Shown: positions 1 through 64,000 of the stretch, one piece after another | Numbering within the stretch: the first letter of the stretch is position 1 | Layout: each line of letters starts with the position of its first letter | DNA from: Malacoraja senta | Lineage: Eukaryota | Direction of reading: 5' to 3' | DNA length: 64,000 nt | Assembly (NCBI GenBank): GCA_038087875.1 | Contig: CM075987.1 | Span: 18,912,001-18,976,000, forward strand | Position numbers and translations under genes: made by a program | The notes under the pieces: model-generated | The model's input: the letters and a program-made list of their open reading frames with translations, nothing else | Databases searched by the model: none | What the model was told of the DNA's origin: nothing

Positions 1-1478
1 AGCTTCTTTATTTTTAATTCATTTTTTCCTCACTGTCCCAGTTTTTCTAAACATCATGCTAGTGGGTTTGCTCATTAATCTTGCAGATGACCTACTAAAA
101 AATTCAGAACAGGAGGCTTTTCTAAAAGCAAAAATAAGCACTAGGTCTCACCAGGGCACTCTACCTTAAAATTGGTATAGCTACAATGGTTAAAATATGT
201 ATTGACTTTCATTCAGGCTTTTTTTTTTTTTTTAAGTATCATTATTTTATCATTGAAAAAATACATTTTCCAAAAATATACTATTTTCACTGACTGAGCA
301 AGGAATCTGATGAAAAACAGAAAATAAATTGGAGAACATTTCTGGCTGGTGTTGCCACAAAGCAAGCACTGCATTTGGTGTGATTAAAATACATCAAAAC
401 TATTCCTCACTATCCAATTAATATGATCGATTTAACAAGGGGTTAAGAATGATTCTTTCAATACTTTTAATACTTGGACATTGAGGCAAAGTTCTTTAAA
501 GTTAGAAGATATGGCCAAATTGTTATGCCACACAACTGAACTGATCACAAAAATCAAATTAGAGTGTTCAATTCTTATCCAATTCTGAAACTTATGCAGG
601 CGAGTACACATTCAACAAGGAGACTAGGGTGTGAACTGAAGTACAATTTTAACAATCTAAATGACAGCAAGTTAGCACATTGTTTGCACACACCCTGATG
701 CCTATGCTGAGCTAAACCAACACAATTATTCAATAAATGAGATAACTTTATTCAGTTTGGTAAACTTAAATATCATCTCAAATTAGAAATGGAGGCGTAG
801 GATCAGAGGATATTTCAATTAATTAGTTTGGTAGAAGATGTTAGGAGGTCCTCCTCGAGACTGATAAACTAGTTAAATTATTGGTCCAGCAACGTACACT
901 GGGGACAGTTAGTGTGTCTTTGCAAATACTACAAGGGTAGTTAAAGCTGCAGAAGCATCAGATCAAGAATACGACCTCATGCTCCAATCATAAAGTAGAT
1001 CAATAAATTCCAAATTCTCTCCGCAGCTTTCAATTCTGTTAAACTTAAAGGGAAAATTAAAAGAGTAGATGGAAGAAAAAGAGGGAAAACTTAAAGAAAA
1101 CTTAAAAAGACAGGTTCATATCATGCAACACATCCCAACTCCTCATCCAATGATGAATGGCACATTTGCCAATTTAAAAAAATCATACCAGAATCAGCAA
1201 TCAGAAATGAGCAGCGAAGGGATGATGTGTGGGCATGATTGTAAATTCCTCCAAAAAGGCACACAAACAACTTAAGTACTTATCATGCTGCCTAAAAGTG
1301 ATTGAGTTCTCAAAGATACTCACAATTAAGTCACGCCTTAGACCTAAACATCATTGTCCAGACTGATATTCATAACAAATGGTGGTGTGATCTGGAGATA
1401 ACAAATATCCTCACCAGAACAGCTACCTGTACAAAACAGATGAGCCATTCATTATCCAGGAATTACTTGAAAATTGTT

Positions 1479-2026
1479 TTAAACACAAGGACGGGTATAT
1501 TTGGTTTTCCACCTTTTGGACCTCATTTGGAAATAGAAGTACATGATCATGAGGAAAAAACTGGAAGCTCCATACAACAGGATACAAAGGCTCATGTCCA
1601 TCCTGGAAAAGCCTACTCCAAGAAATGAAATATGTTTCCCTTCTTTTCTATAGCTGTCTAGCTCCTGTCTTTCCATGTTTTGGTCCAGCAGATCAGTCCT
1701 TTCTCGCTTCACCAAGGCACCATTTCTTGAGTTTTGGTCTATGTTCTGGGCATCGATTTTCAGCTCCTTTTGGCTATGCATCAACTGGGGTGGACCTTGC
1801 TCTTTACCTTTCTTTCCATTATCTTTGACAACTGCCTTGTGGATTTGAGACTCATATCCACTATATTTATATGAAATATTGTCCACACTGTAATGTGATT
1901 TCAAAAATCTCAGAACCTCCTCCTCCTTCCAGGTATCGAGACCTTTGATTTCTTCATGACATACAGGACAGCCATCAGCAGTTGGCCATGCCACTTTAGG
2001 GAACATTGGATCCTCACTTGGAGCAC
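1479..2026 (-). CDS. QSOX2: QSOX2 exon 12 (terminal coding exon, TM anchor)
   Basis: CTTTAG|(G)[25 protein letters not shown]...[42 protein letters not shown]. Confidence 0.95.
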
Positions 2027-5000
2027 CTAAAGCAGCAAAAACCAAGTTAGATAACACTGGAAGATTAACACAGATTGTTATGGAAGTAAACAAGAGTAAA
2101 TTAAAGATTTAAAATTTAAGAGTAAGTTTAAGATCAACCTCAAATTACTGGGTGCTAACACATAAGGTGCCCTGTTTTTGGTCCCAGCAAACAGATGTAA
2201 TCACAAAGGCAGCGCACTGATCAAAATGTTACCTATCCATTTTCTCCAGTAATGCTGCCTGATCCACTCAGTTACTTCAGTACTTTTTTTTTTTTTGTGT
2301 GGGTCAATGCAAATTACCAGGGTGCTGTCTGGATTAAGAGGACATTAGCTAAAAAGAGATAGAACAAACTTGGATTATTTTCTCTGGAGTGGAGGCCAAG
2401 AGGTGACCTGATAGCAATAAACATAGAAACATAGAAAATAGGTGCAGGAGTACGCCATTCGGCCCTCCGATATGATCATGGCTGATCATCCAACTCAGTA
2501 TCCTGTACCTGCCTTCTCTCCATACCCCCTGATCCCTTTAGCCCCAAGGGCCACATCTAACTCCCTCTTAAATATAGCCAATGAACTGGCCTCAACTACC
2601 TTCTGTGGCAGAGAGTTCCAGAGATTCACCACTCTTCTGTGTGAAAAATGTTCTTCTCATCTCGGTCCTAAAGGATTTCCCCTTAATCCTTAAACTGTGC
2701 CCCCTTGTCCTGGACTTCCCCAACATCGGGAACAATCTTCCTGCATCTAGCCTGTCCAACCCCTTAAGAATTTTGTAAGTTTCTATAAGATCCCCCTCAA
2801 TCTTCTAAATTCTAGCGAGTACAAGCCGAGTCTATCCAGTCTTTCTTCATATAAAAGTCCTGACATCCCAGGAATCAATCTGGTGAACCTTCTCTGTACT
2901 CCCTCTATGGCAAGAATGTCTTTCCTCAGATTTGGAGACCAAAACTGTACGCAATACTCCAGGTGTGGTCTCATCAAGACCCTGTACAACTGCAGTAGAA
3001 CCTCCCTGCTCCTATACTCAAATCCTTTTGATATGAATGCTAACATACCATTCGCTTTCTTCACTGCCTGCTGCACCTGCATGCCTACTATCAATGACTG
3101 GTGTACCATGACACCCAGGTCTCGTTGCATCTCCCCTTTTCCTAATCGGCCACCATTTAGATAATAGTCTACTTTCCTGTTTTTGCCACCAAAGTGGATA
3201 ACCTCACATTTATCCACATTATACTGCATCTGCCATGCATTTGCCCACTCACCCAGCCTATCCAAGTCACCTTGCAGCCTCCTAGCATCCTCCTCACAGC
3301 TAACACTGCCCCCCAGCTTCGTGTCATCCGCAAACTTGGAGATGTTGCATTCAATTCCCTCATCCAAATCATTAATATATATTGTAAATAGCTGGGGCCC
3401 CAGCACTGAGCCTTGCGGTACCCCACTAGTCACTGCCTGCCATTCTGAAAAGGACCCGTTTACTCCTACTCTTTGCTTCCTGTTTGCCAGCCAGTTCTCT
3501 ATCCACATCAATACTGAACCCCCAATACCGTGTGCTTTAAGTTTGTATACTAACCTCTTACGTGGGACCTTGTCGAAAGCCTTCTGAAAGTCCAGATATA
3601 ACACATCCACTGGTTCTCCCTTATCCACTCTACTAGTTACATCCTCGAAAAATTCTATAAGATTCGTCAGACATGATTTACCTTTCGTAAATCCATGCTG
3701 ACTTTGTCCAATGATTTCACCACTTTCCAAATGTGCTGCTATCCCATCTTTAATAACTGACTCTAGCAGTTTCCCCACTACCGATGTTAGACTAACTGGT
3801 CTGTAATTCCCCGTTTTCTCTCTCCCTCCCTTTTTAAAAAGGGGGATTACATTAGCTACCCTCCAACCCTCAGGAACTACTCCAGAATCTAAGGAGTTTT
3901 GAAAAATTATCACTAATGCATCCACTATTTCTGGGGCTACTTCCTTAAGTACTCTGGGATGCAGCCTATCTGGCCCTGGGGATTTATTGGCCTTTAATCC
4001 ATTCAATTTACCTAACACCACTTCCCGGCTAACCTGGATTTCACTCAGTTCCTCCATCTCATTTGACCCGCGGTCTCCTGCTATTTCCGGCAGATTATTT
4101 ATGTCTTCCTTAGTGAAGCAAGAACCAAAGTAGTTATTCAATTGGTCTGCCATGTCCTTGTTCCCCATGATCAATTCACCTGTTTCTGACTGCAAGGGAC
4201 CTACATTTGTTTTAACTAATCTCTTTTTCTTCACATATCTATAAAAACGTTTGCAGTCAGTTTTTATGTTCCCTGCTAGTTTTCTTTCATAATCTATTTT
4301 CCCTTTCCTAATTAAGTACATAAAATAATGAGAGACATAGATAAGGTAGACAGTCAGAATCATTTTCCCAGAGTGGAAATGCCAAGTACTTGAGGACATT
4401 GCTTTATAGTGAAAGTTTAAAGGAGAAGTGCAGGGGCAATTCTTTTTATATACACAGAGAGTGGTGAGTACCTGGAAGGTACTGCTGGGGTCGTGGTGGA
4501 GGCGGATACGATAGTGGCCTTCCATCATGCACAGAATAGAGATACATGGGTCTTATGCAAGCAACAATTATTAGGTTAACTTCGCATCATATCCGGCACA
4601 GACATCATGGGCCAAAGGACCCGTTTCTGTGCCATACCGTTCTGTTCTGAGATTATTCTATATTAATTTAACGTTTATGCCGGATTCAAGGCATATTTTA
4701 TGTCATTATATTCTATATGCAGCTGGGCAGTGAGAATTCTTCTGCCAGTAGAATTCACCCCAAAAAATAGTAAATGTACAACCTATGAAGGTGTAAATTA
4801 ATTTTCATTTGGAGAAAACTGAAGCCCTCTCTTGTATTGCAAAATAACAGCAGTGTTGAGAATAATTAACGAGGGGAACTGTCCAGTACATATTATTAAA
4901 AGCATTTAATGCCCAGGCTATATCATGACAATGTCATATTTTCCACGTTTCCAGATAAGGAAAACTTGAATCAATCTAATTTCTGTGCAAAACTGTGATC

Positions 5001-8000
5001 GCAAAGGCTGCACAGGAACTGCTATAAATATTGCAGCATCAATGTAGAAAAACTAAAGACATCAGTCCTGGTTCTTAACATAAGGTTAACTTCTGAAAGT
5101 CTCATGTAGACAGTGCCTTTAAAGGTACGCTGACAGATGCATTATTCAGTTGTAACTGCCTCCTCTACCAGCTGTTTCTTTGAAGCCTTTTTTGTACAGG
5201 CCTTGGGCCTGGTTAACAATTCATTACAGCACAAGCAAAACAAAACCAACTGACTCCTACTTTGTGGATTGTGAATGCAGGATTCTCCCTTTCACTGGTT
5301 ATTGGTCGACAGATGACAGGTTGCATGTCATAATTCTCCAAAGATGGGGTGAGTGCAGGCAGTGCGTAAAGGGCAGAATTTTCAAATGCGACCATCTCTT
5401 GGGTGTCACAGCGACCTCTTTTACTTGATCCCTCCAAACAGTCAGTTACAAAAACACAATGGACATGCAAGTCCTGTGCTACTTATAGTGGCAAAATAAA
5501 ATAAACAACGATCGAACACAGATGTCTTGTAAGCCTTAGTCTATATTTCCTTCATACCGCACAAAAAAAAAGCAGACTACTATTCAGATATACAGGCTGA
5601 ATCACACAAGTAGCCACTACAAGTTGACTAGTGTAGCTGCAGCTGCAGAGCACAATTAATTTGTGCACACCCTTGCTGTGGTGTTATTGTACGTTTGTCA
5701 GTATCAATCATTGTTCTCGCCATTTGGCCTTGTGTTAGTAAATGGGATCAATTTTATGGATCATTAGACAGGCTTGGGTATTCAGAATATGGTATAGATA
5801 GGGAAAAATACATATGGAATAAAATACACAACAAAGCCTGATCAAACTGCCCTCGAAGGGTGTCCCTTTACAAAAAATACAACGATTCATCTATATTGGG
5901 GAGCAATAATTCAGAAATACGTGCTTGAGAAGATGCCCTCTCCTTTCTTTTCTGACATTAGCAAAACAGTACTTAATAGTCCACTTGCATTCAAGTGGTA
6001 ATTGAATACAACTTCCAAACAATGACATCACTCAACAATGGGGGCGCAGAACAAAGCAGGAAATTTACATATTACATGTTTACACCACCATACGATATGC
6101 AAAGCCAGGTTAAGTTAACTGTTACAATTCCGCCAACTGAAATATTCACGTTTAATCATAAGGAATCTAATTTTGGTTATGTGAACATGGAATGTTAGCG
6201 CAATCTCATTTACGTTTGTTGAGGTGTATAATATTTTGATCCCGAGGTGCCATCCCCCCCTCCAAATAAAATTAAATGATACTCGCTGCCCCCCTCATAA
6301 TCCCGATATACCCCATACACCACCTAAGTAACAGTGACTGTCCTGTTAGTCCACATGCGCATGTATACAGAGTTGGAGAGATATAAGCCTCAAGATCTGG
6401 ATTAATTGAAGGCAGTTGTGTCGACATAAATACCAAATAGCGGGGAGATAGAATAAAAGCAGAGGATCCACTCCAACTGGAAGGAAGAGGATCGCAGTTA
6501 TATATCCCAGCTCTGTGCAGAGGCTAACTGAACAGACTTTGGAAAAAAGAAATGGGTGATGTTTTGGGTCGAGACCCTTCATCAGACTAGAGACAGTTGG
6601 CTCTGTTGGCGAGGCAATGGCAATTACATTCCTGACACCAGAATCTTGAAACAGATGTTCTATTCTGAGCCCTTCTACAGGATGAAATTTCTAAAACAGA
6701 AAAAATGATTCAAGGACGTGTGTGAAGTATCCTTGAAAAAAATTAACATTCTCAATTGCTCTTGAGGACCCCCAGATCTTCAATGCCCTTTCCCTCAATT
6801 GACCAAAGCTACTGCACGGAAATAAAAATCTTTTACATTGTGGGTACTCTGCTGATCTTTAAACATTAAAGATCAGCACATACCACCGGGTGGCGCCGCG
6901 ATGGCAGCCTTGCCAAGTCTGTCTGTCTTTTAGTCTTTGTTTTGTTATTTTTAGTGTGTTTTAAAAGTATGTGTCAATGCTCTCTAGTTTGTTTTATGTG
7001 GGGGTTGGGCGGAGAGGGGGGGGGGGTCGTGGGAAACTTAAAAAAAATCTCTTACCTTGCCGGAGATGCGATTGTTTTCCGGATCGTATCTCCGGTTGCT
7101 CTGCGGCCTAACATCATGGAGCTGGCGGCCTTGCTCTGGACTGACTTTGAGCCCAACGCGGGGATGTGGACTTACCATCGGAGCCGATCCCTTGCCTGCG
7201 ATCGACGCTCCAACCTCGGCCTGCGGATTTCACCATCGAGGAGCTCGCAGTCTTGGGTAGAGACCGATGTCGGGAGCTCCAAACGACGCAGAAGGTTTCG
7301 ACCAGCCCTGACCCGGGGTCAGATCGCCTGGTGCGGGGGAGCTGAGAATCCCCCCCGATGCAGAAGCTAAACGCCCCGATGCGAGGGCCCAAACGCCGCC
7401 GGCTACGGGAGCCAAGATCGCCCATCAACGGAAGGCTCAAGGACCCGACCGCGGGAGAACAAAGAAGGGAAGAGATTGAACTTTTTTTCGCCTTCCATCA
7501 CAGTGATGAATGTGGAGGAGTCACTGTGGTGGATGTTCGTGTTAAAATGTATTTTGTGTGTTTTGTTGCTTTTTATTGGTATGACTGTATGGCAAATCAA
7601 ATTCCTCGTATGTTGCAAAACATACTTGGCTAATAAAGTATGATTAAGGTTATGATGATTATGGCAACACAACCAATGTTGCTTACTTCTAATCAACTTA
7701 TCTTACCTGCCAGTCTAATGTTCACTTCATTATGCTTTTTCCATAACCAGAGAATGGCACCATCTAGTGTTTGCACTTCAGCCATTGACTCTCTAGCCAT
7801 TTCTTCAAAGTGTTGTGCACAGTCCCTGCAGCCGAAGAAATGATGAATGTATCTTCTGATAACTTGTAGAACTACCTGAGGCCCACTGTCAAAACCTAGA
7901 CAGACAGAAAAAAAATATTTAGGAACAAGGATCATGATCTCTTTTATCCTGACAGGTATTCTGTGAAGGAAAGTTCTGTTCGATTTTTCTTCAGATTTGA

Positions 8001-11000
8001 AAAAGAACACTAATTTCAAAACTTGTTTTTAAGTCTTAATCATTAATTATTTTCCCAATTTGGTTACATCCTATTCTTTTCAAAGAGAAAATGTGCAAAT
8101 CGTAATTTTCCAAAGAGCATAAATCCAGACTTAATTAGCGCAGAATAAAATCACCCTGATTACTACTGCACAATTATTGCATACCCCTCTTATTTCATCT
8201 ACAATATTATCCCCAATCATCACCATTGCTGTCTGAGGTTTTACATAAAACTCTCATTAACATTTTGTGCCCATGATATTTCTTAGCTCTACTGTTAGAA
8301 ATTTAATATCATCTGAGCTAATATACCTTTTCACTGTTGCATTAATTCCCTTTTTAACCAGCAATGCTACTCCACCACCATTCCGTTTCTCCCGTTCTCA
8401 CTGAATACTGAAGGAGAAATACCCTCCTGTTCTGCTTACAATTGACTCCCTTAGCACCCTATTTCTTCAAGCATTTTCCACTCACAGCCAACCATGTTGT
8501 CATGAACTTGAGCGCTGTGGCCTTTACCTGACAAGCTACCGCCCCAAACAATATCCAAAGCTGTATATCTGACAGAGAAGGAAATGGAAACAGGGGATTC
8601 GTCTACTGTGCGTAGCAGGTACCCGTACCATTCTTGCCAATTAATTAATTCGTAGCTTTAACTTCAGATTCAAAATGCAGTGAAGCAGCATCTGTTCCTG
8701 TGTTACATTTCCAACTCGAGGTCAGCAGGATATGTGGAAGTGCCACTGATTTCCCATGAAGGACTGGAGGATTGTTGCCATGGATCCTGGTTCTCCTGCC
8801 ACAACATAATCTTAATTTAATTTAAATTACATTAATAAGGTCTTATTAATCTAGTTGGGCCTGAAGGTAGATAGTAAGAGTCTTTTTCGCCAAGGTGGAA
8901 ATGTCAAACGCAAGTCGCTCAGCTGTAAGGTGAAAGGAGAAAAGTATAAAAGATTTGCAATGCACGTTTATTTGTACCGAGAGCGGTAAGTCCCGCTGAG
9001 TTACTCCAGCTTTTTGTGTCTCTCTGCGGTAGGTGTATGGAATGCGAGAATTGGTGGAAGCAGATATGATGGCAATGAGTAATTTAGAAAGGCATATGAA
9101 TAAACAGGGAATGGATGATTGTAGACAATGTGCAGGCAGATGGAATTAGTTTTGACTGGTACCGTGGTTGGCATTGTGGACCAAAGGGTTGTGCTATTCT
9201 ATGTACATATTTTATTTTCAACACATCTGCCCACAAAATTAACGGACCTAGCAAACTCTCGGGCCCATTGCCTCTTTCAAACAATTGTAAATACTCATTA
9301 TCAACAATTCAGAAATATTTTGTCAAAAAGTACTAATAGTTATCATTAATGCCAACACATATATCTGACTAAAATACCTGAAAAACAGAATCCAGTAAAG
9401 GAACAGCATGAAAAATTAGTGAGATCAGTTGCTTATAAGCTGGTGAAATTAAAAAATATGCCATCCATCACACTAATCCATTATGCTATCATGAAAACTC
9501 TACCTATTAATGATATTATTCTGCGGCTCATAGCAAAAAACTCAGAGCTTTCAGTTAATCCTACAGCAATTTATCAGAAGTATGGGACTAACCTTGATCT
9601 AGTACACATTCCCATCTCAAGTTATTAAGGAAAACAGTGCTCTATAATTTCAGTAAAGACAGCAACTAGGGGAAAAATAAGAGGCAAAAAACAAGTGTGG
9701 TTTTTTTGTTAAATAGGCTGAAAGACAAAGAAATCCGGGACAATTACATATTTCCCCTTAATTTAGTCACTCTTTTTCAATTAATCATTAGGTCATCCAA
9801 GTAATTTTTTTTTGTGCATAGCCTACCATTACCAATTTATCCACCGTGGCCACTCATAAAGTCTCATCTTTCTCAGTTTACTCCATTACCTTATTCTCAA
9901 GTAATCATGGATAATATTCACGAGCAGGCTCTTGAAATGTACACCATATTTCGAAAAGCCATATTTAGGTTGCCCTAAACAGCCCTCAGTCAATTTAAAC
10001 AGGTGAACCAACTGAGCATAGTTCTGAACCTCTGCTCTTATAAAAGACTGTTTACATGACTAATCCAATTAAGTGCCCGAGGCAAGTCACATTATAAGAA
10101 ACCCAATCTGGAAGGAAAGAACGTGCAAGGTTATGGGAACAGAATTGGGGAATAGGACAAACTGAGCTGCCCTTTTATCTGTAGGAAGGAACTGCAGATG
10201 CTGGTTTAAAACGAAGATAGACACAAAAAGCTGGAGTAACTCACAGGGACAGGCAGCATCTCTGGAGAGAAGGAATGGGTGACGTTTCGGGTTGAGACCC
10301 TTATGCTACCTGTCCCGCTGAGTTACTTCAGCTTTTGGTGTCTACCTTGCTGGCATATAGCTGGCATGGTTTAGCCAAGTGAAATTAATTGCTTCATTGT
10401 TCTATGTTTCTGAAACCAGTCCGGGAGTTCTTCCCGGTTTCCTGGAATGTCAGCAAAAAAGTAATTGCATCACTGTACAGCTGCCTTCTGAAATATTCTA
10501 TGTAACATATTATGAATTTTTGCATTGGCAATAGGAAATTCGGGCCGGGTTCCCCAAAATTCTTAAGAGCAGCGAAAACAGTTTGTTTTATACAAAGCAC
10601 TAATGTCAAAGGAAAGCATGAAGAAGGGTCTCGACCCGAAACGTCACCCATCCCTTCTCTCCAGAGATGCTGCCTGACCCGCTGAGTTACTCCAGCATTT
10701 TGTGTCTACCTTCGATTTAAACCAGCATCTGCAGTTCTTTCCTACACATTAGCTCCCCCTGTGGTAGATATGGTACAAAACAGACACACAAGAAACAGCA
10801 GATGCTGGAATTTTGAGTAAATAAAAACAAACTGATGGAGGAACTCAGCGGGCCAGGCAGCAGTCTGAAGAAGGATATTGACCCAAAACGTCATCTGTTC
10901 ATTTTGCTTTACAGATGCTGCATGGCCCACTGAGTTTCTCCAGGAGTTTGTTTTTTTGCCAGAGTTGTGGCACAACTTGCTTACAGTAAAGATCATGAAA

Positions 11001-14000
11001 TAAAGCATTCTTAAAGTGCTGAAGTAACTCAGTGGGTCAGGCTGCAACCGTGGAGGGATTGGAGTCTGAAGAAGAATCCCAAACTGAAATGTCACCTATC
11101 CATACCCTCCACATATTCTGCCTGACCTAAGTTATTCCACCATTGTTTTGATTAACCTGCTTATATTAGGTTAGGCAGAGGATACAAATGACCTTAAGAG
11201 ACACGTCACAGTGACACACGAACAGCCAGAAGAGTTGACAAAATTATTTAATAATTGGTATCCATTTTATTTTGATTTTAACATTTTATTGCAATTTACA
11301 ACCCCAATTAATTGTGAGATTTATTACTTTTTATAATTTGTGCTTTAACAAAGGGTGTACAAATAAACTGTGCAATGCAATTTACAGAATTGTGACACTG
11401 AAAGTTATGATACACTAACTTCTGTTGTAACAACATAGATGTACATTTGTATCGCTAAACATCTTCTTAAAACTTTGTCAGCTAAGAGATGAATTTATAT
11501 TTGATGAAAACACACCACTCTTAGGACGTAATCTACCTATCCTCGTCCAAGATTAAGTAACCGCTGACCTCTGCAATTTAATTCATACTAATCTTTAAAG
11601 TGTACAATAACATAAACCTACCTGCAGTGCAGGATTAAAAGATCTTCACTGGTTACATGAGACAATGTGGATAAGTCATAAGAAGGAAAAATTCTATAGA
11701 TAATCCAGCTGACTTAGCTGACCCAATTCTTCAAACAGCATTATAAGAGTAACTCACAACCCGTTTCATCTCATTAGTGAACAAATGTCAAACACCAGCT
11801 GGTGTTAGGAAGCAAAATGATAAAGCACATTTTGTTGATTTTATCATCTCCTCTCCAGCAACTCATTCATGAGAAAAGTTACCATGTTATCTATAGTCTT
11901 AACAATCATTGTTTAAGATGCTTGAAAAAAGAAATGCCAACTCTCGATCAAATCTAATGCTATCCCCAGTGTGCATTTTCCAGCAGGCTTCGCATGACCA
12001 GGAACATCCTGCAGATTTCTTCTTTGACGCTACAATCCCCGTCCTGCACTCCCCACCTCACTAATCTACAGACAGAAGAACAATTAATGCCACCTTATCC
12101 TGTTGTGATCAACTAATTTGGCAGCTCATTGATCTAAAATATTACCTGTTTCCCACTCCACAGATGCTTCCTGGGCTGCAGAATACTTCCAGAATTTTCT
12201 CTTCTTATATTAGTTTACAACATCTGCAATATTTTGGTTTTGGTTTTATTATCTGATCATTTTACATTATTTAAGTTTACAAGAAAGATTTTGGCCTCTG
12301 CAAATTCAGTGTTGTTAATTTTGAATTATCTTTGTTGCTTATCATGAGTAATCTTAAAAGTTTCTTATAAGAAAAGCAAACCGAGTAGCAAAATCAGTAG
12401 CTAATTTGTACTTGATTCACATTGATAATACTAGTTTAGAATGAACAGGATAAACTCTCTACAATATTTGGATTATTGCTGAGAGGAGACAATATTATAC
12501 AGGAAATAACATATTGGCATGGGTAGAAGATTGACTGCCTAACAGGAAACACAGTAGATATAGACGGGTCTTCTTCTGGTTGACAAAGAGTATCAAGTGA
12601 TATGCCACAGGGATATACTGCTGATGCCTCAATTATTTAACTATTTATGCAAACGTAACCATTACTAAATCTGTTGACTATACAAAGATGGGGAGGAAAT
12701 TAGGTTGTGAAAAGGTAGAGAACTTAGTAATTTGGTGTCAAGTTATTGACTTCAAGAAACAAGGCAGTGTACACAAGTAGAGATGCTCAAGTGCTTTCAG
12801 TCCTACGATGTAAACTGTGAACAACATTGATGTTTGCTCTGGACCAACCACATTTAAGCTAGGCCAAGATGCTTCCTTAAAGGGCAGTGGATGCAGAGTT
12901 TGAGTATTTTTATGGCAGAGGTGACAGATTTTTTCAAAAGCAAAGGAGTTTAAGATTACCAGAAGCTATGCTAGAAAGTGGATAGTGGACTTGAGGTTAT
13001 AATCTGATCATCCTGTATTTTATTTAATTGTGCAGCAAGTTCAAGAGGTCAGGTGGATTTATTCTGCTCCTAATTTGTATGTTTCCAGTCATTGGCATTA
13101 ACAAATTTAGCACATGTTGTAAATCTCTTTGGGTTACAGTAATATAACTGCTTTTAAAGAATGTTTACCAGCAATGATCTGCATTTCAGGACGTGTCTCA
13201 GCATGTACTGTCAAGATATGGAAGAGTGTCCAGAGAGAGCATGGGTAACCTCTGTACTGTGGTTGGCTACCCTGGCAGCCTACCCACTCGACTGTATTTC
13301 TCAAAAACATTCCTGATATCTGCAAGAGAAGAACACACAAATAAATACCTAAAAATATATTTATGCCTTCATTATTTATAAGATTTTTCAAAATAACTGT
13401 ACCCAAGTGTTGGAAGATGTTACTTTTCCATTAGCCCTAAAAAGTTGAATGCATAATAATTTTGTCATGAATACAATTGCTATTTCCTAACAAATCATCG
13501 CCAGGGTATGGGGTTCACTGGCCCATCTCAGGTTTTGCAAAGTGTGCCAGCTTCTTGAACCATTGCCATGATTTTGTGCCAATAAGTGGCTAGCCATGTC
13601 ACTTCAAGAACTCAAGCAATGATACTGTGGAAGAAGTTTCCATTTACAGTTCAGACCAGGTAAGGTTAGAGTCATAGAGTCATAGAGTGATACAGTGTGG
13701 AAACAGGCCCTTCGGCCCAACTCGTCCACACCAGCCAACAATGTCCCAGCTACACTAGTCCCACTTGCCTGTGCTTGGTCCATATCCCTCCAAACCTGTC
13801 TATCCATGTACCTGTCTAATTGTTTCTTAAACAATGGGATAGTCCCAGCCTCAACTACCTCCTCTGGCAGCTTACAGCCACCACCCTTTGTGTGAAAAAG
13901 TTACCCCTCGGATGCCTATTAAATCTTTTCCCCTTCATCTTGAACCCATGTTCTCTGGTCCTCGATTCCCCACTCTGGGCAAAAGACTCTGTGCATCTAC

Positions 14001-17000
14001 CCGATCTATTCCTCTCATGATTTTGTATACCTCTATAAGAACACCCCTCATCCTCCTGCACTCTATGGAATAGAGACCCAGCCTACTCAACCTCTCCCTA
14101 TAGCTCTCACCCGCTTCTTTTTCTTAAATGCATTATAAGAGCCCAATTGACATCAATCTGACAGTTTCAGCATCACTTCAAAAATAAAATGGTTTTAACC
14201 TTCAGATTCTACATACACTTGAAAACACAAAGCTGCAACAAAAGCAGTTCAACACGGAACATAGCAAAGTCCTGTTTGAGCACCCGGTGTGAAATATTTT
14301 AGCAAAAGCAGCATTTCCAAAAGAGCCAATTACTAAGTAATAAATGACAACAAAACGATAAATAATGTATGTAAAAAAAGAGTAATTTTGTGTGGAAATA
14401 CAAAATGATCAAAGTCAGCATATGGGGGGCAGCAGGAATTGAGGGAAATGGTAATATTAAGATTATATTTGAATATGAAAACTAATCTAACATCTAGTGA
14501 AATATTAGAGGTCATAGTTAGTTGAATGTTCAATTTTTAATCCTCTTGGTTAAAGGTTTAGTTCCTAGCTCAGAAATCTATACAAATATGCAAAAAAAAA
14601 GACTTCCCACTTAAAATAATTTATCAACATCTAATTTAACCCAACACTGACTATATCACCACATATTTACGGTGAGCTGATTCTGAAAGCATGCCAACAG
14701 TAATTCTGAGAATTTCCAGCCCAGAGTTTCCTTTCTTGACTCAATTGAAAAAGGGTTTAAGAAGGAACTGCAGATGCTGGAATATCGAAGGTAGACAAAA
14801 GTGCTGGAGAAACTCAGCGGGTGCAGCAGCATCTATGAAGCGACGGAAATAGGCAACCCTGCTGCACCCGCTGAGTTTCTCCAGCACTTTTGTCTACCTT
14901 CAATTGAAAAAGGACTGCTTGGGAAGAAAGTAATTGGAAGGGTGGCTGGAAATACGTTTCAGTGAATTTTATTGTTAGATCACATTATATATACACTTTA
15001 TGGGTATAAACAGAAATTTTCCTTAACCCTCTTTAGATCCAAGCTCAAAACAGCATCGCAGAATTTTTATCCCCAACCATCCATCCACATAACAGGAATA
15101 ATGCATAAGAATCCAGTTCAATTAAGTCTCATCATTTACATCAATGGAATGTTGCATTAACTATTTAAAAAATTGTCGAAAGCCAAAGTATTAAAAAAAA
15201 GCAAATGAATAATTTAAAAAATAATAATACATAAAATTTTGAACAGGAAATGAAAAGTAGAAAAGCAAACGGTTATCTGAGACACTTCATTTTGAACCTA
15301 CATTAAGGGCGTGCGAGCAAAGTATATGATAACCTATTATGACTCAGGCAGACTCAAAAGGGTAAATATTTTGTCCATTCATGACCCAGGACTTGTATTG
15401 GCCCTTTTGAGTCCAAAACAGTCAGCACCAATGCATGTAGAAGCATTTTGCACAGAAGAGGAAAGGATGCCATGTGGAGTTCCATAACAAATAGCATGAC
15501 AAAAGAAAAAAAAATTGCGAGAAAATAAACTGGTGGAGGAACTCAGTGGGTCAAGCAGCATCTGTGGAGGGAATTGATCTGCTGATATTTTAGGTGCAGA
15601 GTCTTCAGACTTAAGAAATGTCCTGAGCTGAAAATACATCTGCTCATTTTCCTCTACAGATGCTGTGTGATCCACTGTGTTCCTCCAGCAGTTTTTTGCT
15701 CAAGATTCCAAAACCTGCACTCTAGTTTCTCAAAAAAAATCTCCCGTTTATTGCTGAAGAATATTAGTCCGTATCTTCAATAATCAACACTTACCCTCAT
15801 TTTGTTGTTCACCAAATCTAAGATTGCATCATAAGGAATTTTATCCAATGGAAGGCTCACCAACCATTCTTGCAATGTTTCTAGCAACTTCACTACTGGC
15901 TGTGGTCCAGGGCAGAGCTGTTGAAAAGTAAAATTATTTGTCAGACAAAATCTTCATCTGAACTAAAGACCAAATAAGCTCATCAAGATCTAGAGCATGG
16001 CCATTGAATCAGGATTCACTTCATTTATTTTTAGCATTAAATTATTGAAGGATAGGCTTACAAAGGCTACATTATTAATGATGGCCAAATCTCTTTCTAT
16101 TATGACATGATCAGCAACATATTCAATGCAAATTGCACAAAATTCAGCAGACTGAATTGATGAATTTCATTAATCTCTCATTTGCTGATCAGAGTTGGTA
16201 ATTGGGGCAGATGCAATAATAATATCTAAAACATAGTTGGACAGGTATATGAAAGGAAAAGTTTAGAATTTGGGACAAATGCCGGAAAATGGGACTAGCT
16301 TAGATGGGATATCTTGATCGACATGGACGAGTTGGTCTGAATGGCCCGTTTCCATGCTGTCTCTATGACTCCATTGAAGTTTTGGGTCATACTTGCAGAG
16401 TGAATGGAGATTCTCCATAAAGCAGTAATCCAATCCATGTCTGGTCTCGTCAATGTAGAGGAAACTACATTGTATGTTAAATTTAAAGCTGTAAAAACAA
16501 ATCCAGCATCACGTGAATAAGCCTTTTACGATTTAGATGGTAGGAACGGAGGCAATATTGAAATAATGGTCCAGTTTTACACCATTCTCTTTTCTGTACA
16601 TTAATATATTACCCTAACCTCATGTTCCTTTATTTTAAGTAATAAATTATGTTCTTAGAAGTGGTTCAGAATAAAGGAATGACGAGGTGTATAGGCATAT
16701 GGGAGATAGGATTGAAACACATGTACAATGAACAGCAATATTCTAAATGCTACATCAATAAAATTGAGTCATGCAAATAAAATTAATTGCTTGATTCTAT
16801 TCACAGTAAGAAAGCTATTTTGTTTTGAATCCCTTAGTAAAATTTTGCGAGTCCAGAAGTGAACATTCCCAGATCAGAATCCCAAAATGTTAGTATATTT
16901 TTATGTTGATCAATAATGTAAGCAAAAGCCAACGGATCTCACAAGAAATAAAGCTGAGGAATATGAAAGAAACAGAGGAAGAATGCCATTTGTAGTTTAA

Positions 17001-20000
17001 TGGTGGCTGCACTACTGAAACTACCAAATCACCAAGCTCATCAGTCAAGAAAGAATAAAATAGGATTTAATATTAATCTTTAGAATTTCAGTTCCTTTAA
17101 AGGAATCAGGAACAGCCTTAGCTCAGAAGGTTGAAGGAACAGTATGCAAATACATAAGGATACACAGAAGAATTTGGTTAATGGAAGTTTACTCGGTGCA
17201 TTATATACTGAAACACAAAAAGCAAGTCAACCCTTCACAATCCTTTGCCTTGATCCCAGGGGACAATCTACCTTGATCTTTCTAAATACCAATAACAGAT
17301 GCTATGACTCATTACTCTATTAGATCGCCTTCTGTCCCTGAGGCACATCTGTCAATTGTTGTGTGCAATTTTCTACTACGAGATTAATAAATGGCATTTC
17401 AATTCAAAGAAGAGCATTGCAATCAATATAGTTTATTTTATTTGTGATCTTTTCTAATAAACATGGCATGCAATACCTTATTTGACCAAGATCAGAAACC
17501 ATAATCTAGGTTCAGCACTTATATTTGCATGTGGATTAGACAGAGCTGCTCCACATGTGGCACTGACCAGAGCTGCAGTTACAGTTGAATAGAATAAAAA
17601 TGTTAGACATTTATTTTGACCGATTTAAAAAGCAGACATATTTCCAGCCTGTTGCATCAGGCTTCAAACAAACTCGTTTGTTTAGCATTTTGATGCAGTG
17701 TCATGACTGCAGAAGGCCTAGTTTCAATATCCAGATACTGATCGCAACACTGATCTTTGAGGGAATAAAAAGGAAATATAGCAACATTCATTTCTTACAT
17801 TATAACAGTGATTACACTTCCAAAGTACTATTACGGTGGCAATAAATTACTTAAGGATGTTCCAAGGTCATAAAGGCAAACCTCAAAATTACAACAATAA
17901 CAATATCGCAATATATAGGAAAAGCAAAGACTTTTTTCTCATATATTCAAGATGCGGGTCTTCTTCAAATCATTAGTTTTTGGTTGATTGGGCTTTTAAA
18001 AAGGAGAATATATGGAGAAAACAATATATCTACAAAATAATCTATTCAGAAGAGTTTCTCCAGGAGATCTGGATAGGGGAAGAAGCTTGTTCAATGTACT
18101 TGGATAAATATAAAATCTTCACATAGATTTCAATATTTGAATTTATCACTTTAATTTTCTGAGAAACAAACAAAACTGCTAAAAATGACTAAGAATCAGG
18201 TTCAATAAACAACCAACAACATTTAAAAATTTCGGATCATCATTCTTTTGTTTTCTTTGACCAGTTAAACATGTCATAATCTTGGAGGATCTGGCATTAT
18301 GGAATACATTCATCTAAAAAAAAAACCACTAATCCCTACTGTCAGTTAAAGGATTAAATCAATATATGACATCTTTTCCTTTAAGAAAGTGGAGTGTTAA
18401 TCTGGCCATCTCATTATCTCGACCAACTGATTCCATTTTGGTAAAATACGATAAAAAATATTTCATTTGTAAAATGTCAGACAAAAGAAAAACAGCCATA
18501 GAAAAGAAATTAATTGTCATTCAGAAAATTATTCAGTTACATAAAATGTAAAGCATTCTGCATGCAGCATGTAATCTGATAAATTAATACCTTTTTCAGT
18601 GTAGTCGGACATTTTTATATACATTGAATGCTCAAGGGCACTTGAGGCTACCATGATGTGCCAAGCTATTATAATGTATTTCATTCACATGAAGACCGTC
18701 TAAATAATGTATTAAGGATAACAATAATATTGCTTATAAAACTGTGGAAATAGACAATTCTTTTAAATTTGTTGATTTTCTATCCAATAATGTGCGTCTG
18801 GTCAGCCCACAAAGTGAAGCCACAATACACGAGTACGTGAATTCACAATTGATGCTCTAATTTCCTGCTGTGTTGGACAGAGGAGTTGTCAAACCAATCC
18901 AATAGGATGCTTTCTGCGGTGCTTCTATAGTAATTGGTAAGTGTGATTTGAGACATGCCAGTTGCTTTACGTGATTCACTCTCAGGAAAGCCGATCAGAC
19001 ATCTATGATGTGGGTACAGGTGCACCCGAGGTTGCCAGAGTGGGTGATATCAATCCATTGCACTTCTGTTCAAAATTAGTATACAATGCATTTAGCTTGT
19101 TGGGAAGGGATGTGCTGTTGCCACCAACTTCTCTAGTTGATGACTATTTTTGACTAAAAGATATTTTTCAATTTCTCATTTTTGCCAATATATCTGTCAA
19201 GTTTTGCAAGGTGCAAAAGATCCATAGGATGCTTATGTTATGCTGAAAAGATGATAATTCCTCAGAGCCTGCAATTGTATTGTATCTTTCCACACTTCAG
19301 AATGCTTCAAAATGTTTTACAATCAATTATGCAATTAAAGGAGCAGTTTGTTACATAGGAGACACAAAACTCTTAAATGCCCACTGCAAGCTGAGATAAA
19401 CAATAACTTAATTGTGTCAATCAGTTTCAGTGATATTGATTTTGTGTTTGTCAAGAAAAATAGACCATTGGCAGCCATAATGACAGAATATCTCTGAAGT
19501 TCAGAAAAAGTGCCATTTTAACCAATACAAAAATGAGTAGATGGATCGGCTAGGGAAACTTTTCCCACGCACATAAAAAATCCTCCATGCTTCACTTTCT
19601 GGAAATCTCTAGTGTGGAAATACTAATTAAGTTCAAGGCCACAGCCTATTTGCAACTTTAAACTCTTCAACATTGATACAAATTGCAGTTGCTTTTGACA
19701 AATAATGCTCATTTAAATAATGGTGAATTAGATAATTATTTATGTTATATTTAAGGCATAATTGAAGCTCAATGAATGGAAATAATTTTCCATAATTTCT
19801 TTAATCTATTGCATCCTTGGCCAATATATACCGAAAACAGCCACACTTGACCAGTCCTCTAAAGGATTATTTCACAGTTCTTATCTTACTTTAGTCCATA
19901 GACTACACAAGAATAAGTGATGGTCTGCATACTGCCAGCAGGAAGCATCTTAACATCCCAATGCCTCTTAATTTTGATGATAATGTGATAGCAGTTATTT

Positions 20001-23000
20001 TGTGTGCCATCTGGTGACTTAACCAAGAGCATGCTACTTTTTCATCCACTAAACAGACTTACAATTCCACCTGCTTCAAAATTGTCCTCAGCTGATAACA
20101 TTAATTACTTTAGAGAAAAATATGAGCACAGTTATTAAAATCTGCAACAAAAAAAGTTGTAGCAGCATAACCAGGACACTCTGAAAGTCTGCTCCCTAAT
20201 GCTGTGATGCTGCATCACATAATAGAAACAGCAAAAGTAGTGGTATCAAAGAGGTGGATGCCGAGTTTAAGTTTTAACTAGGTGGCATGGCAACTTTGCA
20301 TCTCATGAAGAACACAAAGATATAAATAACATGGCATGAGCAAAGATATTTACAAGACTTTGATAAGTATAAAGTGGCAATGAAAAGGGTCCAGTAATAC
20401 TAGGACAAGTACACATCAGCAATTCCTTTGAACATTCATCTGCTTTTGTGTCAAAGATCATACACTTACTTCTTCCCACCATTGGACTCGGCTCTCTGTG
20501 ATCCGTACATAGATAAAGTATTGGATTGGTGTTGAAGAAAACTTGACAACTGAGTGAAGTAAAAGATGTATCTGCTGAGCAGTTTTATCATAACGGCATT
20601 TACAGGGACAAATTTAACTGATAATTAGCACAGACAAAATTTCATTTGTGAAAGGTAATGGAAAGTACTGAGTCAAAGATTACCGTTAAGGCTTGTGTGT
20701 GATTGGCTAATGCTGTATGTTTTCTTGAAAGCATCTCAAACAAGGATCTTTTTAATTATACATGGCTCAAAAAAGGGTGCATCATTGGGATCAAATCCAG
20801 CAAGACCCATCAGTTGCATCTGCCACCATACATCATTGCACTCTGGTACACTTATGAGACCATAATCATAACAACCATGTTTCAGATCCCAATAGCATGC
20901 CCAAATTGACAATCAGATAGAACAGAAATTGAATATATTTGTTAATTTATCATAATTACCACTAAAATTCCACTCAAGAGATATTCCAATTACCTTTGAT
21001 AGAACTGTAATTAAATCCTTCAGCGATGTCAATTCAGGCCCCTCCAATATCTTGTGGCTAGCAAGTTCCACACGAAGAAGATAGTGCAAAGAGGACTCCA
21101 GATCAGCAAAATATACCTTACCCCTGAAAACAATGACAGGTTAAAAGCTGTGCATTTTGAATAGCTATCCATCATTGGAAAATGTCCCCTTGATTTCAAA
21201 TTATTACCTCTGAACAGAGAAAAATACCAACACTGATCGCAGTTCTTAATATCTATTCCAACTAAAATTGGAGCAGTATTGCCAGGACATACTTACTGAA
21301 GCACAGATACACACGATGGGAAAGTAGCAGGCAATATACATTCTCTTAGCACAATTTGTGAAAAAAGGTGGATTGATTTTCCAATACAAAATCTCACAAT
21401 GGACCAGTATTAGCTAAGTTGCAATACAAGTCATCTGTAACGTAATGCTGCTGCCTGAGAAAAGACCTGGCTCCGATTCAATTTGCTTCTCACCACAGTA
21501 TGTTAACGGCCAATGCTATCTCACTGACACTTCACTCTGCTCTGACAATTTGAATAATTTGTAATTGTGTAATTTGTAATTAATTTATTAGCCAAGTATG
21601 TAAACATACAAGGAATTTGATTCGCCAACAATCATACAAAAAAGCAACAAGATACATAATCACATAAAAATTAAACATAGACTTAAACAGTGACCACAAC
21701 GGCGTGTGAGAATCCCTAGGGCACACAGCAAAGCAGAGTCCCATAGCCATCAGTTCAATGTCCGGGCTACACACTCGCTCCTTCGTCGGGATGTGATCAG
21801 AGTTGTACCGACCGCTGTCACTCTCTCTGCAGTCCCTGTCCGCCCGAACAGTCAGAAACCCGTCCACACTCTCACTAGACTCCGGGATGTCCTCATGGAG
21901 CCATGTCCCCGCAAAACACCGAGATCACTGCACTCAATCCGAGTCCTCACCAGTGCAAGCAGCACGTACATCTTATTTTCTCGGCGACCTCACATTCCCC
22001 ACTGTGATGGAAGGCAAATAACTTATACCTTTTTTCCTCCCGCGGTCGGGGCAATCGAAACTTCCGCAGTCGGGGCGATCAAACCTCCCGCAGTTGGCGA
22101 TCAAAGCTCCCGCGATCGGGGCGGTCGAAGCTCCTGTGGTTGGAGCTCCCGCAGTCGATCCCTAACAAAGGGACCGCCAGCTCCACGATGTTAAAGCCGC
22201 AGTGCAGATGGAGATATGATGGAAAAAGTCGCATCTCCGTCGAGGAAATAAATAAAAAAGGTTCCCCCCTACCCCCCCCACACTCACACAATACAAAAAC
22301 TAAAGGTACACTAAAAACATACAAGTAAACACAAACCAAAACAGGAAAAGAAGACAAAGACGAGACAAGCTGTTGGCGCAGATCCTTAACTTCATAATCA
22401 GCAGATCTCCATCAGTACGGAATTGGTAACATCATCTCCTCATTGACCAGCAATACGGGTGGACCTCAAGGCTGTGCGCTTAGCATCCTGCTCAACTCTC
22501 TTTGCACCCATGACTCTGTGACTAAGTACAGCTCCAATACCATCCTAAAATTTGACGACACCACTGCTGTTAGCTGAATCACAGATGATGGGAGATGGAA
22601 TATCTTAGTTATATGGTGCTGTAATAGCCACCTCTTGCTCAACATCATCAAAACCAAAAACAAAATCAATCATCGTTTGCAGAAAGGGAAAGTCAGGAGA
22701 CCACGTGCCAGTTTTAATTGGTAGGGTGGCAGTGGAGAGAGTTAGCAGCTTCAAATTCCTGAATGTTAACATCTCAGATGACCTGCTGGGCCCAGCACAT
22801 AGATATAATCACAAAGACTGTGCCTCTACTTTCTTCAAAGTTTAAAAGGATCTGGCATGTCATCAAATACTCAAACAAATCTCTATAGATATACTGTCCA
22901 ATTGCATCATTTACTGTCAACTTGCTAATCATGCCTTGAAGTAGACCCTCAACCCTGTTCAACTATACATTATAATTATGGTTGACTCTTCACCTTCACT

Positions 23001-26000
23001 ATCCCTGCTTGTTCTCATAATTCTTTATTCTCTGCGTACAAAACTCTTCTTAATTTCAGTATGAGTTTCTACAGTTTCCCACGGCAGAGACAACTTGGTT
23101 AAAGGCTAGACATCAAGTTTTGAAAGAAATACTTACTGGTCATTGTCCTTCCAGGGCTTTAAGGCAGCTATCGTATCTTCCTTCGGTCTCACTGACACTA
23201 CATTTTGGAAAGGTAATCTCTTGGTTACACCCGGCAATGACTTTAAATAGGAAGTATAGAATGATCGTAACGACCTTTGCCTATTGTAAAAAATAGAGTT
23301 AGAGTAATCGTTCAATTCTATAATGCATATTGCCATCACCTTCCTGCTTGATATTATCCTTCAGCATTTTCAAAAGATTCCCAAAGATATGTCTACGTTA
23401 TTACACTTAAAAATTACAAAGTAATTTAGGTTTTACAAAATTCATTACCAAAGTTCAAGCACGGATTAGTTTAGTGGTGGATTAATAAGTTACATTGAGA
23501 AAATCTTCCAAATTATCACTTTCATAAATGTGATTATGTTCCAAGTGTTATTAAAAAAGGTTCCGCCTGAACTGATGAAAATTATACAGTGGTCACTAAA
23601 AACTAAGCAAACTGCAAATTATTTTTTTCCATTAGATATCGAAAGTAGGAATTAGAAAAATAATCCAAGACATTAATAAAGTCCCAAATATGAAAATCTA
23701 TAGTCAATATTCCCAAAGAAGATGGCAATAAAATGTAATTTTCACCATCATTTACAATACCTTCCTTGTATAAGGACTGAAGTCTTCAATGTTTTGACAG
23801 ATTAAATCCAAGCATGGTTATAATTTTTTTTGTGGAACAAGACTATGTAAGGGATAACAAATCAAAATAAAATGCTATCAATTGTAGAGGTTAGAAAAAA
23901 AATGAAGGGTGTTTTTAAGTGGAACACTATCACAAACTATTGGAGGTAAAGAAGAAAATGTGAAAACCTATGAGGAGAAAAGCACTAGTGCATACTGTAA
24001 CATTCTCTGCCTACAAAGATGCATCCTGTTTTTAAATTATTCAAGTTTAATTGCTTAAACTGTATCTCTCAACTTATAGTAAAGGCATAGATCAAGAAAG
24101 CAAAAATTGAATTACCAAAACATTCCAGTTCCTTTATAAATTATGAATTACACCAATAAACTGATGTCAGATCGAGGCAGTCCACATTTATCAGCAAGTC
24201 ATTCAGGATAATCTGCTTTTATCCATGCGAAATGGCCAACAAATGTTTAACATCATGTTACATTCCACTCAAAAAGATTCGGCAAGCATTAATGCTTGAG
24301 AACAATCAGTATTTTAATATGCACAGCAAACCTACATTCAGCATGAAGTTTCAATAGCTTGTGGCAAGGACAGTCATGCCAGTAAAATCATGCCATCTTA
24401 TTTATAAATTAAAAAATTTTAAACAGTAGTAATAGATTTTATTTGGTTGTATTTGACGTAAAGAAAATTTTAATTCTAATCCATTAGTTTTAAGGGAATT
24501 TCCTAGCATATGCATAATGTAAGTTGCAAATAATTTACATGCAAACCCACCAGAAAAAAACATTTGTATTATTTTGTTGATTGCAAAATGTTCAATGAAC
24601 TTAGATCAAATTTCAATGCTTCAGAACAGGAATTGGTATTCACCAAGTTTGCGTTACCTCGAGAGTGGCACATTTTGTTAATTTAGTTTTCATTGTTGGG
24701 ACCATTAATGAGGAGGTTTTCCTTAGGATTCTGCTACTGAATGTGAAGGATATTTGAAGAAAGATATCTAGCCCACAGTATGAGAGACATTAAAAGATAT
24801 AATCTGGGGAAGAAAGGAGCAATAATAGTGTGACAATTCAATAGCAGAGTAAAATATCTCCAGAAGAATGTTACAAATAAAGTTAGATATTTTTCAGGCT
24901 AAAATAAATTTCCAAAAGTAATTTCTCACTACAGGTGTGTAAACAAAGGAAGATGGTTGTGTTTGTTGAAGGTCAACTATCCCAGTCCCAGGACATCGCT
25001 GCAGAGGTTTCTCAGGGCAGTGACCTGCACAACTTCATCACAAGATCAGAAGTGAAAAAATTAGCTCATAATTGCCCGATATTCAATACTAGTTGCAGCT
25101 TCTTAGCAAATTCCCCCCAATCCCTCCCCCCGCTCTCCCACCCCATCAACATTCTGGGAGGGCCATCAAAAATTCAACTGGTTGGCCACATAAATACTGT
25201 GGCTACAAGAGCAGATCGGAGACAAAGTTTTTGGTTTTTACTTAGTTAATTTGATTCTGTTCGTTTCACTGAAGGAAGGTTTAAAAAAAATTGCAGTGGA
25301 GCAAGGAATCACCAGCAGTGGTGCATACTTTGTGTTTAAACACTCTCCAGATTTTTCTATAGACGGTATAATAATGTTGATATTTTACAAGCATGACAAT
25401 AACAAAATCTAGGCCACTGAATTAATAAGTGATTACCAGAAACAGAGCATTTTGGGCACAAATTTGCAAACGCTCCCAAGAACGAAAATTTAATTGAATT
25501 TAAATTTAATTTATTGCATATATTTCTCTCATCTTCCATCTCCAAATTCACTTCCAGTTTAAAAAGGAAATACTTTCCAAAACTTCTTCACATTGCATAC
25601 AAGTGTGATCAAGAGAGGTTTTCCTGTCACAAATAGTAAAGTCACTGCAAAATATATATTTTTCATTCCAAAGAAGATCAGGTATGTGTTGTGTTTCCTG
25701 TTTTACAACATCGGACATCGGACCTAATGCATTATGGTTTTGTTTCTTACCCACTCCATTTCAGTCTGTATGATCTGGTGAGATTAAGATTTTTTACAGT
25801 GCCAAAAAGTAATTTGCACACTCACGTGTAAATCAATCCACGAGAGCCATTGGGATGGAACAGGTAACAGGATGGCACCGAAGTAATATTTAGTTTCCCC
25901 ATTAACTTTTCATCAGTATTCACTGCTCTTTTTACCACAATATTTTCATACTGCATCAAATCAAGTATCACCTATTAGAAGATAACACACATCTGTAAAC

Positions 26001-29000
26001 ATCGTAGCAGTTATTTTGAAAGAGTTACATTTTATTATTTTAAAAAAATCAATGCACTATTTGCTCTAAACATTGTGAATACCAGCAGTCTGCCCAGATA
26101 TATTGTCATAAAATGTGTCTGGTTTCAGCTTCTAAGCCAAAGAGCCAAGTGCCTGGTATACAGATGAGTCAAATGGAATGTGCCATCCAACAAACCAAAC
26201 TGGCACTTTTATTCAAACTAATTCCACAGAAAATAATTTAACTCTGAAATGAAATTATTTAACATTGTGCAACTGAATTTAACTTGCATTCACATTGCTA
26301 TGGTACACCATATGTTATTTAAGTTTCTAACTTTGCCACAAAGAAAGACAGACATTGATTGCTTAGGTTTTTGCTTACAGATTCAATTACATGTATGATC
26401 ACGTGCTTATTCGCACTGGTGGCCTGTTCACTGACAAAAGCATTCATCATTCATGAATCCTCAGATTAAATTTTAAACCAACAAGGTTACTTGACACCCA
26501 TTCTTCATTTTCACTTATGCAAAACAATATTTGATGCAAGAGACGATATCCTCCATTTTTGGTGAAATGGAGGAGCAGAAAAGAATTTGGAATGAAATGT
26601 AAAAAAAAAAAATCAACCTTACCTCCCGACCTACATATGACGGCACTGTTTCAAAGATAACAGCAGTATAATGCTTCTGGTGTTTACCCAAGTCTGATAG
26701 GATAGAAAAGGAGCTGAAAGAGAGAAACACATTTAAAAGACAAGTCATACTTTTGTGGATGACGGTTGGAACAAAAATGTACACCAAGGCATCTCCCAAG
26801 AAGACTGCTTTTCTAATTATAACAAAACATTAGATAGATGCCACAGGTAATTTTGTAAATTTGAACTAAGTAAAGGAATATTGAACCATATTGATGTTCT
26901 TAATTTCTGTAAAGAACATTAAATATATTTAGTAAAACATGTGAACTCTTGTTTGTGAATGGTGGCACTCTAAACTAAACAGCAGGCTTAACAACATCCA
27001 TGATATTTTATTTTAAGTATGATCAATTTCTTTGGTTCATCTTCTGAAGATTAGTTGCTTGATTATAGTTTTGCAAATTCTGACAGCCTTCAAATACAAC
27101 ATCGTCTTTCCTAAACAAAAATAAATGTTCAAAGAGTACACTGAAACAATTCCTAGTGGGTTATGTGACTTTGGAGCTCATTCACCTAACTCCAAATCTT
27201 TTCCTGGCTCCATCAACATTCTTAACCTTTCAAACTGGCTTTGCTGCTTATTAGGGTAGGAACAAGTGATCATTTATCTCTTCTGATAAATAATCATTCA
27301 ACAGAGATTGTGGCCGTTCAGTAAAATTACTAAGACCTCAATTAATAGTATTAGTACAGAAAAATGAAGCAATGATCATGTATGTCTAAATACTATGAAG
27401 GACAGTTCCTTTTAGTGTATTGTAAGAAATCAACATCAATAAGATTGTATACAAGGAATTTAATCAATTAATGTTGTGGAAACAAAGAGAATTTTGCACA
27501 TGAAAGGCACAAGAGAAAATAATAAAGTAATTCTCAAGGAATTGCTCTTTCATTTCCTAATTGACCAAAAGAAAGGCTGGAAGAGTAATTGATTTGCTGC
27601 AAAGTAATGCGAGAAAATAAAATGTAGCTGTATGTTAGTATACATCTCCGTAAAAATGAAGAGCCTGCCACAAAGTTAAGTAACAGTAGGGGGCACCCTC
27701 TTCAAATATGTAAAAAGCAACATCTCTCTAATCTTGTACCAAGGTAATTATTAGTCACCAGAAAAATCATTGATGTTATTACTTAAAAACTGGTACTTTT
27801 AACAATACCTGGCTGGTTCCAGCACAGGGCAAGCAGGGGGCTTGTTTGGATATGTACTATTTTGTAGAAAATCGATCATGGTATGTCGGAACGTCTGTAA
27901 TTCTTTGTTTGGTCCTGCAAAACAAATATTCAGAGATTTTAATGAGTTCCCTAATCCATTTTTCATGAGCATTATCATAAAAGTAAACCATATGGGCCTG
28001 TCCCACTTAGGCGATTGCAGGAGACTATGCAGTCGCTACATGGTCGCCGGGGAGTTGCCTTCATGGTCGTGAGGAGTTCCTGCATTCTGGGAACTAGTCG
28101 CGGCCTCATTATGGTAGCCGTGAATTTTACAACATGTTGAAAAATTAGTGGCGACTAGAATGAAGCCGCCAAGGAGAGTAGCGAGAATTCTCGTGCCACA
28201 GGTGGGTCACCAGGAGGTCCTAATGGGCTGCCAGGAGGTCGGCGGTTCTCGGAGGTTCTCAGAGGTTGTAGCCAGTGCTGACCGGTGAATATCATTGGCT
28301 CATTGGGGAAAAAAAGGTAAGCAGTAGTTTTGAGAACCAAGGATAAACCGACCGGTAATGTTAAATGTCCTCCGAGCTTCACAGCCGTGTAACCCTGGCT
28401 TCTTTCAAGTTGTTTCCCCTCCTTCACACCCCCTCTTTTAAAGGACTTACCGTACACTGTGCTTTAGCCGTCTTTTTACAGCGCCAACCTTCCTGTTCAT
28501 CGCGGTGTGTGTCTGTTTCACCTTGGCTTTGCAGCGTGTGATTTTTTTACACAGCGCTCACCCCGCATAACGGGCGTGCATGTGCCTGTGTTCCACTCTG
28601 GCATCGTTCCATTTGCCGGTTTTTCAGGCGACTGCCGGCAACTTGACAGTCGCCGGCAGTCACTTGAAAAATTGCTTAAGTGGTGCCTTGCATTTTTCCA
28701 GTACATAATATGAATAAGGTTGTTTCCAAAACGGAATACCTCTGAAGCACAGGTTCACCACCGATTATCCAGTACCCTTGGTTCCAGAGCCTTGCCAGAT
28801 TATCCATTTTGCCGGACCAACGGCAAAGTCATGTAAGGTCACGCAATTATAATTCAACAATACATTCTGACCCATGAATTATACCCCTCCCGTGTCTCTT
28901 AAGCACAATGGACTGCTAGAAACTTAAATAAAAAAATATTAAATTACATTAAATTTACAGCAAAGCTTTCTTGCACGGGCAGCCCGGGCACCGATCCACG

Positions 29001-32000
29001 AGTTGCCCTCGGAATTCTCAATGAGGTTGGCGGCCACCCACATGGCCAAGGTGTCGCTTTTACAGTAGGACTACCGGGCAACCCAAAATCTTCAATGATG
29101 TAATAAAGGAAGAATAGTTTATGGATGACAAGTGTCTATCCGCTACAAAATCAACCAAAATCCACTCAGTTTTTCTTTCCACATAATTTGCAAATCCTCC
29201 ATAATCGTAGTTCTGCAATCCAATTCCGCTCAAGTCATTTGTATTTGGGTTCTGGATTGAAGACACTAAAATGTCATTGCAAAATCAATATATTGCTCCC
29301 AAATATTGTCTCCAATTGACAAATATATTTCTGTCTTTGTCTGAAATCAACTATTTATTAGGACTTTGTGACTGGATTTTTTTTGTTCAAGGCACACAAT
29401 TTTTCATTATCAACTCCAACAGCGATGCTGCCTGACCCACTGAGTTACTCCAACACTTTGCTTTTTTAAAAAATATTGAAAGTCTAGGACAGGTAATTTA
29501 ATAAACTAAATTTTAAATGTTAGCGAACTTGTGGTATCATCTATCTATATAATTAAAAGTCTCATCTTGACCACTTCCTGTTTGCACTGCATATTGATTT
29601 TAGAAAAAACGCTATCACTTAAGGCTGTGATTTTTGGCCATCTTACTCAGTCCCCCTCCGTTGTGCAGGACAAGAGGATTTTTCCCATCGATGAAAAATA
29701 AAAGAGTTATTAGTGCTGAAAAAATGTTGAGATTCTCTCTCCTGTCAATTACTGCCACAAAGGCCACGCCTCTTCTGATGGGAGGGACTATAAAACCAGG
29801 AAGTATGGGCATGGCTCAGTCTCTGCAAGATGGGGGAGGGAGAGGTCACCTTGGTGGCCTTGCACCTTGATGAGGTAATGGTAGGAAACTGCATTTGAAT
29901 TTGGTGGCCTTGCACCCTGCTTGAAATGGTAAGAAACTTCAATTGAATTTGGTGGCCTGCACTCTGCTTGAAATGGAATTTCAAGGAATAGCCGTGAGTA
30001 AACTGCCAACCAACCAGCCGTGAGTGAGTAAGCTGCCAGCACACCAGCCTTGAGTTACTGAGCTGCCAACCTAAGAATCCATTCGGCCCACAATGTCCAT
30101 ACTAGCCCTCTGGAAACAAGTCCCTTCATACCACAACACCCATACTAGCCCTCCAGAAAGCCCCCCCACTGGCCACCAATATTGGAATTGGTGGAGAGGT
30201 GGAATATTGCGTTGGGGGACTAGCCCTCCCGTGTGAACATGGGTCCCACTTAGTCTAGTACATAACTAAAACTCTGATCTTGTTATCTTCCGGTTTGTGC
30301 GGTATTTCTATTTGCGCAAAAACGGTTCGCGATAGCGCCACGATTTTTTGCCAGTTCACTCACCGTTCTCCTATGCTGCGATTGCACCAAGTTTTGTTCC
30401 GATCGGTTGAATATTGTAAAAGTTAGCAGGGTTAAAAAAATCTTTAAAACCGCGCGCGCGCAGATCGATCTCTTCTCCTGTCACTCACCGGGGCGGTCCG
30501 CCCCTTCCTGCGCCATTGCGTCTTTATTAGAGCTGAGGATGGCCGGCGGAGGCCAGCCCCAAGCAGCGCAGCGTCAAGCAGCTCAGCGTCAGAGACCCAG
30601 CCCAGCGTCGGAGACCCAGCCCAGAGTCGGAGACCCAGCCGAGCCCGGAGTCAGATCTGTTGCCAAATGGAAAGCGGAGACTCTGATCCCGACGGAGAAG
30701 AATGACCAACGATCAGCGGCCACTATGAGTTCCCATCGCATCGCCAATTCCAGCAATTACTCCTCTGGTCCCCCTCGCTGGCTCCTCCCCCCTCCCCCGT
30801 GATACCTCCTCTCGCCCATGTCTTTTCTCCGAGCTCACTCCCCCCTTCCACCCCCCGCCCACACCCCTCTCCCCCCTCCCCGCCCACCCAGAAACAATAT
30901 TCTATGGTATGATGAAGCCAAGATTGAACTCTTTGGCCTGAATGCCAAGAGTCACGTCTGGAGGAAACCAGGCACCGCTCATCACCTGGCCAATACCATA
31001 CCTACGGTGAAGCATGGTGGTGATAGCATCATGCTGTGGGGATGTTTTTCAGCGGCAGGAACTGGGAAACTAGTCAGGATTGAGGGAAAGATGAATGGAG
31101 CAAAAAACAGAGAGATCCTTGATGAAAACCTGTTCCAGAGCATTCAGGAACTCAGACTGGGGCGGAGGTTCACCTTCTAACAGGACAATGACCCTAAGTA
31201 CACAGCCAAGACAATGCCGGAGTGGCTTTGTGACAAGTCTGTGAATGTCCTTGAGTGGCCCAGCCAGAGCCCAGACTTGAACCCGATCGAAGATCTCTGG
31301 AGGGACCTGAAAATAGCTGTGCATCGACGCTCCCCATCCAACCTGACAGAACTTGAGAGGATCTGCAGAGAAGAATGGGAGAAATTACCCAAATACAAGT
31401 GTGCCAAGCTTGTAGCACCATACCCAAGAAGACTTGAGGCTGTAATCGCTGCCAAAGATGCCTCAAAAAGTACTGAATACTTATATAAATGTGATATTTC
31501 AGTTATTTCTGTATAATTACTTTGCAAACATTTCTAAACACCTGTTTTCGCTTTTATATTATGGGGTATTGTGTGTAGATTGATTAAAACATTTTTTTAA
31601 TCCATTTTAGAATAAGGCTGTAACGTAACAAAATGTGGAAAAGTGAAGGGGTCTAAATACTTTCTGAAAGCATTAAACACCATTTCAGAGGGTGGTTAGA
31701 TTGAATTGTTTAGGTGATTGGTAGATGAATACAAAAATAACTCTCAGCCACCTTCCAATAAATAGAAAAAAAACAGCTATAGTTCTACAGAATAGAGTAT
31801 TTAAATGCAAGGCACCACTTATGTTGCAGTCACAAACTCAAATACCTGCCCACAGTTGTAACTTAATATCAGCTATCCATATACAAATTGCACAATTTCA
31901 AATTTTTGATTGAACTAATATTGTGCTTCTAATGTTATACATTTAAATTGAAGGAAACATGAAATGCCTTTTCTACAATTTTCTGCTAGATATAGAAATT

Positions 32001-35000
32001 CTTCAATAATTGTCTCATTACTACCATACCGTAATAATCTTCTCCTGTTGCGAACTGACCCACGAGTGCTTTGAAGTACTGCAAGGGAACAACAAAAGAA
32101 AAATGAGTGATAATAACAACAGATTTCTTACTGAAAACACACAAGAGTCTGTGGATTAAAAATATATATATTTCACATTTACCCAATAAGTACATTCAAT
32201 TGTGAAAATTAGTAAGAAACTTGGCAAGGCACATTTGTTCCAAAAATTCACCTTCAGGGTTAATCTCACCCAAAATTGTGATTAGCAACAACATTTTCCT
32301 AGTAGCCATGTCCTTTCACTGGCAATAGTTAATTTCCAACCACATTAAGCAATTCTGCAGAATTGTGGTGGCGCTGTCAAGAAAATCAAAATAGAAATGT
32401 ATTTTAATCCCCATGAGAAAATGCAATGTGATATAGTCCTCAAATTATATGTTCCAAAGGTACATGCAAATTCTTGAAAGTTGAAGAAAATTGTTAGTAT
32501 AGCTATTCCAGATAGAATTTCTTTGAAATGCCCATATAATCAGCCCATATAGTGTCAGTCAGAGAGCAAATTAAAAAAAAAACAGCACCTATTGCTCACA
32601 ACTCAGGAGGTTTTCATTTCTGAACTCAAACCTACATATTTAAAAGGAATATTTATAATATGTAAGATACAGTGCCCTCCATAATGTTTGGGACAAGGAC
32701 CCGTCATTTATTTATTTGCCTCTGTACTCAACATTTTGAGATTTGTAATAGAAAAAAAAAATCACATGTGGTTAAGGTGCACATTGTCAGATTTTAATGA
32801 AGGCCATTTTTATACATTTTGGTTTCACCATGTAGAAATTACAGCAGTGTTTATACATAGTCCCCCCCATTCCGGAATGTATTGTAAATGAAAGTAGTCA
32901 GTGTGATGTATGTAATATAATTAGCATATGTTATGTCTTGTGCGAGAGGACGCATGCGCTGGGGGAGACTCAAGGTGGCGACCTAGAATAAAGAAGCTTG
33001 TCAGTTTACTCCTGTATCTGAGAGTTCTTTTGGGCCAGTTCCAAGCACCCAAATACACTACAATTGGCGACGAGGATGGGATGGAGTTCGTGAGCTCACC
33101 CGCAGGACTGTTTTGCAACAAGCAGGATTGTTTGGCCGTTTAAACAGTAGATACAGAGTTGTGTCGCAGTTGTTTGCGAGCTGGACATGAGAGGCCTGCA
33201 GATCCCTCTATGCCGGGGACTGTAATTTAAAACATCAGCTGTACAAGTCGGCGAGTTTTGTAAGGCTATCTTTATGTTGTGTCTACGTGGCAAGACGTTG
33301 TCCTTCGGATTGTTACACATTTAAGGCTGAGGTTTTTTTTGTCGAATTCCTCAAGCTGAATAATCTTTGTACAGCTAAGTTTTAGGTGAATTGTTACACC
33401 AGAACACGCAACAAGGATAACGAGGCAACGAGGATAAAAGAACAGAAAAGAACAAAGAAGGACTTTCAAGAAAAAAAAAACCAAGTTAAAAAGAAGAGGT
33501 TGTGTTTGGAAACAAAGTGGAACGGCACCAAGCCAAAGGAAAGAAAGGTCAGAACAGGAAGCAAGGAAAACAAGTGGGGCAGTAAGTAAGTGTCACCGAA
33601 GAACGCAGCCGAAAGCTGGAAGCCTAACCAGCAGGACAGCGACAGTGTCAACTTACCTGGAATGTTTTCCAGGGCCGTGCAGCCACGGGAAAGGGGCAGA
33701 AGAGGCCCAGCAGCCGCCACCGACTTCGGGTGAGTTCCAGGGCCGTGTACCGTGTAGGCCACGGACAGGTCCAGTGACCGCCACCGACTTTGGACGTTTT
33801 CCAGGGCTGTGCAGCCCACAGCCAGGCCCAGGAGCCGCCACCGACGTCGAGTGAGGGCCTAGTACCGGGTAGGCCACGGACAGGTCCAGTGAAGCCACAG
33901 ACGAAACGGAGTCAGCCCGGCCGGGAGAAGAGTCAGCCCGGTCGAGGGAGAAAACTGGCCGCGTGAGAAGCGGACAGGTAGAGTAAAAAAAAAAAACGGC
34001 TGCGAGAGAAGCGGACCGGTCGTGAGAGAAAGCCCGGTCGCAAGAGACGGCCAAGAGGAGAGAAAGCCCGGTCGGGAGTAGTCAGCCCGACCGTGAGCAG
34101 AAAAGCGGAGAGGCCCGCGAGAGAAGCGGAGAGCCGTGAAAGCCCGGTCGCAAGGGACGGCCGAGAGCGGAGAAAGCCCGGACGTGAGAGGAAGTCCGGC
34201 CCCGATAGAAGAGTGGGTCAGCGCGAGAGAAGCGGGACACAGCAGTCAAGCACTTCAGCCGGTCGGGAGCAGAGTCAGCCCGGTCGGGGGAGAAAGTGGA
34301 GAAAGCCCGGTCGCGGGAGACGGCCGAAAGCAGAGAAAGCCCGGTCGCGGGAGACAGCCGAGAGTGGAGAAAGCCTACCACGAGAGAGGCACAGTCCCGT
34401 CGCTTGGAGCAGCGGGGACCAGCAGCAGTAACTAGCAGCGACTCACCATCCGCAGGGTGTCCAAGGGAGACAGCGACGAGCCGAGCAGCGGGTCCAGTAT
34501 CAGCCAGGAGGGCTGTGGAGCCAGCGGGCAGGCAAGTCAGCGGAGCAGCAGGAGTCGACTTGGCAACAAGCCAGCGGCAGCAAAAGTGACGGTGAAGCCC
34601 AGGGGAGCCAGCAAAAGCAGCACAAGTGGAGGTCCGGTGAGGCCATCAGCAAAGGTACCAGTGGGAACAGCTCGAGAGGTCGAGGATGCACCAGAGTCCA
34701 CAGGCCACAAGCTGGAGCTGTGAAATCCTTCATAATAAAAGCCCTCTGTGAATGAAATGCATGGGCACAGTAAAAGCAGGACTGTTTAAATGTAATGCAT
34801 TGGTCACTGTTATTAATAGTAAATCTGTGTGCATAGAAGGAATATGGTTTAAAATGTTCTAAATGGCTATTAACATGAAATGTTGGTTAATAGTATAAAT
34901 CTATTATTATAAGAATTAGTAATAGTCAGTGGGCTGGATCACTTCTTAGTGTGTAAAATGATTAAGTCTAGTGCAGAAAACACAGTGAGAGAACAGAATA

Positions 35001-38000
35001 TAGTGCACCTGAATAGCAACATGTAGCATGGCTTTCCAAATTGTAGGAAACGTGCCCCAGTTAGATTCTGGGTGTAATTTTGAGAAATGGACCAAAGTCT
35101 TGGAGGCTTGTTTCATTTCCAATGATATCGCTGCAGAGGAGAAGAGAGCATGGTTCATATTAGGCTTAGGAAGAGAGGGTTATCAGACCTCACGTATGTT
35201 ACTGCAGCCAGCAAAGCCCACAGATAAAATGTACAAGGAGTGTAAGGAGGCATTAATGGCTCATTTCTCGCCAAAACCTCCAAGGGCATCCAGAGGCAAG
35301 GAGCCTGAACTAAAGAGGGCAGAGAGTCCCTCAAAGGACAAAAGTCAAGTGCAAAAGGACAATGGTCAAGTGCAAAAGGACCAAGGTCAAGTGCAAAAGG
35401 ACCAAGGTCAAGTGCAAAAGGACCAATGTCAAGTGCAAAAGGACCAAGGTCAAGTGCAAAAGGACAAAGGTCAAGTGCAAAGCGACAAAGGTCTAGTGCA
35501 AAGGGACAAAGGGCAAATGCAAAGTGACAGAAGTCAAAGGCAAAGGGAAATTGCCATCCAAAGGGCAACCCTAGCTATTCAAGCTGCATTCAGGGGTATG
35601 AAGGTACGGAGAGAGGTCCGGAACAAGCAGAAGGCAGCAACGGTAATACAAGCAGCATTTAGAAGGCACAGAGTATACCGTCAATACAAGGCAATGAAAT
35701 TAGCAGCTATAATAGTACAAACCCATTATAGGGCACACCTTCAAATGGAAAGTGATCGCAAGACTTACATGAAGGTACGCAGAAGCGTTGTACTGCTTCA
35801 GGCTGCCTACCGAGGAATGGTTGTTCGAAAGCAATTGCGGTGCATGCACAAATCTGCCAAGGTCATACAGACTTATTATCAGATGCATAAACAGCGTCAG
35901 TATTTCAAGAAACTACGCTGGTCTGCCATTGCGGTACAGCAACGATACAGAGCTTGCCAGATAAGAGATGTCCAAGTGAGACATTATAATAGTTTGAGAA
36001 AAGCAGTGGTTTGTATTCAGGCTTTCTACCGTGGGATCAAAGCCAGAGAATTGGTTGAGAAAATCAAGGCAGCACGCCATATTACGTCATTCATAAGGAT
36101 GTGTATTACAAGAAAGCACTTCTTGATGCAAAAGGCGGCTGTAGTCACTCTGCAAGCTGCATACCGTGGTTACTGATTAAGGGTATGGTACAGAGCTATG
36201 CGACAAGCAGTCATTTCGATCCAGAGATGGTACAAAGCATGCAAAATAGGGCATTCCCAGTTTGTGCAATATCAGTCAATGAGGTATGCAACTATTACCA
36301 TTCAGGCTGCCTACAAGAGTATGGTGGTTAGGCAGTGGGTTAAGCAAAAGAGGGCTACTGTAAAAGTGCATTCAGTACTCCATATGAGTTGGTATAGGAA
36401 AGACCTAAGGAGACAAATAGATGCACAACAGAAAAGGCTTAAATGATACAAAAGGCTTAAACGATATAGGAAAGACTTCCTCAAACTGATTTATACAGCA
36501 GTTGTAGTGCAGTCTCACTACCTTGCTTATGTAGTAAGAACAATATACAGAGCGCAAATCAAAGCCACTGTTGTATTGCAAAGACAATATAGATCCTACT
36601 TCTTGACGAATAACCAGAAAAGTGATTTAAGAAGACAAATAGATGAAAAACTGAAAAGGCTTAAACGATACCAAGAATGGTTAAATAAATGTGTGACGAT
36701 GAGCAAAAAGCTGTTAATAGAAAAGTCTAAAGAAGAGAGGCTTGTCGGTCGAGACAAAAGTATGCAGGACCGATTGCGATTAGGACACTTCACTATAGTC
36801 CAGCATGGAGCTTCCTTCACTGAGCAATGGACAAATGGTTATGCATTACAGAATGTCATTATTCAACAAGAGCAGATAAATATGCAGCGCCAGGAAATTG
36901 AGCGACAGAGGAAGCTGCTGAAAAACAAAAACCTGCAGTCATGTGCCAGATCCCACCTACAAATAAGGAACAGAAACAGAGGAAATGTTAACTGTAGCAG
37001 AATATCAAGAACACGAAGAAATCTGCAAATTAGATTAGGATATTTAAAAAGGGAAGAGGCAGAGATACAGGTAGACCTAGTGATTAGAAAGAGTGTGCAA
37101 TTTACACAGAAGGGAACGGAAAAGGATAACACATAAAGCAAGGTGTAATGTATTTGATTTAAGGAAGATGAGTGGAATGAACCATTATAAGTGCTAAGTT
37201 TAGATACGATTATTACAGTTATGAGGATGTAATGTAAGATGACTGTAATAATATAATTTTGCAACAGTGTTAAGCAATTATATTTAATGTAATAGAAATG
37301 GTGTTATTCGCCTCCAAGTTAAAGGGGGAGCAGTGTAATGTATATAATGTAAATGGTGTTACCTGCCTCCAAGTTAAACGGGGAGCAGTGTGATGTATGT
37401 AATATAATTAGCATATGTTATGTCTTGTGCGAGGGAACACATGCGCTGGGGGAGACTCAAGGTGGCGTCCTAGAATAAAGAAGCTTGTCAGTTTACTCCT
37501 GTATCTAAGAGTTCTTTTGGGTCAGTTCCAAGCACCCAAATACACTACAGTCAGGCTTAGTATTTTGTTGCATATCATTTGCATGCCATGCAATGACTGC
37601 TTGAAGTCTGCGATTCGTGGACATCACCAGTTGCTGGGTGCTTCTCTGGTGATGTTCTGCCAGGCCTGTATTACAGCCATCTTTAGCTTATGCTTGTTTT
37701 GAGGGCTAGTCCCCTTCAGTTTTCTATTCAGCATATAAATGGCATGCTCAATTGGATTCAGATCAGGTGATTGACTTGGTCACTCAAGAATTCACCATTT
37801 TTTAGCTTTGACAAGCTACTTTGTTGCTTTAGCAGTATGTTTAGGATCATTGTCTTGCTGTAGAATGAACTGCCGGCCAATGAGTTTTGAGACATTTGTT
37901 TGAACTTGAGCAAATAGGATGTGTCTATACACTTCAGAATTCATTATGCTACTACCATCAGCAGTTGTATAATCAATGAAGATGTGAGCCAGTACCTTCA

Positions 38001-41000
38001 GCAGCCATACATGCCCAGGCCATAACACCCCCACCACCGTGTTTCACAGATGAAGCGGTATGCTTTGGATCTTGGGCAGTTCCTTCTCTCCTCCATACTT
38101 TGCTCTTGCCATCACTCTGATATAAGTTAATCTTCGTCTCATCTGTCCACAAGACCTTTTTCCAGAACTGTGATTGCTCTTTTAAGTACTTCTTGGCAAA
38201 CTGTAACCTGGCTATCCTATTTATCCAGCTAACAAGTGGTTTGCATCTTGTAGTGTAGCCTCTGTATTTTTGTTCATGAAGTCTTCTGCGGACAGTGGTC
38301 ATTGACAAATCCACACCTGACTCCTGACGAGTGTTTCTGACCTGCCGGACAGGTGTTTGGGGATTTTTTTTAATTACAGAGAGCATTCTTCTGTCATCAG
38401 CTGTGGAGGTCTTCCTTGGCCTGCCAGTCCCTTTGCGATTAGTCAGCTCACCAGTGCTCTCTTTCTTCTTACTGATGTACCAAACAGTTGATTTTAGTCA
38501 GCGTAAGGTTTGGCTGATGTTTCTAACAGTTTTATTTTTGTTTCTCAGCCTCATAATGGCTTCTTTGACTTTCATTGGCACAACTTTGGTCCTCATGTTG
38601 ATAAACAGCCCCATAGCAGAAGCATCCATGTCGCGGCGCTGGAAACTGGAAGTGTCCTGAGCTAGGCCACCATCATCTACTGTATCTATTGTACCAACTC
38701 CTGCAAAGCTACAACCACCAGCCTACAAAGTTTTAACAAGTGATGGCTCCCACCGATTGTCGCCAGAAGCCTGCGTCCTTTTCAGGATGGATGATGACGG
38801 TGATGTCCATCAATGCCGAGGGCATTTCATCTGCAAAACAACAACTAATTGGAAAGCTCTGCAATGAGAATGCCTGTGATGTCTTATGTCTACAAGAGAC
38901 CCACAGATGCCAGCAACAGCATCGACCTAAGATCCCTGGAATGAAACTAGTTATTGAAAGGCCACATGAGAAATATGGCAGCACTATCTTCAGTAAAAGA
39001 GACCTAATCATCAACCAGACTTCAATGACAGAAAGGGACAACATAGAAATCCTTGCTGTGAACCTGGGGAAACTAATTGTGACCTCTGTTTACAAACCGC
39101 CAGGCTCTTCATTTGCCTTTGAAGAACACCAAACCATCAGTTACCAACACATGAATGTTACCATTGGGGATTTCAACAGCCACAGCACCTCATGGGGCTA
39201 TAAAGAAACCAACGAGGATGGTAATCTTGTAGAGAGTTGGGGAGAAGCACATCATCTTGACCTAATTCATGATGTTAAACTTCCTCCTTCCTTCAATAGC
39301 TGCCGATGGAAGAAAGGCTATAATCTCGACCTGACCTTTACAAGTGATCGAATAACATGTCAAGGCAAAAAACTAGTCTTCGAGTCAATACCACACTCAC
39401 AACACAGACCAATCATCATTGACATTACTGTTGTGGTACCTCAGAGAGTTCCTCTAGGACGGCGTTTCAACTTTCAAAAAGCTGATTGGGAGCAGTTTGC
39501 CAGCAATCTGGACGGAGCCCTATCTAATCTCGAGCCAGTCCCAGCAAACTATGATCAGTTCATCAAAACAGTGCAAGACATTTCTAGAAAGTATATTCCA
39601 CGCGGATGTAGTGAGTAGTATATACCTGGAATCTCAGCTGACAGTGCCTCATTTTACGAGAAGTACTCAAAACTGTACGAGGAAGATCCCTTCTCAGAGG
39701 AAACTATGAACACAGGGGCGATGCTCATGTTAACAATATCAGGGTAACAAAGAAAATCCTGGCAAGAACTTACTGAGAGTGTTGATATGACACACAACAG
39801 TAAGAGAGCTTAGTCAACCACCAAGAAGCTAAACAACGACCCCCAGAAGGCAACTGCACTCTAACATTACAGCAGATCAGGTTGCTCACTAGCTGCTTCT
39901 GAATGGCAAACCACCACACAAGAAGCACCACAAAATGAGTCTATGGCCTCAGGGTGATAGAGAGTCAACCTGGTACTTCAACAGCAAGGAACTCCAGAGA
40001 GCAATCAATTCCCTCAAGAACGGCAAGGCAGCTGGCCTTGATGACATTCGCACAGAACAGATCAAACATTTTGGGCAGATTACACAAGAGTTGGTCCTCT
40101 TGCTGCTCAACAATTGTGCAACCCTCTGCCAGCGACCTAAAATATGGCAGAAAGCTCTTGTGATCGCTATCCTTAAGCCAGGGAAAGACCCTAAAGAAGC
40201 AAAAAGCTACTGACCGATCTCCCAACTATGCCATCTCTTCAAGCTCTTTGAGTGCCTCATCTTGAACAGGTTGGGCCCAATCACAGAACAACACCTTATA
40301 CCAGAGATCGTGTACCAGCCAAGTGCTCAATCTAACTCAGCACATTGAGGACGGCTTTGAAAGGAATGAACCAACTGGCGTTGTCTTTGTTGATCTGACA
40401 GCTGACGACGACACTGTGAACCACAGGCTGCACCTCAATAGACTCCATGACATGACAGAGGACTTCCACTTGACCAATCTGATTCAACAGTTACTGGAAA
40501 ACAGTCGCTTCTATGTTGAGCTGAATGATAAACGCAGCAGATGGAGGAAACAAAAGAATGGCCTACCTCAGGGCAGTGTCCTTGCTCCGGTTCTGTTCAA
40601 TGTATACACTAATGATCAGCTAGTGTTCCCAGGGACAAGAAGCTTTGTTTACGCTGACGACCTTGGAATAGCAGCCCAGAGCACTCACATAGATGAGGTA
40701 GAAGCTACCCTCTCATCATCCTTAGACAACTTGACAAACTACTACTAGGACAACCAACTGAAGGCAAACCCTGCTAAGACCCAGGTTAGCCTGTTCCACC
40801 TTCGTAATCACGAAGCTGGGAGGAAGCTGTCCGTAACATGGATTGGTGTCCCTTTGAGACACTGTGAACTACCCTGTCTACCTTGGGGTCACTCTGGACC
40901 GAACCCTCTCCTTCAAGCAACACATCAAATGGGTGAAGGGCAAAGTGAGGACGAGGAACAGCCTCCTCCGCGAGCTGGCAAACTCGTCGTGGGGTAACAA

Positions 41001-44000
41001 TGCATCCACACTGTGGTCAACTGCTCTTGCGCTGTGCTACTCTGCTGCAGAGTATGCTTGTCCTGTTTGGGAGAGATCATCTCATGCAAAGAAAGTTGAT
41101 GCCACCCTTAATGACAGCTGCAGATGCATCACTGGCTGCCTAAAACCAACGGATGTGGATAGCTTGCATGTCTTGGCCGGTATTGTTCCACCAGGAATCC
41201 GCAGATCAGTTGCAGATAGAACTGAACATTGTAGGTAAGTTGGGGACACCCGCCATTCCTGTCACTCCCATCACCCACCCCCAAAACAGCTGAAGTCGAA
41301 GAAGAGCTTCCTTCACACAGTCCAGCCACTGTCAGTCTCCTCAAGCAACCAGACTAGCCTTGTGGGAAAAGAAACGCAGTGAAAACCACCACCACGTAAA
41401 GATGCCAATCCCAACCAAGGAACAGTTACCACCTGGTCACAGGTGTGACTGGAAGACCTGGAAGTCCCTCATAGGCTTCATACAGGGATGGGCTGAGGCA
41501 AGACCAATATGAGCAAATGGGGCTATGCGGATGTGGCAGACACAGAATGTGAATGTGGAACATCTATACAATCAATGCCACACCTACTAAGATGCCCACT
41601 TCTTGGTGAACAATGCTGCCTGGAAGATCTAGCGGTGGCAAACGAGAAGGCTGTCCACTGCAAGAGCCTGGCCGAACATTTGAAACATAAGATGATGGAC
41701 ACGAAAGAAGATATTGATAAACAGCAAAAAGTTTCCAAAGTTGATGGAAAGACTGGGGGAAAGACTAGGTGCTGAGAGGTCTCTTATACCTGCATTAAGG
41801 AGGCAATTAAACACACCTGAGCAATTACAAATGCCTGTGAAGCCATGTGTCCCAACATTATGGTGCCCTGAAATGGGGGGGGGGGGGGGCTATGTATAAA
41901 CACAGCTGTAATTTCTACATGGTGAAAACCAAAATGTATAAAAATGGCCTTTAATAAAATCTGACAATGTGCACTTTAACCACATGTGATTTTTTTTCCA
42001 TTACAAATCTCAAATTGTGAAGTACAGAGGCAAATAAAGAAATGATGGGTCTTTGTCCCAAACATTATGGAGGGCACTGTATGTGCCTTTTTTACTTTGG
42101 TTAAATAAATAATCAAGCATGTACAGATGGGTTAAGTTCTAATTCTCCCTGAGGGATGAGGTTGTGCAATAAACGTTTTTGACCATGTTTTCATCTCAAT
42201 TTCAACACTTGGGACCTACTGCCATATTAATTCAGATAATTTGAAAAGTACCCTGCTGAAAGAAAAATCAAGGCAAAGAACTTGTTCTACAACTTAGCAG
42301 TTTGATCATGAGAGGAAGGATGTAAATTGGGTAAGAGCAAAACCTTCTCCTTATTTATTTACTAAGCACAAGCCAAGCTGGACAATGGGACAAAAAAAAG
42401 TTATTGTTATCCAAGTAATGTAAATGGAAATCAAATTAGAAAGTGCATATATTTATTGAGCATTGAATTTTTAAATTTCAAAATAGCAATAAATTAATTT
42501 CTGTACAATTCATCATTACAAGGTTTATTACAATAGAAAAGGTTTCTGGACCCTTTTTCTGCCTGGTGGCACGACAGTCACAAAGTATTCTGGACAAGTA
42601 TCTCCCCCAATTTTGTTCACATGTAAATATATATAACAGATTATTTTACTGATATCAATCAGGAAACATTGACTTTTACCCTTTGATTCAGGAGTGCTGA
42701 GAAGATTTGCATAATTTTAGTTCAGGGGAACTTCTTTCTTCATGGTATACTCTGCACCTAACTTCCCTCTGATAAGTTCATGCTGCAGGGAATTTATCCA
42801 GTGAGACACTAACTAAGCTGCATGCTGGTCAACCGTGTATCTCTGGTATAGCTCTGGCAAGAAGCAAGTACATATTAAACCAAAAGATACAGCATGACTG
42901 GGAAAAGGTGGGCCAGTCTCTCATTGCTTTAACAGAGACAATAAATATACAGGGCTCACCAGCCCAAATAGGATGATAATAAATTAGATTGGAAAAATGT
43001 ATTTATTTAGTCAAACTTCAAAGTCATAGGTGGCTTACAGGACAATAATCTACAATAATAAATAAACTAAACTAAAACGAACCTTTAGCAGGTCCAGTTA
43101 CTATGCACGTTTCATAATGCAAAGAAAAGGTACTGTTAAGTCGGTTCTCAATTATAAAGCTTGTATTTCTCTCCACCCACAAAATTAGCTAAACATTCTT
43201 ACATTTCAGCAGAAAAGACTGTACATCAAGGAACTGAAAAAACTAATAAATAAAAATCTCACCTTAATTTCAAATATGCATGTTTGCAAAGAATAATTCA
43301 CTACACAAAGACACACTACACACATTCACTATACAAAGTATTACTTCGTCAACAGGTATGCCCTTACCCGAAAGGTTGGATAGAAGTGAATACCATAGTC
43401 TGCACATGCAGCAAAATTCTTCTCCTCGGCACAGTCCATCGCACCGACCCTGATTGCCAATTCCCAATCTGCACAGAAAAGTTTACTTCATTATTTTCCG
43501 ATACAAATTTAGCACTTGACAGTGGCCAGATAAAGCCGTTGAGAAAGGTGAATGAGATACTTAAATTTATCAGATGGGGAATGGAATAAAATTGTAAACA
43601 TTATTAGTCAGGTCAAAATTGAACCTCCAGTCACCACCAAACAAGATAGCTCTGGAGAGGATGCAGAGATAATGCGCATGTTGCCAGGGCTGAAGAATTA
43701 TAATGATGAAGAGAAACAAAATTTGTTAGGGATTGTGCTCTTTTGGATAGAGGATATTGAGGAGATATTTGAAATGAAGTGTGCAAAACTATTGTCCCTC
43801 TGTTGCAGTTACTCTTTCACAAGATAATTAGCAAATTAGTAGGCAGAGTCTGTTGCTTTTATTTCCTTTTTTTAAAGTTTGTAAGAAACAAAGTCTCCAA
43901 TATTACAAAAGTAGTAAGGTGATTGCATTCTACAATTTCCTTTGATTTGAGCTGTCCATTTAGAACATGAAAATGAAGGGAACCATAAAGTATTCACATG

Positions 44001-47000
44001 TTAATTGGCTAATTATTAATTGGGTAACAAAACAAAGGAAATTGCAAAGATGTCTGGATTGCCACACACCTTTCCAGACTGATTAAATGAAAAAATATTA
44101 TTATTTTTTAATTATTCAAAGAAATTGAAAAGGGAAGCCAAGTGGCTGCAGAAAATCTTTTTACGAAGGTCTGCAGCAAGCAAGAATTTCATTGTCCTAT
44201 CTGGGACACATGACAATAAAACTCTCTTGATTCTTTTTCATTAACCAAGTTTAATAAGAGTGCTGTTGAAAACTACATTGAGAATCGGGCATATGTTTGG
44301 AGAGTATGTGTGAATTATATTAGAAATTACTGAGAATTGGTAATAGTTGTAATTACTTAAATTACAGGAATTAAGATTAACCAAGACTGGCAGGATTTCA
44401 GAATTTATTTCTGCTAATGCTTAAATTGTCAGCGATAAACTGTTGAGAAACGAAGGATAGAATGAGATTTTCTTTACTAAATGCAAATAAAATGTTAATC
44501 TGCAATCTCAATAGATAAAACCGATAACTTTGAAATCCAATTAAAAGGTCACATTAATTTCTGTAAAGGTAAACGGTGTTTTAAAAAATGCAATCACGGG
44601 TGAAGGTTAGCAAGACCGTTAGGCTATTGACACTTAAATATTTTATTTAATAAATATGTCAAGGATTGGATTGGAAGGGAAAACTTTTTTTAATTATTGT
44701 GCTTGGTGATAATAGTGAGGCAAGACTCCAGAGGACCAAAGTAATAATGATCATATGGTCCATTCGCAGGTCAACTGTAAAATAATTGATTATAGTACAT
44801 TCAATAATGCCAGGTTTGATCACAAAGAGAAATTACTGGAAGGTATTACTGGAAAAGTTTATTTTCCTTCTCAACAGAATCACTCAGGAAAAAAGCCACA
44901 TAAAAATAATTTCAGGCAGCTGAGAGGAAAAATCAGAGCTCCTGAGATTAAAGGCCAAACTTCACATAGCACAATTTTAAACAACTGCATAATTGGAGGG
45001 TTGTAAATAATAAGTGGATTTTGATTGCACTCGAGTTATGGGCAGAAATCTGTAGCATTCAACAGATTAACACTGCTGACAATTTTCTCTTTCAAATTGA
45101 ACTATTTCATTTGCAGATAATGCAAAAACGTGGCTGTCTTTGAGATTACGTTGTACCACTTGAAAAACGATCAAAATTCTGTTTTATCCTAAAGAACGCC
45201 CGAGATAATAAAAGGTACTATCAGTTCTTTCACCAAAGCAATAAAATTGCTTGCCAATTTTGATGTGACTTGAGTCATCTACAGAGAACAAGTATAATGT
45301 CATATACTTGAGGTAGATTAGGAAACTGCATAGTTTGTATTCTGTTAAAAAATAAAGACATGTCATGCTGGCTGGGACCAGCAAATTCACATTTTAGGGA
45401 CTACAGGGAAAGCAAAATGAATTTTAAGATGCCTTCCTGGAGCAGTTTAAATAAATAAAAATAATATTTATCTCCTATATAGATTTGGTGCCAATTAATT
45501 TGCCTTCATATACCCAAGCAATATGTGCATCAATGAGCAGCACCTTTTAAAAACAGTTGCCATCTTTGTAAGTATTTTCCCAGTAAACAAATCTTTCAGG
45601 AATCAGACATCTAGATGCTAATTATAGTTTGCACAATCATCTCATCACTCAATACATTCTATACTGTATATACGGAAGCATAAACAAGCAGAAGGACACT
45701 TTATTCATTGTGTTCAATTGAAGTGACAACTTCCATCCCTCGAACCCTGTCACCATGCATTAGAAGTAACAACACAAAATCATAAGAGAAACAAAGATTC
45801 TTCCTCACGCCAGCTAGGCGGAGCAAACACTATGTGGCAGTAGAATAGTGACACAAGGAACTACAGATGCTGGAATCTTGAGGAAAACCCAAAGTGCTGG
45901 AGTAACTCAGCAAGTCAGCGGTAGACACAAAATGCTGGTCAGCGGGTGAGGCAGCATCTCTGGAGAGAAGGAATGAGTGACGTTTCGGATCGAGACCCTT
46001 CTTCAGCAAGTCAGCCACTGAGTTTACTCCAGCAGATAGTGGCAGCACCTTTGGAAGTAGTCGGAAAGTAAAGGAAGGAAAAAATATATCCACAAACATA
46101 GGATATATGCCAGTGAAGCAAATCATTTCTTGTAAGATAGTTTCACAAGAATCATAAAAAGGCTTTCATAAGGTGATTGCTTAATATCTTACCCCACAGC
46201 TCATTGCTGAAATATGAAGTGCCAGTATCTAATGATGTAATTGTCTGGAATCCAATTAACCTGGCACTGATGAGGTGTCACATCACCAAATTACAAAAGT
46301 GTGCACTCACTCCCCCACTACCAAAACTGGAGAAATAGTATCTATGTCATGTGTAGACACAAGCATTAACTGGCAATAGTTAAATGGGGTTTGGAATAAA
46401 AACTAAGATGAAAAATTAAAGCATTCCTTTAATAATGCTTACATCTAAGTATGGAGAATACAACTGATGCATTAAATTGAGCGGAAAATTTAAAACAAGA
46501 CAAAATATTCACGGAGTTTTGCTTTACTCTTTTGATAGCAACTTGAAAATGTTCACTGCGATAGGAACAACGTAATTACAAAGCTGCTAAGTGGTATAGT
46601 ATTAGCTTTGCACGTTTCTTTCTACTGCAATACCAGTCAAGAGCAGCATGAAAAAAATTCTGCTGGCTGAAAGGTAACTGTTGACTTACATCATCAACTT
46701 GTTCTTACAGTCTTGGCTGTAACCTTATGTAAATAAGCCATTTAACATCTATTCACCTGATATCCATGGCAGGCAACTTACTGGATGGAGGTGATTCGGA
46801 GGGATAAGATATCTATGTACAGTGGCTTGCAAAAGTTTTCATACCCCTTGAACTTTTCCACATTTTGTCACGTTACAACCACAAACGTAAATGTATTTTA
46901 TTGGGATTTTATGTGATAGACCAACACAAAGTGGTGCATAATTGTGAAGTGGAAGGAAAATGATACATGGTTTTCAATTTTTTTTTTACAAATATTAAAC

Positions 47001-50000
47001 TGAAAAGTGTTGCGTGCAAAAGTATTCAGCCCCCCTGAGTCAATACTTTGTAGAACCACCTTTCGCTGCAATTACAGCTGCAAGTCTTTTGGGGTATGTC
47101 TCTACCAGCTTTGCACATCTAGAGACTGAAATTTTTGCCCATTCTTCTTTGCAAAATAGCTCAAGTTCAGTCAGATTGGATGGAGAGCGTCTGTGAACAG
47201 CAATTTTCAAGTTTTGCCAGAGATTCTCTATTGGTCAATTAGGTCTGGACTTTGACTGGGCCATTCTAACACATGAATATGCTTTGATCTAAACCATTCC
47301 ATTGTAGCTCTGGCTGTATGTTTAGGGTCGTTGTCCTGCTGGAAGGTGAAACTCCGCCCCAGTCTCAAGTCTTTTGCAGACACTAACAGGTTTTCTTCCA
47401 AGATTGCCCTGTATTTGGCTCCATCCATCTTCCCATCAACTCTGACCAGCTTCCCTGTCCCTGCTGAACAAAAACATCCCCACAGCATGATGCTGCCACC
47501 ACCATGTTTCACAGTGGGGATGGTGTGTTCAGGGTGATGTGCAGTGTTAGGTTTCCGCCACACATAGCGTTTTGCATTTAGGCCAAAAACGTCAATTTTG
47601 GTCAGATCTGACCAGAGCACCTTCCTCCACGTGTTTGCTGTGTCCCCCACATGGCTTGTGGCAAACTGCAAACGGGACTTCTTATGGCTTTTTTTCAACA
47701 ATGGCTTTCTTCTTGCCACTCTTCCATAAAGTCCCGATTTGTGGAGTGCACGACTAATAGTTGTCCTGTGGACAGATTCTCCCACCTGAGCTGTGGATCT
47801 CTACAGCTCCTCCAGTTACCATGGGCCTCTTGGCTGCTTCTCTGATCAATGCTCTCCTTGCCCGGCCTGTCAGTTTAGGTGGACGGCCATGTCTTAGTAG
47901 GTTTGCAGTTGTGCCATACTCTTTCGATTTTCGGATGATGGATTGAACAGTGCTCCGTGAGATGTTCAAAGCTTGGGATATTTTTTTATAACCTAACCCT
48001 GCTTTAAACTTCTCCACAACTTTATCCCTGACCTGTCTGGTGTGTTCCTTGGGCTTCATGATGCTGTTTGTTCACTAATGTTCTCTAACAAACCTCTGAG
48101 GCCTTCACAGAACAGCTGTATTTATACTGAGATTAGATTACACACAAGTGGACTCTATTTACTAATTAGGTGACTTCTGAAGGCAATTGGTTGCACTGGA
48201 TTTTATTTAGGGGTATCAGAGTAAAGGGGGCTGAATACTTTTGCACGCGACACTTTTCAGTTTAATATTTGTAAAGAAATTTGAAAGCCATGTATCATTT
48301 TCCTTCCACTTCACAATTATGCGCCACTTTATGTTGGTCTATCACATAAAATCCCAATAAAATACATTTACGTTTGTGGTTGTAACGTGACAAAATGTGG
48401 AAAAGTTCAAGCGGTATGAATACTTTTGCAAGCCACTGTATTTGGAAAGTCAGGTGGATTAGGGATAGCAGGGCTCTCGCTTAACTTTTTTTCACTGTTG
48501 CCAGCCGGGCAACCTAGGCAGCTTTTTAGGTTGCCAAATGACAGTTTAGGTGGTCATTTAAGATGGCTTGCCGACATGATATATCCCACAATGACATGCA
48601 GCAAAATTATAAGACAGTATCTCAACTCATTTTACACATTGCAATTAATGCAATTTATATTAGTTCTTTCCACTTCCAAACAAAAATGTGGTTGGATTAT
48701 TCAGCATATGATCAACCTGTGTCAATAAATCCTGGACCATGGTAACATATATGCGTACGTATAGTTGTGAATGTTTTTTTTTTTTTTAATTTTTAAATTT
48801 TTATTTATTAGAAGTACATTACATTACAACCACATACATTAGTACTCGTCATTTATATCTTCTTACAATTAATGTACTCCATTTATTTTTTACACTAGAA
48901 AAGGAAAAGATTGAAAGAAGAAAGTGAAGGAAAAAGTGAAAGTGTAGGAAATGTGACAACAAAAAAGGACGAAGACCCTATAAGAGCAAAATTAAAAACA
49001 AAAGAAAAAGAGTTAAGAAATAGACCCTAGGAAAGAAAGAGAGAGAGAAAGAGGAAAAAGAGAGAAACAAATATTTTTATGAGCATTACGTAAATGGGAC
49101 ATACCAACTATCGTCCCCCCTTACCTGACCTCAATTTTTTTTTTTTTTAAGTACTTTTGCACCCTATGTTTGTAATAATTCTATAAATGCAGACCACGTC
49201 AGGTGGAAGTGACCTGGTTTACCTGCTAGGAGGAGTCTTATCTCTTCTAGGTGTAATGTTTCAAACATATTTGAAATCCACATATTTATAGTTGGTATTG
49301 GAGCCTTCTTCCAAAATTTTAGAATTAGCTTTTTTCCAGTTATTAACCCATAGTCCATTAGTTTCTTTTGAAACACATTTAGTTCTGGACCATCTTCCGT
49401 TATACCGAAGATAATCCATTCTGCTTTGGGTATCAGTCTTGTTTTAAATAACTTTGTAAAGATTTCAAAAATTTCATTCCAAAATTTTTGAATTTTTGTA
49501 CAGAAAACGAATGAGTGCGCTATAGTAGCTTCTTGGGATTGACATTTATCACAAATAGATGATACATTTGGGGACATTTTATGAATTTTAGTTTTCGAAT
49601 AATATAATCTATGTAAAATTTTAAATTGTATTAAAGTGTGTCTTACATTAATCGAGCATTTATGCACATTTAATAAGTATTCATTCCAACTTTCCTTTGA
49701 AATTTTAATAGCTAACTCTTGTTCCCAGTCTCTTCTGATACCCTCCGTAGATGGTATTTGTACATTTAAGATAATATTATACAAATATGATATTAAGTTT
49801 GCTGATTCCGCTTTTATCTGCATTGCCTCGTCCAATACATCTACTGGGTTATTATAATGATCTTTTGTATATTTTTTCAAATAGTCGCATATTTGAAAAT
49901 ATTTAAAATATTGATTATTTCCGAGTTTATATTTTATTTGTAATTGTTGAAATGAAAGTAATTTTCCAGTTCCATACAAGTCACCAAGCGTTTTAATTCC

Positions 50001-53000
50001 TAATCTATCCCATTGTGTATAAGCTTTATCTATAATAGAAGGATTAAACAAAGGGTTATTGACTATAGGTAATAAAAGTGATAAATTTCTTAATTTTAAA
50101 TTTTGTTTTATTTGTTTCCAAATTCGGATTGTACTATGAATAATTGGGTTCTTATTATAATTTATGTTATTCAATTTCATTGGAGAGAGGAGGATCGCTC
50201 CAATGTTTCTAGAGGAGCAATCCTCTTTCTCCATTACAATCCAGTTCACTTGCTGGGCGGAGTTATCCATCAGTTGAATCATATTTTTAATATTTACTGA
50301 CCAATAATAATACATAAAATTAGGTAGTGCTAAACCCCCTAATACTTTAGGTTTATTCAGATGAGTTTTTTGTATTCTATGTGATTTATAGTATTCTATG
50401 TGATTTATAGTCCCATATAAAATTAGTGATATCTGAGTCGAGTTTTTTAAAAAACTTCTTTGGTAAGTATGTTGAAATAGGTATAAAATTTGTGGTAAAA
50501 AGATCATTTTTATTGCATTTATTCGGCCTATTAAAGACATCGGGAGCGTTTTCCAGAATTTAATTAGTGTGTTTAATTTATTAAGTAAGGGGTCAAAATT
50601 TGCCCTAAACATACCTTGATATGATCTGGTAATTTCGATTCCCAAATATTTAAATTTTTCTGTAGCTATTTTAAAAGGGAATTTTAAAAGATGTGTTGAA
50701 TCTTTCGGTTTTATTGACATAATTTCACTTTTATTCCAATTTATTCTATATCCAGAAAAAGATCCAAAGTCTTCAATTAAATTTAATATATTTGGTATAG
50801 TGATTTGAGGTTTTGTAATGTACAGTAATATATCATCCGCGTATAAAGATATTTTATTATATGAATCTTTAGTATTATATCCATGGATATCAGGGTGTAT
50901 TCTAATTTTTTCTGCTAGCGGTTCAATAATGAGAGCAAACGGCTGTGGTGATAATGAGCATCCTTGTCTATTTCCCCTTGATAGTTGGAATTTCGAGGAT
51001 AATATGTTATTAGTTAGTATTCTAGCTGTAGGTTTGTTATATAGTAACTTGATCCATAGAATAAAATTCTCCCCCAGTTGAAATTTTTGTAATACTTTGT
51101 CCATATAATTCCATTCTACTTGATTGTGAATGTTGCTCATTAAATAACTGCAGTACTGATACTCCATATTAAGAGCATTGATTTGCCGTTAAAATGAATT
51201 CTGTAATAACGTATCAACGGCAGCAGTGACAATCGAACACTGCGGTTTTAATGTTTCACGTGTTCACAATTTAATTAATCCATCTTTATAGATTAAAACA
51301 AATAATAACATTGGGAATTAAAACACATTTGATTGCATTCCGTTATCAAACATAGTCAATGTTCGCTCTGAAGACATTTCCAGCACAATAGGGTCAGGGA
51401 GGGGGGGGGGTGTGAATCAGTGCGGGGTGGATAGATGGCGGGGGTGGGGGATTAGAAGGCAGTCGGTGCAGAATGGATGGATTGAGGCAGGTGAATTAGT
51501 ACGTGTTGGTTGGAGTAGGTAAAATTGTGAGGGGAGAGCACCGGGGATGTCAGTGGTGTTGAATGGGGGGGGTTCAGTACGGGATGGATGGGGGTAGACA
51601 AAAGTGCTGGAGAAACTCAGCGGGTGAGGCAGCATCTATGGAGCGAAGGAAATAGGCAACGTTTCATGTCGAGACCCTTCTTCAGTCTGTTCCCCCCATT
51701 CTTCTTGAATGGGAGGATCAGTACAGGATGGATGGGCAGGGGGGGGATATCAGCGCAGGATGAATGGGGGGTCACTACAGGATGAATGAGGGGAAGGGGG
51801 GAACGTGCAGGGTAAATGGAGGGTGGGTCAGTACGGGATGAATGCGTGGATTAGTACAGGATGGATGGAGGAGAAGTGCAGGATGGATGGGAAAGGGGTA
51901 AGTACAGGGTGAATTGGGGAACCAGTGTAGGATGGATGGGGGGGGTGGGGTGGCAGGAGAATCAATGCGAGGTGGATAGGGTGATCAGCGCAGGATGAAT
52001 AGATGGGGGGGGTAGATGTGGAGGGGTGAACAGGGGATGTCAGTGAGGACTGAATAGACGTGGGAATGGGGATCAGTGCGGGATGGAGTGGAGGGGTCCC
52101 AGGATAAGGGGGTGGAGGGGGCGTACAAGAGAGAGAGAGGGGGAGAGAGGGAGAGAGGAAGGAAGGTCAGCGCTCCTCGGACAACATCGCCCCACTGCCT
52201 TGGCCGTTGGGAACTCCTCGCCACCGCCTCCCTCCTCCGCCAGCCAACAGCAAGGTGCGGGGCCGGGCGGTGCAGCTCAGAGATCCTATAGCTATAAGAT
52301 CTTTGATGCAGCTGCTTCAGATGAGTCGGAGCGAATGACGGGCCCCGAACAGCAGCAGCAGCGGCCACGAGAGCGGCTCCATCTACGACTCCTCCCGCCC
52401 CCCGCCCGCCCTGATAAGGGCCTCTGCTTGTAAATCCACTAACCGCGCTTTCAAAACAACCCCTCCCTCCTCCCGGCCTCTACTAGGTGTGGGGTGAGGA
52501 AGGGTCGGAGCGAATGACGGGCTTCGCACAGCGGCAGCAGCGGCCGTGCCAGTGGCTCCATCTCCTCCTCCTCCCACCCGCCCTGATCAGGGCCTCTGCT
52601 TGTAAACCCGCTAACGCCGATAACCGCTTTCAAAACAAACCCGCATGCACGCCGAGGCCTCCCCCTCCCTCCCTCCTCCCGGCCTCGGTGTGCGGGAGAG
52701 TTTGTTTTGAAAACGGTTATCGCCGTTAGCGGGTTTACAAGCAGAGACCCTGATCAGGGCTGGCAGGGGGAGGCGGAGATGGAGCCGCTGCTGCCGCTGT
52801 TCGGGGCCCGTCATTCGCTCCGACCCTTCCTCACCCCGCACCTAGTATCTTTGCCCCGCACAGCCGCCGCCGACACAAAACATTGCGTTCCTTTTGTCCA
52901 GAGATGCTGCCTGACCCGCGGAGTTACTCCAGTTTTTTGTGTCTATCTTCGGTACAAACCAGTATCTGGTTGCCAAGCCGGGCAAAATGACTCAGTGTTT

Positions 53001-56000
53001 AGGTTGCCCGGCGGTGCTTTGAGTGGTCAGTGGCACCCGGGCAACCTCTAATTTCGAGCCCTGGATAGTCAGCACAGCTTTGTGGGTGGGAAATTGTGAC
53101 TCGCGAATTTGAGATTTTTTAAGTAACTAAGAAGGTTGACAGAGCTGCAGACATAGTCTGCATGGGTTTTAGCAAGATCTTTGATAAGGTTCCAAATGTT
53201 AAGCAATTCTGGAAGGTTAAATCGCATGGATTCCAGGAAGAACTAGCTAATTGGATACATAATTAGCTTGATGGTAGGAAGCAGAGGGTGATGGTGGAAT
53301 ATATATATTTTTGGGGCTGGAAGCCTGTGACTAATAGTGTGCCTCAAGGGTTGATACTGGTACGATTATTGTTTTTCATCTACATCAACGATTTGGATTA
53401 GAATGTGCAAGGCATAGTTAGTAAGTTCCTTGTGGCCTGAACCATCTAAAACTCTCAGCACTTCCACCAAAATTGAAACTTCTAGTCAACATAATAAGTG
53501 ACACTTTGCCTGTATTCTGCTGTACAGGTAGAGCATATAAGAGAATAAGATTCACTAACATCAACCCCAATTATGTATCCAAGAAGCAGATGAACATCAA
53601 ATCATAACAAAGAGGAAAACAGTAACAGTTTCAGTATAATTGTATTGAAATGAAATACATGATTTCAGTATTGTGTCTCCAACAACTACTATTTTCACTT
53701 ACGTACAGAAGCCCATTGAAATAGAGGTACTTCCATGAGAACAGAAATAGGACATCTTCCAATGAAAGATGCACATTCTTACTTATATGTGTACATTCAA
53801 ATCAAATTTTTCAACAATTTATCACTATTGTGGACTGTACTTACAAAGCCCAGATTAATTTTACATTGGGCAAGTTGTTAACACTAAATTCAGGAAAACT
53901 ATGACATAACATAGCGTTAAAGCACAAGAGCGTTGCTATATCTGCTGAAATCAGCTGCAGTTCTCGCATTGCTTGTGTAAGACCACATCAGAGAACATAC
54001 AGAGGAATTGGTGCAAGCTCATCGAACTAAAATAACAAATTGAATCCTTACCACTGTCACCTGCTTGCAAAACCTGCTTATGGAAAGCTGCTTATGCAAT
54101 ATCAACTTTATTATTTGAAATATAAATATATTTGTAACACTATATTCCTTTCTCTATCTGGAGAACCAAGGAGGCGTTTATGTGGCGACTGTTTACATAC
54201 CTTGGGTATGCCAACAAAGAATTTCACTGTGCAGTGTTGTGACAATAAGTATCCAATTCCATTCAACTGCTGTACTGATGCCTGGTATGATTGTACTCAA
54301 GTTTTATATTAATTGCCTGAGAGCATGCAAAACAATTTTCCCACTATATCTTGGTACACATGACTGTAATAAACCTAGACATTTGGGGAAAAAAAGTAAG
54401 AAATGGGATGATGCAATTTTCTTGGCTAAGGATTTGAATTATCAACCTTACCAGAAGTTCATAGCTCTTGATACCAAAATCATGTTGTGAATTTTACAGA
54501 TTGAAAAGCCTAAACCATAAATAATGCATAACACCACTTTAGACTCAAACTTAAAACATAAAGAATACCTAGATGAATAGATTGCCGCATAATACAAAGA
54601 AAATGACTTAAATGCAAAGTCTGCACTGGTAAAAGACATAACATTTCTGATAGTTACATTCTGGGCCATTATTCAAGACATTTGCAAAAGCATTCAAAAT
54701 GCATATAAATTTAAAATTCCAAAAACAGACAACCCTTAATTTAATTCACTAGCATGGACCTAAGAAAAGAGAAATAATAGATAAGCTTTGCTTCCAATTA
54801 GTCAATTAGTAAAACACAACAAACACTCATTTTAACGAACTCCTTTATAATGGATTTTGGTTATAGCGAATGGACCGTGCCGACGCCACCCCTGCCTCAC
54901 ACCACGCATTGGCGCTTAGTTTTAAGGTGACGCAGCACAAAGTGCTGGAGTAACTCAGCAGACCGAATTAGTCTGAAGATGGGTCCCAACATCACCTATC
55001 CATGCTCTAAACAAAGTAGTATGCCTGGCTTGTAGAGATTACATGGATTAGACAGGTTAACACATAGATAGGACAGGTTTAGAGGGATATGGCCAAATGT
55101 AGACAGGTGGGACTAGTGTAGATGGGACATGTTGTCCGGTGTGGGAACGTTGGGCCGAAGGGCCAGTTTCCACGCAGTAAGACCCTATGGCTCTAAGTTT
55201 GCCTCCTCTCTCCAACCTGCTACCTGACCCGCTGAGTTACTCCACCACTTTGTATCCTTTTGTGCATTAATCATCATCTGCAGTTCTTTGTTTCAACTAC
55301 ATACAATAATAACACCCTACTCAGTTATAATGGGAAATCCGCAGTAACGGACCCCCTATTATCCATTATAATGTTTTACTATACACATATTACTCAAAGT
55401 ACCTTTTAAAATAGTCAGAATATTACCTTCACAAAAAAGCTGCACTGATCTGAGATGTACTGTCAAAAATCACATTCAAATATATGTCCAATTTCCTTTG
55501 AACAATAGTCCAAAGCACAAACCACTATCAAAATCTTTAAATGGTGAATGCAGAAATTAATCCATTTCAATATATTTGAACATCTTTGACTAAAAGAGAC
55601 TAACTATTGAGATAGACAAATGTTTCATTCATTGATTTATCACCATTCTTAAGATTAAAACTATAATTGTACATAAGCTAAAGGCGAATGAGACCATTGT
55701 CCAATTAAGTCAACATATGTTCAGAGACGGGACACTGTATCGAGAGCCGAAGACAATAACTCTGCTCTACTACTCAGTTGGACAACTAGCACCTGCAGTT
55801 CCTTGTATCTCTGTGTTATTGCTTCACTGCGAAATCTCTTCAAAGAAGTTCGCTTCCTCTCCCCGACAGGAGTCCTGTGAGATCCTCTCTCACCGCTCCC
55901 CCTCTGTGATTTCTATGCTTGACCATATTCAAAGGTTCAAAAAGGTTCAAAGGTCTGTTTATTGTTACGTGTACCAATTACGTGAAACTCGAACCCAGAC

Positions 56001-58763
56001 TTGTGACAAAAGCCACGTCTCTCCTCAGACTTGCCTTCGCAAAACAACCCCCTTACCCACCTGCATCCATCTATCACATGCCAGGTTTTGCAACATCCCC
56101 ACATCTCTTTCCAGTTATCTCCCCCCTACTCCATCAGCCTGAAGGGTCGTGACCCAAAATGTTGATTGTCTGTTGCCTCAGACAGCATAGCCCGCAGATA
56201 GCACCCCAGGGAGTCACATGAATAGCAATGGTGCTATATGTAAAATAAAGGGAGATCCTAACACTGGTGGGTATAACACTAGTTATATTGAATGTACAAA
56301 CATGCATGTTTTTTCTTTTACATATATTTAATAATAATTCATGTTATTTGTGAAACTAAAAATAAACACGCTCCAGATGCTGCCTGATCCACTGAGTTCC
56401 TCCAGCACATTGCATTTTCCTCAACCTCCCTGTTGTGTTTTAGACATAGACATAGAACAGTTTAGCACAGGTGCCGGCACTTCAGTCCACACTGAACAGT
56501 TAAATTAATCTTCTCTGCTTGCACATGATCCATATCTCTCCATTCCCAGCAGATCCATGTGCTTATCTAAACTCATCTTCAACACCAGTATTGTATCTGC
56601 CTCCATCACCACCCCTGGCAGAGCATTACAGGCCCCCAGTAACTTTGTAAAACAAAAACTTGCCCAGCACATCTCCTTATAGACAGATTGATTGGTGAAA
56701 TAAAGTTTTATAGTTTTACAGCTGTGGTAATCCAAAACGTTCAACAGCAGAGCAAAAGTCTGACATGCAGAACCATGATTGGGACAATCCCAATTTAAAT
56801 GTAGATACAAGGAACTGCTTCCTTTACTTCGGCAACACCAAATGCAGATTAGGTGATTATTTCGCCGAACACTTGCGTGTGTCTGCCAAGGCCTCCAGGA
56901 TCAAACCAGTTGCTAACCATTTTAACTCCCCTTCCCATACTAACCTTTCTGTCCTTGGCCTCCTCCATTGCCAGAGTGAGGTCCTATGCAAATTGGAGGA
57001 ACAGCACCTTGTACTCTGCTTATGTAGCTTACAATCCAATGGTATGAACATTGAATTCTCCAATTTTATGTAACGCCCCCACCATCTCCCTCCTCGGCAC
57101 CCTCCCCACCTTGATGTGCATCCATTATTTCATCCCTCCTTCTCCCCATCTTCACTATCCCATCCCTGGTTCCCCCCTGTCCCCTTCCACTATATCCCTA
57201 TCTCCACATTTCACTCCACTCCTTATCTGATACCCCCCCCCCCAGTTTTCCTCTCCCTACTACAATCAGCCTGAAGAAGGAGGTTCCTGACATAAAATGT
57301 CTGTCTATTACCTCGGCCCGTTGAGTTCTTCCAACACTTTGTTTTTTGGGAACGCTCTGACCTGGTCCCCCTGCTGGTCGAGTATCGCCTTGATTAGAGA
57401 GTACACTGCTGTTCCTTCATCATGACTGGATCTAGATCATAGAACTCTCTCCTCATCAGCACAAAAGAATGTACTTTCATTGGAAGAATTTGCAGCTGTT
57501 TACAGCAGCATCTCACCATCAACATTCCCCTTATCTTCCATCCCTCCAGATTCTCCTGATCACCAACACACCAAGTACATCACTCGGAGCAACTAAGAGT
57601 AAAGACATAATAATCACATGATTTACAAAAAACGCACAAAGTACTGGAGCAAAGCAAGAATTTCATTGTCCTATCAGGGACACATGACAATAAACTCACT
57701 TGACTAGACTTGAGTAACTCAGCAGATCAGTGGAGTAAGTGGACAGTCGACGTCCTCAGCGTCCTGACCTGAAATCTTGTCTGTCCACTCCCTCCACAGA
57801 TGCTGCCTGGTCAGCTGCGTTAATCCACCACTTTTTTTTTTGCATCTGCAATCTCTTCTCTCTCTTAATAGACGGATTGTGAGGCTACGGCATGTTTTGC
57901 TGCTTTAGTGACGTGGAAATCCAAAACATTCATAACACAGATCAAGGCTCACAGTCAGAGCCAGTACCGGGACAATCCCAATGTAACTGGAGACATAAAG
58001 AACTGCAGGGCACACAAAAATGCTGGAGAAACTCAGCGGGTGCAGCAGCTGTAAAGAACTGCAATGCTGGTTTACAAAAAAAGACACAAAGTGCTGGGGT
58101 AACTCAGCGGGCGAGGCAACATCTCAGCATCTGGGTGTCGCTTCGGGTCAGGAGCTTGTAATCAGTCTGAAGAAGGGTCTCTCAGGAGATCATGGATAGG
58201 CGAGGTTTCTTTTCTTCTGAAGAGTCCCGACGCGACACGCCGCCTGTCCAGACATAAAATGCTGGAGTAACTCAGCGGGACTGGCAGCATCTCTGGAGAG
58301 AAAGAATGGGTGACGTTTCGAGTCGAGACCCTACTTCAGAGCCGAAAACCAACATATGCCGTTCCTTCCTACACACGTCGCCTGTCCATGTTCTCCGACA
58401 GATGCCGCCTGATCTGCGGAGACCCGCTGAGTTAGTCGAGCACTTAGTGTGCCCCGAGGTAACGGTGTTAGTTCCCCTGCGGGCCTCACCTCGGACATCG
58501 CGGGCCAGCGCTCTCCAGGTGGGGGCGAAGCTAACACAGTGGCCGCACCAGGACGAGTAGAACTCCACCACCCAGGCGCTGGGCGAGTTGGCCAGCAGCG
58601 CCTTGACCGCCTGGGCCTCCAGGACGACCACCACGTCCTCCCCGCCGTACAGGCTGGCGGCGTGTCCGTGGCGCAGCAGCTGCCCCAGCAGGGTGAGGGT
58701 GGCGACGGTGAGGGCGAGCACAGCACGGGAGCTCGGGCACTTGCCCCGACCCGGCGCCACCAT
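1479..58763 (-). CDS. QSOX2: Sulfhydryl oxidase 2 (quiescin Q6-like 1), complete 12-exon gene, 683 aa: join(complement 58490-58763, 43368-43468, 32030-32078, 27809-27914, 26623-26713, 25826-25971, 23137-23280, 20994-21123, 15795-15917, 13169-13319, 7707-7895, 1479-2026)
   Basis: Exons read by hand with GT/AG ends and matching phases; lengths 274+101+49+106+91+146+144+130+123+151+189+548=2052 nt, open throughout. Thioredoxin WCGHC motif, [17 protein letters not shown] and FFGCRDC motifs, C-terminal CPVC and TM segment [29 protein letters not shown], which resembles QSOX2 more than QSOX1. Confidence 0.95.
2318..4650 (+). mobile_element. Older degenerate CR1 3' fragment split by the minus-strand CR1 (pieces ~2318-2418 and ~4316-4650)
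   Basis: Flanks join as ...AGAGGTGACCTGATAG|AGTACATAAAATAATGAGAGACATAGATAAGGTAGAC..., a CR1 C-terminal [22 protein letters not shown] sequence. Confidence 0.65.
2420..4315 (-). mobile_element. CR1-type LINE, 5'-truncated, with long RT frame
   Basis: [40 protein letters not shown] motifs; (TTTCTATG)n-type 3' tail at ~2420; frameshift near 2790. Confidence 0.93.
6885..7660 (+). mobile_element. Non-autonomous LINE-derived (L2/Rex-Babar-like) interspersed repeat, copy 1
   Basis: Homologous to 60890-61575 (+) and 21560-22380 (-); starts ACCGGGTGGCGC, ends CATACTTGGCTAATAAA + (ATGATT)n tail. Confidence 0.75.
7707..7895 (-). CDS. QSOX2: QSOX2 exon 11 (ERV/ALR CxxC)
   Basis: [39 protein letters not shown]...[20 protein letters not shown]; 189 nt. 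Confidence 0.96.
10180..11145. repeat. Cluster of Penelope-type terminal-repeat copies in both orientations
   Basis: GGAAGGAACTGCAGATGCTGG...GCTGGAGTAACTCAGCGGG.CAGGCAGCATCTCTGGAGAGAAGG...GACGTTTCGGGTCGAGACCCTT consensus and its reverse complement. Confidence 0.75.
12490..13090 (+). mobile_element. Highly degenerate CR1 fragment
   Basis: Remnants of WIEDWLxNRKQRVGI/SGVPQG and CR1 3' end. Confidence 0.5.
13169..13319 (-). CDS. QSOX2: QSOX2 exon 10
   Basis: [44 protein letters not shown]...IIA(G)|GTAAAC; 151 nt. Confidence 0.95.
13668..14112 (-). mobile_element. CR1 3' fragment
   Basis: [42 protein letters not shown]; (TATGACTC)n tail. Confidence 0.85.
14755..14899. mobile_element. Short Penelope-type insertion with inverted repeat and 14-bp TSD
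   Basis: TCAATTGAAAAAGG at 14741 and 14900; ~41-bp perfect inverted arms 14789-14829 / 14859-14899. Confidence 0.8.
15795..15917 (-). CDS. QSOX2: QSOX2 exon 9
   Basis: [53 protein letters not shown]; 123 nt. Confidence 0.95.
20994..21123 (-). CDS. QSOX2: QSOX2 exon 8
   Basis: [56 protein letters not shown]; 130 nt. Confidence 0.95.
21560..22380 (-). mobile_element. Same family, copy 2, retaining an endonuclease remnant
   Basis: Shared 5' part and 3' tail; internal [11 protein letters not shown]...[19 protein letters not shown] resembles LINE AP-endonuclease sequence. Confidence 0.7.
22385..22900 (+). mobile_element. Degenerate L2/Rex-Babar-type RT fragment
   Basis: [11 protein letters not shown]..., THDSV...[18 protein letters not shown] remnants. 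Confidence 0.65.
23137..23280 (-). CDS. QSOX2: QSOX2 exon 7
   Basis: [27 protein letters not shown]...KPWKDND|GTAAGT; 144 nt. Confidence 0.93.
25826..25971 (-). CDS. QSOX2: QSOX2 exon 6
   Basis: [60 protein letters not shown]; 146 nt. Confidence 0.94.
26623..26713 (-). CDS. QSOX2: QSOX2 exon 5
   Basis: CTTTCAG|(S)[36 protein letters not shown]; 91 nt. Confidence 0.93.
27809..27914 (-). CDS. QSOX2: QSOX2 exon 4
   Basis: TTGCAG|(G)[40 protein letters not shown]; 106 nt. Confidence 0.93.
27994..28683. mobile_element. PIF/Harbinger-like MITE (right end eroded)
   Basis: Left GGGCCTGTCCCACTTAGGCGATT; right AATTGCTTAAGTGG is a partial inverted match. Confidence 0.5.
29540..30258 (+). mobile_element. 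Putative non-autonomous Helitron
   Basis: A|TCTATCTATATAATTAAAAG ... GGGTCCCACTTAGTCTAG|T: 5' TC, 3' CTAG, A/T insertion site, no TSD or TIR. Confidence 0.6.
30259..30890 (+). mobile_element. Second related Helitron-like 5' part, truncated by the Tc1 fragment
   Basis: TACATAACTAAAACTCTGATCTTG..CTTCCGGTTTG resembles the start of 29540 element (TATATAATTAAAAGTCTCATCTTG..CTTCCTGTTTG). Confidence 0.45.
30891..31672 (+). mobile_element. Tc1 transposon 3' half (transposase pseudogene)
   Basis: [47 protein letters not shown]; right IR remnant. Confidence 0.9.
32030..32078 (-). CDS. QSOX2: QSOX2 exon 3
   Basis: [22 protein letters not shown](G)|GTATGG; 49 nt. Confidence 0.9.
32902..33062 (+). repeat. 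5' LTR
   Basis: TGTGATG...CACTACA, AATAAA inside; 6 mismatches versus the 3' LTR by manual count. Confidence 0.95.
33065..33082 (+). promoter_or_regulatory. Primer-binding site, tRNA-Ser(GCT)
   Basis: TGGCGACGAGGATGGGAT, 2 nt after the LTR; complementary to the vertebrate tRNA-Ser(GCT) 3' end ...AUCCCAUCCUCGUCGCCA as recalled. Confidence 0.85.
33905..34375 (+). repeat. Degenerate GC-rich tandem array (AGAAAGCCCGGTCG motif) in the LTR element
   Basis: About ten AGCCCGG-containing units. Confidence 0.75.
35028..37136 (+). pseudogene. Chimeric Gag-N / 7-aa repeat / ASPM-like IQ array / TLK2-like coiled-coil reading frame, broken by two TGA stops
   Basis: ORFs 35028-36176, 36198-36446 and 36507-37136 are all in one frame; motifs described in findings. 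Confidence 0.85.
35334..35535 (+). repeat. 21-bp coding minisatellite (QVQKDQG)n, ~9 units
   Basis: GGTCAAGTGCAAAAGGACCAA tandem units. Confidence 0.9.
37389..37549 (+). repeat. 3' LTR
   Basis: Direct repeat of 32902-33062, preceded by purine tract AAACGGGGAGCAG. Confidence 0.95.
37557..38596 (-). pseudogene. Tc1 transposase pseudogene
   Basis: [17 protein letters not shown]..., [33 protein letters not shown]; stops and frameshifts. Confidence 0.9.
38610..41710 (+). mobile_element. Near full-length RTE-X-like LINE (EN + RT pseudogene)
   Basis: [66 protein letters not shown] (38595) / ATATTGATAAACAGC (41711); many stops. Confidence 0.88.
43368..43468 (-). CDS. QSOX2: QSOX2 exon 2
   Basis: TTTTCTGTGCAG|(D)[39 protein letters not shown]; 101 nt. 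Confidence 0.95.
45855..46035. repeat. Penelope-type terminal repeat with intact hammerhead-like core
   Basis: Minus strand 45979-46006 reads CTGAAGAAGGGTCTCGATCCGAAACGTC. Confidence 0.7.
46820..48438 (-). mobile_element. Full-length Tc1 transposon (IR/DR type)
   Basis: TA|CAGTGGCTTGCAAAAGT ... ACTTTTGCAAGCCACTG|TA; ~210-bp TIRs. Confidence 0.95.
47040..48059 (-). pseudogene. Tc1 transposase pseudogene (frameshifted)
   Basis: [15 protein letters not shown]...[41 protein letters not shown]. Confidence 0.92.
48776..51123 (-). mobile_element. L1-clade LINE, 5'-truncated ORF2 + 3' UTR + poly(A)
   Basis: [35 protein letters not shown] zinc knuckle; TSD TTGTGAATGTT at 48765 and 51124; T-run at 48774. 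Confidence 0.92.
51390..52165 (+). repeat. G-rich low-complexity repeat (CAGTACAGGATGGATGGGGG-like units)
   Basis: Recurring GGATG(A/G)ATGGGG units. Confidence 0.65.
52481..52847. repeat. Long GC-rich inverted repeat (~150-bp arms)
   Basis: 52481-52640 versus 52700-52847; additional direct copy at ~52325-52480. Confidence 0.85.
56815..57345 (+). mobile_element. Penelope-like element 3' end: GIY-YIG endonuclease remnant + terminal repeat
   Basis: [44 protein letters not shown]...GMNIEFSNF, then C/T-rich tail and degenerate CTGAAGA core. Confidence 0.8.
57995..58445. repeat. Cluster of Penelope-type terminal-repeat fragments next to QSOX2 exon 1 donor
   Basis: Multiple GCTGGAGTAACTCAGCGGG / CTGAAGAAGGGTCTC units. 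Confidence 0.7.
58490..58763 (-). CDS. QSOX2: QSOX2 coding exon 1 (signal peptide + Trx1 WCGHC)
   Basis: AAG-ATG-G start at 58763; MVAPG...[26 protein letters not shown]; donor G|GTGAGG. Confidence 0.93.
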
Positions 58764-58799
58764 CTTCCCAACGGCCGCCAGCCGCTCGAGCCGCGTCAC

Positions 58800-58965
58800 C
58801 TCTCACCCACGCCGCGGCCTGACGTAACGGGGGAGGGGCGGGGGCGGGGCGGACGTCGCCGGGGGCAACCGCGGCTCCTGTGACGTCACCACTCACCCGC
58901 GCCGCGTCCTGACGTCACGGGGGCGCCGTCGCCGGGGCAACCGCGGCTCCTGTGACGTCACGGGA
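58800..58965 (-). promoter_or_regulatory. QSOX2 CpG-island promoter/5' region with GC boxes, CRE and X-box-like sites
   Basis: Immediately upstream of the ATG in CpG-rich DNA; TGACGTCA at 58881, 58910, 58953, TGACGTAA at 58820; GGGGCGGGG at ~58835-58852; GTCGCC(N2-3)GGCAAC at 58855 and 58928. Confidence 0.75.
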
Positions 58966-59689
58966 GCCTGGATATTTTACGAGAGAAATCTGCAGGAAGG
59001 CACTACAGATGCTGCCTTACACCGAAGATAGACACAAAATGCGGAACAATAAGCGAGTTCGGTATTCAGATTGTGCATGCCCAGGTCACAGGTCAATGTA
59101 GATAAACATTGGATCGAACTGGGTCTCCCGCGCTGCAAGCGCTGTTGAATTGCTACTGGAGTTAGCGACACTAGTTCTCCCTTCTCCACTGGTCTATGCA
59201 GAAGGGTGGCCAGATGTACCCGTCCCTGTCCGGTGGCAACCCCGCACTTGCAGCCGGCGCAGCGGGGTGGGGGGGGGTGGAATAAGCCCCTCACCCGTCC
59301 CTGTCTCCTCTCTCCCGCCATCTATCCCTTTGACCACCGCTCCTTTGCGGGAACCTCTGCTCAGCGATTCCCATCACTGCATCGACTGAGTCTGGAGCTC
59401 CAGGTCTGGGGAGAATTGCACCTGCCCTCCCCCTCCGCTGCTCCGGCGCCGAGGGGGCCAACCGGCAGCCATGGTCACCGGCCAGCGAAGGTCACTCTGT
59501 GACCTGTGACGATGCCGAGGGATTCGGGTCCCACTCACTGTGGGAAGGGCAGGTGTGATTCTCCCCAACACGAAGCTCTAACCTCAGTTGGTGCAGCAAC
59601 GGGAATCGCTGAGCAGCGGTTACCGCAAAGGAATCATGGGATTTGTCAAATGCGTTTTTCGGTATACCGAACTTGCTTATTCAGCAGAA

Positions 59690-60470
59690 CAGGCAGCATC
59701 TCTGAAGAAGAGTCTTGATGTGAAACGTCACCCTTTCCTTCTCTCCAGAGATGCTGCCTGTCCTGCTGAGTTACTCCAGCATTTTGTGTCTATCTAGTTT
59801 GAAAGAAAATGTAACATCTCTCTCCCCCTCCTCATTCAACAACATCCTTTCTGTCCTGGGCCTCCTCCACTCCCAGAATAAGGCCACACATAAACTGGAG
59901 GAACAACACCTCCAAAATGCTAGGGTAGCCGACAACGCAACGGTATGAAAATAGGTGTAGGAAGGAACTGCAGATGCTGGTTTACACCGAAGTTAGACAC
60001 AAAATGCTGGAGTAACTCAGTGGGACAGGCAGCATCTCTGGAGAGAAGGAATGGGTGACGTTTCGGATAGAGACCCTTCTTCGGACTGAGAGTCAGGGAA
60101 GAGGGAAACGAGTTATGGAACCATAGAAACATAGAAAAATATGTGCAAGAGTAGGCCATTTGGCTCTATGAGCCATCACCGCCATTCAATATGACCATGG
60201 CTTATCATCTTAAATCAGTACCCTGTTCGTGCTTTTCCCCCATATCTCTTAATTCCTTTAGTCCAGAAGGGTACAAGTAAAGGACAGATCAAAGCAGACA
60301 AAGATAAAGGAAATGTACGATGGTTCATTGTTGGCTGAAGGGAAGGTGACAACGAGGCAGACAAACAGTAAAATTAATCAGGATGGTGAAACTCGTCAAA
60401 CTTGGGTGGCGGAGGGACAGAGAGAGAGGGAAAGAAGGGTTACTTGAAGTTAGAGCAACTGTGAAAATTC
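59690..60470. repeat. Penelope-type repeats and GIY-YIG remnant, interrupted by a CR1 tail (60118-60265)
   Basis: [22 protein letters not shown] at ~59845-59912; consensus terminal repeats; CATAGAAACATAGAAA CR1 tail. Confidence 0.65.
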
Positions 60471-60889
60471 TACTGGGAAGAACAGCAAAGTGCATCATAC
60501 ACATTAACTTTTTAAAGAAATTGGTGACAGATATCAAAACTTCAAATTAAGTCAGAATTCAATTTTGCCTTTTTAAATGGTGGTATATATTAAATGAGTA
60601 GTTGGTGATGTGTGAACAGAAATTTAAGTGACATGATATGGTACAGCTCAAAAAGTCATCAATGTTTCTTTATACCTGCATTGGGGAAAAGGATTTAAAT
60701 AAGTGATGTTAAAGTTCATTGTGTGTCAGAAGGAACTGCAGATGCTAGTTTAAACCAAAGATAGACACAAAAAGCTGGAGTAATTTAGTGGGACTCTTCA
60801 GAAGGTCTCGACCCGAAACATCACCCATTCCTTCTCTCCAGAGATGCTGCCTGTCCTGCTGAGTTACTCCAGCATTTTGTGTCCATCTT

Positions 60890-61575
60890 ACCGGGTGGCG
60901 CTTCGATGGCAGCCTCGCCTGCAGTCTGTCTGTCCTTTTCATCTTTTTTTTGTTATTTTTAGTGTGTTTAAAAAGTTCTTGTTAATGTTCTCTGATTTGT
61001 TTTATGTGGGGGGTGGGGGAAACTTTTTTTCAATCTCTTACCTTGCCAGAGGTGCGATTGTTTTCCGGATCGTATTTCCAGTCGTTCTGCGGCCTAACAT
61101 TGTGGACTTACCATCGGAGCCGATTGCTTGCCTGGGATCGATGCTCCTACCGCGGCCTGCAGACTTTAACATCAAGGAGCTCATAGTCTCCGGTTGAGAC
61201 TGACATCGGGAAGCTCCAAAAGCCGCACGACTAGCCCCGACCTGAGGTAGATTGCCTGGTGTGGCGGAGCTAAGATTCCCCTCTGATGCAGGAGCTTGAT
61301 TGCTCCAACGAAGAGGCCTACCGCCGGCTACGGGAGTAAGATCGTCCTGTCAACGGAAGGTTGGAAGTCCCTGACCGCTGAAGGACTAAGAAGGGAGAGA
61401 ATGAACTTTTTTTCGCTTTCCATCACAGTGAGGAATGCAGAGGAGCCACTGTGGTGGATGTTCATGTTAAAATGTATTTAGTGTGTTCTATTGCTTTTTA
61501 TTGGTATGACTTTATGGTAAATCAAATTCCTTGTATGTTGCAAAACATACTTGGCTATAAAAGTATGATTATGAT
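60890..61575 (+). mobile_element. Same family, copy 3
   Basis: ACCGGGTGGCGCTTCGATGGCAGCC start, CATACTTGGCTATAAAAGT(ATGATT)2 end. Confidence 0.75.
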
Positions 61576-62249
61576 TGGAGTTCAGAATGATGAAAATCAT
61601 GCTGTGAATTCAACAGTCGTTGAGAAGCCCAAAATTGGAGGGACGCTGTGGGTCAGACCGTATCTGTGAAGGGAAGTATATGGATGATACTTTGCATCAG
61701 GAATCTACTTCAACACTAGTATTGAGCTCAACTACCTACAGTAATTAACTTTCATTCCAATTTCACAAAGGATTAAGGTTGTATGTAAATCAGGTGTTTA
61801 TTATGTATTTACTTTTGTTTGGTTTTACAGAACATGGAACAGTACCACACAGGAACAAGCCCTTCAGCCCATAATGTTTGTGATGAACCTGCCAAGACAA
61901 ACTAATCTCCTCAGCCAGCACACAATCCATGTTCCTCCATTCCAGGCATATCCCATCCAAAACCCTCTGAAATGTTCTACCCTATCTGCTTCCATACCCA
62001 CCCCTGCCAGCATATTCCAGGCACTCACTCAGTTTGACCTCAAGTTTGATATCATCTTGCTTGGCTTTCAAGCAAACTGTTGCCATGTGTCTCTTGATAT
62101 CAAAATTACATCAAAGACTCATTTGAATGTTGTGCTTCCACAATGACAATTATTCCTATTCTTGTTCTTTCCTTTTCTTGAAAATGCCACAGAGCTAGCC
62201 CAGAACATGCTCACACTCTGATCTTTCATTGGGCGATTTCAAAATCCTA

Positions 62250-62540
62250 TGCTTGTTTGACTGCTGCCTTCATTGCAAAGGCAATATCAATTGTTAGTGT
62301 AAAATTCAGTTTCTTCCCATTGAACAGCCTCCTTTGTACTTACATATTCTGGATTCCACAAACAATTTTATCCTGAAATTTATTTTCTATTTGTAAGGTA
62401 CACAATGTTCATCGAGCTGCTAAAATCTGATACAGCATCAGCAATAGCATCATGTGGATGTTGATCTCAGCCTTTTAACACATAGGACACTCAAGCTGGA
62501 ATTTAAAATGTTTTTAATCAGCTTTCAGGTCTCAGCATGT
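62250..62540 (-). pseudogene. Ancient Gypsy gag remnant
   Basis: Minus strand reads DKIVCGIQNM*VQRRLFNGKKLNFTLTIDIAFAMKAA, like Gypsy Gag RDRLVCG..IQRRLL..LTF..A..IA.AMEAA. Confidence 0.5.
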
Positions 62541-64000
62541 AAAATGTAAAATAGACCTCTTCTACTCTGCAGTGTCAATTGTATCAGAAACAAAATGTAG
62601 CTGAAATCCTTTATGCCTGAAATTTTAGTAAATCTCTTCAGTACCTTAGTAACACCTTTGCATAGAGGGTGACCAGAAATGTATTCAATACATACATCTT
62701 CATGTTAGGTCTGCATTTGTTTTATGGAATTGTTGCATCATCTAAAAGACCAATGGAAGCAAAGATAGTTTACTTTAGTTTATTATTTTTATACGTACAG
62801 AGGTACAGTGAAAAGCTTTTGTTTGCGTGCTATCCAGTCAAAGAAAAGACCATACATGAATACAATCAAGCTGTCTACAGTGCAGAGATAAAGGATAAAG
62901 GGTGCAACATTTAGTGCACGAGAAAAGAAACAATTTTGTTTTCGATGATGCTTTTCACATTCCTTTCCAGATATCCGACACACTTTGCAGTTAACTAAGC
63001 TTTTCTGAGTTGTAATTGCTAACAAGCTTTTCTGAGTTGTAATTGTTCATTATAATGTCAAAATCAGAGCAACAAAATAAATTCGTAAAATATGCAAAGG
63101 ACTAATCCGTTTTTGTTTCATAATGTGGAAATAAAGATTGGCCAGACCAGAGCAGAACAAAAAAATTCTTTCACACTTCCACGCTCAGGACAAAATAAGG
63201 ACAAGCTGATTTCCAGCTGTTAACAAAACATTGCAAACTTTATTTCATTAAAATACGAACATGGTTTTAAAAATACAATAAGTAATAAGAACTTTCCAAG
63301 GGATATATATAGAATTTTAAAGTTTCCATTGTTATTATTTAAATGATTGCCTTGCCATAATTTGGACAATTAAATGACTCATTTGGAAGATTTCAGAAGT
63401 GAATTATCATGATTCGTTAATATGTATCATAGTCCAACTTTGTTAAAAAGTAAAATCTGAGTAATAAATATACAATACAAGCTCACTGCAAATCACCTTT
63501 GAATAACAAAACAGGAAAACTTATAACAGATCACTCAATGACATAGGTGCATGGTGAATAATTTAAAATTTAACGTTGATTATAATTTTCCTCAAAGCAC
63601 AATAATAGCATGCCGTCTGGTTCTTGCAGCAAAATGCTGTAGGAAGTTCATGTATTTCATCAGTGCTTGGGAAAAATTAAAATAGGAGGGGACTCAGCAG
63701 GTCAGGCAGCATCTGTGGAGGGAAATGTATGGAAGATGCTTTGGGTCAGGACCCTACTTCAACACTAGTTTTGAGCTTAATATTGTCTCCTTTGTATTAG
63801 ACTTTCCCCTAATAATCCGCACCAAGGAAAGACTGAGCTCAACATGAAATAACGGAATATTAATTTCCATTGATCTAAATAAAGTTACAAATTTGTCATG
63901 ATCATTAATCACCTTGAAAGTCAAGCCATTTTGTACCAAAGTTATAAAGTGCAACAAAAGTCAGTTTTCAGTTTTGAAATTGAGAAACTTAGAGCAATCA

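Follow-up and report, generated by a model that had tools for sequence, protein, structure and literature searches.

The locus described here raises the question of how sequences resembling two cell-division genes, ASPM and a tousled-like kinase, came to lie behind a retroelement Gag start between paired LTRs, and whether they now constitute a gene, a passenger or an artefact. It occupies 32902-37549 of the window, the whole 64,000-nucleotide stretch of Malacoraja senta DNA that was analysed, and its features are collected in Table 1. The initial annotation had proposed an LTR retroelement lacking pol that carries both genes as a Gag fusion and that had transposed as a unit. The structural part of this proposal is borne out. 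The 4,648-bp element has TG..CA LTRs that align without gaps (155/161 identical), a short target-site duplication (TSD), a tRNA primer-binding site (PBS) adjoining the 5' LTR and a polypurine tract (PPT). The PBS is the exact complement of the final 15 encoded bases plus CCA of the host tRNA-Ser(GCT) gene (L062 30-111). The element sits inside a Tc1-like transposon, a paralogous copy of which (L052 8331-8470) shows the empty site, uninterrupted and with a single 5-mer. On reading the sequence, the 5' LTR also contains a TATA-like TATAAT (32916-32921) and an AATAAA (32987-32992). No Pfam match to reverse transcriptase (RT), RNase H or integrase was found in the long frame or in the 12 other open reading frames of the element (95-187 aa).

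Table 1. Features of the retroelement and its cargo, in window positions.
Feature	Position	Strand	Evidence or remark
TSD GTCAG, left copy	32897-32901	+	flanks 5' LTR; single 5-mer in empty-site paralog
5' LTR, 161 bp, TG..CA	32902-33062	+	pairwise LTR alignment
PBS, 18 nt, complementary to tRNA-Ser(GCT) 3' end	33065-33082	+	host tRNA gene
Long leader / 5' UTR	33083-35027	+	tandem repeats 34016-34375; no Pfam domains in ORFs
Long frame	35028-37136	+	2,109 bases; Gag N-terminus, linker remnant, 21-bp repeat, IQ array, TLK2
Gag N-terminus, 84 codons, start of capsid domain	35028-35279	+	protein similarity to gypsy Gag
Gag linker remnant, upstream of zinc knuckle in relatives	35277-35337	+	blastn
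21-bp tandem repeat x 10.3 (QVQKDxG)	35333-35548	+	tandem-repeat search
ASPM-type IQ array	35541-36620	+	Pfam IQ; ASPM matches; two in-frame stops in window copy
Second short TLK2-derived piece inside IQ array	36405-36464	+	tblastn to TLK2 aa 195-211
TLK2 coiled-coil segment, aa 192 to ~376, intronless	36621-37140	+	PDB 5o0y; skate TLK2; host exons
3' tail from parent gypsy lineage	37121-37388	+	local alignment to L052 from 7146, L054 from 7087
PPT	37376-37388	+	purine-rich, by reading sequence
3' LTR	37389-37549	+	155/161 identical to 5' LTR
TSD GTCAG, right copy	37550-37554	+	matches left copy; empty-site paralog

The Gag start is of gypsy type, as had been suggested. It shares 64-71% amino acid identity with the Gag proteins that related gypsy elements of this genome encode. 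The fragment itself gave no direct Pfam gag match; its 84 residues have 312 relatives by HMMER, and 20 of the 22 that were scanned carry gag, protease, RT, RNase H or integrase domains, RT preceding integrase in those holding both. The autonomous relatives are 5.3 kb long, and their domains run RVT_1, RT_RNaseH, rve (L052). Likeness to them covers the Gag N-terminus, the leader (shared in part; blastn 72-90% to L051/L052), the linker, the 3' tail, the PPT and the LTR. The linker remnant (element 2376-2436) matches L051 3604-3664 and L052 3616-3676 by blastn, about 350 nt of capsid coding sequence being deleted between it and the Gag N-terminus. Homology ends past this linker and restarts at the position of the relatives' pol stop codon, where the 3' tail begins; thus, host sequence replaces the interior of the element rather than interrupting it. 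The tail contains a 55-bp tandem duplication (37290-37407), and L052 has a comparable purine tract in the same place as the PPT. The element is a derivative of the Ty3/gypsy (Metaviridae) lineage without pol, and not a complete member of it. As for the autonomous partner with the same LTR and PBS that the initial annotation envisaged, no closely matching autonomous LTR or leader was found among L051-L059, L065 and L066. The relatives examined are 66-85% identical over part of the LTR or the 3' end; the LTR of L052, compared along its full length, is 71% identical. These relatives share the element's architecture and PPT, and their PBS resembles a decayed form of its own.

Behind the 84 Gag codons, the long frame passes through the linker remnant, the 21-bp repeat and the ASPM-type IQ array into TLK2 residues 192 to ~376. 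Apart from the linker remnant, this is the order of domains first reported for a single frame of ~700 codons, but the window copy is not open: in-frame stops lie at 36174-36176 and 36444-36446, both inside the IQ array. The kinase-derived segment matches PDB 5o0y (E 1e-45) and is 80% identical to skate TLK2 at the amino acid level; among the 120 matches listed, all those with a specific gene name are TLK2 and none is TLK1. In the host TLK2 gene (C10:14350890-14405175), the exons at L061 996-1106 and 4406-4542 match the segment at 90.4% and 90.6% of nucleotides, respectively. These two exons lie 3.3 kb apart in the host and are fused exactly in the element, at 36725/36726. Such a joint across a 3.3-kb intron shows that the TLK2 piece derives from spliced host TLK2 mRNA, and so the claimed kinase capture holds, with TLK2 as its source. 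Of the TLK2 protein, the coiled-coil region alone is present and the protein kinase domain is absent.

The IQ array contains at least seven IQ motifs (Pfam E 2e-22). A protein search with it returned 90 matches, nearly all named ASPM, at 38-46% identity to ASPM of other vertebrates and with the best register at P0004 aa 653-952 (40%). The ASPM assignment made earlier therefore stands as regards similarity, but a host ASPM gene was not found when the host genome was searched with four queries; ASPM parentage is suggested by cross-species similarity, and host ASPM is the putative donor. The array has only the IQ motifs of ASPM and lacks the ASH, CH and conserved C-terminal regions; it is an ASPM fragment and not an ASPM gene. 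Public annotation of a skate reads otherwise: the protein P0001 (290 aa), which matches the first 91 residues at 91-92% identity, carries the NCBI name 'abnormal spindle-like microcephaly-associated protein homolog isoform X1'. A reading of the locus as a short host paralogue of ASPM with coincidentally LTR-like flanks is nonetheless hardly credible: paired LTRs, PBS, PPT and TSD surround the sequence, it starts with a retroelement Gag, it is dispersed over hundreds of loci, and every copy sampled is broken.

The element belongs to a family and is not a single insertion. The DNA of the long frame gave 366 first-look matches in the genome and the LTR gave 508, of which 40 each were scored, at 85-100% identity for the frame and at least 95% in every case for the LTR; the family probably comprises hundreds of copies. 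Nineteen other loci span all 2,109 bases of the frame, and both LTRs were found in 13 of 20 fetched copies. Perfect 5-bp TSDs of differing sequence flank five separate insertions (the window copy, L032, L034, L036 and L043). Together with the empty-site paralog, these distinct duplications demonstrate independent integrations, in keeping with the earlier claim that the chimera moved as a unit.

The copies also speak to how the chimera was joined. The junction between the IQ array and the TLK2 segment, as well as the 72-nt TLK2 mini-insert, whose short TLK2-derived piece (36405-36464) is flanked by 12-nt direct repeats (36393-36404 and 36465-36476), has an identical structure in 21/21 aligned copies. 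In a genome search, 64 of 65 TLK2 rows begin at TLK2 aa 160-217, mostly at 191-194. Because the junctions are identical in all 21 copies, the chimera had a single origin. Repeat-rich regions do misjoin easily, and LINE-made processed pseudogenes are frequent in vertebrates; an assembly artefact, or a DNA-level rearrangement that nested such pseudogenes in an LTR element, is nevertheless very improbable. The misassembly feared in the initial annotation is contradicted by the recurrence of the junctions on many contigs. Moreover, the host pieces are internal coding fragments without 3' UTR, poly(A) or TSDs of their own, and both are sense-oriented and take the place of the element's coding region.

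We turn to what the cargo does. Intact-ORF copies, which the initial annotation suggested looking for, are absent from the 19 full-coverage copies, all of which have a broken frame. Nucleotide diversity at the three codon positions is 0.0495, 0.0480 and 0.0469 (18 copies), and comparison of the element with host TLK2 gives dN 0.092 and dS 0.183 (19 copies), the ratio of 0.49, estimated from 82 codons, being that expected for one neutral and one constrained branch. A neutral element branch fits these values, and the cargo of the sampled copies diverges neutrally. The captured fragments bring neither catalytic nor targeting domains of the two genes, as the kinase domain of TLK2 and the ASH, CH and C-terminal regions of ASPM are missing; with this loss and the neutral divergence, a passenger is the most likely role for the cargo. 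It should also be noted that the frame seems to have been open in the active lineage for longer than neutrality predicts, which sits poorly with a pure passenger.

That the Gag-IQ-TLK2 fusion is, or was, a working gene, with translation through the cargo required for propagation, is unlikely, yet the pattern of stops deserves attention. No internal stop column is common to more than five of 18 copies, whereas 12 of 19 stop at one common site inside the TLK2 part; with internal stops so scattered and the terminal one shared, the copies sampled probably descend from a common ancestor that was open over ~686 codons. All three host/insert junctions are in frame. For each ~2.4% of divergence, a copy picks up ~2.6 internal stops together with 2.8 frameshifts, and the element branch has accumulated a dN of ~0.09 since capture (estimated from 82 codons), so that several stops predating the amplification would be expected had the frame been unconstrained. 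Under this reading, translation may shield the RNA from nonsense-mediated decay by keeping its 3' UTR short, or the encoded protein may attach to the Gag of a helper or, by way of its coiled coil, disturb host TLK2. Amino acid constraint, however, is absent by both the codon-position and the element-host comparisons; every full-coverage copy is broken; and towards its end the TLK2 piece is no longer in the TLK2 reading frame. It is doubtful, and somewhat more so, that the active lineage kept its ~686-codon fusion frame free of stops for long without constraining the amino acids. If it did, translation through captured host sequence would itself be needed for the element's success, either by protecting a helper-dependent RNA from nonsense-mediated decay or, more boldly, through a product that docks helper Gag or titrates TLK2 and thereby loosens chromatin silencing of transposons.

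Taken together, our results make it very probable that this is a non-autonomous LTR family from the Ty3/gypsy lineage in which host mRNA fragments replaced most of gag and all of pol, and which is mobilised by helpers. Its founder would have lost the C-terminal part of capsid, the zinc knuckles, protease, RT, RNase H and integrase, and parts of spliced host mRNAs in sense orientation, namely the ASPM-type IQ array and the coiled coil of TLK2, would have taken their place. The most likely route is template switching by RT between the element's RNA and co-packaged cellular mRNAs within a virus-like particle. The chimera would have retained what it needs in cis (both LTRs with their ends, the tRNA-Ser(GCT) PBS, the leader and the PPT), and the proteins of a related autonomous gypsy element may then have copied and integrated it many times in trans, generating a 5-bp TSD each time.

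The unusual points are the copy number and the Gag-fused double cargo. In a cartilaginous fish, LTR-mediated mRNA capture is not limited to isolated retrocopies; its product can become a thriving non-autonomous family and seed hundreds of sites with exon-shuffled coding sequence from the host. A public skate annotation already lists copies as 'ASPM homolog', and ASPM and TLK2 gene counts from these genomes, like any family expansion claimed for them, should be filtered accordingly. With TLK2 and ASPM fragments in sense orientation at hundreds of loci, small RNAs or chimeric transcripts directed against two essential cell-division genes could arise. The family also offers a natural test of whether a retroelement that depends on a helper must keep its frame open.

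Several known systems resemble parts of this arrangement. In replication-defective transducing retroviruses (Gag-Myc, Gag-Abl), pol is lost, a truncated Gag runs in frame into spliced host coding sequence, and propagation depends on a helper. Loss of pol and the Gag-host fusion, and presumably helper dependence, are common to both; however, the skate element is non-infectious, lacks env, is of gypsy descent and spread through the germ line as a transposon, and its cargo is without catalytic domains, so that growth-promoting activity is not expected. LARD and TRIM elements and mouse ETn (with MusD) have only LTRs, PBS and PPT and reach high copy number through mobilisation by related autonomous elements. 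The skate family is likewise non-autonomous and of high copy number, but they have no Gag-fused host cargo. The maize element Bs1 has a low copy number, and its primary papers are reportedly those of Jin and Bennetzen in 1994 and of Elrouby and Bureau in 2001 and 2010. According to the available part of one account (PMC13317346), Bs1 is a pol-less LTR element with several unlinked host gene segments in one hybrid ORF. It thus shares with the skate element the lack of pol and multi-gene transduction into a single frame, although it is a plant element whose chimeric gene is reported there to be transcribed and translated, while the sampled skate copies are all broken. Crocodilian endogenous retroviruses that captured KIT-ligand and nectin3 mRNAs are, in the accessible text of PMC4299795, also germ-line vertebrate LTR elements with captured host mRNA in several copies; unlike the neutral fragments of the skate gypsy derivative, they carry whole ORFs under purifying selection.

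A close parallel in kind is LTR-mediated retroposition in metazoans, the product of which can retropose again (Tan et al. 2016, Genome Res; PMC5131818). The portion of that paper available to us gives vertebrate cases in zebrafish, chicken, mouse and human, in which partial host mRNAs replace part of the internal coding region of an LTR element with both LTRs flanking. With its intronless TLK2 cargo and its replaced interior, the skate element matches this process. Junction microsimilarity is a hallmark of the cases in that portion; here, possible switch-point similarity consists of 3-nt overlaps and the 12-nt flanking repeats at the mini-insert and a possible overlap of at least 8 nt at the 3' junction. 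The published cases, as given there, are single- or few-copy, two in Drosophila having more than one insertion site, whereas the skate chimera has hundreds of matches and its cargo continues the frame of a Gag N-terminus that was kept. Hence, the novelty first claimed survives in part: the ASPM-TLK2 example appears to be undescribed, but the mechanism is known, events of this kind having already been described in animals and plants in the available parts of PMC5131818 and PMC13317346.

The element is a complete LTR retroelement, whose LTRs of 161 bp each align without gaps (155/161 identical, ends TG..CA) and which has GTCAG at both flanks as a target duplication. Its host site lies inside a Tc1-like DNA transposon, and a paralogous copy of that transposon (L052 8331-8470) is uninterrupted at the site and has just one 5-mer there, which against the window gives the classical empty-site picture. 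The tRNA-Ser(GCT) 3′-end pattern, built so as to leave out the element's own copies, occurs at 26 genome sites, versus 0 to 1 for a reversed control; of two of these 26 sites given to ARAGORN, one is a tRNA-Ser(GCT) gene and the other gave no gene call. Read from the sequence, a purine-rich tract (PPT) lies directly 5′ of the 3′ LTR, and a TATA-like box and AATAAA lie inside the LTR. Neither the long frame nor the 12 other ORFs of the element contain a reverse transcriptase (RT), RNase H or integrase domain. The pol-less retroelement shell proposed in the initial annotation, with its paired LTRs, GTCAG duplication, primer binding site (PBS) and PPT, is borne out by these results.

Features of the element and its surroundings in the window
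Feature	Position	Extent	Observation
LTR retroelement	32902-37549	4,648 bp	
PBS	33065-33082	18 nt after the 5′ LTR	exact complement of the tRNA-Ser(GCT) 3′ end
Long frame	35028-37136		in-frame stops at 36174-36176 and 36444-36446
Frame part a, Gag N-terminus		84 codons	HMMER relatives
Frame part b, Gag linker remnant		60 nt	in related elements precedes the zinc knuckle
Frame part c, 21-bp repeat		10.3 units	
Frame part d, IQ array			Pfam IQ E 2e-22, seven stretches already in the first segment
Frame part e, mini-insert in the IQ array	36405-36464 (TLK2-derived piece)	72-nt unit	~50 nt of the TLK2-piece start plus an 18-nt duplication, between 12-nt direct repeats
Frame part f, TLK2 piece		TLK2 residues 192 to about 376	E 1e-45 to the solved TLK2 structure 5o0y
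Joint of two TLK2 exons	36725/36726		
Tandem duplication	37290-37407	55-bp	holds the PPT and the first LTR bases
Tc1/mariner-like transposase frame	37816-38497, minus strand		just 3′ of the element
Partial copy of the same transposon	41882-42082		~4 kb further on

Spliced host mRNA is the source of the TLK2 piece. On contig 10 (about 14350890-14405175), the host TLK2 gene was recovered exon by exon, its best exons being up to 97-98% identical to skate TLK2 protein. One host exon terminates in ...DDLLR with a GT donor; the exons that follow (L061 996-1106 and 4406-4542) have a 3.3-kb intron between them, are 90.4% and 90.6% identical to the element at the nucleotide level, and are joined exactly in it. 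The captured region thus occupies ~15 kb in the host gene versus ~0.5 kb in the element. The piece best matches the TLK2 proteins of three skates, at 80% identity. Of the 120 matches listed, all those with a specific gene name are TLK2 and none is TLK1, the others bearing generic kinase names, 'hypothetical' or no name. The tousled-like-kinase segment recognized initially is therefore upheld, as is the expectation of TLK2 or TLK1 as its source, with every gene-specific name falling on TLK2. Past about residue 298 the piece leaves the TLK2 frame and later re-enters it. Its 5′ end lies no more than 8 nt from a host exon's first base, a proximity that could be due to chance (estimated at about 4-9%). 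It should also be noted that a second tousled-like kinase locus, presumably TLK1, lies on a small unplaced contig (G000:C6180:1069-17867) and is 57-88% identical to TLK2 kinase-domain exons.

For the IQ array, 90 matches at E 1e-5 or better were obtained among longer proteins, to which the search was confined; the named ones are nearly all ASPM, down to E 1e-179; the best named non-ASPM match is myosin-Va, at E 3e-11. The best register corresponds to residues 653-952 of the ASPM query P0004 (40% identity, versus 27-33% in other registers), and nearly all of the 34 element copies scored in a genome search with P0004 fall in this register; one instead begins at residue 579. Four queries did not recover the host ASPM gene: a 137-aa C-terminal stretch of P0004, the Pfam ASH profile, whole P0004 (only element copies being among the matches scored) and a 260-aa CH-region stretch of another protein, P0022; this means 'not found with these queries', which is distinct from absence. 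The ASPM parentage is therefore argued from cross-species similarity. The ASPM origin originally assigned to the array holds as regards its protein matches, with the host's own ASPM gene as a putative donor. A short sequencing-run contig, which could represent either RNA or DNA, has a loose end upstream of 35528 that looks like more IQ coding and may be parental ASPM. Separately, a 290-aa little skate product of a family copy (P0001) is publicly annotated as 'abnormal spindle-like microcephaly-associated protein homolog isoform X1'; in public data, the element's copies are thus being annotated as genes.

The Gag N-terminus has no direct Pfam domain match, and HMMER returned 312 relatives for it at E 0.001 or better. 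Retroelement domains (gag, zinc-knuckle, protease, RT, RNase H or integrase) are present in 20/22 of the longer relatives scanned, with RT before integrase wherever both occur among the 22; of the remaining two, one has only a DUF and the other is a bacterial cadherin. Compared with related elements, ~350 nt of capsid coding have been deleted. The Gag-fused frame of ~700 codons described in the initial annotation accordingly retains its Gag N-terminus, but in the window copy it is not open, being broken by two internal stops.

The element belongs to a family, probably of hundreds of copies. Across the 1.94-Gb genome, frame DNA gives 366 first-look matches, and the 40 of these that were scored are all 85-100% identical; the LTR gives 508, of which 40 were scored, all at 95% or more. 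The genome-wide copy count suggested at the outset thus yields a multicopy result. All 2,109 frame bases are covered at 19 loci besides the window, and both LTRs are present in 13/20 copies examined. Perfect 5-bp duplications, differing in sequence, flank four copies besides the window (L032, L034, L036 and L043). Among the other two-LTR copies, L037 and L048 are segmental duplicates of L036 and L033, L033 has no flanking duplication, two have a truncated LTR and a longer LTR variant is present in four. The two LTRs of a copy diverge by 0.012 to 0.095, and insertions are therefore spread over time. In 21/21 aligned copies, the IQ/TLK2 junction and the mini-insert are built alike, and 64 of the 65 TLK2 matches in the genome search begin at TLK2 residues 160-217, mostly 191-194. 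Given this common structure and common start, we conclude that the chimera arose once and moved as a unit, as had been proposed from the window copy.

Several copies carry rearrangements of their own. The pairs L036/L037 (C2, 54 kb apart) and L033/L048 (C3238, inverted) each have flanks in common, showing that some family members multiplied by segmental duplication after insertion. The PPT-bearing unit also precedes the 5′ LTR in 4/13 two-LTR copies (L035, L038, L040 and L050), which suggests that priming at the PPT copy lying upstream gave rise to the longer LTR variant. In L043 (G000:C1:128859604-128868100), a 7.8-kb copy, element positions 470-2333 (leader to frame start) occur three times in tandem. 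An older-looking subfamily copy, L064 (G000:C2735:67350-68950), has similar matches on C18, C2015, C2349 and C4508; the TLK2 piece keeps to the TLK2 frame for longer there and is 79-84% identical to TLK2. The copy has a 303-aa open stretch, equal in length at several loci, and is itself interrupted by a LINE. These loci are probably a segmentally duplicated block.

All 19 full-coverage copies start with ATG and all 19 are interrupted, with the first stop at codon 6 to 478 and a longest open stretch of 169-486 aa; each of 17 independent copies, read in the window's frame, has 2-6 stop columns, along with 1-6 indels that shift the frame. The three codon positions are equally diverse (0.0495, 0.0480 and 0.0469), and pooled dN/dS among copies is 0.78, which we take as neutral given transition bias. 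The initial annotation suggested a search for intact-ORF copies; none is among the 19, and the accompanying dN/dS comparison points to neutrality. Between 19 copies and the host TLK2 exons, dN is 0.092 and dS 0.183, and the ratio of 0.49 is that expected from one neutral plus one constrained branch. Of the window's two internal stops, one occurs in only 3/18 sequences and the other in only 5/18, no internal stop column is common to more than 5/18, and in 12/19 copies the frame ends at one common stop inside the TLK2 part. Therefore, the copies sampled probably descend from a common ancestor whose frame was open over about 686 codons. A 2-nt indel near 37078 sets 16/17 other copies apart from the window. 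With about one stop gained per 1% divergence in the copies, and ~9% divergence on the element branch since capture, we infer, from small numbers, that an ancestral frame still open goes beyond what neutrality predicts.

From 37121 on, the element again resembles related gypsy elements, its homology to their 3′ tail setting in where their pol stop codon lies. The nearest of these are autonomous 5.3-kb elements with 166-bp LTRs and the order RVT_1, RT_RNaseH, rve, which have architecture and PPT in common with the element and whose PBS looks like a decayed form of its own. Their identity to the element is 71% across the full LTR (L052), 66-85% in matches to part of the LTR or to the 3′ end and 64-71% in the Gag N-terminus. 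An integrase-based genome search and a limited set of small loci yielded relatives at 65-71% Gag identity or 66-85% in the LTR or 3′ end, and no close autonomous partner. For the autonomous partner proposed earlier, this limited search thus gave pol-bearing gypsy relatives, none of those examined being close in LTR. L050 (G000:C4:54454000-54463900), considered as a helper with an LTR pair of ~9.4 kb, was rejected: it is a copy of the chimera stretched to about 9.6 kb by a nested RT-bearing element in the same orientation (RVT_1 match, DIRS-like by eye) and a LINE fragment.

Taken together, the observation is confirmed and its interpretation supported, and the kind of element is already known. 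Its copy number is unusual, as are the two cargo pieces joined in frame to a Gag stub and the possible maintenance of its frame. A literature search outside subscription journals and repeat databases found no paper describing an ASPM-TLK2 LTR element and none linking ASPM, skate and retrotransposon, nor any relevant by title or abstract on a captured tousled-like kinase.

In the most likely mechanism, element RNA and spliced cellular mRNAs would have been co-packaged in a virus-like particle, and several reverse transcriptase template switches, with at least four joints needed, would have produced the chimera; the mini-insert with its flanking repeats would be a typical switch scar. The pol-less chimera would then have integrated and later been mobilised repeatedly in trans. 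Transducing retroviruses capture genes by the same mechanism of co-packaging and template switching. Passages on metazoan LTR-mediated retrocopies (PMC5131818) and on maize Bs1 (PMC13317346) describe this mechanism, and crocodilian ERVs with captured KIT-ligand and nectin3 offer a further vertebrate parallel (PMC4299795).

What the first reader, a model, noticed from the sequence alone, without database searches (positions are those of the whole stretch)
35028..37136. Three ORFs are one ancestral frame broken only by two TGA codons
ORFs at 35028, 36198 and 36507 share a frame. The only stops are TGA at 36174 (GGT TAC TGA TTA) and 36444, and the adjacent 18-bp tandem copy of the second reads CGA, which suggests CpG decay after insertion. 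Every Gag/repeat/ASPM/TLK junction is in frame. Chance in-frame joining at four or more junctions is unlikely, so the fusion protein may have been selected in the source element (inference).
Basis: partly seen in the sequence, partly recalled or inferred. Interest (0 to 1): 0.8.

Follow-up and report, generated by a model that had tools for sequence, protein, structure and literature searches.

The report
Decayed gene-carrying skate retrotransposon copy
This is one worn-out copy of a many-copy jumping gene in a skate-like fish that long ago picked up spliced pieces of two host genes (ASPM and TLK2) and fused them in frame to its own Gag gene; the kind is known, but this family is unusually successful.

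Summary
Window 35028-37136 is one frame of 703 codons whose only internal stops are TGA at 36174 and 36444. The other two frames hold 51 and 34 stops.

It is the ORF of a 4.65-kb non-autonomous Ty3/gypsy LTR retrotransposon (32902-37549). The element has 161-bp LTRs, a GTCAG target duplication and no pol.

The ORF joins a truncated Gag, a 21-bp repeat, 340 codons of ASPM IQ repeats and about 510 nt of TLK2. The TLK2 piece matches five host exons with the introns removed, so a spliced mRNA was captured.

The family has at least 50 scored copies (366 to 3025 first-look candidates). None of the 30 nearest copies is intact.

Both TGAs are decay after insertion. Most copies carry a sense codon there, and the stops arose repeatedly on the copy tree.

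It makes this copy skip the family's usual stop.

Selection on the protein sequence is not supported: omega is 0.84 (p = 0.085), and inherited changes show the same S:N ratio as private ones. Continuity of the frame in transposing lineages is moderately supported: 0 inherited stops against 3.0 expected (P = 0.043), and all seven structural changes preserve the frame.

Verdict: a new member of a known kind, LTR-mediated gene capture.

The parts
32897..32901 (+). 5' target-site duplication GTCAG
   Evidence: The same five letters follow the 3' LTR at 37550-37554. Two other complete copies have their own 5-bp duplications: L031 GAGTA and L035 CTCCT.
32902..33062 (+). 5' LTR, 161 bp, TG...CA ends
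   Evidence: Direct repeat with 37389-37549, 96% alike, 6 differences.
33065..33081 (+). Primer-binding-site-like stretch (starts TGG) two bases after the 5' LTR
   Evidence: Read. Kept in L031 and L035. Which tRNA it fits was not tested.
33063..35027 (+). Long leader: a GC-rich part (57% GC) with 17/18/34-bp repeats, then an AT-rich part
   Evidence: None of 7 leader ORFs matches Pfam. It holds 19 upstream ATGs, none between 33662 and 34686. The leader is only about 650 nt in the older copy L031.
35028..35290 (+). Gag N-terminal domain (Ty3/gypsy type), start of the ORF
   Evidence: The older copy's Gag part finds 1735 proteins. 9 of 12 proteins scanned carry RT, RNase H and integrase. L031 residues 5-89 are 59% identical to residues 71-155 of a full Gag, P0122. 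ATG is kept in 30 of 30 aligned copies.
35333..35548 (+). 21-bp tandem repeat, 10.3 copies (heptad KDKGQVQ); it stands where older copies have two CCHC zinc knuckles
   Evidence: L031 and L036 read CWRCGG...C and CFRCSGTGHTKSQC there. Copy number varies by 21 nt among copies.
35529..36620 (+). Captured ASPM piece (IQ repeats), interrupted by the mini-insert
   Evidence: Seven Pfam IQ stretches. 73% identical to residues 2364-2703 of a skate ASPM, P0272.
36174..36176 (+). First TGA: decay after insertion
   Evidence: A stop in 5 of 35 aligned copies, scattered on the tree. All 10 contigs across it in 4 runs read another letter.
36405..36464 (+). 60-nt in-frame mini-insert inside ASPM: a second copy of the start of the TLK2 piece (42 nt) plus its 18-nt tandem duplication
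   Evidence: Absent from L031, L034, L035 and L036, where the flanks abut. 36402-36452 matches host TLK2 exon 14380655-14380705 at 88%. Tandem repeat.
36444..36446 (+). Second TGA, in the first unit of the 18-nt tandem: decay after insertion
   Evidence: A stop in 7 of 32 aligned copies, needing 6 changes on the tree.
36622..37133 (+). Captured TLK2 piece (coiled-coil region, about residues 195-376), intronless
   Evidence: Aligns in series to five host exons on G000:C10 (14380653-14388572) at 86-92% identity, with introns of about 3.3, 1.7, 1.1 and 1.3 kb absent.
36919..37026 (+). Stretch where the ORF frame is not the TLK2 frame
   Evidence: Relative to older copies the subfamily lacks 1, 31 (or 27) and 1 nt here, net 33. 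No protein identity to TLK2 in this stretch.
37078..37083 (+). Private 2-bp deletion (after 37078) that puts the family's usual stop (TGA 37081-37083) out of frame
   Evidence: 30 other copies have two more letters. 19 of 35 copies end '...EAEIQVELE*'. Contigs with two letters put in behind 37078.
37134..37136 (+). TAA that ends the frame in this copy only
37376..37388 (+). Polypurine-tract-like stretch next to the 3' LTR (within a 55-bp tandem, 37290-37407)
37389..37549 (+). 3' LTR
37550..37554 (+). 3' target-site duplication GTCAG

Best explanation
Window 32902-37549 is a dead copy of a high-copy, non-autonomous Ty3/gypsy LTR retrotransposon of a cartilaginous fish (skate-like) genome.

Origin (anatomy shown, mechanism inferred). 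A Gag-bearing element lost the middle of Gag and all of pol. During reverse transcription, by template switching onto co-packaged host mRNAs, it took up a 340-codon stretch of ASPM IQ repeats and then a spliced five-exon piece of TLK2. Both were fused in frame behind the Gag zinc knuckles.

Later changes in the lineage leading to this copy (shown):
- The zinc knuckles were replaced by a 21-bp repeat.
- A 42-nt TLK2 snippet was copied into the ASPM part, and 18 nt of it were duplicated.
- Three small deletions shifted and then restored the frame in the TLK2 tail.
- A stop arose about 26 codons before the older end.

Burst and decay (shown). A burst then produced many copies, presumably moved in trans by an autonomous partner that was not identified. 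After insertion this copy decayed neutrally: two one-letter stop mutations at CpG-type hot spots (36174, 36444), a 2-bp deletion (after 37078) and a 3-bp deletion (after 35139).

What selection acted on (inferred). In the lineages that kept transposing, the frame stayed open while the amino-acid sequence drifted almost freely. My best reading, about even odds, is that the frame matters at the RNA or translation level. An early stop would leave a long untranslated tail and expose the genomic RNA to nonsense-mediated decay. On that reading the captured ASPM and TLK2 domains do no biochemical work.
For: Element anatomy: LTRs, TG..CA ends, 5-bp target duplications in 3 of 3 complete copies, and PBS- and PPT-like stretches. 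No pol: only IQ in the ORF and nothing in 7 leader ORFs.

Gag: Ty3/gypsy type. P0122 residues 156-284 are missing.

ASPM: 73% identity to residues 2364-2703 of a skate ASPM.

TLK2: five host exons joined exactly. Identity to the host is 89-100% per exon in the older copy L031 and 86-92% in the window.

Many copies: 50 scored DNA matches at 85-100% out of 366 first-look candidates. All 64 loci scored with a TLK2 protein are intronless pieces, out of 3025 candidates.

Burst: 26 copies in a star-like clade with a median end branch of 0.019. LTR divergence of 6/161 fits this.

Decay: 0 of 30 copies are intact. Young copies average 2.38 stops and 0.96 frameshifts each, and none of 24 is clean. The two TGAs are recurrent and in the minority.

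Near-neutral protein: omega 0.835, p = 0.085. Inherited S:N is 13:32 against 105:282 for private changes. The state shared by the young copies differs from host TLK2 in the core by S 7: N 14.

Open frame kept:
- 0 stops among 45 inherited changes, against 3.0 expected (P = 0.043).
- 4 stops among 145 homoplastic changes, against 9.8 expected (my arithmetic at the terminal stop share of 0.067).
- No codon column but the last has a stop in most young copies.
- Seven structural events on the active lineage all preserve the frame.

Precedent for surveillance of retroviral RNA with long 3' UTRs or early stops: PMC2925335 and PMC5580461 (search listing, starts of abstracts only).
Against: - The evidence for a kept frame is modest. 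The cleanest test gives P = 0.043, from only 36 copies of a family of hundreds or more.
- The finding was picked because it has a long ORF, which biases the in-frame count.
- Some of the seven structural events may have arisen in a single reverse-transcription event.
- The 1965-nt leader has 19 upstream ATGs with short ORFs. That argues against efficient translation of the ORF from a full-length transcript, and so against any model that depends on translation.
- A stop did become fixed near the end, and the tail changed frame.
- Host ASPM was not found in this assembly and the autonomous partner was not identified. Template switching at the junctions therefore rests on analogy (PMC5131818), not on microhomology seen here.
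- No RNA evidence could be obtained.
Confidence: 0.62

Rival explanations
1. The same element and history, but the long open frame is a passive leftover. The captured pieces were coding sequence, the family is young, and frame continuity in the active lineage is luck. Nothing ever selected on the ORF.
For: Omega is near 1. Inherited and private changes have the same S:N ratio. Zinc knuckles were lost and the TLK2 tail went out of frame without stopping the burst. There are 19 upstream ATGs. Non-autonomous LTR elements need no protein of their own (established knowledge). The stop test is only P = 0.043.
Against: There are 0 inherited stops against 3.0 expected, and the share of stops among homoplastic changes is also low: 4 of 145 against 28 of 415 on end branches. 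Three frameshifts in the tail sum to 33 nt with no stop in the shifted stretch. Four further structural changes made after the capture are all multiples of three. ATG is kept in 30 of 30 copies.
Confidence: 0.28
2. The fusion protein itself is functional and was selected. One version is a chimeric Gag that needs the IQ repeats (calmodulin or light-chain binding) and the TLK2 coiled coil (self-association) to get its own RNA into the helper's particles. Another version is a protein useful to the host.
For: The fusions to Gag are in frame. The TLK2 core has the lowest omega, 0.685, though p = 0.089. NCBI annotates one copy in a skate as a protein-coding 'ASPM homolog' (P0123).
Against: No amino-acid constraint is detectable. 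There are 14 replacement changes in 99 codons of a TLK2 region that is almost invariant in the host. The nucleic-acid-binding zinc knuckles were lost before the biggest burst. The Gag part shows no excess of silent changes. All 30 copies are broken.
Confidence: 0.08
3. It is not a mobile element but a decayed host gene family (ASPM-like paralogues) spread by segmental duplication.
For: One subgroup (the L032 type) is indeed spread by tandem segmental duplication at spacings of about 60-67 kb. It carries a gene-like annotation.
Against: LTRs with different 5-bp target duplications in 3 of 3 complete copies. A Ty3/gypsy Gag. Copies dispersed on many contigs. An intronless TLK2 piece.
Confidence: 0.02

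Closest known systems
LTR-mediated retroposition / chimeric retrocopies inside LTR retrotransposons (Tan et al. 2016, PMC5131818; passages read)
   Same: Partial, intronless pieces of host mRNAs replace internal ORFs between two LTRs. More than one parental gene can be joined. The pieces lie in sense orientation and are often in frame. The locus can behave as a non-autonomous LTR element and be copied again.
   Different: Those cases are single or few-copy (two Drosophila retrocopies had more than one insertion site). This one has at least 50 scored copies and hundreds to thousands of candidates in several subfamilies. Microsimilarity at the switch points, their hallmark, could not be tested here.
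Maize Bs1 (as described in PMC5131818, passages; original papers not seen)
   Same: An LTR element whose ORF joins exon pieces of several host genes. [quoted passage not shown]
   Different: Bs1 is a plant element with one to five copies and is reported to give a functional hybrid protein. Here the host is a vertebrate, the copy number is very high and no protein constraint was detected.
Replication-defective transducing retroviruses with Gag-fusion genes (recalled textbook knowledge, no call)
   Same: A truncated Gag is fused in frame to a spliced host cDNA, pol is lost, and the element depends on a helper.
   Different: The backbone here is a Ty3/gypsy retrotransposon, not an orthoretrovirus. 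There is no env and no sign of infection. It amplified in the germ line, and there is no evidence that the cargo is active.
Gene capture in endogenous retroviruses of crocodilians (PMC4299795; search listing only)
   Same: Host gene pieces sit inside LTR-bounded vertebrate elements.
   Different: The paper was not read beyond its title and the start of its abstract, so no comparison of structure was made.

Membership tests
LTR retrotransposon, Ty3/gypsy-derived, non-autonomous | Two LTRs in direct orientation with TG...CA ends | tested here: met
   32902-33062 and 37389-37549, 161 bp, 6 differences.
LTR retrotransposon, Ty3/gypsy-derived, non-autonomous | Short target-site duplication, different for each insertion | tested here: met
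   GTCAG (window), GAGTA (L031), CTCCT (L035): 3 of 3 complete copies examined.
LTR retrotransposon, Ty3/gypsy-derived, non-autonomous | Primer binding site complementary to a tRNA 3' end, and a polypurine tract | tested here: inconclusive
   A TGG-starting stretch lies 2 nt after the 5' LTR and a purine-rich stretch lies before the 3' LTR. The matching tRNA was not identified, and there is no tRNA gene in the window.
LTR retrotransposon, Ty3/gypsy-derived, non-autonomous | Gag related to Gag of elements with the order PR-RT-RNase H-IN | tested here: met
   1735 hits. 9 of 12 proteins scanned have RVT_1, RT_RNaseH and rve. 59% identity to P0122 over 85 residues. The window's own 101-residue N-terminus gives no Pfam hit.
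LTR retrotransposon, Ty3/gypsy-derived, non-autonomous | No pol of its own (non-autonomous) | tested here: met
   Only IQ in the ORF and no family in 7 leader ORFs. The element is 4.65 kb.
LTR retrotransposon, Ty3/gypsy-derived, non-autonomous | An autonomous partner with matching LTRs or Gag in the same genome | not tested
LTR-mediated retrocopy (captured host mRNA) | Intronless copy of a multi-exon parental gene | tested here: met
   The TLK2 piece equals five host exons with four introns absent. The ASPM piece could not be compared because host ASPM was not found.
LTR-mediated retrocopy (captured host mRNA) | Microsimilarity at the switch points | not testable with these tools
   This needs host ASPM DNA and the parental element, and neither was in hand. 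Only the internal mini-insert shows short shared letters at its ends (by eye).
Functional or domesticated gene (ASPM homolog, as annotated for P0123) | Intact ORF under purifying selection at a stable locus | tested here: not met
   0 of 30 copies intact. Omega 0.835, not significant. Dispersed insertions with target duplications.
Transducing retrovirus | Orthoretroviral backbone (retroviral Gag, env, infectious helper) | tested here: not met
   Gag relatives are Ty3/gypsy polyproteins. No env-like ORF.

The most novel reading that the evidence does not exclude
A retrotransposon family whose spread depends on keeping a 2-kb open frame made mostly of stolen host coding sequence, while the encoded amino acids are free to drift. 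The captured ASPM and TLK2 exons would serve as a translatable 'spacer' that shields the genomic RNA from nonsense-mediated decay (or otherwise couples translation to packaging). This would be a use of transduced host genes that is neither protein function nor junk.
Probability: 0.3. Interest if true: 0.7.

Novelty: new member of a known kind. Interest (0 to 1): 0.45.

Why it matters
The case shows that LTR-mediated capture of spliced host mRNAs, known from a few low-copy examples in animals, can seed a very successful family in a vertebrate: hundreds or more copies in several subfamilies. Such copies get annotated as host genes ('ASPM homolog'), which can mislead gene counts and studies of ASPM or TLK2 in skates.

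If the hint that the frame is kept open without constraint on the protein holds up, the family would be a natural experiment. It would show how RNA surveillance or translation shapes which retroelement copies can propagate.

Tried and rejected
1. Host ASPM locus. It was not found in this assembly with three protein queries or with the ASH domain family. I write 'not found with these queries', not 'absent'. A skate ASPM protein from the database (P0272) served as stand-in, so no DNA-level comparison or junction analysis was possible for ASPM.

2. More copies for power. I made no further request, so all tests rest on 36 loci.

3. Nei-Gojobori pairwise dN/dS. It gave 0.63-0.70 in the real frame but 0.63-0.83 in the two control frames. 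The method's bias makes the raw value useless, and I replaced it with a codon model and with inherited-versus-private counts.

4. Branch-length estimate of expected lesions. Using tree branch lengths I reckoned about 12 stops expected on internal branches. I rejected this as over-optimistic, because the strict count finds only 45 cleanly inherited changes.

5. Expression. No RNA holder is listed among 23 runs. The four runs laid are contigs whose RNA label is a guess. Nothing can be said about transcription.

6. Earlier findings of this scan: none by place or by sequence.

7. tRNA for the primer site: no tRNA gene in the window. A serine tRNA came to mind from memory only and was not tested.

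8. Pfam on the window's own Gag N-terminus: no hit. Identity came from the older copy L031 and a library-wide search.

9. Literature. No paper holds ASPM, TLK2 and retrotransposon together. A search on little skate transposable elements listed nothing about this family in titles or starts of abstracts (the papers were not read).
Full report
OBSERVATION

The stretch 35028-37136 reads as one frame of 703 codons. Its only internal stops are TGA at 36174-36176 and 36444-36446. The other two frames of the same stretch hold 51 and 34 stops. The 18-bp tandem (36432-36466) and the 21-bp repeat (35333-35548, 10.3 copies) are real.

WHAT SURROUNDS IT

The frame lies inside a 4.65-kb element bounded by 161-bp direct repeats, 32902-33062 and 37389-37549. 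These differ at 6 positions, have TG...CA ends, and are flanked by the same five letters, GTCAG.
- A TGG-starting stretch follows the 5' repeat and a purine run precedes the 3' repeat.
- The 1965-nt leader is GC-rich, repetitive and without Pfam matches.
- The only Pfam family in the ORF is IQ, with 7 stretches.
- The flanks belong to other mobile elements. A Tc1/Tc3-type transposase fragment lies at 37973-38386 on the minus strand and a LINE endonuclease at 38740-39618.

THE PARTS OF THE ORF

(a) Gag. An older copy (L031) has, in place of the 21-bp repeat, two CCHC zinc knuckles.
- Its first 160 residues find 1735 proteins.
- Of 12 that I scanned, 9 carry reverse transcriptase, RNase H and integrase in the Ty3/gypsy order.
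- Against a full Gag (P0122), residues 5-89 match residues 71-155 at 59% identity. The knuckles match residues 285-330, and P0122 156-284 is missing.
- This is therefore a truncated Ty3/gypsy Gag.

(b) ASPM. Residues 168-531 are 73% identical to residues 2364-2703 of a skate ASPM, P0272. The match is continuous apart from a 24-residue insert.

(c) TLK2. Window 36622-37133 aligns in series to five exons of the host TLK2 gene on G000:C10, at 86-92% identity, with the four introns (about 3.3, 1.7, 1.1 and 1.3 kb) absent. The older copy L031 is 89-100% identical per exon. A spliced mRNA was captured.

(d) The insert inside ASPM (36405-36464). It is a second copy of the first 42 nt of the TLK2 piece plus an 18-nt tandem duplication. 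It is absent from four older copies. The second TGA sits in it.

A FAMILY, NOT A SINGLE LOCUS

- The ORF finds 50 scored matches at 85-100% identity among 366 first-look candidates in the same genome.
- A TLK2 protein finds 64 loci, all intronless pieces, among 3025 candidates.
- Two further complete copies have their own 5-bp target duplications, GAGTA and CTCCT.
- On a tree of 35 copies, 26 form a star-like burst with a median end branch of 0.019. Older subfamilies branch below it.
- The window's LTR divergence (6/161) fits insertion during that burst.
- One copy is annotated by NCBI in a skate as 'abnormal spindle-like microcephaly-associated protein homolog' (P0123).

THE TWO TGAS AND THE OTHER LESIONS

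- None of the 30 nearest copies has the whole frame open.
- The 24 young copies carry on average 2.38 stops and 0.96 frameshifts, and none is clean.
- At the first site 5 of 35 aligned copies have a stop. At the second, 7 of 32 do. The rest carry sense codons, mostly one and the same, which begins a CpG.
- On the tree the carriers are scattered: 5 changes for 5 carriers and 6 for 7.
- The 2-bp deletion matters. In 19 of 35 copies the frame ends at a TGA that lies out of frame at 37081-37083 here.
- Between about 36919 and 37026 the subfamily's frame is not TLK2's. Relative to older copies it lacks 1, 31 (or 27) and 1 nt, 33 in sum.

WAS THE FUSION SELECTED?

Amino-acid level: no.
- A codon model on 8 representatives gives omega 0.835 (p = 0.085 against 1). 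The shifted control frames give 0.92 and 0.90.
- By part, omega is 0.86 for Gag, 0.90 for ASPM and 0.69 for the TLK2 core, none significant.
- Changes inherited by clades have S:N 13:32, against 105:282 for private ones (odds ratio 1.09, p = 0.86).
- The state shared by the young copies differs from host TLK2 in the core by 7 silent and 14 replacement changes. This is a region where the host protein hardly differs from a ray's.

Frame level: probably yes.
- Among the 45 cleanly inherited changes none makes a stop, against 3.0 expected from the private changes (28 of 415), P = 0.043.
- Among 145 homoplastic changes, 4 make a stop, against 9.8 expected (my arithmetic at the terminal stop share).
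- No codon column except the last has a stop in most young copies.
- Seven structural events on the active lineage all keep the frame:
  1. the Gag internal deletion;
  2. the Gag-ASPM junction;
  3. the ASPM-TLK2 junction;
  4. the replacement of the zinc knuckles by the repeat;
  5. the 42-nt insert;
  6. the 18-nt duplication;
  7. the three tail deletions, taken together.
- At one in three each, the last four alone give about 0.012. This is my own arithmetic, with the caveat that the finding was chosen for its long ORF.
- ATG is kept in 30 of 30 aligned copies.

Against translation mattering: 19 upstream ATGs in the leader, a stop fixed near the end, and the loss of the zinc knuckles before the largest burst.

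MECHANISM

Shown: the element's anatomy, the spliced origin of the TLK2 piece, the many independent insertions, the decay after insertion, and the lack of protein-level constraint.

Inferred: capture by template switching onto co-packaged mRNAs, as described for LTR-mediated retroposition (PMC5131818, passages); mobilisation in trans by an unidentified Ty3/gypsy partner; and a filter that lets only open-frame copies propagate.

For that filter I favour RNA surveillance. An early stop would leave up to 2 kb of untranslated RNA. Retroviral RNAs with long 3' UTRs or premature stops are known targets of nonsense-mediated decay (PMC2925335, PMC5580461; only the search listing was seen). This would explain an open but unconstrained frame and the tolerance of changes in the last tenth. 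It remains a conjecture.

COMPARISON AND NOVELTY

The kind is known. Tan et al. describe retrocopies, some from two or more genes, inside LTR elements of flies, mosquito, zebrafish, chicken and mammals. Some are re-copied as non-autonomous elements. Maize Bs1 joins three host genes, partly out of frame, in one to five copies. This family differs in scale and in the hint of a kept frame. No paper in the library holds ASPM, TLK2 and retrotransposon together. I file it as a new member of a known kind.

LIMITS

- Only 36 loci could be studied.
- Host ASPM and the autonomous partner were not found.
- No RNA evidence was obtained.

Noticed in passing
G000 loci L032 and L033; matches on C18 (9845404, 9907590, 9975117), C2735 (6919, 68036), C2015 (31014, 91446) and others: One older copy, already interrupted by a LINE (RVT_1 and endonuclease), recurs at spacings of about 60-67 kb on several contigs with the same 303-residue open stretch. 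It seems to ride in a large tandem segmental duplication rather than to have transposed.
   Followed up: partly
window 33662-34686: A stretch of 1024 nt in the GC-rich repetitive leader has no ATG at all, while 13 ATGs crowd the AT-rich 340 nt just upstream of the ORF. I do not know whether this reflects composition, a spliced leader or an internal start of transcription.
   Followed up: no
protein P0123 (NCBI XP_055489032.1): A 290-residue protein annotated 'abnormal spindle-like microcephaly-associated protein homolog isoform X1' in a skate is a copy of this element's Gag-repeat-IQ part. This is a probable mis-annotation of a transposon copy as a host gene.
   Followed up: partly
L034:2-2308 and 3482-4669: Next to a 5'-truncated copy lie a Ty3/gypsy pol (RNase H, integrase) and a 396-residue open frame without a Pfam family, which runs into a withheld run of N. 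It could be a neighbouring or nesting autonomous element. Its relation to this family was not examined.
   Followed up: no
window 32672-32896 and 37555-38386: The element sits among the remains of a Tc1/Tc3-type DNA transposon: a terminal-repeat-like start at 32672 and a transposase fragment at 37973-38386 on the minus strand. A LINE endonuclease ORF follows at 38740-39618. Whether the two flanks are one interrupted Tc1 copy was not checked.
   Followed up: partly
runs X1-X20: Runs labelled with seven different organism codes hold 6-46% of the sampled words of the ORF. Contigs 90-99% alike were laid from three of the codes. The family may therefore be shared by several related species.
   Followed up: partly
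copies L012/L015 and L016/L017: These are near-identical pairs (end branches 0-0.0035) that share their private stops and indels. They are duplicates made after insertion, not separate insertions.
   Followed up: no

Follow-up and report, generated by a model that had tools for sequence, protein, structure and literature searches.

An intron-less TLK2 fragment as probable passenger cargo of an apparently amplified, non-autonomous LTR retrotransposon in a likely skate genome

Host messages can be captured by LTR retrotransposons, and a mechanism of template switching, with capture from several genes and later amplification, has been described in metazoans (Tan et al. 2016, PMC5131818). In zebrafish, five of seven retrocopies were made by LTR elements, and cartilaginous fish are not among the species named in the sections of that study on which we draw. 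The mechanism is thus known already, and the cases described in those sections are mostly single or present in few copies. The nearest multi-gene case is maize Bs1, a copia-like plant element with pieces of three parental genes and one to five copies (PMC5131818). Regarding the host protein considered here, the coiled coil CC1 of human TLK2, but not CC2 or CC3, is required for binding of TLK1/LC8, and the N-terminus is required for nuclear entry (PMC6023931, section 6).

We analyzed a stretch of 64,000 nucleotides (the window), in which an earlier note had reported an intron-less, kinase-less and mRNA-derived TLK2 fragment that was linked to Gag and was proposed to work as a dimerisation module. 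The TLK identity of the fragment (most probably TLK2), its lack of introns and kinase, its origin from a message and its link to a Gag-like start were borne out, whereas a working module was not. The earlier note had omitted the main point, namely that an apparently amplified LTR family carries the TLK2 piece as cargo, fused to a piece of ASPM.

The TLK2 piece forms the 3' cargo of a pol-less LTR element of 4,648 bases on the plus strand. The element is flanked by five identical bases, GTCAG, at 32897..32901 and 37550..37554, which form the target-site duplication. The 5' LTR (32902..33062) and the 3' LTR (37389..37549) are each 161 bases long and differ at six positions (K2P 0.039); the former runs from TG to CA and contains AATAAA at 32987. 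A primer-binding site, which presumably pairs with the 3' end of tRNA-Ser(GCU), lies two bases past the 5' LTR (33065..33082), and its 13-base core occurs once in the window against 0.01 expected. The polypurine tract (37376..37388, 11 purines of 13) adjoins the 3' LTR and is preceded by an AT-rich 3' region (37132..37375), in which no poly(A) was seen. The leader of 1,945 bases (33083..35027) consists of GC-rich degenerate repeats and yielded no Pfam family in any of the three plus-strand frames. Rfam gave four weak matches in the window, none of them inside the element. Among the leader repeats at 33700-34600, contig joints skip units in several cases, and no coding match was found there. 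The polypurine tract and the start of the LTR are duplicated in tandem as 55-base units, which together span 37287-37396 (first copy 37287-37341, 85% alike); one contig joint of sequencing run X5 near this duplication steps back 55 bases, and the unit number may vary.

Between the two LTRs, pieces of host genes take the place of the internal element frames. A single sense frame of 703 codons, from 35028 to its end stop at 37134, joins a Gag-like start, a repeat linker, ASPM and TLK2. The Gag-like start comprises the 89 N-terminal residues that open the frame (35028..35294). A feature search, which gives leads and not alignments, returned DUF7041 (0.94-0.95) and Retrotrans_gag clusters (0.88-0.90) for it; no Pfam match was found, the structure model had a pLDDT of 53, the fold search gave nothing meaningful (best Z 5.2), and a metagenome scan confirmed none of 159 pattern matches. 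The linker (35295..35549) continues in frame as a 21-base tandem repeat (seven residues, QVQKDxG-like). The ASPM piece (35550..36623), about 330 residues of the IQ array, corresponds to stingray ASPM residues of about 2599-2931 with 59-60% identity, is in frame and contains a stop at 36174. Within it lies an in-frame insert of 72 bases (36402..36473) with a stop at 36444; both stops of the fusion frame in the window copy are upstream of the TLK2 piece. This insert contains the TLK2 start once more (47 bases that are 87% alike to 36628-36674), and an 11-base word stands on both of its flanks. No pol-sized frame was found within the element, where the longest other stop-free stretch is 187 codons. 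Stingray ASPM itself (P0122, P0272, P0273) has two nearly alike IQ blocks 219 residues apart (at about 2384 and 2603), a likeness that suggests concerted evolution within the large exon. We do not claim the ASPM piece to be a mosaic of two internal ASPM repeats; its first 140 residues fit both about equally and the rest fits the second only.

The ASPM and TLK2 pieces are each cut at both ends and lie in sense orientation and in frame. LINEs also remove introns, and they are common in the window, in which reverse transcriptase or endonuclease matches were found at 2783-4552, 38737-40748 and 49164-51188. It is conceivable that a LINE made a processed TLK2 pseudogene, which was put into a pre-existing LTR element and then carried along. 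We regard this as quite improbable, since the TLK2 piece is an internal, partial message with neither poly(A) nor a target duplication of its own seen by eye on its flanks, and since it replaces gag-pol instead of interrupting it. In addition, the 72-base insert between 11-base repeats resembles a switch out and back. As to the LINE matches themselves, the one at 2783-4552 is a minus-strand frame of 589 codons, which we take to be CR1-like, and that at 49164-51188 is a minus-strand frame of 674 codons with zf-RVT.

The first 100 codons of the TLK2 piece (36624-36923) gave 1168 matches among 1270 candidates, the best of which was shark TLK2 (E 4e-41, 81% identity). Judged by name, TLK1 is absent from the 120 best matches listed, and the linker of the fragment agrees with elasmobranch TLK2 at 14-16 of 20 residues. 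In a PDB search, the fragment matched the human TLK2 structure 5O0Y at 1e-45. The comparison of 36624-37131 with the TLK2 of a skate (Leucoraja) showed 129 identical and 36 changed residues out of 165 in five pieces: 36624-36923 in frame 0 (80/100), 36926-36985 in frame 2 (16/20), 36988-37023 in frame 1 (9/12), 37029-37079 in frame 0 (12/17) and 37084-37131 in frame 1 (12/16), separated by frame breaks near 36925, 36986, 37025 and 37081. The TLK similarity is thus real, all four peptides quoted in the earlier note are present, and the frames do return, in the order 0, 2, 1, 0, 1, for the quoted peptide of 16 residues. The fragment as a whole (36624..37131, plus strand) covers human residues 244-423 in the numbering of the 750-residue isoform, that is, part of CC1, CC2 and most of CC3. 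The match ends at shark TLK2 residue 387, 24 residues short of the kinase glycine loop at 411, indicating that the fragment is indeed kinase-less. The predicted donor is an elasmobranch TLK2, because the eight best of 141 ranked TLK2 proteins are those of sharks, skates and rays (127-129/165). A chimaera reached 124/165 and none of the others exceeded 121; a single shark model, from which an exon is missing, reached 111.

The LTR element sits in a Tc1 element within a QSOX gene, probably in an intron, and is antisense to the gene. The first and last coding exons of this QSOX-family sulfhydryl oxidase, between which the element lies, are at 58272-58802 and 1479-2108 on the minus strand, with QSOX1 as the best PDB match of each (8e-18 and 5e-12); its C-terminus is, we assume, QSOX2-like. 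The Tc1 element (32667-42082) has inverted ends of about 200 bases that are 92.6% alike and a transposase at 37759-38497, and it contains the LTR element and a LINE (38737-41238) as nested insertions. Two more Tc1 remnants were observed at 46818-48440 and 30918-31476.

Copies of the element were found in other organisms. Out of 23 sequencing runs listed, 17 (seven organisms, nine studies) hold 27-41% of the words, with shares of 0.27-0.33 in organisms B, E, F and G; runs X19-X23 (share 0.15 or less) were left out. Contigs of four runs (organisms A, C, D and D), three of DNA type and one (X18) guessed to be RNA, were compared in detail at 80% likeness. All 30 bins of the element were covered in all four runs, and contigs joining about 32900 to 37557, which represent the empty Tc1 site, were likewise present in all four. 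In the three DNA-type runs, the summed depth exceeded the median depth of listed single contigs by a factor of about 245-464 over nine cargo bins and of 118-501 over three TLK2 bins; as summed depth is not a copy number, the depth ratio is rough and the 31 records listed come out of nearly 60,000 pieces, 'hundreds' of copies seems appropriate as an order of magnitude only. In three organisms, the contigs are numerous and distinct and their summed depth is high, as expected for secondary retroposition; the number itself is rough. Of the 31 listed records, 5 bridge the joint between ASPM and TLK2, and these come from organisms C and D. In organism A, one contig runs through the 72-base insert without a gap, and in organism C, one contig apparently lacks the insert. 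Run X18 covers all bins, and its element-to-Tc1 depth ratio reaches about one-fifth of the value obtained with DNA from this organism. No specific transcription was seen in this run, whose signal may come from DNA or intronic background, and its raised ASPM bins could reflect the host message.

A Leucoraja erinacea protein, XP_055489032.1 (P0134), which bears the RefSeq name 'ASPM homolog isoform X1', is a sister copy. Its Gag-like start is 91% identical to that of the window copy, its linker is longer and differs in the number of repeat units, its ASPM part is identical at 88 of 93 residues, and it ends at residue 290. In a search with the Gag-like start, this protein was the sole relative among 24 candidates, and the host of the window is therefore probably a skate. 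No autonomous helper was found among these 24 candidates or in the metagenome scan. Horizontal transfer was also considered; host origin is the simplest account, since the cargo is elasmobranch and a sister copy is present in a skate.

Splice-site variants of human TLK2 give junctions at c.831/832, c.968/969, c.1121/1122 and c.1286/1287 (PMC5992133, Table 1), and these were placed on the fragment via six anchor residues from the same source. Junctions 1 and 2 map to 36725/36726 and 36862/36863, with no extra base at either. Junction 3, at about 36986-36988, is joined, but about ten host codons are gone there and it is not cleanly readable; junction 4 falls past the end of the fragment. The third junction does not appear to be limited to mammals, because 43 of the 141 TLK2 models have an insertion at residues 373-377 and a shark TLK2 gene model (P0011) skips from this point. 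With the human positions as reference, the fragment neither lies within a single exon nor retains introns, and its derivation from mRNA is supported by the lack of introns at the mapped junctions. Precise intron loss relative to the host locus would follow from these human positions. The ASPM piece says nothing on splicing, because it lies within the IQ array, which is one exon in human (PMC6899738). This silence leaves some room for capture at the DNA level, for a host TLK2 gene without these introns or for an assembly chimera. We consider all of these very improbable: DNA contigs from organisms C and D read across the two clean junction positions and bridge the joint, the shark model and the 43 models mark the third junction, and Leucoraja has a sister copy.

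Over the first 100 TLK2 residues, the six sharks, skates and rays compared agree at 99-100, and each of the 141 proteins reaches at least 93. The window copy differs at 20 of these nearly invariant residues. Eighteen of the 20 changes are one base away, and their mean BLOSUM score of -0.10 falls within the neutral expectation of -0.22 to -0.09, although 20 changes give little power against weak constraint. Since only about 4 of the 20 are expected to have occurred after the window insertion, we infer that most predate it and arose within the family. Among the 40 substitution rows listed out of 704, seven are in the TLK2 piece, of which four are silent and three residue-changing as judged by hand. 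Part of the divergence of the window copy is its own, because other copies mostly keep the host residue at these three rows. The 12 length rows listed out of 90 include one at a TLK2 break (25-72% of depth in the three DNA-type runs); the absence of the other three breaks from these rows hints that they are common to the copies.

The window copy has no open frame through TLK2, being interrupted by the stops at 36174 and 36444 and by the TLK2 frame breaks. As the first Met past the two stops is at 36699, no product started at an ATG would include the captured part of CC1. The limits of CC1 are, as we assume, at about 225-276. The fragment begins inside this coiled coil, and the upstream run of the host protein and the N-terminal region needed for nuclear localisation in the human protein are missing. 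A complex prediction for the first 100 residues with skate TLK2 165-300 scored 0.01, which gives no interaction answer and is neutral either way. With the CC1 start missing, two stops upstream and 20 of 100 invariant residues changed neutrally, a working dimerisation module is not supported, and the idea of a dominant-negative protein is weak on the same evidence. The window copy is broken and presumably dead, and its TLK2 part looks like a passenger and not a working tool.

The frame as such seems more open than the drift of its residues would suggest. In 458 codons of ASPM and TLK2, two stops were found against about 8.4 expected (P about 0.01, an assumption-laden value that takes ASPM to drift as TLK2 does), and in TLK2 alone none against 2.2-2.4 (P about 0.1). 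The number of stops expected since insertion is 2.1, and two are observed. A stretch of 1,896 bases is free of frameshifts, and three frame changes cancel one another across 35 codons without a stop (about 0.01, post hoc). The 703-codon frame is thus poorer in stops than expected under drift, which may mean that the family stayed translatable. If ASPM drifted as assumed, an open frame with drifting residues would fit selection on translation of the RNA better than selection on TLK2 function.

These observations bear on the possibility that a Gag-ASPM-TLK2 fusion of about 700 residues, made by source copies, aided the spread of the element. In this scheme, the Gag start would assemble together with the capsids of a helper, the basic IQ array would take over from nucleocapsid and bind calmodulin or RNA, and the coils of TLK2 would form oligomers or attach to TLK/LC8 in dividing germ cells. 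In its favour, one frame extends over 703 codons, both captures are in frame, the length variants (the 21-base unit, a one-codon difference and the 72-base insert) preserve it, the stops are fewer than expected under drift and their present number is that expected since insertion, the frameshifts are compensated, one of the four TLK2 breaks varies among copies, and the apparent copy number is high. We nevertheless find such a contribution rather unlikely: the TLK2 residues drift neutrally, the CC1 start and the nuclear localisation region are missing, the 35 codons between CC2 and CC3 read as though scrambled, no unbroken chimera was present among the 120 listed of 1158 matches (347-1106 residues), and the Leucoraja model stops at residue 290. 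Equally doubtful is the wider proposal that a vertebrate non-autonomous LTR family swapped most of Gag for an ASPM IQ array and TLK2 coiled coils, stayed translatable over the long term, and owed its spread to hundreds of skate copies to a protein that co-assembles with helper capsids and engages calmodulin and TLK/LC8 in the germ line.

We think it likely, instead, that a non-autonomous LTR retrotransposon of the Gypsy type captured two messages, was amplified by a helper and carries the TLK2 piece as passenger cargo. In the germ line of an elasmobranch, probably a skate, reverse transcriptase in a particle would have left the element RNA for the message of ASPM and the spliced one of TLK2, both packaged along with it, and would then have returned, and the captured pieces would have replaced the remainder of gag and pol in its entirety. 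The resulting chimera would have retained its cis signals and been copied in trans, many times, by an autonomous helper. Its TLK2 residues would then have drifted, with at most an open frame retained if translated RNA was more stable or better packaged. The window copy would have inserted into the Tc1 element in the QSOX intron, antisense, and died since. ASPM and TLK2 are cell-division genes, and because their messages are expected to be abundant in oocytes and the early embryo, the choice of these two is sufficiently explained. This reading is supported by the element anatomy, the two sense in-frame captures, the two clean junctions, the elasmobranch donor, the coverage and depth in the runs compared, the sister copy and the neutral spectrum. 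The stop deficit, the 1,896 bases without a frameshift and the compensated frame changes are the counterweight to a pure passenger.

A two-gene chimera in apparently hundreds of copies and several fish species offers a natural series for asking whether captured domains are passengers or aids to spread. In practical terms, annotation takes such copies for ASPM homologues, as with one RefSeq model from the little skate, and they will divert TLK2 and ASPM reads in skate RNA-seq and genotyping; they could also be a source of small RNAs against two essential cell-division genes. Among the titles and abstracts of the open literature that we searched, no description of this skate element was found, and the family may already be catalogued with its cargo unremarked.

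The element can finally be set against the systems described, as far as the sections cited cover them. It shares the sequence of the CC1-CC3 region with TLK2 (PMC6023931) but lacks the N-terminus, the CC1 start and the kinase, and has 36 of 165 residues changed and four frame breaks. With the Mag C clade of Ty3/Gypsy elements (PMC3601003) it shares the short LTR (161 bases against a training length of 174) with AATAAA, LTR ends that fit TGTNATRT at 8 of 8 positions (5') and AYANAACA at 7 of 8 (3'), the 5-base target duplication and the priming sites; unlike Mag C, it has no reverse transcriptase, protease or integrase, so that its assignment to the clade is tentative, and its Gag-like part is cut after about 89 residues. 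As in the LTR-mediated retrocopies of metazoans (PMC5131818), host messages that are partial and lack introns stand in for the internal frames of an LTR element, more than one parental gene can contribute, the orientation is sense and further rounds of retroposition follow. Those cases are mostly young and low in number, whereas the present family apparently has hundreds of members spread over at least three organisms, and its cargo has diverged by about 20% in protein. Like Bs1 (PMC5131818), the element is pol-less, unites parts of several host genes within a single hybrid frame and was amplified after capture, but it carries two mitotic/S-phase genes and Gypsy-type signals and has far more copies, and its protein product is putative. 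The element behaves as an LTR-mediated retrocopy in its place between two LTRs, its lack of introns at the human junctions, its partial message and its secondary retroposition, and it differs in its scale, its age and its long Gag-led frame.
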